A stretch of DNA of 64,000 nucleotides from Sminthopsis crassicaudata (lineage: Eukaryota). Made by a program: the position numbers and the translations under genes. Positions within the stretch are counted from its first letter, which is position 1; each line of letters begins with the position of its first letter. This document shows positions 1-64,000 of the stretch, in pieces. Under the pieces are notes generated by a model. That model did not search any database and had not been told where the DNA came from. It worked only from the letters and a program-made list of their open reading frames with translations. The DNA lies in contig NC_133620.1 of NCBI RefSeq assembly GCF_048593235.1, positions 295,631,765-295,695,764 of the forward strand, read 5' to 3'.

Positions 1-136
1 AGATAAACTCACAGTTTAACTGGAAAGAGAATGATTTCACTCTAGAAATCTGCTCCCAGCTGTGTTTGCTGACTTTAGAGATCTCATACTCACTATTCAT
101 AATCCCATAATCCTATAACATTTCTCAGTCTGTCTC

Positions 137-496
137 NNNNNNNNNNNNNNNNNNNNNNNNNNNNNNNNNNNNNNNNNNNNNNNNNNNNNNNNNNNNNNNN
201 NNNNNNNNNNNNNNNNNNNNNNNNNNNNNNNNNNNNNNNNNNNNNNNNNNNNNNNNNNNNNNNNNNNNNNNNNNNNNNNNNNNNNNNNNNNNNNNNNNNN
301 NNNNNNNNNNNNNNNNNNNNNNNNNNNNNNNNNNNNNNNNNNNNNNNNNNNNNNNNNNNNNNNNNNNNNNNNNNNNNNNNNNNNNNNNNNNNNNNNNNNN
401 NNNNNNNNNNNNNNNNNNNNNNNNNNNNNNNNNNNNNNNNNNNNNNNNNNNNNNNNNNNNNNNNNNNNNNNNNNNNNNNNNNNNNNNNNNNNNNNN
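137..496. other. Assembly gap (360 N)
   Basis: Run of N from 137 to 496. Confidence 0.99.
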
Positions 497-3424
497 AAGA
501 GTAACATTTTCCTACATGTATGCAATGGCACATATCTGTCCTTCAGGAGATGAACAAACTCACTTTAGGTGGAGTAGGGCTACACTATTAAGGCATGTAG
601 TGGCTTTCTCAACTGTTTGGAGAGCCAGTCAAGGTACTCTGATTCACTCAGAACCATTGCTCATGCTTCCACTTTGGGAAGACCAGGGGAGCAATTAGTT
701 CAACACAAAAGTATTAACTAGATAGTAAGAAGACTTTTTGGAAAATATTTCCCCTATAACACCAGGGCACATTAGGTAGACAAATAGGTAGATCTTCAGG
801 AGGAAGAGTGAACATATGTAAATAACATATGTGGTACAGGCCTAAATGGAAAGGGAGGTTATAGGTATGAAAGTTCCTTTAATATCATAGATCATGATCC
901 ATCTCTGCTTATTTTATTATGTTCCTTTTGTTCATGTCCTACCAGTCTGGCTGTCTACTTGCCAGATGCCATCTTCTCTTCCTGTCATAAAAGTCCTTGA
1001 TTACATCTTTTTCATCTGTTCTTCTTGGTCCCCTGTGTATGTTACTATCTGTTCACATTTCAAAACCCTGCACCTGTGTGATATTTTTAATTCTTCAAGC
1101 ACTTTTATATTCGGTATTTTGCTATTATATCAGCAACACCAATAGAAAAATGTGATTTTAAAGAAAAAAAAAAAAAAAAGCTTTTATGAGAAGCTTGAGA
1201 CCATTAAGAGAGCTTTGCAATTTCCCAAAGACAATTCATTATTGCAATTTGTCTCTTTTTGTTATTCAACCCTGGGTTCTATTTACTAGACAGTAAATAG
1301 TACTATACTATACTATAGTACTATACTCTCTGTCACAGTTATACTTATTGAAGGACAGGTTCAATGGGTTCCATTCCAAATGCGTGTTATAATCGGGGCA
1401 ATAGGCATTCCTCATCCACTTGTGTTTTGTTTTGCTTTTTCCCTATGTAGATCATCAGGCCAAATGCCTTTGAAGGATTTCTTCTAGGAGTCCCTGCAGT
1501 GTGCTTTGACCATATACATACATCTGAACGACCTCACCAAATCCAGGAAATCTCACCATATTTCCTCCCCCATAGTGCTAAACCACTTTGGTGAGCATAC
1601 ATCTACCTTTTTTATGCCTCATCTGATGTTTATGATTTGAAGATTGATAAATAATAGATTTGTTACTTGTTATAAGGATTTCTGAATGATTATGATGCAT
1701 GGCAAAATAATGTTTTGATCTATCCAATCAAATGCTTTTTCATTATCATAATTAACAAAAAACATTGGACTCATTTAGTCTACATCTTTTGGTTAATTGT
1801 GAAATGGGAAGAAGGTAAAAGTTCTTGTTTCCTCATTGAATATGGCCTTGATTCATGCTTCAGTGACTCTCAAAAGGATTGTGTATGGATGAAGAGGAGG
1901 TCTATAGTTAATGATGGTCTTGACCATATCTTTTTAGTTTGAAACTTTTTCTATACCTGTGGTATTTTCTCTCTTGTATACCTTTTATATCAGACCCAGA
2001 ACATTTAGTTTAATCCAATTGCTTTTCCTTCTTTGTCCACTTCTGGGACTGTGAATAATGTTAGAAAAGGGGGAGGAGGAAAGAGGAACAAACATTTATT
2101 GAGTGAATGCTAAATGTTTTACATCTCATTTGATATTCACAAAAACTTTGGGAAAAGTTGCGATGCCTGAAATTTGCCCAGAATCATACAGCTAGTAAGT
2201 GTCTGAACTCAGGTCTTCTGACTCCAATTCAGCATTCTGTCCAGTTCATCACTTAGCTGCTTCTAGGAATCCAGTAGGGATGGGGTCATTAGCCCTGATG
2301 GAGAAAATAGTTTATTATTTAAAGTTATTATATTTAATGAGTTTTACAAATATTTCCCATTTTCTTCTGTTTGTTAATCCTTCAGTTTTTTTTAAACAAA
2401 AGTTTTTGTTTTATGAACTAGAAAACTATCAACACAAACATTTTCTTATAAGAGAAGGCCAGAAAAAAGGTCATATTAATTGGTTAATCTATTATACCTA
2501 CTTGTTTTTTAAAATACATAACATGCATAGAATAGTATCAACATTGCCCTGCTTATTTTTGTTCTTTTCTGAATTTCCTTCTTCTGTGAACTTTAAAATA
2601 GTTCTTTGAAGTTTTACAAGAGCTAATGTTGAAGAATTGTCCATGTATATGCTTTGAAAAATAAAAAGCTTTAATAAAGAAAAAAATTACAGGGAAAAAA
2701 AAGTTCATTGCTATTTTTTGGTTTGTTTTTAATCAATATTCTGCTATCCCCCTCCCAACTCTCCCACCACCAAATTAAAACCCTCCTTTATTATATAAAT
2801 ATAATCAAGGGAAACAGTTTGTGCTGTGTCATTTGGGTCTAAAAATGTATAACTTTTCCTCCACCACCTCTACACTAATTGGAAATGCTTCATCATCAGC
2901 CTTGTGGAGTTCTGATTAGTGATTGCATTGGTCAAAAGTGTGTGTGTGTGTTTCCCCCAAGTACATTTTAAAACAATTTTAAACATTTGGGTTGTTTTGG
3001 TTTTGTTTTTGTTTTTGTTTTTTTTTTCAGTTTTGAGTTCCAGATTCTATCCCTCCTTCCCTTTCTTCCCTCCTCCTTCCCTAAGATGGTAAGCAGATAT
3101 AGTATTCTATTATGTGCAATTATGTAAAACATTTCTACATTAATTATTTTGTACAAGAAGACTTAAATGAAAGAAGGAAAGTAGAAAATTACGTGTCAGT
3201 CTGTATTGAAACAATATCTCTTTCCTCTTGAGGCAGATAGTATGCTTCATCATTAATCCTTTGGGATTGTTTTGTATTGCTGAGAATAGTTATATCATTC
3301 ACAATTCTTCATTGTACAATATTACTGCTACTGTGTATAACGTTTTCCTGATTCTGTTCACTTCATTTTGTATCAGTTCATGTAAGTCTTCCAAGTTTTT
3401 CTGAAATCATACTGCTTATTATTT

Positions 3425-4190
3425 CTTTTTTTTATTTTTCCCAATACATACAAAGATAGCTTTCAACATTCAACTTTGCAAAACCTTGCATTCCAAAATT
3501 TTCTCTGTCCTTTCCTCTCTCCCAAAACAGGAAGCAATTTGATATAGGTTAAACATGTGCAATTCCTTCTAAACATATTTCCATGTCTATAATATTATGC
3601 CAAAAAAAAATCAGATGAAAAGCAAAAAAAAATATGAAAAAAGGGAAAAAAACCAAACAACCAAAAAAGTGAAAATACTATACTTGAATTCACATTCAGT
3701 TCTCTCTTTGTATACAGATGGCATTTATCATCACAAGTCTATTGGAACTGCCTTGAATCATCTCATTGTTAAGAAGAAGCAAATCCATCACAAAATCTAT
3801 TTGTTGATTATCGCATAATCTTGTTGTTACAGTATATATACAGTGTTCTCTTGCTTCTGCTCATTTAGCATCATCTATTCATGTAAATCTTTCCGGCTTT
3901 TCTGAAATCAGTCTGTTCACCATTTTTTATAGAGCAATAATTTTCCATTACATTCATATATCATAACTTATTCAGCCATTCTCCAACTGATGGGCATCCA
4001 TTCAGTTTCTAGTTCCTGCCACTACAAAAAGGGCTGCCACAAACATTTTTGCACATGTGAGTCCTTATCCCTCTTGTATGATCTCTTTAGGATACAGAAG
4101 CAGTGTGAGCAAAGGGTATACATAGTTCCAAATCGCTCTCCAGAATGGTTAGATCATTTCACCTTCTCCACCAACAAATATTTGTTATTT
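3425..4190 (-). mobile_element. L1 LINE 3' fragment (antisense)
   Basis: Starts in a T-rich tail. The body is the reverse complement of the L1 ORF2-end/3'UTR type sequence seen at 17900-18730 (e.g. gatgggcatcca...ttctagtt...gccactacaaaaagggctgccacaaacatttt). Boundaries approximate. Confidence 0.75.
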
Positions 4191-5118
4191 CTTAAAGCAA
4201 CATACCATTGCAACCATATCTCACAGTTTGCTTAGTTATTTCCCTATTGATTTGGCATCCCCTCTATTTCCAATTCTTAGCTACCACAAAAAGAGCTGCT
4301 ATAAATATTTTTGTACAAATAAGTCCTTTCCCCTTTTTTTGATGTCATTGGGATATAGACCTAGCAGTAGTTTTGTGCAGAATATGCGGTTTTAAAAGCC
4401 CTTTAGGCATAGTTATTGGCCAGAGTTTATAAGTATTTAAAATAGTTTTCCTAGTTCTGATCACATCATCACTTCTTACAGGTTTTTCTGAACCTATCAT
4501 TTTTGTCATTTTTTATGAGGCAATAATATTGCATATATATTGCAATAATATTGCATTATATATGCCTGCATCATAATTTGCTTAACTATTCCCCACTTGA
4601 TGACTACCCATTTTGTTTACAGATCTTTGCTACAACAAAAAGTACTGCAATAGATATTTTTGGACATATGGGTTTTTTCCTCTGTTGATCTCTGTGGGTT
4701 CTTTTTTTGGTCATCTTTGCTAATTTGTTAGCAGTACTTATTGTATTTATTTACATTTCTCTTATATTTTTAGTAATTGGAGCATTTATTCAAAATATGG
4801 TTATTGAGAGTTTGCCAGCTAGGTGGTACACTGAATACAATGATGAGGTCTAGAATCAGGAAGACCTAAATCCAGCCTTAGATACTTCCTAGTTATGTTG
4901 GATAGCTACTTAATATCTGCTGGCCTTCTCCAAACAAACCTGGTTGGTTGACTCCAAGCCGCATGCTCTCCAAAGTTTAGCAGCCAATACTCTTTTGGAG
5001 AGAGAACTCTGGGGTTGAGGATCCCCCTTCGTTCAGTGGAGTCTTCTGGGCTCTGCCCAACCTAATGAATAGCTGCTTCTCCCCTCCTTCATTATAGGGA
5101 CTCTTCTCCGCAGAAGCT

Positions 5119-5258
5119 ATAGGCCGCAATCGTGTCCGCGTGGCCACTAGGAGCTCTGTCTTCACAGGGGTCCAACAACCAACCAGGTTCAGCTATGCCT
5201 AGTAGGAGAACATGGGGAAGAGGCGCTGGAGCTGCGGCTGCCACCCTCTCGCAGAAAC
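5119..5258 (+). pseudogene. Lipoxygenase (ALOX12/ALOX15/Alox12e family) exon 1 relic
   Basis: Reads ATA GGC CGC AAT CGT GTC CGC GTG GCC ACT...TCC AAC AAC..CAG GTT CAG CTA TGC CTA GTA GGA GAA CAT GGG GAA = IGRNRVRVAT..SNN/QVQLCLVGEHGEEALELRL. Collinear with the intact exon 1 at 28076 ([21 protein letters not shown]). ATG is ATA, there are +1 and +4 insertions, and no canonical GT donor. Confidence 0.85.
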
Positions 5259-5499
5259 ACGCTGCCATTAACAATCCAAAAGACTTAGAGAGACGCCAGA
5301 GTCCGGGAGGAAGTGGTTTCCAAATGAGATTCTAAGAACCAGAAGTGTCTGAATCCCAGAGGGACAAGAATTTGGAGCCTAGAGACTCCAGGATCTTGGA
5401 TCTTAGGTTTAGGAGAATTCCTAGATGTCCTTGATTTGTCCTGTTTTCTGCTTTGTAAATATTACTGGCTAGATTTCTTTCTTAAGGATTGTGCCAATT

Positions 5500-5750
5500 G
5501 GTACAGTGGCTTCAGTCAAACAGATCTGTTAAAGACCTTAGCTTAAAAAGGCCAAGGTCTCCCAAGGTATCCAGGGCTGTCTCCAATGATCCTGATCTAT
5601 ATCTGGCCACTTGACCCAGATGACTGGAGGAGAAAATGAGGGAGGTCACACCTTGCCACAGCCCTCCCTCACTTAAATCCAATTCACTTGCTTGTAGAAT
5701 TCCCTCCCTGATGCCATGGTCCTCTTTAAAAAGGAGGGACAAATAACAAT
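5500..5750 (+). mobile_element. Mar1-like CORE-SINE (RTE-derived tail)
   Basis: ggaggagaaaatgaggg...cacagccctccctcacttaaatccaattcacttgc...ccctgatgccatggtcctcttt...ggacaaataacaa resembles the marsupial Mar1 3' region as I recall it. Confidence 0.6.
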
Positions 5751-6995
5751 CCTCCCAGAAACTGTTCCTCTTTCACAAAACCAAAATTTTTTACACTGCA
5801 AGGAGGAAAAACCAGACCCTTTCTGCTCCTTCTTCCAGCCAGATGCTTTCCCATGACTGTAGAGGGACAGCTGATTCCTCTTGCCCCATTGGTGTCCAAG
5901 GATCCCAGCATCCCCTATACACTACTCCTATTGCTACATTTTTCCCCCCATTCAATTCTGTTTCCATCTCCCCATCTTTATGTCTACTCATAATTCTTTC
6001 CCCACGGACCCGGCCTTAGTACTTTGGAGGAAAGAGAGACAGAGAAAGAACCACAGACCCATCTCTTCCCAGTATACCACCCTCTTCAATATCATTTCCA
6101 TCCTGGTCTTCTCATGTCTATGGATATTTTTTTTGGTGTGTGAAGTAGTTGGGGGTGAGTGATTTGCACAGGGTCACATAACTAGTCAGTGTTAAGTGTT
6201 CAAGGCTATATTTGTTCTCAGGTTCTCCTGGCTCCAGGACAGCTGTTCTATCCACTTGTGCTATCTAGTTGCACCTACATCTTACCTTCTGTCGTCTCTC
6301 TTTCTTCATCTTTCTCCACATGATAACCCTCCCTTCTTTTCATTTCTACGTACCTCTCTTTCCCATTTGAAGCCTGACTAGAATCTGTTCTCTTTCCTAG
6401 GTGGGCCACAGGGAAGTATTGGATGTTAAGTCTGGATGTTACGTTCTGCCAACTTTTCTATCCTTCGAGATTTCAATAGTTAGCTGCTGAATCAAGGAGA
6501 GCCTGGGGGTCCCCTTCCTTTGCCCTTATTTAGAAACATGAAAAGAAGTTGCAAAGAGTTAGGTTTTCTCCCACTCCATGGACCCTTCTAGGACCCAGCT
6601 TCTTCCTTTTGATTAAGCCACATATAAAAACATGCCCACTGTGCGTGAAACATCAGATTTGGAGTACTGGTTTTCCTGAAGTCATAGCAGTCCTATATAT
6701 TTGTTATATAACTTTTCCCAACTCCCTCAACTTCCGAACTCTTATCCCCTTAACCTCAGTCTTTCTTAGTGCCTTCCTTTTCTTGTGTCTTCTTCCTTCC
6801 TATATCCTTTCCTCTTCCACTCCCTTCTATTCTTTAACTTTAACCCACCCACCCCCAACTGTTGGGCAAGTAACATTCCATTAATGATTCTCACTTTCTT
6901 TTTTAAAATGAAGGTATTAATTTAGATAACCCCTAAACTCCCTTCTAGCCCTAAATCTTCTGCCCTTTCCTTGTCCTAGACTCCATAATTCTCAC

Positions 6996-7196
6996 TAGTA
7001 GCCTCAGGTAGACAGATGATATCATCCCCTTGCTCCCATTGGTAATAGAGAAACACTTGCTCCTCTTTCTCCTCCATGAGCTGCTCAAAGACTCAATTAT
7101 ATGGTTGCAGAACCAGGCATCCTTCAGCAGATGGTGGATTTTATGAACCTTCACAAACTAGAGGTCTTCTGAGACATCAATATCAAAATTTTCTAT
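6996..7196 (-). pseudogene. Inverted, frameshifted copy of ALOX12 exon 2
   Basis: Reverse strand reads tcctag|ATAGAAAATTTTGATATTGATGTCTCAGAAGACC..TTTGTGAAG..AAGGATGCCTGGTTCTGCAACCATATA..ATCATCTGTCTACCTGAGGCTACTA|gtgag, aligning to 30403-30613 (KDAWFCNHI). 8-nt and other frameshifting deletions; AG and GT retained. Flanking intron sequence (~6650-7420) also matches ~30200-30950. Confidence 0.92.
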
Positions 7197-8099
7197 CTAG
7201 GATATGAGTGTGGGAAAGATAGGAGAATCAGGAGGTAGAGAACTAATCATAGCTCACAAAGCCGTGTATTTTTATAGATTTTATAAATGAGGAGTCTGAA
7301 GCTTCAGAGGTAAAGGAACTTGCCTTATGTCATAAATGTAGGTTTTTAACCTAGTTTGAACCTAGTCAAGAGACTCCTGCTGTGTATAAGACTACTGAAA
7401 AGAAACTTTATAGTTAAATGTCTACACAGGGAAGGCACATACCCACACACACCTTTCATAGAATATCAGAATTGGAAGGATCTGAGGCCATCTTCTCCAA
7501 CTTGTACTTCAACAAAGAACAATTTAACTTCAGCTCAACAGAGATAGTTACTTTTTTGTAAGATACCATGCTAAGTTACAAAAATGAAATTGTCTCTGTC
7601 CCCAGGGAGCTTATATTCTATTGGGAAGATACAACATGACATGTAAATACAAATATTTTTTCTTAAGGAGAGAAGCCTAAGACGCTGTAATGTAGGAGCA
7701 GAGCCTTTAAGGAAACTGGGAATTCTCAGAGGTAAAAGTCAGCCTGTATTAAGGCTGTGAATAGAATTTTGATTTTCATATTCATATGATATTTCATATT
7801 CATTCAATAAGATTTTTCATAGCTGCCGTTTCTGGCTTAGCAGTCAGAAACTCACAAGACAGTTTAAAAATCAATCATTCTGACAATGGCTACATTCTTG
7901 TGGCTATATTGTATCTGTATAATAGTATATTTCATCATGAATACTCTGAAATCAGGATTGCTTAGTGATATAAATTGCTTTGCTGGTTCTGCTCACTTCA
8001 TTTTATTTTAGTTCGTGCAAGTTTTCCTATATAAATTTCTCTGAAACCCTCCTTTTCTCCATTTCTTATAATATAATAGTAACCTATTATATAACTCTT

Positions 8100-8830
8100 A
8101 GGTATTTCACGGTGGTGACTGATATCAATGCCTTTTCCTTGCCCATTTTGAAAAGCTGTTCTCTTCTGCTTATCACTTATGATCTAGAATTTACATACTG
8201 AGATGTATAATTAACAGAAGTTTGTCCCTAGAAAGGATCTTGGAATCTGAGCTAACTTCCACATTCCTTTATCTGTTGAAATCCTACTCATTTACTTTAG
8301 ATGGAAAATGCCATCTGCATTCAGAAAGAGAACTATGGAGTCTGGATACAGATACAAGCATATTGTTTTCACCTTTTCTTCTTCTTTTTTTTCTTTCTCA
8401 TGATTTTTCCCTTTTGTTCTGATGACTTTAATTTCATCATCTGATATGTCTGTTCATATCCTTTAACATATTTACCAGTTGGAGAATGACTTGTATTCTT
8501 ATGTGACACAGTTCTTTATATATTTTAAAATGAGATCTTTATCAGAAACACTGGCTATAAAGGTATCTCTGATAGAACTTAATGGGTAAGCAGACTTTTA
8601 GATATAGAGAAAACCTTGAAAATTTTTATTCAATATAGGGATACCTAAATATGAAGTACAAACTATGAATTTACACTTTGATTGATTAATCTATCTCCTT
8701 AATTTTGAAAATGAGGAAACTGAAACCCAAGGTCATCCAAGGGAGTAAGGAATAATTTGTGCTTGAATACTTCCTATTACAGCAAGTTCATTGCTCACAT
8801 CCTTACCTGACAGTGGCTCTGTTGAATAAG
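8100..8830 (+). repeat. Paralogous copy of ALOX12 intron 1 segment
   Basis: tttgaaaagctgttctct...tatcactta.gatctagaattta and tatgaatttaca.t.tgat...agcaagttcattgctcacat match 29560-29760 and 30000-30180 in the same orientation, interrupted by L1 fragments. Confidence 0.7.
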
Positions 8831-9014
8831 TGGCAGAAACTGAGAATGTTATCTTCATCTTCTAAGTGTAAATGATTGATTTTTTTTTTTTTTTTAGCTT
8901 AAAAAATTTATCCCTATCCTGGGCTGGAAACAGGGGTCCAAAGATGGCATGCTTATCAGACTGAAGATGTAAGCAGCAGTACAAGTAGAAGGAATGGGTG
9001 GAAGAGGCAAAGAA

Positions 9015-9160
9015 ATGAACTTAGGGCTGAATGAAAGGGAAAGCTTCCTAACATTGAGCATAGTTCCAAAATGTAATGCGCTGCCTTCAAAAGTACTAGA
9101 CTCCATTTCACTGGAAATTGTCAAAGGCTGGATGAGTACCAATTGGATAGATAGCATTCA
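9015..9160 (+). mobile_element. CR1/L3-type 3' fragment
   Basis: aaagcttcctaacatt...ccaaaatgtaatgcgctgcct...cactggaaattgtcaaaggctggatga resembles the CR1/L3 (MIR3) 3' end. Confidence 0.5.
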
Positions 9161-9418
9161 GCCTATACCCAAGGTATAGGGACCTGCTCTTGTACTTTGT
9201 TAAGAGAATTTTACTGTATTGGTCTCTAAACTGAATAGCTGAAGTCACACATAGCAGACCTTGAGACAGACTTTTAGAGATCAAAGTAGTGATTTAATTG
9301 TCACTTTCAGAGAGGGGAAATATTGCAAACCAGAAGCTCTTCAGGGAAAGAGACCTTCCCTGTTAAAGGAAAGGTAGAGATTTTATACATAAATCATTAA
9401 GTAGGAAAGTGGTTACAA

Positions 9419-9580
9419 GGGGCAGCTAGGTGGCGCAGTGGATAGAGCACCAGCCTTGAATTCAGGAGGACCTGAGTTCAAATCTGGTCTCAGACACTTC
9501 CTAACTGTGTGTCCCTAGGCAAGTCACTTAACCCCAGCCTCAAAAACAAAAACAAAAAAAAAAAACAAAAAAAAAAAACC
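9419..9580 (+). mobile_element. WSINE1-type CORE-SINE
   Basis: ggggcagctaggtggcgcagtggatagagcacc...gagttcaaatc...aaccccagcctc plus A tail. TSD gaaagtgg(a)ttacaa at 9405-9418 and 9584-9598. Confidence 0.9.
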
Positions 9581-9689
9581 CTTGAAAGTGGATTACAATA
9601 TAATTCTTTTGATTGCTTCAAATCTTGAGGGTCAATGAACTCCCACACCTACCCCTACCCTCAGCACAGAACTAAAGTTCTAATGCGCC

Positions 9690-12050
9690 ATGCACTATGC
9701 GTATGCCCTCACCCAGTACAAAAGATGTGACGCCTCTCCCACTCCCCACACATTCTCTAGTACTGGAGCTCCTGGAAAAAAATGATCTTCCCTTTCACTC
9801 TCCTCCTGGGGCAGACAGCTCTCCCATAGCATTTTGCCAAAGGATGGGAAAACTCCAAGTGTAATCAAATATGAAGATTCCAATCTCCTATTCCCAGCAC
9901 TGGTAGTTCCCCTAGTTATACCATCTGACTGCTTCTGTGACCTTACAAATCTCTGCCCCTTTGCCATAACCTGCAATGAATAAAAGGATAAATCTATATA
10001 CTTCCAGGCATCTCAACCTATGTTGCTCAAGGAACAAAATAATTGCAATGCTTGCATAAAATCAGAGACTAGTACTATTTTTTTCATATTATCAAGGGAG
10101 GTGATATGAGAAATCAGTCATCTTCTTTGACTCAAAAGGTTAGACTGGGTTACATTCTAAATGACCATTCAGTTCTAACATGCATGAATCTGACTAAAAC
10201 TTTTATCATCATTTTTTTTCCATCATCTGCATCACTACTATAGTTAATAGGTCTTCAAAGTTATTGCATTTATGTGCAGTATGTGTAATATACCATTTAT
10301 CTTGTTCCAAATTTACTTCTTCCAAGCTTCATGGGATTAGGCCAGGCCTCTTTCCACTACAAGCTAGTGGCTTTTTCTCTTCCAGCTCCAAGTCTGTTCC
10401 ACTGCACAGGTTCATGAACCATAATTGAATGCACTATTACAGGTATGGGTATATGTTGGTTTTTTAGTATGGAAAGTAGATGGTGGTGGGAAGAGCATTC
10501 AGTGTTCAAATTCTGATCCTGACTGTTATAAGGGACAAAATACAACTTCTCTGGCCTAAATTTACATTTTGGCAAAAAAGGGAATTGAATTATATGATTC
10601 TCATGGCTTTAAAGCACGGAGCATATGGGATTCTCTCACTGATCACAACTGCTTTCCTGATGACTACTACCCTCTAATTCTAGGAGTTTGGAACTTAATT
10701 TTGAGAAATTGTGTGAAGATGTTCTTCCTAATTCCTGGATGTTAATGAAAAAGGATCCTTCCTTTAGGAAGTCTGTCCTGCTTCTTCCAAATTGGCAAGT
10801 TTGATACATGCTATCATCCCCACGGACAGCCAGGTCTATCTACACCACTACCCACCCAAAGCGAAACAGGCTTCATTCCCCTTTCCTAAGAAGATGCACT
10901 GCGAGACCATATTCCCACTTCACGACGGTCCGGCAAGACCCTTCTCCCGCACTATTCTCATTAGGAGATGAGGGAAACTAAGTCGTCATTCAAAAAAAAT
11001 GCCCCGTATTGGGAATTCACAGAACTTTTCATTGTTCGAAGGACTCGAAAAGCCGGCAGGGTCGCTTTGGGGGTCACATGACTTTTCAGAGATCAGACTC
11101 GGCAAGATTTCCCTCCACCCCTTATTTCCTCCATCGCAGGGGAGAGAGTCCTATTTGCCCCCGGACTCTGTGGAAACTGAAGGCCTGCGAATGTTGGCCT
11201 CAACACCCCTTCATTTCGACGTTTCTCTCTGCAATTTTTTTGGGGGAAGGGCCGGTCTCTGGCGTTCTACGCCTGCCCCTTTTCCGGCTCTAGTGTCTTC
11301 CTTTCCCCAATCCCGGAACTCCTGGATGGGCTCCTACGCAAAATTTGATCTTGCCCGTCTCCTACTTTTTTTGTTGGGTCCGCCCCTTCCGGATAAAACT
11401 CCGCCTCCCGGCGCCAATTCCCTTCAAGGGGTGGGCTCCTTCCCCAGACCCCGCCATTGTAGCCCCTCCAGGCCACACTCTTCACACGCACTTCCCCCAC
11501 TTCCCGGTCCTCAAGATAAACTCCTCCCGAGGAGAGGTTCCCCTTTTTCTGGCTTCCTCCCGCTCTCTAGGTCCTCCTCTTTAGGCTAGAGTCCCGCCTC
11601 CTTCCACGCCTCAATTAGGTTCGGTCCACCCCTGCTCGAGCTCGGCCCTCCCCACTCTTTCCTCCCCCAGTCCCGGCCCGCCTCGATCTTGTCAGTCCTC
11701 GCTCGCGCTCTTGTGCTTTACTTCCCGCTCTCCTTCTGCTAGCTGGAACCGTGTTCCACCCCAGCCTTTGCACTCCCTCCTAGGTCTTGGGCTAATGCTC
11801 GGCTTGGTTTACTTCCTTTGTGCTAGGCCCCACATGACCGCAGGGAACGTGAAGGAGGCCAATATGGGCCATGACTTATTGAAACTCCTTTGGTTGGACC
11901 AGAGAACGTTTGCCAGGAATCGAGGGAGCAGAGGAGGGCGAGGCTCGAGAGAAAACGGTAGTAGGTGGTAGTGGTGGAGCCTGGAAAACAAGAGGCGGGA
12001 GCGGGGATGAGAATTTGCTAGTTGGCCCTCGGGCCACTAGATGGTGCAGT
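9690..12050 (+). repeat. Segmental duplicate A of ALOX12 3'UTR + RNASEK promoter + RNASEK exon 1 relic
   Basis: Collinear blocks with ~41330-43750, e.g. tggggcagaca..cattttgcc.aaggatgggaaa; AATAAA 9979-9984; gaagatg.tcttccta; agaagatgcac; agccggcaggg. TTG GTT TAC TTC CTT TGT GCT AGG CCC CAC ATG ACC GCA (11804-11842) aligns codon by codon to [19 protein letters not shown] (24/39 nt identical). Confidence 0.85.
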
Positions 12051-12060
12051 TTATAGACTG
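10860..12060. promoter_or_regulatory. Orphan CpG-island-like promoter (copy of RNASEK promoter)
   Basis: Visibly CpG-dense in an AT-rich region. GTCACATGAC at 11073-11082, GC boxes (11379-11386, ~11400, ~11592), ETS core CTTCCGG at 11386-11392. Confidence 0.65.
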
Positions 12061-13347
12061 CCCGGCCTGTTGTCAGGAACACTCATCTTTCTAAACCAAA
12101 CTTAGCCTCTGCCACTTGCTCGTTGTGACCCTAGACAAGTCACTTAGCAATGTTTGCCTCATTTCTTCATCTGTAAAATGGCAAATCACTACACTTTCTC
12201 TACCAAGAAAACCTTAAAATTTCCTGATGAATCGAAATCGGACAATGCATTTTTGCTTATTTTTGTAACATACACGCTGAACGTATTTGTGCGCGCGCGC
12301 TTACGTATGTGTATGTGTTTTAGTGAGAGAGACGAGAGGTAAAAGGAGAGAGACAGAAGAGGGGCAAGAAGAGAAAGAGACACGAAAAGTCGAACGAAAC
12401 TGAAAACACATAAATGTAACTAAAGCTCTTTTAACACAACATCCATGGATATAACAAAATCTCTTATCTATCATCATTCTGTAAAACTACTAAGGGTAAT
12501 CTGTTCCATTTTGCTCTAAATTTTCTTCTTTCAAGCTTCACAAGGGTACTTCAGTTCTGGTATATCATAAATCATTGAATCAATCAGATTCTGTTTTCAT
12601 CTTTCTAGAATAAGTAACTTACTTTTCAAACGCTTTAAGATTTAAAGCAATTTGTGTACATTTTCTGTGATCCTGGCAAGCCTAAGATAAATAAAACATA
12701 TTATTTCATAATATTTAATTTCCCCCAATTATGTGTAAAGACAATTTTTAACATTACTTTTAAAAAAATTTCAAATTCCAAATTTTCTTCTTCTCCCTCA
12801 GTTACCCTCCCTCTCCCTCCAGGAAGCATGTAATTTATTGCAGGCAAGACCAATCAGAAATGGATTTAGCAATTAAAAGAAATGAAGTTTCTGATAAAGA
12901 AGTTTCAGTTGAATAGTGGGGTCTGAAGCCAGAATATAAGGACAGTGAAATGAATTGAAGATAAGGAAATGGGGTCAATGAGAGTTTTCATCTTTTTTTT
13001 CCTAACATAACTAATATGGAAATTTATTTTGCAATATTGCAATAGGTATAGCCGAAGTTAAATTGCTTACTTACCATCTCAGAGAGTGGGGAAGGAGGAA
13101 TGGAGGAAAAGAATTTGGAACTCAAAATTAAAAAAAAAAAATATTAAAAATGATCTTTTACATGTAATTAGGAAAATAAATTAGTAAAGGGGGAAAAAAG
13201 AACTATCATTGCAAGTATTTGAACCCAGGATAGGTCTTAACTATTTTCACTATACTATGCTGTTTCTTCAGTGACACTAAAATGCTTAGTCTAATTACAC
13301 AAAAGCAACACAATCTGTTAATATTTCACAATGTTTTGAAGCTTGTA

Positions 13348-13714
13348 TGTGGTTGGTTATTCTGACCAGCACAACATAAATGGGCTAGTGGTGGTTGAAA
13401 ATAAGGAGACTGGGTTGTTAATTCAACAGCTGTTTATTAAGAGAAATCATGATGCTTATATATCTTAAAACCATATGTTATTATGAAAAGTATTGTTCTG
13501 TGACCAGCCCTGGTTTCTGTTTTCTATGATCTAACTCTCTGAAGCATGTTGAGTCTGGAGATTCAATCTTGTGTAAAGTTCATAATGCCTCAGTAATTGT
13601 TCCAGAACCTTATGTTTTCTCACGATTTCAAGCTTAAATACACCCTTGATTAATCTTAGGAGAAGGGGAACATCCCAGTTACCGAAGTCTCTAGCTTTCT
13701 GGGAGTTCTTTACA
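13348..13714 (-). mobile_element. 3' LTR of betaretrovirus-like ERV
   Basis: On the - strand the polypurine tract AAAAAAGGGAGAGA (13715-13728) abuts TGTAAAGAACTCCC. Internal AATAAA (tttatt ~13435). Ends in CA near 13348. A second family member lies at 17613-19015. Confidence 0.8.
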
Positions 13715-13715
13715 T

Positions 13716-14480
13716 CTCTCCCTTTTTTATTTTTTGAAGTGCTCTCAAGTCTTGAAGTCTAAGATCCTGTCTGTGGACATTCTCAGCAATTCTTTTAAAA
13801 TGGTCAGAAAACAGCCTACCAGAATAAGTCTAGATACAGATGCATGTAAGTAAAATTACAGCAAATGCTATGAGTATAATTTCATGCCCAATGGCATGGA
13901 ATGTTCCTTGTCTTAATCCACTCAGCAATTGTTTGGGCACTGGTCAGGTTCTAGATTTTCATGTCATTCTTTATCTAACATTAGCAATCTTTTTTGAAGA
14001 TCTTCAATATCCAATGAAACATTTGAATTTCCTCATAACTCATTAAGGTAATTTCTAATTTTATTCCAATTCCATTCTGACTCACTGTATTCCTTGTTAA
14101 CCACACAGAAACTAGTAAACCTGTAATCACACACCAATCTTTGTCTAATCCTCAATTTTTCTACTTCTTATCCTATTTCAAGGCCATACTCCCTTAATTG
14201 ATTTGTAGCTTCACAAAACTCCTTATTAATTTTATTCTGTATACTAAACCCTTTAGAGACGTTCAGAGTAAGTTCATGCAAATAATTAGCTTGAACTATT
14301 GCTTTTGAACAGTGGTTACAGACATAGCAAGTAAGGCACTGGAAGCTAAAATAGAAATTAATGCAATTATATAAAAAAAACAACACATGAATTACATCTT
14401 TTCTTTCTATTTCTGCAGAGCAAATGTTCAATGTTCTCCAAGGAATGGTTTGTTCAAGTGTGATACCAATTATCACTCTG
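13716..14480 (-). pseudogene. env: ERV env relic, beta-type TM subunit
   Basis: Reverse strand: AIVQANYLHELTLNVSKGFSIQNKINKEF..NQLRE..IG*EVEKLRIRQRLVCDYRFTSFCVVNKEYSESEWNWNKIRNYL (CX7C at 14105-14131), membrane anchor IILIAFAVILLTCICI (~13840-13880), basic tail LQKIKKGE running into the PPT. SU probably extends to ~15300 but is not recognisable to me. Confidence 0.85.
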
Positions 14481-15399
14481 CATAGGTAACATATTAAATG
14501 AAGGCTTCATAATAAGAAACACAGTACTGATATTTAACCTTATTTCCTATGCATTCAGACCTTTCATTCCCTTCAAGTAACATTACAAACTCCTATTATT
14601 GCTATTGTCACCTGGCCAATTTCTACTCACATGAAAGCATAATCATTTCCCAAACATGCCTGGACAGTAACATTATATGATACATTCTTACTTCTATTCT
14701 GATAATAGGGGTCTCCACCAATTTTGTTTGGGGTATACCCCAATGCATATGGTAATTACAAGAGTCATTATGCCAGAAAATATAATTCTGATTCCAAATT
14801 GTGTTTCAAAGTCTCTGTTCTGTTCTGCAGTCCAGAAAAGGAGGATCAGCTTCTGATAACATATGAATTCCCCAATGAGGAATTGTTTCACAGTTCTGTC
14901 CCAATATACCCATAACCATAGTTATTAGATTGAGGAAGTGTTGTATAAGTTTTATGGCACTAGACTTAAAGCCTTTTTTATGCAATTGGAGAGTTGCAAC
15001 ATTTCTAGTAGCCAAAAGCCTGTGAAAAGGGCCATATTTATGATGAAATTGGTTGTATCAGACTACAGCTGCCAAAATTAGCATTTGTAGTAACACATAG
15101 GGGAGGATCTTTAGTAAGTTCAGTAAAATTAAACTTAATTATTGAACTATTTGACTCGCCTCCATGCTCATTAATACCAAATTCCTTAACTAAATATTGA
15201 GATACAGTTTAATAGAATTTCAGAAATGTATTCTCATACAACTACTACTCATCCCATCCAACAAACTCTCACCCAAGGTAGGCTTTGTATAATATCCCAG
15301 AAGGTTTTGTTTTATCCTTCTCCCAATTTAAGTTGTGCCCCCACCAGGGCATTTGCAGGAGCCATGCTGCTCGATTCCTCTTGGGAAAGTCTTTTCTTT

Positions 15400-17612
15400 T
15401 ATCTTCATGCTCTGGATTAATTTAGACAGGGCAGCTACATCTTTCAGGGATCCATGTATCTCCTTCATCTATGGAAATAGAAAGAAAATCTAGGCCCCGA
15501 ATTTATTACCTTATCAAAGCCCCTCCATATCCCATTAACATCCTTCCATATCACAGAGCTGACCCCTTAACCTTTTCTGTTCCTCTTTGTTGGAAGAAAA
15601 ATTATGTAGTAAAGAAAAAATAAGTAGACTGGGGTGTGAGACATGTTATTCAATGTGAGATAATTAATGGTATATAGTGCTTTAGAAAATCTGTTCTTGG
15701 GGACTTCTCCCCCTCCCCCCTTTTATTGATTAAGAATGACTTTCAAAGTTCTATTCTTACACTCTACTATAGCCTGTGCTGTTGGATTGTAAGGGATTCC
15801 GGTAATATGTGAAATACCTAAGAAGCACAGAATTTAAAAAAAAAAAACATAAAGAGATCCATTGTCAGTTTTGATCTGTTCCTAAAAGGGCAAAGCAAGA
15901 TAATAAATGGTCTATTACATGTTTTGTGGTTTCTCCTCCTAGAGCAGAGGCATAAATGAATCATGAATATGTATCTACAATAACATGTACATATTTGCAT
16001 TTTCCAAACTCAAATATATGTATAATATCCATTTGCCAAAGCTCATTAGGACATCTTCCTCTGTGGTTGATACCCTCTAAGTAAGAAGGGTGATACACAA
16101 CATAGGCAGGACATCCTTTGACTATCTGTTGGGTCTGCTCTTTGGTAATGTTGAGGGTTGTGGTTCCTTTAACATACTAGTCCTTTCAGATTGAGTTATT
16201 CCTTTCTGATTCCCAATCCCTCCTAGCTGATGCATTATCAATTCAAGAAGCTAGGACTTCTGATTCAGAAATCCTGGTCAAAAGCACCCCTCTGAATTCC
16301 AATAGGAGATCAGGCTCTCCCAGACTCCCTTAGATCTGAGCCAACTGGGATTCCACCCATGGGACCCTTTAGCTAAATCTCTCATTATAAAAGAGCCAAG
16401 CTGGAGTCCTCTTTTTGCAGAGGTTCTACACATGGCAGCCTTATGCCTGGCATGCTAAAGATCTCTGCCCACTGGAACACTATTTTTGGTGCCTTCTTAT
16501 CTCTACTTTCATCTTTTACTAACTAGACTTTACTTCCAAACCCCATAATAAACCTCTTTTATCAATCTAGGTTTTCAGGTCTGTAAATTCCTTTACAGCA
16601 GACTCTTGCACTGCTACTAGACCTCATTTAACTCCCTATCCTTGCACCGAATCCAAAAGGGTTGTAGGGGAGCTCTATTTGACTCCCTGTACCCTGAACC
16701 TACTACTAGACCTCAATTAAACCCTAATTTTATTTAGGTACCCCAATTCTAGACCTCATCAGTAATACGAAACATTTTTCTGAGCATCCAAACAGATTGG
16801 AAATGTTTAATGATATGCCTATGCTTCTTCCATGGTGCTAATAAGACTTTAATCTGCTATATGATTTCCAACAAATATAGGTCTTTCAATATTAGTGTAG
16901 AAAGGAATATGTAAAATATATTTTTATATTTCTGATGAGCCCTTAACTACGTCTTGAAGATCTTGAAACATACAAAATTCAATAATATTCCTTTTTTTAA
17001 TATTAGCTGTTTCTATTCTAGATAACACTCCTACTGCATACTTAGAATCTGATATAATGTTGACAGGCTCTGGAAACATAACCATGTCAGTTATAATAGC
17101 TGCTAATTCACTTTTCTGAGTGGATTAAAAAAAGGTGTTTTGATTTGTTTAAGGAGCTCATCCTCAGGGCTGTATATAGAGACAAGATAAATTTGTAGCA
17201 TCAGTAAAGGTATTTTTGGCTCAAAAATGACTGTTCTGATATAACTTTCTGAAATATAAATTCATTTTCTGTTAAGAATTAAAAAATCCCTTTTGAATTG
17301 TCATATTTTAATTGGCACAGCATGAATCTCAATTATAATCTGCTATTCAGGACTTTCTTGTATTAATTGTTGTATCTGGTCTCCATTATAAGGGATATGT
17401 ATCACCTCAGGTTTGTTGTCATTTAATCCTATACACCTATTGATGTGTTTGAAAATCAATTTTGTTACTGTAACTGGGTACATTTCTAAAGAAGTGGATG
17501 AGTTTATGTAAATATCCCCATTCTGTAATTTACTTACCTTGTATGATTATGCCTATAGATGTGTATCTCGAGGCCAAAATTCTCATCTACAACCCTTTTC
17601 CTTCTTTTATTC
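15400..17612 (-). pseudogene. pol: ERV pol relic (connection, RNase H, integrase), class II/betaretrovirus-like
   Basis: Reverse strand in mixed frames: IGIIIQGK*ITEWGYL; QKSELAAII..PEPVNIISDSKYAV (RNase H); GINHRGRCPNELWQMDIIH..FGK.KYVHVIVDTYS; HLLSCFA; IKTDNG; GISHITGIPYNPTAQAIVE..NRTLK; VIWKD; TWIPER. These match HERV-K/MMTV-type motifs. Many stops and frameshifts; split by the LTR at 16149-16761. Confidence 0.9.
16149..16761 (+). mobile_element. Solo LTR nested in ERV integrase
   Basis: TG...CA ends, 4-bp TSD GTAA (16145-16148, 16762-16765), TATAAAA ~16387, AATAAA 16547-16552. Removing it restores the integrase reading ..CF.ITKEQ.. Confidence 0.88.
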
Positions 17613-17881
17613 TGTCAGTGCACTCCCAGGAAGCTAGAGTCTTCAGTAACTGGGATGTTACTCTCCTCCTAAGATTAATCAAGAATGCATTTAAGCTTGA
17701 AATCATCAGAAAACAAGGTTCTGGCACAATTACTGGGGCACTGTAAACTTTATAGACAAGATTGAGTTTCCAGAAACTAACAATATGTTTCAGAAGGTTA
17801 AATCACAGAAAACAGAAACCAGGGCTAGTCACAGGACAGTGCTTTTCTTAATAACATATGGTTTTAAGATATATAAGCAGC

Positions 17882-18734
17882 TAAGATGACAGGAAAAAAT
17901 AATGATGAATGTTGGAGGAGATGCAGGAAAACTGGGACACTGATGCATTGTTGGTGGAATTGTGAATGAATCCAACCATTCTGGAGAGCAATCTGGAACT
18001 ATGCTCAAAAAGTTATCAATCTGTGCCCTTGATCCAACAGTGTTACTACTGGGCTTATATCCCAAAGAGATACTAAAGAAGGGAAAGGGACCTGTATGTG
18101 CCAAAATGTTTGTGGCAGCCCTTTTTGTAGTGGCCAGAAACTGGAAAATGAATGGATGCCCAATCAATTGGAGAATGGTGGGGTAAATTGTAGTATATGA
18201 ATGTTATGGAATATTATTGTTCTGTAAGAAATGACCAGTAGGATGAATACAGAGAGGCTTGGAGAAACTTACATCAACTGATGCTGAGTGAAATGAGCAG
18301 AACTAGGAGATCATTATATACTTCAACAACAATACTGTATGAGGATGTAATCTGATGGAAGTGGATATCTTCAACATAGAGAAGATCTAATCCAGTTCCA
18401 AATGATCAATGATGGACAGGATCAGCTACACCCAGAAAAGGAACACTGGGAAATGAGTGTAAACTGTGGGCATTTTTGTTCTCCTTCTCAGGTTATTTTT
18501 ACCTTCTGAATCCAATTCTTCCTGTGCAACAAGAGAACTGTTCAGTTCTGCACACATATATTGTATCTAGGACATATTATAACATATTTAACATGTATAA
18601 GACTGCCTGCCATCTAGGGGAGGGGGTAGAGAGAGGGAAAGGAAAAGTCGGAACAGAAGTGAGTGCAAGGGATAATGTTGTAAAAAATTACCCAGGCATA
18701 TGTTCTGTCAATAAAAAGTTATCAAAAAAAAAAA
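17882..18734 (+). mobile_element. 5'-truncated L1 (ORF2 C-terminus + 3'UTR + polyA)
   Basis: ECWRRCRKTGTLMHCWW..LLGLYPKE..KMFVAALFVVARNWK. A tail ~18724. 16-bp TSD aagata(t/c)ataagcagc at 17866-17881 and 18735-18750, at a TTTT/AA site. Confidence 0.92.
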
Positions 18735-18800
18735 AAGATACATAAGCAGCATAATTTCTCTAATAAATGGCTGTGTTGAAATCAGCAACCTAGTCTCCTT

Positions 18801-18960
18801 CTTTTCTTTTCTTTTTTTTTTTTTTTTTTTGAGGCTGGGGTTAAGTGACCTACCCAGGGTCACACAGCTAGGAAGTGTTAAGTGTCTGAGACCAGATTTG
18901 AACTTGGGTCCTCCTGAATTCAAGGCTGGTGCTCTATCCACTGCACCACCTAGTTGCCCC
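18801..18960 (-). mobile_element. WSINE1-type CORE-SINE
   Basis: Reverse complement of the WSINE1 pattern with a T tail. TSD tagtctcctt at 18791-18800 and 18961-18970. Confidence 0.92.
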
Positions 18961-19029
18961 TAGTCTCCTTATTTTCAACCACCACTAGCCCATTTGTGTG
19001 GTGCTGGTCCCAACAGTTGGTAAGTGTAA

Positions 19030-20450
19030 ATATTATCATCATTGACAAATGAAGAAAAGCCAATTTCAGAAAATAATTATTCTAAGTCACATAGTAAAAT
19101 ATTATTATAAAGAATAGAATTCAAATTCACTTACTGACCTGCATTCTACCTTTGTTTCTCTGTATCATCTTCAAGCATTTCATTTTTCCACAAATTCATG
19201 AGTACAATTGAAATTTTTGGTGTGAGCACCGTGATGCTTTTGTAGGAAGGAAAAGTGTTGAGTAGTAAGTAGAAAGAATATTTAATTTAAAGACCTAAGT
19301 TCACCACTCTATTTCAGTGGTCAAATCACAACTTCTCTAGGCCCAAATTTCTATTTTGGCAAAATAAGGAGGTTTGGAGCATAAAGCATTCTCTCATTAA
19401 TTTTAATTGCTTTTCTCATGATTCCTTGGCTTTTGCTTGGATCACAGACTCCTGGGGCTTGTAACTTAATTTTGAGAAATGATCTGAAGATGTTCTTCCT
19501 AGTTCTTAACTGTTAATGGAAAAAAAGAAACAAAGGATCTTTCCCTCAGGAGGTCAGTTCCTGGTTCTTCTTATTATCCTCCTTCCCCCTTTCTCTGGAA
19601 ATTTCAGAAAGGTCATCCCCATCAGACAATAGATCTTACATTACATACTGCCCCCTAGAACCCACAGGTGGAAAAGAATTTCATTTCCCTCTCTCCTAAG
19701 AAGATGCACAGCAAGATAGTAAGCTGTTTGGGCATTCTCCCAGTTAAGGGATGAGAAAAACTCTAACATCTAAAAAAAAAAAAAAAAAAAAAAAAACAAA
19801 AAAAAAACTATGAACGAAAAATCCAGAACCACTAATTGTTGGCTAGATTGCAGAGTCAGGCAGGCCTACCTTCCAAGTCACTTGATTGGGGTGTTCAGTT
19901 AAGTGAGGCCTCCCACTCTCTGATCCCCCCCAACCTTCATATTTGTCTTTGTCCAGACCGTACTATATTTGTGGGGTGAAAGGAGAAAGATTTGTATTTG
20001 CCTCTGGACTATGTTGAAGCTGCAAATATTGTGAAATGTCCTCTTCTGCATCCTTTCATTAAGTTGTTTCTCTGGCTGGTCTTTGGTGTTCTGTTCCATT
20101 AGCTCAAGTTCTTTCTACAAGACAAGTCCAGAACTTCCAGTACTTCTCCCTGTACCATGCCTCCCTTTCTCCTTTCTCCCTCTCCTCCCCTCCCCTCACT
20201 CTTTCCCCGCCCTCTAGTCGAGCCTCTTCTGTCTCTAGCTCTGCCTCCCAAAGCCCCTCTGTGGTTTTCTTCCGCACTTTCAGGCTCTGTTGTGGGCCCA
20301 TAGCCGGTGACTTGCAGTGTAAAGAGCCCATTAGGACCATGAAAGGAAAGAGTGAGCCGACTTTGGTATGGAGGGGAGGGGAGTGAGGAGAAAGATAAGG
20401 TGCAAAGGAGGGGTGAGAATTTAGGGAATTAAAAGACTGAATGGGGTTAG
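19030..20450 (+). repeat. Segmental duplicate B of RNASEK upstream region + exon 1 relic (CpG-depleted)
   Basis: Matches ~42290-43750 and 10430-12020 (aacttaattttgagaaat..tgaagatgttcttccta; ctaagaagatgcac). CTC TGT TGT GGG CCA TAG (20285-20302) = LCCGP* versus RNASEK LCCGPK. Confidence 0.8.
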
Positions 20451-20833
20451 GAAGAAAGCTTTTATTAAGCCCCTACTTTGTGTTGGTCTAGAATACAAAA
20501 AAGGGCAAAAGAGATCCTACTTTCAAGGAATTTAGTCTAATGAAATTAGGAAAACAAGGTCTGGGGAGTTTGAGCTTGATGGGATTTAAAAATGCTGAAC
20601 ACCCCAAAATATTGGGGTTCAGGGCCAATTAAATGGAGGTGTCTCAAAATAATTTATAGGCTTAGAACCATCTCCAAATCAAGAGACAAAATTTTTTTAT
20701 TAGCTGTTGGCTGACAGGTTAATTTCCAAGCTACTGAAGTGGGGAACAAACAATTTATAGAGGTAATTCTTTGTTGGGGGGGGCCATGTTTAGGTTATTG
20801 TAGTTACCTTTTAGTTTTAGAACGCTAATTTCA

Positions 20834-20995
20834 GGGGGCACCTAGGTGGTGCAGTGGATAAAGGACCAGCCTTGAATTCAGGAGGACCTGAGTTCAAATC
20901 TGGTATCAGACACTTAACACTTCCTAGCTGTGTGACCCTGGGCAGGTCACTTAACCCCAGCCTCAGAAGGAAAAAAAAAAAAAAAAAAAAAAAAA
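20834..20995 (+). mobile_element. WSINE1-type CORE-SINE
   Basis: Full SINE with long A tail; TSD agaa(c/t)gctaatttc on both sides. Confidence 0.92.
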
Positions 20996-21627
20996 AGAAT
21001 GCTAATTTCTAAATCTTAAAACTGGCTAGTTTCAAAAAACCTGATAAAGCTAATTTTAGAGCTTAGAGGTTGGTTGGAGTTAGAGGTTAGGTATCTTCCT
21101 TTCCAAGCCAGCATCCCACTCATAAACTGAGTCAATAAAACTAACATTCTTTTCAAAATCAGTATGATTATAAAATAAAAATAATCTTAAAGTAAAATAC
21201 AGTACTCTTAATATCAGATATCTTGGAGTCCATCTAAATAATACAAACAACTTGGAGCCATGGTATAGTACACCTACTTCAGTTCCTCCCCTCTCAAATA
21301 GTATCCCTGAGACAAAACAATGCGGAGATTACAATCATATCAAATTTATTAAGGAGTTCCTCAATCTGTGACCTGCAAGCTACAACAGTCAAGGATCTAC
21401 CCAAACAGATGAAATTACAATAATCTAAATTACAATCTAAATTATTGCAACATCTATTAATATCTAATACACAGCACAGAAGAGTTCAATTAATATTGAA
21501 AAAACCTTAAACTTCTTATCTTCTCTACAAATTGCTTGCCTTTTCAATGGGGAGACAAGGAGAGGGAAAGAATTTGGAACTCAAAAAAATTTTTTTAAAG
21601 TTTAAAAATATTTTTTATATTTAATAA

Positions 21628-22660
21628 TGACATGGGGAGGAACCCTGAAACTGTCCTGACTTTGGGATACACGCTTGAGAACTCCTTGAAGGGAAGAAGC
21701 TCCTTGAACTCTTCTGGGAGAGACCCACCCCAGGGAATCAAGATAAAGTGGTTTCATTCTGTTTTCTTGATGGGACTGGTTGAATCCAGGACCACTCCTA
21801 ACCTGAAATGGAGATCTAGATTTCTTTCGACTTCTATTGAGTTAGAGATTAGTCTAGGACTATTTATTCAATTGGAAAATTTCTAATTAATTCTCAAAGA
21901 TCTTGGTCTGATTTCAACTCAAACTGCCCCCAGCCCCTAGCCAAAGTTTCAAATTATAAAAAGGAACACTTCCTTGTAGAGGCCTGAAACAGGAATATGC
22001 CGTGCCAAGGAACCTCTCTCCTTGGCACAGCTGCCTGCAAGGACCCTCTGTTCACTGAGAAAGCATTCTCTTCTCAGTGTAGCCTCCTAACAGGACCTTG
22101 CAGAAGGTCCAAAGTAGCTTGCTCTGCTTCCAGGACCCTGCCTGTTGAAATGCATTCTTTTCTCAGTGTCAGCCTCCATTACCCTAAAAGGACCTGGCAG
22201 AAGGTCAAAAGCAGGCCAAAGCAGGATAATGTCTTGTCAAGAAACCCCTCTCTCCCTCAGCATAGCCGCCTTCAAGGACCCCGTGCCTGCTAAGAAGACA
22301 TTACCTCTTCTCAGTGTTAACACCCCCTTTTTTAAAAATAGCTTTTTATTTACAAAATATATGCATAGGTAATTTGACCCTTGAAAAACCTTCTGTTCCA
22401 ACTTTTCCTCTCCTTTCTCTCACCCCCTCCCCTAGGTGGCAGGTAGATCAATACATGCCAAGATTTCTCTGCTAGGAACTTTATCTCTCTCTGTTGGGAT
22501 TTCTCTGGTAGGAACTCTACCTTGTCAGTCTTCCTAGCAAAGGCTGACTTCTCCAACAATAAACTTTTTTTTTTTTTCCAGTCTAACTTTTCTGGTCCAG
22601 AAGGACCTGCACTGACCAGAGAAGTTCCCACAACTCTCTGCCCTGTGCTGAACCTCAACA
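21628..22660 (+). mobile_element. Solo LTR with internal ~90-bp tandem units, interrupted by an antisense L1 3' fragment (~22325-22457)
   Basis: TG...CA ends, TSD ATAA (21624-21627, 22661-22664), TATAAA 21955-21960, AATAAA 22558-22563, three aggaccc...ttctcagtgt units at ~22040, ~22130 and ~22272. Confidence 0.8.
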
Positions 22661-22963
22661 ATAAGAAAAAAGTTAAAAGATTAAAGTTGGGGGAAAAAAA
22701 AAAAAAGCCTTGGATAATAGTCCCACTCCATTATATTTAAACTCTTTCCCTTCTTCCTTAAAGAACCATCCTCCCTAAAAGTAAGTAAAACAACTGGGAA
22801 AAGAGATACAAAATCTTAAGAACTCCTTGAAAACTAGAATTGAGTAATAGGAATTAACTAAATGACACAAGATGTCAAGAAATAATAAAACGAGAAAAAA
22901 AGAGCTGAAACGGCTCATTGGAAAAACAACTGGAGAGCTGATCAAGGAGATTATAAAAACTGT

Positions 22964-23062
22964 CAGATTTGAACTCAGGTTCCTCCACTGGGAGGACTGC
23001 TGGTACTCTATCCACTGGGCCACCTAGCTGCCCCTAATTTCCACTTCTTTATCCCAACAAAG
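22964..23062 (-). mobile_element. 5' half of a WSINE1 plus its upstream flank, displaced and inverted
   Basis: Reverse strand reads ctttgttgggataaagaagtggaaattaggggcagctagg...gagttcaaatctg. The matching 3' half is at 24857-24952 (+). Confidence 0.75.
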
Positions 23063-23849
23063 AAAAATCAGAGCAAAAGGGAAAAACTTGGGATAGATTA
23101 AAAAAACAAAACAAACAAACAGAAAAAAGCATGTGTTGATTTATATTCAGTCTCCTTAGTTCTTTTCCTGGACACAGATAGTATTTTCTGTCCAAAGGCT
23201 ATTGGGGTTGCTTTGGATCACTGAACTAGCAAGAACCAAGTCTTTCATAGCCGATCATGGCACATTCTTGCTGTATTCCTGGTTCTGCTTGTTTCATTCA
23301 GCACCAATTCATGTAACTCTTTCCAGACTTTTCTATAATCAGCTTATCATTTTTAATAGAACAATAATATTTCATTACCTTCATGTACCACAACTTGTTC
23401 AGCCATTTCCTAATTGATGGGCATCCACTACTTTGCCAATTCTTTGCTACCACAAAAAGAGCTGCTACAAACATTTTTGCATATAGGTCCCTTTCTCTCC
23501 TTTATTATTTCCTTGGGATACAGACCCAATATAGTATATAGTTTTGATGCACACATATAGCACTGATATATTGTTCTATAAGAAAAGATGAGCTCAATAG
23601 TCTTAAAAAGACATGGGAAAAGTTACACAAAATAGTGAAGATAAAAGTGAGCAGAACCAAGAGAACATTGTATACAGTAACATCAATATTGTTTAGTAAT
23701 GACTTTAAGGTTTTTTGACTTATAAATATACAAATTAAAAAATAGGACATATGAAGAAGCTCTTTGTATCTAAAGAAAGAACTGATAGATGTATAGAGCA
23801 ATGTTATATGTTTATATATATTATATATATATACATACAATCCCATACA

Positions 23850-24830
23850 ATCTTAAGAACTCCTTGAAAACTAGAATTGAGTAATAGGAATTAACTAAAT
23901 GACACAAGATGCCAAGAAATAATAAAACGAGAAAAAAGAGGAAACGGCTCATTGGAAAAACAACTAGAGAGCTGATCAAGGAGATTATAAAAACTGTTAC
24001 ACTACCTGGACACAATATTACAAGAAACTATTAAGGAATATTTTCCTGAAGTTCTAGAATAACTGGGTAAAGTAAAAATAGAAAAACTCTTGTTCACCAC
24101 TTGAAAGAGATCCAGAAGAAAACTTACAAGAATATCATAACTAACACTCCCAAGTTAAGGAAAAAATAGTGCAGGGAAAAAGAAAAACAACAAACAATAA
24201 TTTAAATACTGTGGAAATACTGTCAGGATTTCACAAGATTTAGCAACCTTTACTCTAAAACTGTAACTCTTGGACCATATTTCTAAAAGCAAAAGAGCTG
24301 GGGTAATGACCAAAAACAACTTACCCAAAGCAAAGTTAAATATAATGGGGGAAGACATTAATAAACTAATTTTCATGTATTTGTAACAAAAAAGGACCAA
24401 AATTCAATAGAACATTCAAAAGATCCAGAAGAAATATAAGGAAAACATTAAAGACTGATTATAAGGCTTATTAAGGTTAGACTATTTACTTATTAAATAT
24501 ATTTAAAATGTTATAAGTATTTTCAAAACTTTCATCATTACTAAGGTAGTTTGAAAGAATGACTGGATCTGAATTATATATGATGGGGTGATTCTAAAAA
24601 GCAAAATTGTATAGGAAAAGATAAAAGGGGACAATTATATTCTAAAAATATAATGTGAAAGGATATAGAGATTGGGAGGGTAGAGAAAGGTCTGTTAGAA
24701 AGGTGGGTAGATGGGAAGTGAAAAGATGGTAACAGGACAGGATAAAAAGATAGGCTGAAAAGGAGAATAGTGAGTAAAAATAAAATGGAAGAAAAATCAC
24801 AAATAGTCATTATAACTTTGAATGTGAATA
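23850..24830 (+). mobile_element. Degraded L1 ORF1 / ORF2-start fragment
   Basis: A-rich, with L1 ORF1-like ggactacctg..caagaaactattaaggaa..ttctagaa and ORF2 start-like ataactttgaatgtgaat. First 150 bp duplicated at 22812-22963. Confidence 0.6.
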
Positions 24831-24856
24831 GGATGTTTTTAACAGCTCTTCTTTGT

Positions 24857-24920
24857 GACACTTAACACTTCCTAGCTGTGTGACCCTGGGCAAATCACTT
24901 AAACCCAATTGCCTCAGCAA

Positions 24921-24952
<32 letters not shown>
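24857..24952 (+). mobile_element. 3' half of WSINE1 (head missing)
   Basis: gacacttaacacttcctagctgtgtgaccctgggc...aattgcctcagc plus A tail, followed by ggaaatta. Confidence 0.85.
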
Positions 24953-24954
<2 letters not shown>

Positions 24955-25603
24955 AAATTACAAGGATTCCTATTTTAGTTTATTTTTAATACACATTGTT
25001 TTATGAATTATGTTGGGAGAGAAAAATCAGAGCAAAAGGGAAAAACTTGGGATAGATTAAAAAAACAAAACAAACAAACAAACAGAAAAAAGCATGTGTT
25101 GATTTATATTCAGTCTCCTTAGTTCTTTTCCTGGACACAGATAGTATTTTCTGTACATATACATATATATATGTATATGTATATACATATATATATATAT
25201 TTCCTTATTTCTGATAGCTATCTGAAGGGCAGATTGAGGGGAAGGAAGAAATAGAAAGGGAAAAAAGAAATTTACATGATAATTGTATTGTATGTTATAT
25301 ATTTATTGTATATTGTAAAATAATTTAACAGAATAGCAAGTTGTACATAATAGATTTGAAGTTTCATATGCAATCATCTTTTTTACTATACTGTATTATG
25401 GAGATGTTTGTTTTATTTCCTATATTAAAATAAAATTAATTTTTAAAAAGAACACCTGCCAAATATTTTCCTAAACTATACCTCCACATCATGTTTTCAG
25501 ATCTTCCTCCAAACCCCAAAATCCCAGAATACTCCCAAGATTTCAACAGATTGCTGTCTCTGTGTCTACCCCATCCAATCTCCTCTTACTGTCTATACTT
25601 TTT

Positions 25604-25841
25604 ATTCCTGGATTCCAGGAATGGAGCTCTATTTTTTTAGACTTTGTGCATCTTCACTTGTATAGTGTCATTAAGTCAAGCTGGGAGACAGACCTGCTCA
25701 TAGATTGAGGTGGGAAGTCAGTGAAACTGAGACACTGTGTTTGGTTCTGAGTAACTTGAGGTTTTTCTTTTTGTTTTCTCCTTCCAACTGAACTGGTATG
25801 CCTGGGTACCCCATGCTCCATGCACATGCTTTCATCAAGCA
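25604..25841 (+). pseudogene. Lipoxygenase exon 12 and exon 13 relics
   Basis: TTG TGC ATC TTC ACT TGT (LCIFTC, 25644-25661; intact gene MCIFTC) and CTG AAC TGG TAT GCC TGG GTA CCC CAT GCT CCA TGC ACA TGC TTT CAT CAA GCA (LNWYAWVPHAPCT-C-FHQA, 25788-25841; intact [13 protein letters not shown]...VHQA). Correct order and intron-like spacing; acceptor decayed to CAA. Confidence 0.8.
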
Positions 25842-26039
25842 CAAAGAAAATGGTGACAACTATTCACCAGGAATCCCATTAGATACTGAGCCAAGTTCAG
25901 CCATAGTGAGGGGATGGGCAAAATGGGCAGTTAAAACTGAGGGCCAAACCTTGGATGAAGAGTGGAAGACAAATGTCTTTCCCTATTCCGTTCAATCCTC
26001 TAAGCAACTAAAGTGATGTTCCTTAAGCTCACATTCAAC

Positions 26040-26540
26040 TGTCACTACCTACCCTCACTCTATAAATGCCAGGGGTTCTTTATTATCTCCAGGCTCAAAA
26101 GTAAAATCTTGTTTGGCAAAGAAAACCTTAAATTAGGTCTCCTCCCTCCCATATTTCCAGTCTTCTTACACCATGCTCTCCACGACATACTTTTGGATCC
26201 AGTGACATCCTTGCTATTCCATGGACAAGATACTGTTCTCTATCTCTAAGCTCCAGGCTTTTCTCTGGCAGTCCCTCAGGCCTAAAATGCTCTCCTTTCT
26301 CATCTTCTGGATTCCTTTATGTCCCCACCAAAAAGCTATCTTCTACAGGAAGCCCTTCCCAACCACTCTTTAATCTTAGTACTTTCAGTCTGCTAATTAT
26401 ATCCTATTTATCCTACATAGGCTTGGCATGTACATATCGGTTTGCTTTTTGTTTTCCCATTAGATTATGAGCTCTTGGACTTGACTCTTGCCTTTTTGTA
26501 TGTCCTAGTGTTTAGCATAGTATCTGATACTTAACGTTTA
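26040..26540 (+). mobile_element. L2 LINE 3' fragment
   Basis: cccattagattatgagctc...ttgtatgtcctagtgtttagcatagtatctg resembles the L2 3' end. Confidence 0.55.
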
Positions 26541-26918
26541 CAGAAAAAAGATAGATTTGGGATGAAATCTGGGCTCAATTCTGACAGTACTTTTGTGACC
26601 TTGGACAAGCTCCTTCTCTGAGTCTAAAGTTTCTCCTAAGAAATGGGGAGGAACTGGCTAGACCTGAGTGGTGGAGAGGCAGGGAGCTAGACCAGAAAGA
26701 AGCTTAAAGTTCCTTCCAGTTCTAAATCTAAGATCCCATTAAGGGATATTAGGGAACTTTACTAGTCTTTTGGGAGTGATATGCTTGTTTTATTGTTAGG
26801 TTTCTCTGGAATAGCACAAAGAAGAGTATTTTTCAGGATCTGGGAAGCTAAGTCATGCTGAGCTGTTTGAGGGAAGATCTGGGCTCCCTGAAAAAGAGAT
26901 CATAGAAAAGAATGTTCA

Positions 26919-27145
26919 ACTGTTTCAAAGTCCAATTCTTTTTGTACAGCAAAATAACTGTTTGGACATGTATACATATATTGTATTTAACTTATACTTT
27001 AGGATATTTAACATGTATTGGTCAACCTGCCATCCGGGGGAGGGGGCGGGGAGGAAGGAGGGGAAAAGTTGAAACAAAAGATTTTGCAATTGTCAATGCT
27101 GGAAAATGGCCTATGCATAAAATTTTTGTAAAAAGAAAAAAAAAA
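26919..27145 (+). mobile_element. Short L1 3' end with polyA
   Basis: L1 3'UTR-type sequence; 15-bp TSD agaaaagaatgttca at 26904-26918 and 27146-27160. Confidence 0.85.
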
Positions 27146-28075
27146 AGAAAAGAATGTTCAGTAAAACCTGGCCTATGAATTCCTGCAGCCAAGCCCAGTG
27201 GAGAACAGTGTCACCATCTGAGCCTGCCCTGCCCCTTTCAAACACGCTTTTCTGAGTTTACTAAAATTCCCCTTAAACTTTAAGTTCCACACCTCAAGTC
27301 CCTTACCTATTCTCAGTATTCTCAGAACCCTCTCTTTAAAAAAAAAACCCAACAACTTCTATGTTGGAAGCAAGGGACAGATAAATAATGCTTTTGCTGC
27401 ACTGAAATAAACATGATTTGGGCCAGGAGTAAGAATACTGACACTAGCTGTGTGATTTTAGACAAGTCATTTAAGCTCTCTGGATTTCAGTTATCTCTTC
27501 TGTAAAACAAGGATTCTACTACTTATGGGAGGAATGTGAGGAAAATACCTGGGAAAAATTTAAAACTCTAGAAATGAGTCATGTCATAAAACATGGATTG
27601 TATAAGCTGGAAGAGAACACAGAAATCATGTCCTACTCTGAAAACCATCTTTAAAACCAAATATAACAAAAATTTAAGAGAAGTCACTTTGTCAGACTTA
27701 AGCTATTTAGAATTCAGGAAGGGACAGTGGGGGGAGCCCCTAACCAAAAAAAGGCAAGTTTCCTGTTTCTGATAACCAAGCCCTTTTATTTCCTATACTA
27801 GGAGTCCTAATCACCTTAAAAAGAAACCCCAGACATTCCCCCTTCCCTGCCCATTTTCCAGGGCAGGTCCAGGCCCATCCCCTGGGTGGGGAAAGTGGAA
27901 GCTCCAAGATTTTGAGAAGGGTGGGGACAGCTGTAGGTACATAGGTGGGTATGGGAAGGGCTTCTTCACTAAAAGGCTTGAGTCTTCGCCTTGGAGAATC
28001 ACTGGACAGCAGTAAACAGGGCTTGGAGCAACTTTCCCGTTACTCTTCTCACAGCAGCCAGAGTCTCCAAGACAG

Positions 28076-31000
28076 ATGGGTCGCTACCGAGTCCGAGTGG
28101 CCACTGGAAACTTTGCGTTCTCAGGGTCCACCAACCAGGTGCAGCTGTGGTTGGTAGGGCTCCATGCAGAGGTGGAATTGGGGCTTCGGCTACGGCCAGC
28201 TCGAGGACAGGTCAGTGAAGGGGATAAAGATGTGAAGAGAACTGGGAACTGAGTTATTTAAGTATCATGCATTAGGACAACTGAGAGAGGATCGGGAAAA
28301 AGTTCTGGGTCAGGGATTTCTAGCTTACTGCCATGCTGATCCTAGTTTGAAGGATAGGAAAATAACAAAGTTGGAGCATAAGGGACAATGGATTTGAACG
28401 GGAAGAAACCTTCAAAGGGTATAATCACAAACTATATATGGCATTCTGGGATCCCCAGGAAGGGTCATTTACCTTGGAGCCAAAAAGCAGAGGAGTCTGC
28501 TCTGCCAAAAAGCAGAGGAGGACAGGAAAGGGACCTATAGAAACAATGCTAGACTTGGAGCTAGTGGATCTGGATTAAAGTGCCCCACTCTGCCACTGAA
28601 GCTCTAGTTTGTTCCTAAGTGGCCAAATCACTTCACCTTTCTGGAAATCAGTAGGGTGATTGACACAGTATCAGACAGGCTTGTTATAGACAAAGTTCTT
28701 TGAAAAGCACTATGGAAATATGACATATTCCTATTGTCCCTTTTCCCCTGGTTCTCTTAGAATTTTAAAAACTGGTAAACAAAAACCTATTTTTTTCTCT
28801 CTCCAATCCTGCTTCTCTATGAAAAAGAAAAAAAAAAAAAAAAAGCTTCATCAAGCAAACCACTTCCTAAATTAGTCATATTCAAAACACAGATCTTAAT
28901 TTGCAATGAAGTACCCAGGCGAGAGAAAACACAGGGCAGCCAAAATAATGAAAATTTAAGAATGTTTATTGTTAGCCAGTGACTGAACCCCACCAGAATA
29001 GGGGAGTCAGCAAATGAGTGGTCTCAGGGCCACATATTTATAGATAGAAGAGACAGCAAAATGTTTCTTAATACATTTGTCATAATAAAAGAAATTTCTA
29101 TTCTAGACAGAAGGCAACGATGATCACATTAAGGGTGCCATTCCCAGACAGCAATAAAACAGTATTTCTTTATGTTTATCAAGTTGTCAAGGTCTTAGGT
29201 TTTTTAGGGCAGCACATCTAGGGGTGTAAAAATACCATCTACATTAGGGCATGAAGAGCTAATAACAAACTTCTAACTAAAGAGTTTCAAGATTATTTTT
29301 CTCACGGTACCATCTGGGGTACTTTTTCACTTTAGCATTCTGAATCCAACAAATCATTGAGTCCTCTGAAATGATGGGTTGTTAATCAATTTTTAGGTCT
29401 TTTAAAATTTTCTATTTACAATGTTATTCTGTATACTGTTCTGATTCTGCTCAAGTCTATACAAGTCTTTCCCAAGTTTCTCTGAGTCTCCATCATTTTT
29501 TACTGCATAGTATATTCCATTATATTCATCCCCAGGTAAATGAATGTCAGACTCTTTGATATAATCTCACTACTTGCCCCTTGACTACTTTGAAAAGCTG
29601 TTCTCTGGGATCTATCACTTATAATCTAGAATTTATTATTTATAAGATGTGTATGACGTGTACAATTCATAGAAGATTATTTCTAGAAAGAATCCTAGAA
29701 GGTATCTAGTCTAACTTTCACATTCTTTCTACCTCTTAAAATCTTACTCATCCATCATGGCTCAGCCTCCAGTACCATATCCTCCATAGGTTTTCCAATT
29801 CTTGCCTCCTCCACTGAATTTGTTTTTTCTCCAGACTAACCACTTTTCCTAAACTTATGTCACTTAAACATTTATTTAATTGCACTGACCCCAACTATTC
29901 AAGTATAATCCTATAGCATCCATAATGGTAACCAACACGTACATAGAACATGAAAGAACGAACCTTAGAAATGTAATTCAATTTATCAAATATTAAATAC
30001 CTACTATGAATTTACATTGTGATCATTTAATCCAACTCCTTCACTTTATAAATGAGGACACTGAGGCCCCAAATCACATGTATTATAAGGGAATAGGCTT
30101 GTTTATCTTCAGCAACAACAGTGTAAATGAACAGTAAGTTCATTCCTCACATTTTAATCTCACAGTGACCCCCAGAGAGGAGAACAAGTCTTTGGGTTGC
30201 ATAGTAGACAGTTACCTGTGAAACTTTTTTTCAACATAGAGGCAAAGTGTCTTCAGATATAGGTTCAAATTTTACTACATTTATGACATTAGGCATTCAG
30301 GGTCCTCGTGTGTAAAATCTATAAAAATACAAGATGTTGTGAGCTATGATTTCAGTTCTCTACCTTCTGATTGACCTACTTTTCCTTCTACCTATGCTGT
30401 AGATGGAAGATTTTGAAGTTGATGTCTCAGAAGACCTGGGTCCCCTCCAATTTGTGAAGCTTCGTAAAATTCACCTTCTGATAAAGGATGCATGGTTCTG
30501 CAACCATATAACTGTTTGGGTCTTTGAACAGAGTGTGGAAGAGAAGGAAATAGTATTCCCCTGTTACCGCTGGGTAGAAGGGGATAGTATCATCTGCCTT
30601 CCTGAGACCACTGGTGAGAAAGATGGAGTCTGAAGCAAGGAGAGGGCAATGGACTTAGTCCTGGAAGAGAATTTAAGGATCAGCCAAATTACTGACCTTG
30701 TTTTAATGGAAAGTAACTGAAGCACCTTAAAAGATTATGACTTGGCAAAGGTGGGGTGCGGTTGGAATTAAAGTTAAAAAATAGGAGGGAATTGTTAAGG
30801 AAAGGACAAGAAGGAAGGAAGAACCACAAGAAAGGGAAGGTATAAGGAAGGCAGTGTACAACAAGGGAGCAGGAGGTCAGAAGTAGAAGGAGCTGGAAGA
30901 AAATATGACAATTCTATAACATAAAGCAGTACCTTTAGCTGGGTGAGGCTGGGATATGAGGAAGAGAATGTACAGTGTATGATTTTAGGAAGTTAATAAC

Positions 31001-34000
31001 AGAAAAAGGCGACAATAAAGGCCTCAGAATAGAAAATGCAAAGAATGTGATTTTGGTAAACAGGAGGTGTGAGAGTAAAAGTTGGGCAGGGCCAGAAAAC
31101 AATGTTCAGAACTAAGAAAGGGGTAAGATGGGATAGGAAGCTTGAGATGAGGTCTCAGAATAATAGGAAATCTGCTCTGAAACTGGGTAGCAGATAAGAA
31201 AAGGGATAAGAAATAAGCTTGATATGAAAGCAGAGAGTAAAAGAAAATGGGGATGAGATTCAGGAAATTAGTGAACTGGGGGTTAGGGAGGAGAGAGCAG
31301 CTTGGAAGCACATACATGGAGATGGATCAGGTAAGTGAGATCTTGTTTCCATGCTTCCCCAGCTTGGATGATAAGAAATGAATCCCAAGGCCTGTTTCAA
31401 AAACATCAAGAAGAAGAGCTGAAGGCGAGAAGGACACTCTATGGGTGATGTCCCTGACCCTTGATCTCTCAGTAATTTAAGCTCAGATTCCTGGGCTCCA
31501 CCTTATTTACACTGTGACTTTTGATCCTTTGGTGGCCTCCAATTTCCACTAACCCTTTTTTCTTTTAATCCTTTTGATTTCAGCTGGACCAGTTGGAAGA
31601 AAGGGATACCATTGTCAGTGGCTGCAGCATCAGAGAAAGACCTGCCTCTGGATGCGAGATTCCATGAGGAGAAGAAGGTTGACTTCGAAAGGACACGGGT
31701 TGTGGGGTAGGAATGAGACAAGAGGCAAAACTGGGCTTTGGTGTGGAAGTTTCCAGACAAAATGGTAGATATAGGGTTTGGGGAGGGCACTTAAGCATCT
31801 AATTTTTAAGCATCTAATTCCCAACCTAACCCAATTCCTTTACTCCTTATCCTAGGGTGACAGAAATTGCCCTTAAACGTCTGTACACCTTCCTGGGCTC
31901 CTGGAATAGCTTGGAAGATTATGACCAAATCTTCTGGGGTGGCAAGAGTGCCCTGGCCAGTAAGTAACCGCCCTATAATCTTCCAATTCAAGCTCATCTT
32001 CTCCAATGACCCATCCATGATATTCTGTTCTCCCTTTCCCCATATCAACAACACTCAACTTCTCCTAAATACTTTATCACTGTTGTCTTTCCACTGACTA
32101 TTTTACCCAGAAATGGCCATAAAGGTAACACACTTTAGGTATCTCTTTTGAGAATTTCCTGAAGGTCAGGGGCATCTGAAAGTTGGGGGCCCAAATGTTT
32201 GGGACCCTGAGGAGAGGCCCTTTTTAGTGCTATGATTTCTGCCTTCTGTTCCCAGAGAGGGTGCGCCTATCCTGGAAGGATGATGATTTTTTTGGCTACC
32301 AGTTCCTCAATGGTGTCAATCCCACACTGCTGAGAAAATCCTCTTCACTCCCTACTCGACTGTTGATTCCCCCAGGGACAGAGGATCTTAAGGCCCAGCT
32401 GGAAAGAAAGCTCCAGGTAATACTCTTCTCTTTACTCCCAATTCTTTTTTCTTCCTTGTAATCTCTCTGATGATACAGAATTTAAAAAGCTTCAAGGAAT
32501 CAAATTAGGTGAATTTCTAACTACATTGCTCAAAGTTTAGGGAAAGGAATAGGGTGAAATGCCATAAGGATAACTTGTTTTTAAAACTGAAGAACCCTAA
32601 TTAAATTCTGGAAAAATAATAAGCATTCACAGAAGTACAACTGGAAGAGTTAACAGTAACTAAATACCTTTCCTTCATGGAAAATTTATTTTGTGGCAAT
32701 CTTGAAAACATGTAAAATAAAAGGAAGAGGAGTATAAAAATAAAATGAACCTAGTATTCTTTTTCTGGAGAATCTGGAATACAGGAGAAACAACACAGAA
32801 AAAGAAACAAATGGAGACAGGAGCAGATTAACAAATGAAGACTCTTCATATAGATCTTAGTACTGGACCTCATTACATAGAAAAAGGGAGAGAGAAGGAA
32901 GTCATGAGATTAAATGACTTCAGGAAAATGTCTTGGAAAAGATGGCAGGGGAGGGCGTAGGAATTTAGAAGAGTTGAAAGGAAAATTGAGAGGAGGGAAA
33001 ATAAAAATTTTGGAAGAAAAAAAATGAGGTTTGAAAGCGGGAAAAGAAGGCAAATGATATGAGAGAAGACTATCTAAACAAAGGGCCCAAATGTAAATAG
33101 AAAGGACTCTGGAGTCAGAAGGCTTGGTTTCTAAGCCCTGCTTTGCTTTAGAAGATGTGTGGCCTTTGGATAAATCATTTTACATCTCTGGGCCTCAATT
33201 TTCTCCATTGTAAAATGAAAGGATGAATTAGATGACCTCCAAGGTACTTTCCAGGTTTCAAATTCTGTGTGCCTGAGCCCAGTTAAGAATCTGGACTCTT
33301 TTTAGTCCTTTTTGCTGATGTTCTGACTGTCCCTGATATTAAAATTGTTGTTCCACGTTAAGCTTGGAAACTTGACCTCAGACTCAGACTGATATATATC
33401 CTCCAGGAGGGTTGCCTCTATGAAGTTGACTTTTCACTGCTAGCTGGAATCCAGGCCAATGTGATCCAGGGAGAGAGGCAATATCTGGCTGCTCCCCTAC
33501 TTATGTTAAAGATGGAGCCTGATGGGAAGCTGCTCCCCATGGTCATCCAGGTGAGAGAACCTAGGCATCCCTCTACTCAGCTCCCTTATTCATCCTTCCA
33601 TCATCCCACTGACCCATTTCCTGAGACATAGACCTTTGACTCTGCTCTATTTAATCAACCCTTCTTCCTTTCAAAAACCCATGTAGTTCAATAAAAAGAG
33701 CAGTGACTGGAATAAAGGTCTTGGATTCACATACACTACCTGTCTGATGTTGGGCAAGTCAATTAACATCCACTGGGCCTCTGAAGTTCCTGCCAGTTTT
33801 TGATCTATAGTGGTATTATTTTGTCTTCCAGATCCAACTTCCCAGCTCTGATTCTCCAGTTCCACCACTCTTCCTGCCTTCAGATCCCTCCCTCACTTGG
33901 CTCTTGGCCAAGGCTTGGGTCAAAAATTCTGACTTCCAGCTGCATGAACTACAAGCACATCTGTTGAAGACTCATTTGATGGCTGAAGTGTTTGCTGTAG

Positions 34001-35772
34001 CCACCATGAGGTGCCTCCCAGGGATGCACCCCATCTTTAAGGTACCTAACTTTACCTTCTAGCTACCCTTCACATCCCACCCTTCTGGGATTAGATTGGG
34101 AAAGGACTGCAAAATAATATTCATGTAGGGTTTCTTTATACCAATTATATATTATGTGTTTCAACTGACAGCAAAGAATCCTGGGAGGCACCTTTAGTAC
34201 ACCTGAAAGAACAAGTCACTTCTTCTCTAGGTCTTTAATTTCCTCCTCTGTGAAATGAAATTGAACTAATGATATCTCAGGTTCTTTGTACTTCTTACAT
34301 TCTAAGGTTCTAGATTGTAATAATGCAGATACTTAGTGTGTGCTAAGCATTTATTGTGTGCTTGGCATTGATTAAATCTCTGAAGGATTAAGAATTATGT
34401 GGTCTCTGCCTTCAAGAGGTTCATGATATACATACAAAATTGTAATAAAGTAGGTGCTCAGTCTTTCTTTTTTTTTTTTTGCTGAGGCAATTGGGGTTAA
34501 ATGACTTGCCCAGGGTCACACAGCTGGGAAGTGTTAAGTGTCTGACACCAGTTTTGATCTCAGGTACTCCTGACTTCAGGGGTGGTGCTCTATCCATTGC
34601 ACCAACTAGCTGCCCCTCACTCTTTCTTTTTAACATCTATTGGCACACTTTCCCTCTCATATTCCTTTCCCTACTGATCCTTGCTCAATTCTACTCTTCA
34701 CTTTTTCTCTTCTTTCTCTCCCTCTCTTTCACTTGCTTTTCCCTTTTTCCCCCCACTTATAATAGAGACAGCAACAAACATGGCACAGGTGGGGGAAAAG
34801 TGTGTGGTTGAAGTTACCTGAATTGGAGAGTTTGTAGAGGAATGAGCAGTTCTTAAAGTATTTGGGGATTAAATTTGTGTAGATTTGAAGGTTATTAAGG
34901 ACTTTGGACTTTATCTTGGATGAAAATAGATATTTTAAGAATATTAATCAGCACAGAGTAGAATAGAGAGATAAAAAGTATAAAAAAAGTCCTGGAGAAG
35001 ATGCCAGAACCTTGGGGGATCCACCACTGACTGGGGCAAGGAAGAAGAGTAATTAATATAAGCTAAGATAAAGATTACAGATATAGATGGTAAGCATTTC
35101 CTCAATGATCCAAGAAAAAAAACTGCCCAAGAAAATAAAAATTTTGAGCTAATCAGAAGGGAGTATGCAAATGAATTGGAACCCTAAATTTCCTCTAAAA
35201 TATATATCAGGTAATTATCTTGCTCAAAAAATGTCCCCTACTTCCCATCATGTATTTTATAATTTGGCCCCACATATAAACCCCTTCCTCTAATCAGTTT
35301 GGTCTTCCCCAATTATGATATGCTCAGTCCCACTTTCATAACTTTAAAACAAACAATGCCCTCAGGTATCTTACTCTTTCCTCTTATCTGAGTTTCTTAT
35401 CCCTGCAAGAACTTTTAGAGGCCATCATTTTTATCATCTATTTCTTTATTTTTTATCTCTTTAAATTTTATATTATTTTATTTTTACTAGATTTTATCTG
35501 ATCTCATCCCATTTCCATACCAACTATGTAATCTGTCCATATTCTTTATAATGCTTCTAATGCTCCTCTATTGTAGCACCAACTTTGCCCAGAGTCCATT
35601 GTCTTGTGGAACATAAGCTTTCCCCTCTCTTATGGCTCCTATTCCAACAGCTCCTGATGCCTCACCTCCGTTATACACTGGAGATTAACACTCGTGCCAG
35701 GACCAAGCTCATCTCTAATGGGGGATTTTTTGATCAGGTATGAATGGATGAGAGTTCATCCTCTCATCAGGA

Positions 35773-35806
<34 letters not shown>

Positions 35807-38800
35807 TGAGTGTGTCAGGGAAGATTATAGACCTCCACTCCAAGTACCTTTTTTTTCAATCCTTAGGAGCCCACAAATACTCCCCTTTCCCACAGCATCA
35901 ATCAATCACCTGATTCTATCTTATTTTTAATCCTATTAAATTTTATGCACAAGGCACTGTAACTATATGGTTAAACCAGATATGAATGATCCCTGTCTTC
36001 CATGAACTTACATAATGATAGGAGATACACACAAATAACAACAAATTAGATGATGACTTAAGTATAAAGGAAGAGTCAACACCAATGTAAGATTCAATGA
36101 AAGAGTTCATATCAACCTGGGAAGATGAAATAAGGTCAAGCAGCATCTGAGCAGGACCTCAAAGGAAGAGAAAGATTTCAATAGAGCAATTGTATTCCAC
36201 ATGTAAGGGCACTTGCCAGTTTACCCTGAACATAGGTATATAGTGTATGAAGGGGAGTAATGTGAAATAAAGTGAGAATAGTAGGAAGGAAGAATTTGTA
36301 TTTTATTCTATAATCATGAGGAGTCACTTAAGGTTGAGGACAGAGCAATGACAGCATCAAATCTATGCATTATCTTGAGCTGGGTTTCTTCAATTTTTCC
36401 TAATCACAATCCCTTTTCACCCAAGAAATTTTTATGTAACCTTGGATATATAGGTATATAAAATAGGTGTACAAATCAAACATTTATTGATAATAAATCA
36501 TAATTGTACTACCCCCACAATCAGTTACATGAACCATAATTTAAGAAGCTAAGATATAAAGTATTCTGGCAATACTGAAAGATGATAGAGAAAAGAAGAG
36601 CCTGGAGGCAAGGAAAGATGTTATTTCAATAATGCAGGTCAGAAGTAACAGGGGACATTGTTAAATGTACCTCAATGGTCTAGCAACTGATCGGACTTGA
36701 GAAAGAGGGAAAAGTGAAAAATGACCTAACTAAATTCCTCCCAACCTCCTTTCTAATTTTTAAATTGGCTCCCAGCCTCCATCCCATCTTAACTCTCTAT
36801 TCAACCAACACAGGCGGTGAATACTGGTGGGGGAGGTCACCTGGAAGTCCTCCGAAGGGCAACAACTTGTCTGACCTATAGATCCCTCTGCCCTCCTGAT
36901 GACCTGGCTGACCGAGGGCTTCTGGGGGTCCCATCAGCTTTCTATGCTCATGATGCCGTTCGGCTCTGGGACATTATCTCCCGGTGAGGAGGTGGCACCA
37001 AGGGGAGGGATGGACCAGAACAGGGGGAACATGCAATAGTGATAGGGCAAATGAGGACTGGGAACTAGACAATATAGACTAAGTAAACAAGATGGCCAAG
37101 ACTGAAAGGATATATTTAAGAGTCATGAGATGATGGTCAAGATATAAGAAAAAGAAGACAATGGAAGGATTTACATTTATGTGGCATATTAGTTTCATAT
37201 CACTTTCTTCAAAATTACCTGTGAAGTAGGTAGTGAAGGTACTATAATTATAAAAAATGAATGATATGTTCATTTAACTACAGATGAGGAAATTGAGACT
37301 GAGCAACATTACATGATTTGTTCCTAGTTACACAATAAGAAAAAATCATGATCTAGGAAGAGGAAACTTTAAATTGACATAGAGAAAGTTGTCTAGATCA
37401 ATCTTCCAATTTAAATGGAGAGAAAAAGAGATGGAGAGAGTTAGGGGAGTGAGTGTGGGAAAACAGAAAGAGAGGAAGGGAGGGAGAGAGAGAAAAGCAG
37501 GTACAACACTGGTGAAAGAATACAAGTAAAGTTGCCCAATGATTCACAGGATAGAGAATTCTAAGGGGGGAAAATCCCATAAATCCCTCAAACACACAAA
37601 GGAAATATTATTCATGACAACAAGGAACATCACTATTAAAAGTTATGACTTACTCAAATGGAAAAGAATAATGGAATGGGGATGTTATTTACTAAGCTCT
37701 AAGCTTTAGGACAATATGGCAATTCTGATTTAGGACTAGAATGAGATGAAATACTCATACTCTATAAACCATTTGACAAGAGAAAGTTCACTCAAGCAGA
37801 GCACAGATATGATTTGTAAAGCAAACTTATAGAAATAGTTCAATAGCCCCCCTCAACTCCATGTTAAGTACAATGATGCACAGGGTCAGCAGGATATCTT
37901 TCTTTCCAGGGCATCCAGAAGTCCACCAAAGCTAAAGAGTATTAATTATTCATGGACTAGCTTTTATGTCTCAGGCCACTGATCTTTCCAACTCCTGTGA
38001 CCATGTAATCATTTCAGTAAAATCTTTTTTCTTTTTTAGCATGTATAAATAAGCATGCACTTATTTGTGTATATTAATATTGTATGATATTGTACTAATA
38101 AGTATATAAGCTGTAAAAGATTAAAAAGTATGAAATAAAGAAGAAATAATAAGTGAATCAAAAAGGAGCCACTGGAGTATACTAAGTGAAGTAAGTGTTT
38201 AGATCTCCACTTAAATAAAATCACGTTGGCCACAGTGTACAGGATGAATTGGAGAGAGGAGATGTGAAGAAAATAAACCAATTAAGTTGTTTAAATAGTC
38301 CAGACAAGAAGTGATAAGGGCCAATGTGGTGATAAGGGGAATTAGCTGTGTGAGAAAGAGAATAATGCAGGACATGTCACAGAAGTAGAAAAGGCAAGAT
38401 TTTGGCAGCTTCCTGGATATATGGGGTGAGGGAGAAAGATGAGAATACAAAAGCTTTCAGAGAAAGTACAGAATAAGATCCTATAACCTAAAACTTCATA
38501 GTCAAAGGTAACCTTGGAAGGATGGGAAGCTCCCAAAAATGAGGAAAGAAACAGAAACAATGCTAAGGAAGAAGAGAGAATTGTCTAAAGGGACTAATGC
38601 CTTTTTAGCTAACAGCCTTACTTGGGGATAAAAACAAATGAGCAGAATAATCTTATAAGAAAAATGTCAGTGACCTGACTGATAAGGAATGTTAAGAACA
38701 ACAAAAAGTTTTCTAAATTACTTATGGGCAAATAAGGACCAAAGTAGAGACAGGACCACTGCTCTAATAGATAACATGAAGATGGAGCAAAGACAAAAGC

Positions 38801-41102
38801 ACACAATTGTTTTCTTGGCCAACAAGAATGATCTTTGGATTGGAAAAAAGAGAAAGAAAATAGTGAAAGTTAAAAAAAAAAACAAAACACCAGGATAAAT
38901 TAGGAGAGAGTAGAAAACCTAACTTCTCTGGGCAAGGTCAAATCACCTAGCCCAAATTAATCTCATAGTTAAACAAATGTTAGTGATATGAAAGGTGAGG
39001 AGACCTTTGCTGCAGGACTGGAGAACAAAGGTCCCAACTATTCAAAGAGAGAGGAGAAGGCAGAAGACTGGAAAGATATAGGAAACTTGCATTCACTTAA
39101 AAGTGCCAACATATAAAAAGACACTAAATTTGTTCAGTGCCTCAAGAGGCAGCACTAGGAGCAATGAGGAAAGTGGTAGAAAAGGAAGCCTACTTTCTTT
39201 GATGTAAAGAGAAGCTTCTTAATATACAGTTACTTCAGTTAATGAACTACCTCAGGCTTCCTCTCATTGGTGATTTTCAAACAAAGGGGGGGGGGGGAAT
39301 CACAACCTGTTGGTGATGATATGATATGAAGAAAGGATTTTTTAAAATCGGTTTGGGATGAAAAAAGATGTTCTTTGAATTTCCTTCTAACTAATTCTAT
39401 GATTCTATTGGAAGCCCACCTGTTCCTCTTAGTTACTTTTCCCTAACCTCCTTCTCTTTTGGAGAACAGATATGTGCAAGGAATAGTCCAGCTCCATTAT
39501 CTGGAAGACGAACTTGTGCAGAATGACCCTGAGCTACAGGCTTGGTGCCGAGAGATCACTGAGATTGGCCTGTGTAAGGCGCAGGAACGAGGTAAAACTT
39601 GACATCTCTCAAAGGAAAAATCATCTCCCTTTTCTTCTAAACCCTTCCTAGAAACCTCTTTAAAAGCTTCTCTGAGCTCTCCTATCTTTGTGAAATTATT
39701 TGCAGGCCTAAGGATCATCTAAGATGATCTCATATTTCAGTCTTCTTACATTTCCCTACATTTCGTTTCCTTATTCCAGGTATTGACAAACAAGCCCAGC
39801 TCATAAGCACAAGGCACATAAGGCAGATGGTACCTCATGTCAACAGGGTTCTGTTGCCAGTAGGTAGATCTTAGGATCTCCATCTTCCAACATTACAACT
39901 TCTACTCAAGGATAAACTGAGAGACAAAGACAAAATTGCTCTTTCCTCACTTCTAATTCTCTAGCTTCTCCAACAAACAGGACCATTTTCTCCTACCCCT
40001 ATCTGCTGTAAGCCACTATATATTAGTCCTCGTATATATCTAAACTTGTATCAAAAGTTACAATGTAAAGGAATTTGTCAACACAAAAACTTGTGAAAGG
40101 AGGAAGTGATTTACATTTCTAAATTGACAAGAGAAATAAGACTTTTGATCATGTAACTTTTTTTTTAAATAAAGCTTTTTAATTTTCAAAACATATGCAC
40201 AGATAATTTGACATTGACCCTTGCACAGCCTTGGGTTTCAGATTTTCTCCTCCTTCCCCTCCCCCCTCCCCGAGATAGCAAGCAATCCAATACAGATCAT
40301 ATAACTTCTAAGAGGCAAAATTTTCCTAAGTCCCAGGATCTTGGGAGAACACCAGCCCTTTTTTCTCCCTTGAGTCTATTTCTTCTACAAACTCTTCTCT
40401 TTTCTAGGGTTTCCTGTATCTTTCCAGTCTCGTGATGAGCTCTGCCATTTTGTCACCATGTGCATCTTTACATGCACAGCTCAACACTCTGCGGTTAATC
40501 AAGGACAGGTAAATTAATTTGCAAATCTGAATCCCTGACTGTATGTGGGCCAAATACATTTCTTTATTGGGGGAGGAGTTTGGAGGAAAGAAACTAAGGG
40601 ATCAGATCCTAAGTAATTTCAGTGTATATCCTAATTACAGCTAGACTGGTATACCTGGGTCCCTAATGCTCCATGTACTATGAGGCAGCCACCGCCAACT
40701 ACAAAGGATGTAACATTAGAGATGGTGATGGCCACATTGCCCAATGTCCATCAAGCCTGTATCCAGATGACTATTTCATGGCACTTGGGTCGGTTCCAGC
40801 CAGACATGGTGAGAGCTAGAGCCAATAGATGGAACAGGGTCTGGGGGTAAGAGAACAGAATGAGCAGCTAAGGGGCTAGAGATCTGAAGCGTGTAACTGT
40901 GAAATGACCTTCTCTGTCTCAGGTTCCCCTGGGTCATCACAAAGAGCAATACTTCTCAGGACCTGGGCCCCAAGCTGTACTAAACCGTTTCCAGGAAGAT
41001 TTACATACTCTGGAAAGGGAGATTGTGGCTCGGAATGAAAGTTTGGACCTGCCTTATGAATACCTTAAACCAAGCCGGATAGAAAACAGTATTACTATCT
41101 AA
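28076..41102 (+). CDS. ALOX12: Arachidonate 12S-lipoxygenase, 14 exons, 665 aa
   Basis: Exons 28076-28210, 30403-30613, 31363-31444, 31584-31706, 31856-31959, 32256-32416, 33407-33550, 33832-34041, 35651-35737, 36814-36983, 39470-39591, 40408-40508, 40641-40808, 40923-41102. All GT-AG, 1998 nt, open frame. PLAT motif DAWFC, iron ligands HLLKTH, QHSAVN and C-terminal ENSITI. Exon 5 and the AV and N residues are ALOX12-like, and the gene lies directly upstream of RNASEK as in human. Confidence 0.95.
28907..29329 (-). mobile_element. LTR-like element in ALOX12 intron 1 (antisense)
   Basis: TG..CA ends with imperfect terminal inverted repeat (tgaagtaccc / gggtactttttca), reverse-strand AATAAA (~28965) and TATAAAT (~29037). 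No TSD seen. Confidence 0.45.
34468..34616 (-). mobile_element. WSINE1-type CORE-SINE in ALOX12 intron 8
   Basis: Reverse-complement SINE with aattgcctcagc tail variant; TSD ctca(g/c)tctttc at 34457-34467 and 34616-34626. Confidence 0.9.
40161..40294 (-). mobile_element. Short antisense L1 3' end in ALOX12 intron 11
   Basis: T tail plus L1 3'UTR-type sequence; TSD gatcat(g/a)taactt on both sides. Confidence 0.7.
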
Positions 41103-41557
41103 GTTAACACCTGGCTGACTACTACTCTGATTGGATTAGAAAAGCCCCATTTCCTTTCCTAACCCTAATTCTTTTACAAAAAAATCACAAACTTGGAGAT
41201 CTGTCCTCACACTTGATCTACTTCATTTTTTCACACTCTTCCTTGCCAGAGGAGAGGGCTTTCTTCTTCTGATATAAAGCAAGCTTAATATCACACTCTA
41301 GTGTCATGAGTTTACATTCAGATCCTTGACAGTACTATTTTCCCATTCCCTACACATGCTTCTTATTTTCTGGTATTGATGTTCTTGTAAAGAAAAATCT
41401 TCTTTGACTCTAGTCTTGGGGCAGACATCCCTCCCACATCATTTTGCCTAAGGATGGGAAAGCTCCCAGTTCAAAGCACTGCTAGTCCCCCTAGCTATAC
41501 CACCTTACTGCTTCTGGGTCCTTTCATTTCTGTGACCCTTTGCTACAATCTGTAATT

Positions 41558-41563
41558 AATAAA
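41558..41563 (+). terminator. Probable ALOX12 polyadenylation signal
   Basis: AATAAA ~450 nt after the stop; the same site is retained in duplicate A (9979-9984). Confidence 0.6.
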
Positions 41564-43189
41564 CATATATGTAAACTATAAGTCTTCTCAGTATCTATTG
41601 CTCAGGGAACAAAATAACTGCAATACTGGTATAAGGCCACTGTACCATCCAGATGATATCCTAGGATACAGTCATCTTCCCTGGGACAGTTCTCCAAACA
41701 GCCTTTAAAGTCAGCTACCTGTTGATATAACTAAATCTCTTTTGAAGTATTTTGATCATCATCTTGTACCACCACTGAGTAAATGATTTTATGCCCTTGT
41801 TATAAATTTACCTCTTTTAAGTTTCATGGGGATACTTTGTAGTTCTGGTATGCCATAATTTACAATCTTTAATAAAATCTTTTCTTCATCTTTTCAGAAC
41901 AAGTAACAACTTATTTCTAAAACACTTTAAAATTATTCAGAGTATGGTATGTCCATTATCTTGTGATTTTTGAAAATCTATCTAGATTTATTTAAATAAA
42001 ACAGGGAGTATTATCTCTATTTTATACATGGCTACACAGATTTAGAGGCTAAACAGCTTGCCCTTATATCACCAAGGTAATATCAGAGGTGAGACTTTAA
42101 CCCAGGATTTGGGTTCCAAATCAACCTTGCTTTTTCTACTGCACCAAGCTGACTTTCCAATGATAAACACTAAATCTGTTAATCTGCTCACAAAGAAGCT
42201 CCTCCAATCCAGTTTTTTAGTAGCTCATGATGTTTCAAGGCTTATAACGTGTTTTCTTTGTAACAACCTTATGTTGTAGGAATTAAAAATAGTATTTCAT
42301 CATTGTCAGATAAGGAAACTGAGATTCACAAAAGTTAATCAAATTACTCAAAATCACGAGTAGAATAGAAGCAGGTCTGCTGATGACCTAGACAGGCCTC
42401 TTGCTGCTACAGCTACATTTGGCATTCTCCGTGCCAGCTCCTAATCTGTTTTACTTTTCTCTAAGTCCATGAGGCAGAATTAAATACAATATTGCAAGTG
42501 TAGGCACATGACTGTTTTGTAGGAAGAAAAGTGTAGGAAAGAGCATTTAATGTAAATACCTAAGTTCAAGTTCTGACCCTGATGTCAATTCTGTTATAAT
42601 GAACAAAATACAATCTCTGAGCCTAAATGTTGGCATGAAAGGGGATGGAATCATATGGCTCTTTTCTGATGACTCCTTCCCTCTAGCTCGGGCCACAGAA
42701 GCACACCGATTCTTGGGGCTCGGCGCTTACCTCTGACAAATGGGCTGAAGATGATCTTCCTAGTTCCTGTTAATGAAAAAGAGGGAACAAAGGCCCTTTC
42801 CCTCAGGAAGTCTCAATCCCTTGTTCTTCCTACATCCTTTTCCTCCTTTCTCCTGATATTTTCAGAAGATCTAGTTGACAGATTTGAAAATATATATGCC
42901 ATCATCCCATCCCCATCAGACAACCAGGCTTAATACTGCATCCCACCTAAAGCCTAAGGTGGAAGCAGGTCTCGTTCCCCTCTCCTCAGAAGATGCACCG
43001 CCGGATAACATCCCCTTCACTACAGTTGGCCAAAGCCCTTCACCTACATTCTCTCAGTTAAGGAATAAGGGAAACTAGGCCAATACATGAAAAAAAAAAA
43101 AAAAAAAAAAAAAAAGTGCTTCGAACAGGGAATCCACAGTTCCACTCACAGTTGGCTAAGCTAGAGAGCCGGCAGGGGAACCTCCAGGA

Positions 43190-43218
43190 TCACGTGATTC
43201 TGAATTTCAGTCACGTGA
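43190..43218. promoter_or_regulatory. Tandem TCACGTGA (CLEAR/E-box) motifs in RNASEK promoter
   Basis: TCACGTGA at 43190-43197 and GTCACGTGA at 43210-43218, ~400 nt upstream of the ATG in a CpG-rich region. Confidence 0.7.
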
Positions 43219-43615
43219 AGAGCCCCTCCTTCTTGTTTCGTCCTCCTGCGGAGCGTACCATGTTCAGCGGGTAAAAGAATTCTATTTGTTCTCGGATCCG
43301 ATAAAATATGTGTTCGTGGGAGCTGGAAATGCTGCAGATTTCATGCTCGAGATTTCTTCTTTACAGCGTTTCTCTCTTCTATTCCCTTTTCTGGGAATAG
43401 CCGCTCTACGGGGTGCTAAATCTGTTCCCTACCCCCCCCCCCCCGCTCTCTAGTCCCGCCTTCTCTACCTGGGCCACTCCTTCGGGCTCGAGCTGGGTGC
43501 TCCCTTCCTGGGGAGTCTCTCGTCCCATCCATTCCAGCTTCGCTAAGCCCCTCGGTCTTTTATTCAGTTTTCTGAGACCCGCATTGCATTCCAGTTGCTC
43601 CAGCCTGGGATCACC

Positions 43616-44801
43616 ATGGCTTCCCTCTTGTGTTGCGGGCCCAAGCTGGCCGCCTGCGGCATCGTACTCAGCGCCTGGGGAGTGATCATGCTGGTGAGGA
43701 GGCCGAGGGAGGAGGGTGCAAAGGAATCGGGAGCCCAGCTCTGGGGAGTGAATGACTAAAACCCTTTCGGGGTGGAACCTGAGGGTTGTTTATGGGAGTC
43801 GTGGGAGCCGACATGGGGAGAAAGGGATGGTGGGAAAGCAATAAGAATGGGAACGGGAGAGGAAGGCGTTAAGTCGGACTGTGTTAAGTCTCTGCTATAG
43901 GCCCGTCAACTGCTGAGCTCCAGGATTCAAACGCAAGTGGCAAACCCTATTCTCAGGGAGCTCAGTCCGGTGGTATGAAGTTGAGGTTAGGAAGAGTGGA
44001 AGGTCTGGGAAGCTTGAGGAACAAGAACTGGTTAAGGAGAGCTTGATTCTGAATCTGACAAAGAAGTCTGGGGTGCAGCTTCCCATAATCAGCTGCTGGC
44101 CTCCAGAATGGGGTAGAAAGCCAGAGGAGGAAGTCCGTCTCGGGTTAGTGACCCTCCCTCCCCCGAGAGATGTGCAGTGTGGGTGAGGTGTGTTGCCGGA
44201 TCTCAAAACGTGACCTGTTATTTTCTGAGGAGAGAAGGGTGGAAGTGGAGGGGATGGTCAGTTTAAGAAGTAGGCGGCCCATTCTGGTTTAGTCTGACCC
44301 GGGTATTGCCAGATCTGAGACCTGATGTTATGACAGAGGGAAGAAGGGCAAGCCAAGGTTGGTTCTTGGGAAGTGACTGGGAACCTAGAGTTGTTTCACT
44401 TTACCCGTTATTTTCGCGTTATTTCCTCAGGTCCTTCTTGGAATTTTCTTCAATGTCCATTCTGCTGTGCTAATTGAGGATGTACCTTTCACTGAAAGTG
44501 ATTTTGAAGAGTGAGTTGTAGGGGTGGGAGGGATCTTCCAGGCCCCTTAAAAGCTTGGAGAGTTGATAGAAAACCCGGAGGGCTGGACTTCAAGTATCCT
44601 GGGGGCAGGGAGGGCAGGGAAGTCTAGCAGCTGCCCTCACCCTTACTTTCATCCTCCAGGGGTGGTCCTCAGAAAATCTACCAGCTTTATGAACAAGTGA
44701 GCTACAATTGCTTCATTGCTGCTGGCCTCTACCTCCTCCTGGGAGGCTTCTCATTCTGCCAAGTCCGACTCAACAAGCGCAAAGAGTACATGGTCCGTTA
44801 G
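43616..44801 (+). CDS. RNASEK: Ribonuclease kappa / V-ATPase V0 subunit f, 3 exons, 99 aa
   Basis: Exons 43616-43693, 44431-44510, 44660-44801 give [99 protein letters not shown]. Confidence 0.97.
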
Positions 44802-45036
44802 AACACTCCACACCACCCCCAAGGACTTGGGGGTCCTCCTTGCCCCATGTCTCTTATTTAATTCCCTTCTCCCAACCTTTCCCTCCTTCCGGGGGGTCCC
44901 TGCATTTCTGTCACTTTAGGAGCTGAGGGCTTTGCTGTTTACTCCCTGGGGAGTGGGTCAGGGACGGTGTAGAGAAGAACTTCCATTATCCTTTTGCTCG
45001 ACCCTTTCTAGCCCCTCGGCTGTCTCTGCTAGAAAC

Positions 45037-45042
45037 AATAAA
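45037..45042 (+). terminator. Probable RNASEK polyadenylation signal
   Basis: AATAAA ~235 nt after the stop. Confidence 0.7.
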
Positions 45043-46330
45043 GCGAGCGTTCTCTGCGGCCTCGGCTGGAGTTTGTGCTTGTAATCCTTCCTTCGCTTTA
45101 ATGCCTGGGGTCGCTTCTAGAGTAGGAGGGAGGGGCGAGAAACCTCCAGCGTTCCGAGTAGCGTGCCTAGGAAAGTGGGGCGTGGAAAGCGAGCAAATCC
45201 GGAGGATGATTAGCTAGAAACGGAAGTGTCCCGGCGCCTCGCCGGAAGCCGAGTGAGCTCCGCCTACCAGCCCCGGTAGTCGGGGCGAGCTCCAGCGCCC
45301 GCCGTCTTCCCTTCATGCCCCGTGGACTGAGCGTTCCTTCCGACTGATGGTGCGGGGGAGGAGCGCGAGCGCGAGCGCGGCGGACTCCAGGGGCCGGTGA
45401 GAAGCAGCTTGCTGAACAGAGGGGCGGGACTTCCGCGGCCGTTTGTTGGCTGGGCTGCTCCCGTTCTCTGCTCGCGCGGCAGCTGCTGCAGCTGCGTCCC
45501 CGGGAGCTGGCGTCCAGGGCCATGACGTCAGCTTCCACCAAGGTGCGCGCTCCTCCCCCACCCCCAGCCCGGGAGAGACCGAGAGAGCCTGGGTTGTCCT
45601 GGGGAGGGAGGCCAGGAGGACATTCTACCCACCCCCCACCCCCATTCCCGAGGATAACGCCTCTCTTGGGAGGGACAATGAGGAATCTCGGGTGTTGCTT
45701 CTTCCCTTCCTACCCCACCCCCAGTTTAGCGTCCCACCAATTCCTGGGTACCGATAGAGCCTGGCGTGGGAGCGCCTTCTCCCGGGGGAGGGGAGAACGG
45801 GGACCCTCTGGTAGTGTTTCCTCCGAGTGGGAAAGGAGGTTGGGTGCGCCCGTTTATGCCACTTTTCACCCAGCAGAGAGGATGGAAAACGACAGGTACA
45901 CTCCTCACCTGGCGGGAGAATAGAAAGCCTTGTGTAATGCTTTCCCCAGAGCGGAGAGTTGAGTTTTCTAGTGTTACTCTCCAGTAAAGTGCCCCTCAGG
46001 ACGAGCCTGGTCCGAGGCTTGTACCCCACAATCCTCTAGTGGTTGGATCCATCCCCTGCCGTCCTCCAGGTCGGGGAGATCTTCTCCGCTGCTGGTGCTG
46101 CCTTCACAAAGCTCGGTGAATTGACCATGCAGCTGCATCCAGTGTCGGACTCCTCCCCTGCCGGGTATGTTTGAAGTGGGAGGAGGAGATCTGAGCACTC
46201 GGCAATCGACCCAGGGAGGAGGGAGGATCTGACACACGTTGCCCTTGCCAAGGGAAGGGGCAGACCGCTCTGCAGCCACCATCCCTGGCCCTCGGCCTCG
46301 GTGCTCTTGCCCTTCACTGTGGGCCGGTTG
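45040..46330. promoter_or_regulatory. CpG island / promoter of C17orf49
   Basis: Dense CpG, ETS cores (cggaagtg ~45221, ccggaagc ~45242, acttccg ~45430) and a GC box, spanning exons 1-2. Confidence 0.8.
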
Positions 46331-48327
46331 GCTTACGAGTACTTGGTCTCCATAAACCACTGACTTGTGACCTTGAGCACATTTAAGTTTTCTGTGCCTG
46401 TTTTTAATGGTAAAAGCATAACTAAGTCTTTGGACAATTGTTACAAGAATGAAGTGAGATTTGTAGAAGTGCTTCGTGAGCCCTACCGCACTGTGCGAAA
46501 TGAAAGGAGGCAGACCTGGGGGGTTACCTAGTTAAATTGTTTCTGTTAGATGCACAGACATACTTAGGGTTCGTGGAAGGACTTTAAAGGGGCTTGGTGG
46601 CTTTGAAACTGAGAATCCAGAGCATGTGGTGTGTGGGGTGACTTCACCCCTCCTTCCCCTACTCCACTTCCCCATCCCCCTTTCCCCTCCTGACAGTGCC
46701 AAGTGGACAGACACCGAGATAGAGATGCTGAGGGCTGCGGTGAAGCGATTTGGGGACGATCTTAATCGCATCAGCTGTGTCATCAAGGACCGGACTGTGT
46801 GAGGGAGGGTGGTTAGACAGGGAATGGGGTGGGGTGGGGTGGATTGCTTATCCTCTTGACCTTTCTTCCCCCTTGCACTACCTTTCCTGCTGTCTGAGGT
46901 CGGGGTGTCCCTGGGAAGTGGATATAAACAATATGAGGATTACTACAGTTGAAGCAGAGATTTTTGAAATATTTTGGTGGGGTCTCCTAGGTTACTTCTG
47001 GAAATAGTTTGCTTAGGTTCTCCAGGAGACCTTATAAAGCGTGTAATCCTAGTCAGTTGCTTGTAAAGGGACTTCTGGGATTCTTTGTATTGGGTATTTG
47101 GGGTTGTTTCTCTAGAATGGGGTTCCCACTCAGTTATGAGTATTTATGGTAGACCTTTATGAGACAGTGTCTATATCCTTCCTGCCCCCCCCAACCCAGC
47201 TCCAATGATATGATTCCCTCTCTGGAGTTCCCTGGCATTCCAAATAAAGAAGCATGAAGCCCCCTCCCCGGCTTTGGACAGTTATTTTACTTCTAAGCCT
47301 CCTGTCCCTTTCTCCTAAAGTGATCTACTTGGTCTACACTTAGAAAAAATGAAAAGTAATCCCTCCCCATGAAAAAGTTAGGGATTTCTGAGCTAGAATT
47401 CCCCAGCCACAGATTAAATTCCCCTGAATTTCCTAATATCTCATTCCCCATGTGCCCTTTTATTCACCATATCCCTTTGACACCCTTCCCCCTTTTTTCG
47501 TATCCTCTGTCTCTCCTCCTCAGCGCTCAAATAAAGTCTACAGTGAAACGAAAGGTATATGAAGACTCTGGCCTCCCTCTTCCAACTGAATCACCCAAGA
47601 AAGGGCCCAAGAAGGGAACATCTAGTGTCCTGGTTCCTGCCTTACCTGTACCCCCACCCACTGGGACTAGTGTCCCTGAAACCGGGGGCCCTCCCCTGAA
47701 GAAGCAGAAGGCTGGTGAGGGCCATGGAGTGTTTTTTTGTAGAGGACTGCTAAGGAGAAAGATAAGATCCGAGGTCAAATGAATGAACTTGGAAATGAAA
47801 CTAAAAGGGAGCAGTCTCAACCTGTAGGGGAAGAGGAGAAGCAGGGAGGAGGGAACTGGAGTTGGGAAGGTTTGGGGAAATTGATGTTGGGGGGGAACCT
47901 AGTTGATGCCTCCCCCTCAGATGTGACGCTGAGCGCCCTGAATGACTCAGATGCCAACAGTGACCTAGTGGACATTGAGGGCCTAGGGGAGGCTCCCCCA
48001 GCCAAGAAACTCAACTTCGACCAGGGTAGGAGTCCTACCCCTTCCTATACTAGTATGGAGTTGGAATCTGGGGGAGAAGGTTCTTGTACCCTGGGGAGAG
48101 GGAACTCTGTGGCGGGGAGAGATAATGGCATAATAAAAAAGAAGTGGATTGGAGTCACAGCTGCTTGAGTAGAAGCTTTGCCTCCGACTAGCTGTGTGAT
48201 ATTCTCTAAAATGAAAGAGTCATATCAGATGTTTGTATGTTTTGTGACAGGTTGACATTTCCTTGAAAGGTGGGTTTAGGGCTGTCTCTACCTCTCCTCA
48301 TTTCATTTCCTGTTCCAGACAGCCTGA
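45522..48327 (+). CDS. C17orf49: Chromatin complexes subunit BAP18 (SANT domain), 6 exons, 172 aa
   Basis: Exons 45522-45542, 46070-46164, 46697-46798, 47524-47714, 47921-48025, 48323-48327 give [62 protein letters not shown]. An alternative last acceptor at 48319 gives a stop at 48383. Confidence 0.97.
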
Positions 48328-48533
48328 AACTAGACTCTGGACTTCTCATGACCTCTACTGATCCTCCTTTGCTCTCCCGATGACCCTCCTACTTCTGACC
48401 CCTGTAACCCTTTTATCGTGGATCTAAGTAGAAACCTGGAAAAAGGAAAACTGAAGGAAAATATCTGCCATACAGATCCTGTGTGAACACTTGCCCTCTG
48501 CCTACAATGGACTTTTTTTTTCTAACAAAATCA

Positions 48534-48539
48534 AATAAA
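48534..48539 (+). terminator. Probable C17orf49 polyadenylation signal
   Basis: AATAAA ~205 nt after the stop. Confidence 0.7.
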
Positions 48540-48644
48540 AATTTCACTCAACTTTGTGGCTTGGTCTCTATCTCATCAGAGAACAAAGGATTATTCCTCC
48601 AGCAGAGACGAAAGGGTTGTCTTCTCCCCACAGCTGCTCTAGCC

Positions 48645-48725
48645 AGCCTGTCTGGAGCAGCACTCTCAATACTGGCATGGCTTTCCTTCAGGTGCCAATA
48701 TTTCTGTGCTGCTAAAGCCAGGGAG
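48645..48725 (-). ncRNA. MIR195: pre-miR-195 hairpin
   Basis: 48694-48714 is the reverse complement of UAGCAGCACAGAAAUAUUGGC (miR-195-5p); complementary 3p arm at 48654-48675. Confidence 0.95.
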
Positions 48726-48999
48726 GCCAAGGTGGTGGTGGGAGTGGGTAAGGAGAGCAAAGGTACGGAAAGATTTCATCAGTTGAGGTAGCACTTTTCC
48801 CTGAACGCTTAGGATTTCTCCCAAAGTTTCTGGGAGGGTATTCTTCAAAGTCTCCGCAAGGTGGCCCTAGGATCTTCTCTGGTGAGATACTCCTGTGTAT
48901 TTGTGGGATCTATCCATTTTGTTTGTCATCCGTCCTCCAGGGCGTCCAAGGTGTCCCGCTCCGGGTCCAAGTTGTGGTGGTGGCAGTGATGCCTTCCTT

Positions 49000-49078
49000 A
49001 CCCTCACTCTAACATCACAGTGTGGTTTGGACTTGGCCACAACACCGAACAAACCACAGTGTGCTGCTGGGGCGGAGG
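49000..49078 (-). ncRNA. MIR497: pre-miR-497 hairpin
   Basis: 49049-49069 is the reverse complement of CAGCAGCACACUGUGGUUUGU (miR-497-5p); 3p arm at 49008-49029. Confidence 0.95.
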
Positions 49079-52000
49079 CAGGATGGGATTTGGGAGTAGT
49101 GTGCTGTGAGAAACAAAAGGGTAGTAGAGACACAAGTACATTGAAGGAAAAACTAAGAACATAAAGCCAATCGGTGGAGGGACGTACCTGGCTTGTTAGA
49201 AGGAATTTTGGGGATGCAGTGGCAATGGGAGGGAAGGAGGCAAGAATGCAGATTAGGTAGACAAAGAATTCTCAGAATCTGGCCAAAAAAAAAAAAGGAT
49301 AGAAACCAGCCCAAGATTTTCTTAGGAGCTGGTTCTATATGTGCACAACTGATTAAGAACCTCACCTTACTTAGCCCCTGCCCTAAACAAGTGTACACAC
49401 ATCTATTCTCCAAAGGCAGACAAATACAAAAATACCCCAAATAAGGCTAACAAGTGGTGAAAACCAGTTCTAGATGTGGATGGGGCTGGCTCTGAATTGG
49501 AGGTGGAAGCCAGAATACTGCTTGGGACTCTGACCTGGCACAAAATGAGAGGAAGGAAGAGCAGGAATTGTAGAGGGGTGGGAAAATGAGTGGCAAAAGC
49601 CTAGAGAGAAGCCACTTTTGGGCATTTCTACCTACCTCTACCTTGCTCCATAACTCCAGTATGGGTCCTATTTGGGACCCATTGTGTCCTTTTCTACATA
49701 CTCACCCTCATATCCCATCAATCAGGCCCAAGTCCCCAAGGGGAAGCCACGTTGAACATACAAACATTCCCCCCTTTCCTCACCCATGCTCCTCCCCAAC
49801 CTCCAGGCCCTTCCTCCTGACACGTCTTCTGTCCTCCCACATCCTCCCATCTTGTCTGAGACACTAGAGGTAATGGGGGTGCAATTTAAAAAAAAAATCT
49901 ACATTTGAGTCTGTAACAAACATAAATCTAAAGTCAAGAGCAAAAATCATTCTAAGAAAAATTAAAAGTACTTTCTAGATATATTAAAAAATATATATGC
50001 ACACATACCATCAAAAACCCCTTTAAATTTCCAAAAAGAAAGAAAAGAAAAAATCCCAGAAACCAAAAAGAGCTAAGATGGTGTAAACAGTTTTTCAGGT
50101 TTAGGAGGAATCCGGACACCCCCTTCTAAACCTCTCCACCTTCAACACACCAGACTTCTAGTTATCACCTACATTACCCCTCAAATGTAAGAACCCCTAA
50201 AAAAATCTTAATTTTAATCTTTAGGAGAATTATTTAAAAATTAGAGATGGAAGCCAATGAGAGATGAAGAGGTGTAAAAATTCTTTGGTCTCCACTTTTA
50301 GCTTTGAGGTGATGTGTGCTATGAATTTCAAGGCTCAAGAAATAACTTCAACCTGTCACCCTATCTTCAAAGTCCATACCCCAACTCCCACCATCCCCCC
50401 CAACTTCCCTTATTTTGCCCCCAAACAGGGAATACCTCCCTGACCCCTCCCCACTTACCTCAGCTATTCCCCCCTGGTTCCTGGTCCCCCCCTCATTTCT
50501 GAAGGGAGCCGATTTGGAAGCACATTCCCCAAGTTAGGGGCCCAGGAAGAGGAGACACCCCAAGTCGTATCTTCGGCCTTCTCTTTTCTCCTGGCTGACT
50601 TAAGGAATGGGAAGTGTCTTAAGATGGGAGGAACCCCCCCCAAGAGGGCTTAGGAGTGGGGTTTCCTCACTCCAAGTTAGAATTGGGGACACCCTCCCCC
50701 CCTCCCAATCCATCCGTCTCCAACTTGGGTGGGAGAGGCAACAGAAATGCCCAAGTCAGATTACACCAACACTACATTCCTCACCCACCCTATAGGGGTC
50801 CAAAGCCCCCCAAAAAATCTCTAAAAAATTGAGGGTCAAGGGAGGACCACCCTTGACCAGCTCCCCAAATCTCAGACACTCAGGTCCCCCCGTTTCTCCA
50901 GGAAAATTCTTCCTTTTGCTTGCCTCCCGCCCGCCCTGCTCTGTCCTGATGCCAATTTTGGAAGTCACTCTCCCTCCTCCTCCCGGGTGCCCCAGCCCGC
51001 CCCTCTCCCCTTCCAAGGCTGAGATGCCCGACACCTGGGGATGTGGTCAAGAGTCCTTCCCAAGGATCTGGGGAACATGGGGCCCAGTTCATTCCCCCTA
51101 CTCCCTAGGAAGCTGAGAAGCCCGCTTCTCTCTCCCCTCCCCTCCCCCCAACCCCGGCTGGGTCTCTGTGGTGGTTTAAAGAAGCTTTGAGGACTGGAAT
51201 CTGCCATTGCAGTTATACAGCCAGGTTTTTTGTTGTTGTTGCTGCTGTTGTTGGGGTTTTTTGTTTTGTTTTGCTTTTGGTATAAGTTTGTTTTTTGTTT
51301 TTTTTTGGGGGGGGCAACGGGGGAAGGAGAAGCAGAAAGAATGCTTGGGTCCCTTAATCCCCCCCACCAGATCTTGTTCTCTTTGGGAACCTATCCGTCA
51401 ATCTAACTCCTTCCAATTTCCTGCATGCTTCTGGCAATCCCAAAGGATTACCAACTTTATGGGATGGTGGTGGTGGGAGCTCTAGTTCGGGCATCGAATT
51501 TCAAATCCCCACTCTGGCTTCTAAATCTCACAGCTACAGAGGCTCTTTGTTACTAGGATCTAGCAACAATTTGAGTCCTTCAGACACATGTATTCCATAA
51601 CTAACTGAAAAATCTCCAAGTCAGCACCCCCAAAATGTGACAAGCGCTCTCAGACCTATACTCTCAGTCCCTGCATCCTCCCCCCATAAAGTACTCCTGA
51701 AAGTAAACCCTAAAAACTGGTCGCTGAATTCCTCAAACCCTCTCAGTCTCCAACTGTAAATAGAAACCCAGTTAACTGCTTCACACCCAAACTGCATTCC
51801 TAATTGAATTCTCAGCAGATTTCCAATCTCGAACCCATCGACGTCCTAAAGTATTTGTTAACAGCTTCCACACTCACTGCCTCCAGTCTGGGCTTGTGTC
51901 CTCCCTGATAATCTTTCTCAAACCCAAGGGGCTCCTTAAAACCTGTTTCTGCTCCCAGTCATAGTTAACCTCCAAATGATGTCAGAACCCCTTTTTGTTT

Positions 52001-52986
52001 TCCTACAGAATTAGAGGACAATCACCCTTTCCCACCAAGAACAGAGCTCGGGAACTTGCAAAGAATCTTCTCTCCTTGACCCCCTGAACTACTCCATGAT
52101 CCTTTACTATGTCTTTCCTACTTTCCAGTATGACCCCAAATTAAAATTAATGATGCTTGCTTAAGGTCCTTAAGGGATTGAATTGCAGATAATTAGCATG
52201 ACTAAGGATTAAGAGAATTCTACACAACCTCCTCTGACCGTCTTGTCCACTGGGCTACCCTTGCCTCATGTCCCCTTAGCCAGAAGCTTTCCACATCTCT
52301 GAATTGTATTAAGCTCCACTAAGCCCTGGCGGGGCTTACGCCATGGGCGTACAGGGAAGGTAGGAAACAGTCACTTCTAGCTCCCAAGAAGCTCAGAGCC
52401 TTTGGGGGAGACTACATGCGGCTAGGTACAAACACAAGGACAGGATGGAAAATCAATAGACACACTCTCCCCCGCTCCCTTCTTTACACTCCCATTCCCA
52501 CCTCCGTTGCTACGGGCTTAGCTTTCCCTACTCCGAATACCCAGGGGGATGGGAGGGTGAAGTTGTGGGAGTATGAGTTACAGCTGGGCAGTGAGGCTCC
52601 TTTCCCAGACCCTAACCCTCCTGAATGTCTGGGACAACGCAATGCTGCCATCTTGTGGCATGTCATGGGACAGGCTCCTCAGTGAACCAAAAGCCTGTTC
52701 CGTGGTCTGGGCGAGCTAGAAACCCGGTCCCCTGGGAGGAGCGAGGGACGGGGAAGTAGAGGGCCATCTGTCTAGTTCTAGATGCAAAGTGAAGAGAGGC
52801 CGCCGTTCAAATGTCGCCTCTATTAGAGGCTGTGCAACCGCGGGCAAATGTTAACCTCTCTGGAGTCTCAGCTGCCTCACTTGTATAAGATTTGTTGCTA
52901 GCTAAAGCTTATGTCTATAGGATTAGCTAATACTTAATTCAGCATTGTTAATATGGGATAAGATAACGTACAAATAGCGCAGCAAT

Positions 52987-53012
<26 letters not shown>
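52987..53012. repeat. (CA)13 microsatellite
   Basis: Perfect dinucleotide run. Confidence 0.95.
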
Positions 53013-53017
<5 letters not shown>

Positions 53018-53199
53018 GCTTGAAGAGTGGAGTCTGGCAGGAGGGGAAGAGTCTGTAGCTTCGAGTGGCCGGGATGCCAGTGTGCCCCGATCCTCTCCAG
53101 ACTTCCGTCCTGGCTTGGGGGGTTTCCCCACCCACTCTAGCGGAAGCAGCTGGACTGTCCGTCCTGTCCCCGTACAATGGGAGGAAATGGACTAGAAAT

Positions 53200-54010
53200 C
53201 ACATCCGCCCCTCCCTTCACTGCCTCTCCCTCTCAGGTCTCCCTCCCCGACTCTCTCTCGCGGTTCCCCTGCGAGGCCGGGCCATGAACATTTTCTGTAG
53301 CTACGTGGCAGCTACACAAAGTTTAGGGTTGAGGCCAGCCTTCTTGCTAGGGACTCTTAGACATCAGGGACAAAAACCTGCTCTCAATAACTTTTCTTTC
53401 CACCTCTCGAACTGGGATGCTCGACTCTAGCTGGAATTTTCTTTTCCCGCCAGGACTCTTTTAGTCGGCAATCCCTCTCTTCCCTCCCGCTGTTTGCCTC
53501 CGCAAGTTCCTAATTGACCCCCGAAGGCCTCCCCCAGTGGTCCTAGACCCTAAAACTTTTCTCTGGCTTTCCAAGAGGCCCTGCAATAGTCAGAGTTCTC
53601 TAACCCTAAATCCCGGTTCCCATGAACCTTCAACGCTATTCCGCTAGGACCGGCAGATCACACCTTTCACATGCTTCCGAGGTCCCACCCCCAGTCTCCC
53701 CCCTCTAGGCAGGCAGGAAGGATGCCGACCCAAATGCTTCCCCTCCTCCCTCCTCCCGCCCCCAACATCCCGCCGGGATAAAGGAGTCAGGGCTGGGAGA
53801 GATACTCCGCCCCATCCCAGCCAGAGCAGAAACCGCAGCCCCTGCCGGACGGGGGTGAAAGAAGGAGGGGACACGCACTCCGGGGATCCTGAGAAGTGTA
53901 GGGGCAAGTTGGGCTGGAAAGCGAGGGACCCAGGGAGTTAGGCATAATGTGCTGGAGGGAGTAAGACTGCAGGGTCGGAGGGGGGCGGGGAGGGCGGGCG
54001 AAGATCTCAG
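53200..54010 (+). promoter_or_regulatory. CpG-rich putative BCL6B promoter / non-coding first exon
   Basis: CpG- and GC-box-rich, GATAAA box ~53778, candidate donor GA|GTAAGA at 53961. The first coding exon has an acceptor at 54506-54507, so an upstream exon must exist. Confidence 0.55.
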
Positions 54011-54519
54011 GAGTCTCTGATGTCTCTGGATAGATTTGGGGAAATAGTCGAGGAGAAGGGAAGAACAAGATGCCAGCTTTGGATCAAATCCCAGGTCTAG
54101 GATTTTGGAATGTCATTAACATCACTTCACTATCTCCTGTTAAATGAAGAATATCATTAAGAATTGGTTGAGTCTAGAGTTTTCCAAAAGCGGTTTTTTT
54201 GAATTCTCCCCTGCATGGGATAGGGAATTAGGATTCTGGTGACTGGTGCACCAGATCTTGGGAAGAGCCGCACTTTGGCGATGGGAGGTGGGGAAGAAGG
54301 ACCCTTGACTTCCAGCACTTAAGCCATATTTAAGTCCGAAGGCTTGCAGAGGCTGCCCTTCAGGAAACATATCCTGAGAAAAGGTTGGGGAGGAGAGGGA
54401 GGCCGTTCCAGGGGAACAAGAAGGGCCCAGACTAGGAATCTGCCTATTCAAAATCCTGAAGAACAAACACCCTGGTTCTTTGACTCCCACGTCTCATTCA
54501 TTTCCAGGCCACCCTCATC

Positions 54520-58587
<4,068 letters not shown>

Positions 58588-60899
58588 GGGCCAGGCTTGT
58601 GGCTCAGCTTACCCTTACCCTCACCCTTTCCTGGTTCTAATGTTGATCTCAATCCAGTTTTTCACTTCGGGGAGAGCAGGGGTAGCAGATCTACTAGGTC
58701 TGTTTCCATTTTGCTGGCCAAAATCTCTTCCCTTTGGGATTTTTTGCCTAGAAGAATTAGGTTGCCTGGCAGGGAATAGCACTCAGCTAATTTCAGTTCT
58801 TCTATAAATATAATTTATTGGAGTTACTGGGTGAAGTTGATGATTTTTTCTCACAAGGAACCATATTCCCCATTTCCTCATTCCTCCCCCACACCCATTA
58901 GGGAATTATGTGGCTAGAAGTGATCCACAGTAAAGTGAGATTATAGCTCTGCTGGCAGAGCCAAGCCTGGGGACCCATTTGTACCTAAGCTTGAATATTT
59001 CATATAATTATTATTATAGTCATTTTACATAAAGAAACTTTTTTTTTTTTTTTTTTAATTTTACAAGAGGTAAGAACCTTTATTCTACAGCATTTTAGGA
59101 ATCCTCTGGGGGCAATGAAGCCAAGCCATGCCATTCTGGAAAGTGATGGATCTTAAATCAATGTTTTTCTCTGTGGCTGTAGAACAGAACGACCCCTTCA
59201 GTGATCGAGATGTAGAGAAAATAAATCTTTCATCGTAGCTCTGTAAGAAGTTTTGGGGTTCTTCATTACTCCAAAGTGGGGGCTGGTAACCTCCAGAAAT
59301 TTCATTAGTTCATGCCTAATCACCTAGAAGAGGGGGAGTGGATCCTTCGTGGTGAATATAATATTATATGTTTTCTCTTATCACTGTAGAGTTGGGTCTG
59401 GGACCTAACCTGACATTTTTCAAATTAGCAAATTTGCGCAAAAATTGGGAACTTACATATTGGCTCTAGAAAGGAATCTAGAATTCCTTGCTACCTTAGA
59501 ATTCAGCCTGCTTATCTGTTAGGCTGCTGGAACTCTCTATATTGTTTCTATATTGTCTTTTGGATTGACAAGGACTGAGGTCCTTGAGGCAGAGGTGATA
59601 CCTTTTGTTTGGGTCTATGATCTCTTTCCTTAGTGTTTTCTCTTGCAGAGAAGAAAATGATCATTTATTTTTCCTTGATGCTGGACATTGCCTCATTAGT
59701 CTTTTACTGTAACTAGAAAACTTTAGTTCAAGAAATCTTGGGTGCTATGTAATGCTGTCTTCTTGTTGTTGTTGTTGTTTTTAAGCTTAGAAACTGTTCT
59801 GGGATATCATTTTTGTTTGTTTTGAACCTCAAAAGATATCATAACCTAAGGCTATAAAGAGGCGTGGGAAGAGGAAAGAGATATTTCAAGTTTCATGGAA
59901 TAGAACATGGACTGGACATTTAAGGGACTGTTGTAATTGCTGAGTTGAGGTTAAGGGCTTTCAAAAGGATGGTCTGTCAAGAACAACCTCTGACTATTGG
60001 ACAGAAAAGTAGACTTCTGTGTATCTGGGCCCAGGATTAAAGAAGACATTTCCAAATGACGTTGGTTTCACAAGCTGGGATCAAGTGAACCTTGTATTCT
60101 GATCTAGTTGAACAAAGGGTTGGAAATAAAATCAATTCCTTTCAAGATGGAGAAGTCTTATTACAGTTATACATCTTTACATCAAAGCTGTGCAAATGGA
60201 TAGACTCGTATTTCCCTACAAATTATTTTTGGTAGTGTGAGAGACTCATCGTAGTTAGGCAACTGAATTTGGTGGCCCTTGCTGAGGTGAAAATAGAAAG
60301 AGGAGAAAAATGAGAGACCAGGGGTGATATTTAGAGGGAGAATGAAGGGAAAATGAATGAGAGATGGATCAATGAGTGGATGGATCTAAAACGGCATACT
60401 GTATGAGACTTGGAATAAAGAAACATTAATATCATTTGTTGCTGGTTTCTTGGTCATATCTGGAATGGGGAGCTGTGATTAGGTGAATTTTAACTTATAC
60501 TCTCCAGACTAACAACACTAGCCCCTTCCAACTACACTCTCCACAACTTCAGACTCATTGCTTGTGATATCATAAAGCTCCAGAGCCACCTGCATCCTGT
60601 CCCATATGAGGTGACTTCCTATATGAGTTGTGGGACTGAGGAGGAAATCTGAAAGCTCTGTCAAGGGGCAGCAGTACTTCTTTCCTGAAATATGATTAAA
60701 CATCCTGATCTTTCTCATCCCCTGAATTCTTTTTCTACTCTCACTACGCAGTTATCCCTTCACAACATGTCATTTCAGGACACATATCTATGTGTGTTAG
60801 AGAAAGAAAAAGGACTATTTTGTATAATCAGCAGTTTTGATTTATTAAGAGCCTGCTGTGTCAATTCAGGCCTAATATAAGGTCAGTGTAATAACACCC

Positions 60900-61110
60900 A
60901 AGGGAATCAATGCATTCTTAAGAGAGACAGTGTACTGGAATAAAGAAATAGAAATCCTATTGGACTCCATCTGGTCAGCAACATCTGGGATATTATGTTC
61001 AGTTCTGGGCACTACATTAGGAAGGAGGTTGGTCATGTGGAGAAAATCCAGAGGAGGGCAACCAGGATAGTCAAGGTTTTTAAGTTCACACTATGTAAGA
61101 ATGATCAACT
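60900..61110 (+). mobile_element. CR1/L3 ORF2 relic
   Basis: gttcagttctgggcactacattaggaagga..gagaaaatccagaggagggcaaccagg = VQFWA.H.RK..EKIQRRATR. Confidence 0.7.
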
Positions 61111-61599
61111 TGGAGAAGATAGTTCTTCCAATACTCAGATTCAGCTAACTTATTTGCCATCACTTATGATATTATTATTATATATTAATGCCTATTCTTT
61201 AATGTTATTTCCACTAATGAAATGATACCAGTTTCTGATGTTGAAACATTTGATAGCACCAAAGACTTTGGTGGCAAAAAGCTTTTTTTTTTTTTTTTTT
61301 CTTTTTTTTTTTCCCTGGGGCTTCAGTAGCTATGGCCGTAGCACCTTTCAGAAAGCATCTCCTGATGCTCTATCTGAGGGCACTGAGCTGAAAGCATTGC
61401 TATTCCCAGGGCTTTGGGGACCAGAGTCTTTTCATTCATTAACTTGGAGCTATGAAACCTTGATACAGGTGTGAAGAAAATTATTATGATTTTCATAATT
61501 ATTGATATGATGTGTATATAATGAATATACATCTAGATTTTTCAGAGCTACCATTTTCTCAGCAGACTCTTACTTGGGATTCAGTCTTACATTTCACCT

Positions 61600-62045
61600 T
61601 GAAATGATCAATCAATTCTTGACAACTTTCTCCTGTGTATGTTAAGTGAAGTAAACCAAAGATTGTAGAATCTGTTCCTGTCACAGAATTCTGGTCCTGT
61701 CCCCCACCAAGTAAAGCAATCTTGGGAGATTTGAAACAATCACTTAAGAATTGTTCCCATAGAATTGGAAAATACCCATATTGTCCTGTACTTATGGGCT
61801 TATCATGGGAAAACTACTCAGGCTGTGAAAATGATTGTCTTATAATCTACCTTCTACATCCCTTCCCAGTTATGATTTGTGTATAAAAATCTCAATCTCT
61901 CCTGCAACAGCAGGAGGTTTCCTGCTCAGAAGAGCTTCCAGTTTGCAAACTGTATTTCTCACTCTGAAAGTAATTAATTAAAATGCTAGTTGAGCTCTAA
62001 AAACCTGTTTCTAGGCCTGCTTTGTTTGTTCTAGCTATTCACACA
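61600..62045 (+). mobile_element. LTR-like element
   Basis: TATAAAA ~61882, ATTAAA ~61977 and a terminal ..ttcaca; the 5' end and TSD are not resolved. Confidence 0.4.
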
Positions 62046-62394
62046 ATTTAGAGACCAATAAAGTAAATTCTGTTAACACAGGGGAACAAAAATACAAAAA
62101 ATAATTACAAGTACATAAAAGAAATCATAAGAACTATTCAATTTCTTAGGGAGAAAAGGCCTTTACTCCTTTGGAAGATCAGGCAAGGCTTCGTGAAAGA
62201 AGTAACCTTTGGTTTGAACTTGAAAGAATTAATTCAAAAATTGGAGGAAGTGGGTGGGGGAATTCCAAAGCATAGGGATTTGAATGAACAAATATTAGCA
62301 GGAAATCTCAAAATGTGTGGACCAGATGGCAAATAAGGAAGTTTGGCTGGAGTGATTATTTACAGTTTATTCTGTATCTTGTTTTGTACATAAT

Positions 62395-62510
62395 TTGCAT
62401 CTAGTCTTCCTTATTAGACTGTGAGCTACTTTTTCTTTTCTATGACTCCTCAGCACTCAACCCAGTGCCTGACACATAGTAAGTGCTTAATAAATGTTTA
62501 TTGATTGACA
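62395..62510 (+). mobile_element. L2 3' end
   Basis: ttagactgtgagct..cagtgcctgacacatagtaagtgcttaataaatgtttattgattga. Confidence 0.75.
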
Positions 62511-62970
62511 TTAAATGGTGGCAATTAATATGAAATGAAGCCCTTGTTGACCATCCTCCCCTGTTTCTCTAATTCTATCTCTTTTTGTTTTCATTCGTTT
62601 CATTTTATTTAGACTTTATTCATCAATGAAATCCCACTACAGGCAAAATACAGAGGTACTTAATATTGAGGTCTAGATTCAGAACATGAATTACAGGTAA
62701 AGTTTCCCAACAGTGAACATGGAGTTCAACCTCAGGACCCATTAATGGCATGATATATACCCACTTACACCTTCCTTACTACGGAAGAAAATAAATCCAC
62801 ATTAAATATTCCTTGAGGTAGTATTTAGCAGAAAATTGAGATAGTCATAATTTACTAATATTCCTATTCCCTCAGGAACATCTAAATGAAGGAAATAGCC
62901 TAGCAGAGGTATATTTCACAACTACAAGTATTTACTTAGTGGAGGCTTGTTAGGGTCTTTTTACAAATGG

Positions 62971-63175
62971 GTCAAGCCCAGTGGCTTGATTTGCATTTAT
63001 TGAAATTATTCTTAAGGGCTTCTATCACAGACTTCATTTCCCCATATACTTCTTCCAGGTGGATTGCGTCCTCCACCAAGGATGCATTAATGATGACTCT
63101 GGGCTGGAGATGTCCTTTGCCTTTGGCTTTGGTGTTCTTGGTAGCAAAAATGTCAGATAGACACAGTTGGATGGG
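62971..63175 (-). pseudogene. MRRF: Mitochondrial ribosome recycling factor retrocopy fragment
   Basis: Reverse strand PTVSI*HF/ATKNTKAKGKGHLQPRVIINASLVEDAIHLEEVYGEMKSVIEALKNNFNK versus human MRRF AVPVRHFATKKAKAKGKGQSQTRVNINAALVEDIINLEEVNEEMKSVIEALKDNFNK. In-frame TGA and +1 T frameshift; no intron within the match. Confidence 0.9.
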
Positions 63176-64000
63176 TCCCACATTGCTAGTAGTCATTCCA
63201 TGTTATATATGTAATCCTCAGCCTAACTTTTGAAACAAGCGTTGTCAAAAACTGAGAGTTGCAAAATCCAGACTGCACCCAATGAAACCACAGGCCGCAG
63301 TTTCTGCTGTTGGGGAAACAGACTTTGGGCTGGTCTCACATTGTTTTTCTAATTCTCAAAAAGTATTGCACACCCCCTTCCCCTTTTCCTATCAGAACTA
63401 ATATGAAGTTCTGAATCATTATACTTTTCTTTCCCCACCTCACTTTGACCACCCTTCAGTTTGGATAACCCTATGCTGAAGACTGGTGGAGAGATTCCAA
63501 GATGCTATCTTTGCCCTTGAGGAACCCAGAAACCAAATAGAGGAACTGATACTAGTTTTGAGGGATAGAAGAAGAATTGAAGCAGAGCTAAGGCCTGAGA
63601 AAAGATAGGTTATTTAGAACTCAATTGGTAAGGGTATTGAGGAAAGAGGATCTGTTAGTACAATATCTGGGTTCATTGCTTATCTTTCTCTCCAACCTGT
63701 GAGGAATTAGAGACACAAAGACAGAGAATTAATGAAAAGGTCGTTGCCCTGTAGCAGAGGGAAAGGTTCTCCTTCCTGAGGAGAAAAGAAAGAGGATGGT
63801 GAATGTGGTTCTCACCACTACTCTTCTCAGTCATTTTTTCCTCTTTTCTGATGTCCTGTTTTTGAGAATAGAAGTGATAGGGCCAGGCATCTTGGTCCAA
63901 AGATAGAATCCATCACCCAAGTCCACAGATCTACCTTTCTTCCCTTCAGAAAATGAATTTTAGGAATCAAAACTGTCTTAGTCCTGATTCTTAGGGTGGA

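What the first reader, a model, noticed from the sequence alone, without database searches (positions are those of the whole stretch)
10860..12060. Duplicated RNASEK housekeeping promoter kept as an orphan CpG island after its coding exon died
Seen: the block is paralogous to the RNASEK promoter and exon 1. The ATG is TTG and the coding relic is only 24/39 nt identical, yet CpGs, GC boxes, an ETS core (11386-11392) and GTCACATGAC (11073-11082, at the position of the RNASEK CLEAR site) persist. It seems to carry ~250 bp of extra GC-box-rich sequence (~11290-11550) absent from RNASEK, and has a candidate donor CG|GTAGTA at 11958. Known: methylated CpGs decay in the germline, MiT/TFE factors bind CACGTG and CACATG boxes, and the human RNASEK promoter region also gives an antisense transcript over ALOX12 (ALOX12-AS1). 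Inference: a still-active, possibly MiT/TFE-responsive promoter captured by duplication, driving an unannotated RNA in either direction or acting as an ALOX12 enhancer. This is my best candidate for an undescribed functional element here.
Basis: partly seen in the sequence, partly recalled or inferred. Interest (0 to 1): 0.75.

Follow-up and report, generated by a model that had tools for sequence, protein, structure and literature searches.

The report
Orphan CpG island from duplicated RNASEK promoter
An old partial copy of the RNASEK gene's start has lost its coding exon but still looks like an unmethylated CpG-island promoter, whereas a sister copy has decayed completely; whether it makes an RNA is not shown.

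Summary
Window 10750-12106 is the longest CpG island in the 64 kb: GC 0.545, CpG o/e 0.62, 61 CpGs. CpG retention runs on to about 12420. The flanks hold 1 and 2 CpGs.

The island lies inside copy A (10480-12140) of a three-fold repeated unit made of the ALOX 3' end plus the RNASEK 5' end. Copy C (42540-43800) is the live RNASEK promoter. Copy B (19290-20500) is about as diverged as A, but its CpG o/e has fallen to 0.16.

Copy A changes in sequence as fast as dead copy B, yet it keeps its GC content and gains new CpGs. There is no GC-biased excess and no recent gene conversion. The coding exon is dead: ATG is now TTG, and no protein similarity remains.

The best reading is a germline-unmethylated, promoter-type orphan CpG island. 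In one public study the island sits on a single 2.4-kb contig at depth 59, against 0-8 in the unique flanks. A second study covers the region evenly. Library types are not on record, so activity is suggested, not proven.

The MiT/TFE idea is weak: one of the two parental CACGTG boxes is lost and the other is mutated at its CpG. No splice, start site or cross-species conservation could be tested.

The scan has noted other orphan CpG islands elsewhere in this genome. This is a new member of a known kind.

The parts
10480..11290 (+). Copy A, distal part: homologue of the RNASEK upstream region (C 42540-43400) and of copy B 19290-20050
   Evidence: BLAST; MAFFT; K2P at non-CpG sites is 0.41 to C and 0.49 to B
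10750..12106 (.). CpG island by the GC >= 0.5 and o/e >= 0.6 criteria: 1357 bp, 61 CpG, the longest in the window
   Evidence: profile
11073..11082 (.). GTCACATGAC: the CpG-to-CpA derivative of the first parental CACGTG box. The second parental box has no counterpart in A
11291..11545 (+). Extra 255 bp absent from B and C. It holds GC boxes (11380, 11450), CCGGAAG (11386-11392, minus sense), CCAAT (11307, 11414) and CACCC (11429). Its origin is unresolved
11546..11803 (+). Homologue of the RNASEK proximal promoter and 5'UTR. It is C-rich on the + strand, with GC boxes at 11593 and 11677
   Evidence: collinear alignments (z 4.6 to C, 5.2 to B); skew
11804..11880 (+). Relic of RNASEK exon 1. ATG is now TTG, 24/39 nt are identical, and no protein-level similarity is left. 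The parental donor position is degraded
11958..11963 (+). It is not homologous to the parental donor, and the only small contig that crosses it reads through
   Evidence: table 8 (X9 record, 11761-12008)
12107..12420 (.). AT-rich tail that still keeps its CpGs (GC 0.40, 14 CpG, o/e 1.09). It includes a short CG/TG microsatellite. The CpG-retaining domain ends here
   Evidence: sequence
10196..12589 (.). Span of the single 2395-nt contig at depth 58.9 in run X1 (study P1). Unique flanks are at 0-8
   Evidence: tables 2 and 8; shares of 0.89-0.92 in X1-X4
19290..20500 (+). Copy B: the same unit with its CpGs decayed (o/e 0.16, 7 CpG over 19600-20500). It serves as the internal control for a dead copy
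42540..43800 (+). Copy C: the live RNASEK promoter, exon 1 (ATG at 43616) and the start of intron 1. Two CACGTG boxes lie at 43190-43197 and 43211-43218
   Evidence: exon 3 at 44628-44798
5107..9732 (+). Rearranged ALOX pseudogene upstream of copy A. The exon 1 relic is at 5107-5252, the exon 2 relic is inverted at about 7098-7157, and the exon 13 relic is at 9682-9732. It shows that the duplicated unit was the ALOX gene plus the RNASEK 5' end
   Evidence: tblastx

Best explanation
The block is the promoter half of an old partial duplicate of the ALOX12-RNASEK unit. The duplicate ended in RNASEK intron 1, so it never carried a whole RNASEK gene, and its exon 1 has since decayed.

The promoter part has stayed free of DNA methylation in the germ line. 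This is inferred from CpG content, not measured. As a result its CpGs are at the equilibrium of unmethylated DNA rather than eroding.

The likely mechanism is the ordinary one for CpG islands. Dense unmethylated CpGs, together with sites for ubiquitous factors (Sp/KLF GC and CACCC boxes, one ETS site, CCAAT boxes), recruit CXXC proteins and H3K4 methylation, which keeps de novo methyltransferases out. Such an island usually fires low-level, often two-directional, non-coding transcription.

I take this to be a promoter-type orphan CpG island that still holds CpG-island chromatin. It probably makes an unspliced or weakly processed non-coding RNA, with no demonstrated selected function.

Shown: the duplication, the dead exon, CpG retention with sharp borders, decay of the sister copy, and the local enrichment in one study.

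Inferred: the hypomethylation, the factor binding and the transcription.
For: - CpG retention: o/e 0.62-0.64 and 61 CpG in A, against o/e 0.16 in sister copy B and 0.24 for the window.
- Sharp borders: 1 CpG in 10196-10749 and 2 CpG in 12421-13340.
- Retention continues into an AT-rich tail (o/e 1.09 at GC 0.40). This fits hypomethylation better than a GC-raising process.
- The copies are old and similarly diverged: K2P 0.39-0.49 at non-CpG sites.
- Substitution balance: copy A has W>S 33 against S>W 35, like live copy C (32 against 22) and unlike dead copy B (20 against 44).
- Several CpGs are new in A, at places where B and C carry unrelated dinucleotides.
- No recent gene conversion: the longest word shared exactly with C is 14 nt.
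- Promoter-type motif load is greater than in the parent: 5 GC boxes, 5 CACCC, 1 CCGGAAG and 5 CCAAT.
- GC skew switches from negative to positive at the relic start codon, as it does at the real RNASEK start. Such skew goes with unmethylated CGI promoters in human (PMC3787257).
- Run X1 holds one 2395-nt contig over 10196-12589 at depth 58.9, with unique flanks at 0-8. X2-X4 of the same study hold 0.89-0.91 of the sampled words.
- Run X5, from another study, covers island and flanks evenly at 3-6. This excludes a copy-number artefact.
- A small run with RNA-like contig statistics (X9) has a 248-nt contig at 11761-12008, just after the predicted start region.
- About half of mammalian CGIs are orphans, and many show promoter marks (PMC2944787).
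Against: - No library type is on record. The tool's 'RNA?' label is a guess, so the X1 enrichment could come from ATAC, a histone ChIP, CXXC capture or RNA. It could equally be a methyl-DNA pull-down, which would mean somatic methylation.
- No splice joint, start pile-up or strand information was obtained. All runs were contigs, and the listed joints are SINE artefacts.
- Copy A's lineage carries more private substitutions (94 in 579 shared columns) than dead copy B (84) or live copy C (60). There is therefore no nucleotide-level constraint.
- The functional parental boxes (CACGTG, twice) have not been kept.
- Conservation in other marsupials was not testable.
Confidence: 0.6

Rival explanations
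1. Selected new function. The retained promoter drives a useful lineage-specific non-coding RNA, for instance an antisense RNA over the ALOX pseudogene or cluster, or it acts as an enhancer or boundary for the ALOX12-like gene 16 kb downstream.
For: - The CpG-island state has persisted over K of about 0.4 while copy B died.
- The island has grown beyond its parent: 1357 bp against 888 bp, with an extra 255 bp rich in GC-box, ETS and CCAAT motifs.
- The C-rich (+ strand) arm is 600 bp long, against 200 bp in the parent. That makes leftward, antisense transcription prone to R-loops (PMC3787257).
- The island is enriched in study P1.
- lncRNAs that are fossils of protein-coding genes are known (PMC5577775).
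Against: - There is no sequence constraint relative to the dead copy.
- No spliced transcript and no Rfam hit were found in or near the island.
- CpG-island state can be sequence-autonomous and needs no useful product.
- No contact or expression data link it to ALOX12.
Confidence: 0.25
2. MiT/TFE (TFEB/MITF)-responsive promoter. The island would keep the lysosomal CLEAR-type regulation of RNASEK through GTCACATGAC at 11073-11082.
For: - The motif sits at the aligned position of the first parental CACGTG box.
- Its reverse complement reads as an M-box-type TCATGTGAC. MiT-family factors are known to bind this, which I state from general knowledge and did not test here.
Against: - The parent has two TCACGTGA-type boxes. 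Copy A has no CACGTG at all.
- The second box is unrecognisable in A, and the first lost its central CpG although the island keeps CpGs elsewhere.
- This is the pattern expected without selection on these sites. A single 10-mer 730 bp upstream of the relic start is weak evidence.
Confidence: 0.1
3. The CpG and GC richness comes from GC-biased gene conversion, a recombination hot spot or recent conversion from the live promoter. On this view it does not reflect hypomethylation or promoter activity.
For: GC-rich, CpG-rich patches can arise in this way. The block is GC 0.55 in a 0.41 window.
Against: - W>S (33) does not exceed S>W (35) in A's lineage.
- The AT-rich tail 12107-12420 keeps CpG at o/e 1.09 without being GC-rich.
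- The longest exact word shared with C is 14 nt, and identity is about 0.68 throughout, so there was no recent conversion.
- The borders of CpG retention are sharp.
Confidence: 0.05
4. A silent relic, somatically methylated or Polycomb-coated. The island would be unmethylated only in the germ line, as a passive consequence of its sequence. It would be repressed or methylated in tissues, and the P1 enrichment would reflect a repressive or methyl-DNA assay.
For: - Orphan CGIs are often methylated during development (PMC2944787).
- The library type of P1 is unknown.
- No clear RNA was seen.
Against: - X9 shows a small contig in the 3' part of the island, in a run with RNA-like contig statistics.
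- The motif load is that of a ubiquitous Sp/ETS/NF-Y promoter.
Confidence: 0.25

Closest known systems
Orphan CpG islands (Illingworth et al. 2010, PMC2944787)
   Same: A CpG cluster that meets the island criteria, lies away from any recognisable gene start, and has promoter-like sequence features and sharp borders. It is locally enriched in one public data set.
   Different: Its origin is traceable: it is a duplicated housekeeping promoter, with a live parent and a decayed sister copy in the same 64 kb. Its methylation state and chromatin marks have not been measured.
Non-processed (duplicated) pseudogene fragments that keep their promoter, and lncRNAs that are fossils of protein-coding genes (Hezroni et al. 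2017, PMC5577775)
   Same: The coding capacity is destroyed (ATG to TTG, no protein similarity, exons 2-3 never included), while the 5' regulatory region survives.
   Different: No transcript has been demonstrated here. The fossil lncRNAs of that study are defined by expressed, syntenic RNAs.
The RNASEK promoter of the same window (copy C, 42540-43800)
   Same: Shared ancestry over about 1.3 kb, the same GC-skew switch at the start codon, and GC-box content.
   Different: Copy A has no CACGTG boxes. It has 255 bp of extra sequence, a longer C-rich arm, more CpGs (61 against 39) and no coding exon.
GC-skewed, R-loop-prone unmethylated CGI promoters (Ginno et al. 2013, PMC3787257)
   Same: A strong strand asymmetry that flips at the presumed start.
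   Different: The positive-skew arm on the + strand is only about 150 bp long. The long arm points the other way. R-loops were not measured.

Membership tests
CpG island (sequence definition) | Length >= 200-500 bp, GC >= 0.5-0.55, CpG o/e >= 0.6 | tested here: met
   10750-12106: 1357 bp, GC 0.545, o/e 0.62. It just misses the stricter 0.55/0.65 cut-offs as a whole. The 500-bp windows from 11001 and 11251 pass them; the one from 11501 reaches o/e 0.61 only.
Orphan CpG island (Illingworth 2010) | Not at the start of a known gene | tested here: inconclusive
   No coding exon, Pfam, PDB or Rfam match lies in or next to it, and the open stretch is not unusual (19/500 shuffles). No genome annotation of this species was available to me.
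Orphan CpG island (Illingworth 2010) | Unmethylated in vivo (CXXC capture or bisulfite) | not testable with these tools
   Inferred only from CpG retention compared with copy B.
Orphan CpG island (Illingworth 2010) | Promoter marks or transcription initiation | tested here: inconclusive
   A 2395-nt contig at depth 58.9 over the island in X1, with flanks at 0-8 and even cover in X5. The library types are unknown and no start or strand data exist.
Duplicated (non-processed) pseudogene fragment of RNASEK | Homology to the parent that includes non-coding flanks and intron sequence | tested here: met
   Homology runs from the ALOX 3' region into RNASEK intron 1 and stops at about C 43800 in both A and B.
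Duplicated (non-processed) pseudogene fragment of RNASEK | Coding capacity disabled | tested here: met
   ATG to TTG at 11804 and 24/39 nt identity. No protein similarity. No relics of exons 2-3.
CLEAR / MiT-TFE target promoter | One or more GTCACGTGAC-type boxes near the start | tested here: not met
   Copy A has no CACGTG and one CACATG variant 730 bp upstream. Copy C has two TCACGTGA boxes.
CLEAR / MiT-TFE target promoter | Binding of, or response to, TFEB/TFE3/MITF | not testable with these tools
   No data. The literature search for RNASEK with TFEB gave nothing on its promoter.
lncRNA fossil of a protein-coding gene (Hezroni 2017) | A stable transcript from the relic locus | tested here: inconclusive
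   Only one 248-nt low-depth contig (11761-12008) in a run with RNA-like statistics. No run is on record as RNA.

The most novel reading that the evidence does not exclude
One ancestral housekeeping promoter exists here in three old copies with three fates: live gene promoter (C), fully decayed (B) and gene-less island (A). Copy A has kept, and even enlarged, its CpG-island state for roughly 0.2 substitutions per site while its sequence drifted at the neutral rate. If the island is conserved across marsupials and active, it would be a lineage-specific regulatory element or non-coding RNA promoter born by promoter capture. It would also be a natural experiment on what keeps a CpG island alive without its gene.
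Probability: 0.3. Interest if true: 0.55.

Novelty: new member of a known kind. Interest (0 to 1): 0.4.

Why it matters
Orphan CpG islands are common, but their origins are rarely traceable. Here the parent promoter, a surviving gene-less copy and a decayed copy lie side by side.

The locus therefore gives a clean within-genome comparison of what separates a CpG island that persists from one that erodes. The surviving copy has gained GC-box, ETS and CCAAT sites. It has lost the gene-specific E-boxes and shows no nucleotide-level constraint.

If the island proves active, it adds an unannotated promoter next to the ALOX12 cluster of a marsupial. If it proves silent, it shows how long a promoter's epigenetic state can outlive its gene. 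Either way it is an instance of a known phenomenon, not a new one.

Tried and rejected
- Coding gene in the island: rejected. No meaningful Pfam match (one sub-threshold hit, E 0.042) and no PDB match. The 205-codon open stretch is reached by 19/500 shuffles.
- Structured RNA: no Rfam family in the island. The only hits in the window are mir-497 and mir-16/195 at 48646-49082.
- Extra 255 bp as a tandem copy of neighbouring promoter sequence, or of C or B: rejected (z 0.3-1.7; TRF found nothing).
- Recent gene conversion from the live promoter: rejected.
- GC-biased conversion: no W>S excess.
- Copy-number artefact behind the X1 depth: rejected, because X5 covers the region evenly.
- Splice joints: all involve the SINE at 9419-9499 and its fragment at about 12124-12151, so they are repeat artefacts.
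- Exact look-up of the island's ORF in public assemblies, as a back door to other contigs: nothing on record.
- Cross-species conservation: no tool here holds other marsupial genomes. 'Organism B' (X12) matches at 100% over 168 and 957 nt, so it is the same or a near-identical taxon and says nothing about deep conservation.
- Literature on RNASEK with TFEB, and on ALOX12-AS1 with RNASEK: nothing on the promoter.
- Spliced gene models were not joined. Gene identities rest on exon-by-exon searches by reference.

Full report
**Context of the window**

Exon-by-exon searches place the finding in a region that matches what I know of human 17p13.1.
- A lipoxygenase gene runs from about 28040 to 41099 on the + strand (Pfam Lipoxygenase, E 6e-12 for one exon).
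- RNASEK follows. Exon 1 has its ATG at 43616 and matches residues 1-27 of ribonuclease kappa chains in the PDB at E 3e-12. Exon 3 (44628-44798) matches residues 52-98 at E 1e-25.
- Next come a SANT/Myb exon of the C17orf49/BAP18 type, then mir-497 and mir-16/195 on the minus strand at 48646-49082.
- Last is a BTB zinc-finger gene of the BCL6B type at about 54484-58134.
- The window is GC 0.41 with CpG o/e 0.24.

**The observation**

- Scanning with the classical criteria finds six islands. The longest is 10750-12106: 1357 bp, GC 0.545, o/e 0.62, 61 CpGs.
- Its borders are sharp. The 554 bp to the left hold one CpG.
- To the right, an AT-rich tail (12107-12420, GC 0.40) still holds 14 CpGs at o/e 1.09. 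The next 920 bp hold two.
- The block is paralogous to the RNASEK 5' region. BLAST and MAFFT align A 10480-11290 with C 42540-43400 and with a third copy, B 19290-20050.
- Collinear local alignments extend the homology through A 11546-12140, B 20050-20500 and C 43400-43800, at z 4.6-5.9 against dinucleotide shuffles.
  - GTCACATGAC at 11073-11082 lies opposite the first parental CACGTG box.
  - CTTCCGG is at 11386-11392.
  - TTG at 11804 lies opposite the ATG, with 24 of 39 ungapped identities, the best of 400 offsets.
  - GTAGTA is at 11958.
  - The extra segment 11291-11545 has no significant match in B, in C or in A's own neighbouring sequence.

**What was duplicated**

- A translated self-comparison shows relics of lipoxygenase exons upstream of copy A. 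The exon 1 relic is at 5107-5252, an inverted exon 2 relic is near 7098-7157, and an exon 13 relic is at 9682-9732.
- A further 3' relic lies at 25785-27221.
- The repeated unit was therefore a lipoxygenase gene plus the intergenic region and the first exon of RNASEK.
- In both A and B the homology ends at about the same place in RNASEK intron 1. No relics of exons 2-3 exist.
- The coding relic in A is dead. The frame through it has no similarity to RNASEK or to any PDB chain.

**Three copies, three fates**

- At non-CpG sites the copies differ by K2P 0.49 (A-B), 0.41 (A-C) and 0.385 (B-C). They are old and of comparable age.
- Over matching spans, CpG o/e is 0.64 in A, 0.55 in C and 0.16 in B. 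Copy B shows what this much time does to the sequence once it is methylated.
- Copy A has not been refreshed from C. The longest shared exact word is 14 nt.
- In the 579 columns shared by all three, private changes number 94 in A, 84 in B and 60 in C.
- The direction of change is balanced in A (W>S 33, S>W 35). It leans towards GC in C (32 against 22) and towards AT in B (20 against 44).
- Only 5 of A's 24 distal CpGs are shared with C. Several sit where B and C carry unrelated dinucleotides, so they are gains.
- Taken together, A drifts in sequence about as fast as a dead copy, yet it behaves compositionally like an unmethylated promoter.
- This argues for long-term germline hypomethylation. 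It argues against GC-biased conversion, and also against nucleotide-level purifying selection.

**Promoter-like features**

- Copy A carries five GC boxes, five CACCC boxes, one full CCGGAAG and five CCAAT boxes. That is more than the parent has.
- It has no CACGTG, whereas the parent has two TCACGTGA boxes. One is unrecognisable in A. The other has lost its central CpG (CACGTG to CACATG), although the island keeps its CpGs elsewhere.
- This weakens the MiT/TFE idea. The variant is an M-box-type site in reverse complement, but that rests on my general knowledge and was not tested.
- GC skew flips from negative to positive at the relic start codon, as at the real one.
- In A the C-rich arm on the + strand is 600 bp long, against 200 bp in the parent. 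The G-rich arm is only about 150 bp.
- By the human rules that link skew to unmethylated CGI promoters (PMC3787257), this fits a two-directional promoter whose longer R-loop-prone arm points leftwards. That is an inference only.

**Public reads**

- No holder is on record as RNA, and all kinds are guesses.
- Four runs of one study (X1-X4) hold 0.89-0.92 of the sampled words of 10700-12400. Four runs of another study hold 0.41-0.63.
- I laid four runs on 8500-14400.
- X1 shows a single 2395-nt contig over 10196-12589 at depth 58.9, while unique flanking bins are at 0-8.
- X5 shows short contigs at depth 3-6 over island and flanks alike. The block is therefore single-copy, and X1 is locally enriched by an order of magnitude.
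- The contig statistics of X1 are DNA-like: about 2.3 million contigs of about 280 nt.
- A block centred on the island with shoulders on both sides looks like a chromatin-type peak. A methyl-DNA pull-down cannot be excluded.
- X9 has RNA-like contig statistics. It holds a 248-nt contig at 11761-12008, which begins at the relic 5'UTR and reads through the proposed donor at 11958.
- All listed joints involve the SINE at 9419-9499 and are artefacts.
- 'Organism B' (X12) matches at 100% identity, so it gives no information on deeper conservation.

**Verdict**

- The block is a gene-less, promoter-type CpG island descended from a duplicated RNASEK promoter. It has very probably been kept unmethylated in the germ line for a long time, and it is locally enriched in one public data set.
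- Transcription, direction, any function, MiT/TFE response and conservation across marsupials remain open.
- It belongs to the known class of orphan CpG islands (PMC2944787) and of pseudogene-derived promoters (PMC5577775).
- Its special value is the internal three-copy comparison.
- The scan has flagged several other orphan CpG islands elsewhere in this genome.

Noticed in passing
window 48646-49082 (-): mir-497 (96 bits) and mir-16-family/mir-195 (54 bits) precursors lie between the BAP18-type and BCL6B-type genes. This fits the MIR497HG cluster and confirms the synteny.
   Followed up: no
window 5107-9732: A heavily rearranged lipoxygenase pseudogene lies upstream of copy A. Its exon 1 relic lacks an ATG, its exon 2 relic is inverted at about 7098-7157, and its exon 13 relic is at 9682-9732. 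It is compressed to 4.6 kb, against 13 kb for the live gene.
   Followed up: partly
window 25785-27221: Another relic of a lipoxygenase 3' end (exons 13-14, with an in-frame stop) lies directly upstream of the live ALOX12-like gene. No RNASEK-promoter relic follows it.
   Followed up: no
window 12107-12420: An AT-rich stretch (GC 0.40) has CpG o/e 1.09 and a short CG/TG microsatellite at about 12280-12320. It lies inside the X1 contig and seems to be part of the protected domain.
   Followed up: partly
window 9419-9499 and about 12124-12151: A SINE core reaches summed contig depths in the millions in all four runs. It causes all the apparent 'joints' in the read table. A fragment of the same family marks the right end of copy A's homology.
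   Followed up: no
The label probably hides the same or a near-identical taxon. I observed this only and built nothing from it.
   Followed up: no
window 13453-13706 vs 17622-17879: A 260-bp pair at 85% identity, in inverted orientation, flanks the provirus region. LTRs would be direct repeats, so this is unexpected and I did not examine it further.
   Followed up: no
window 137-496: A run of 360 N. I left it untouched.
   Followed up: no
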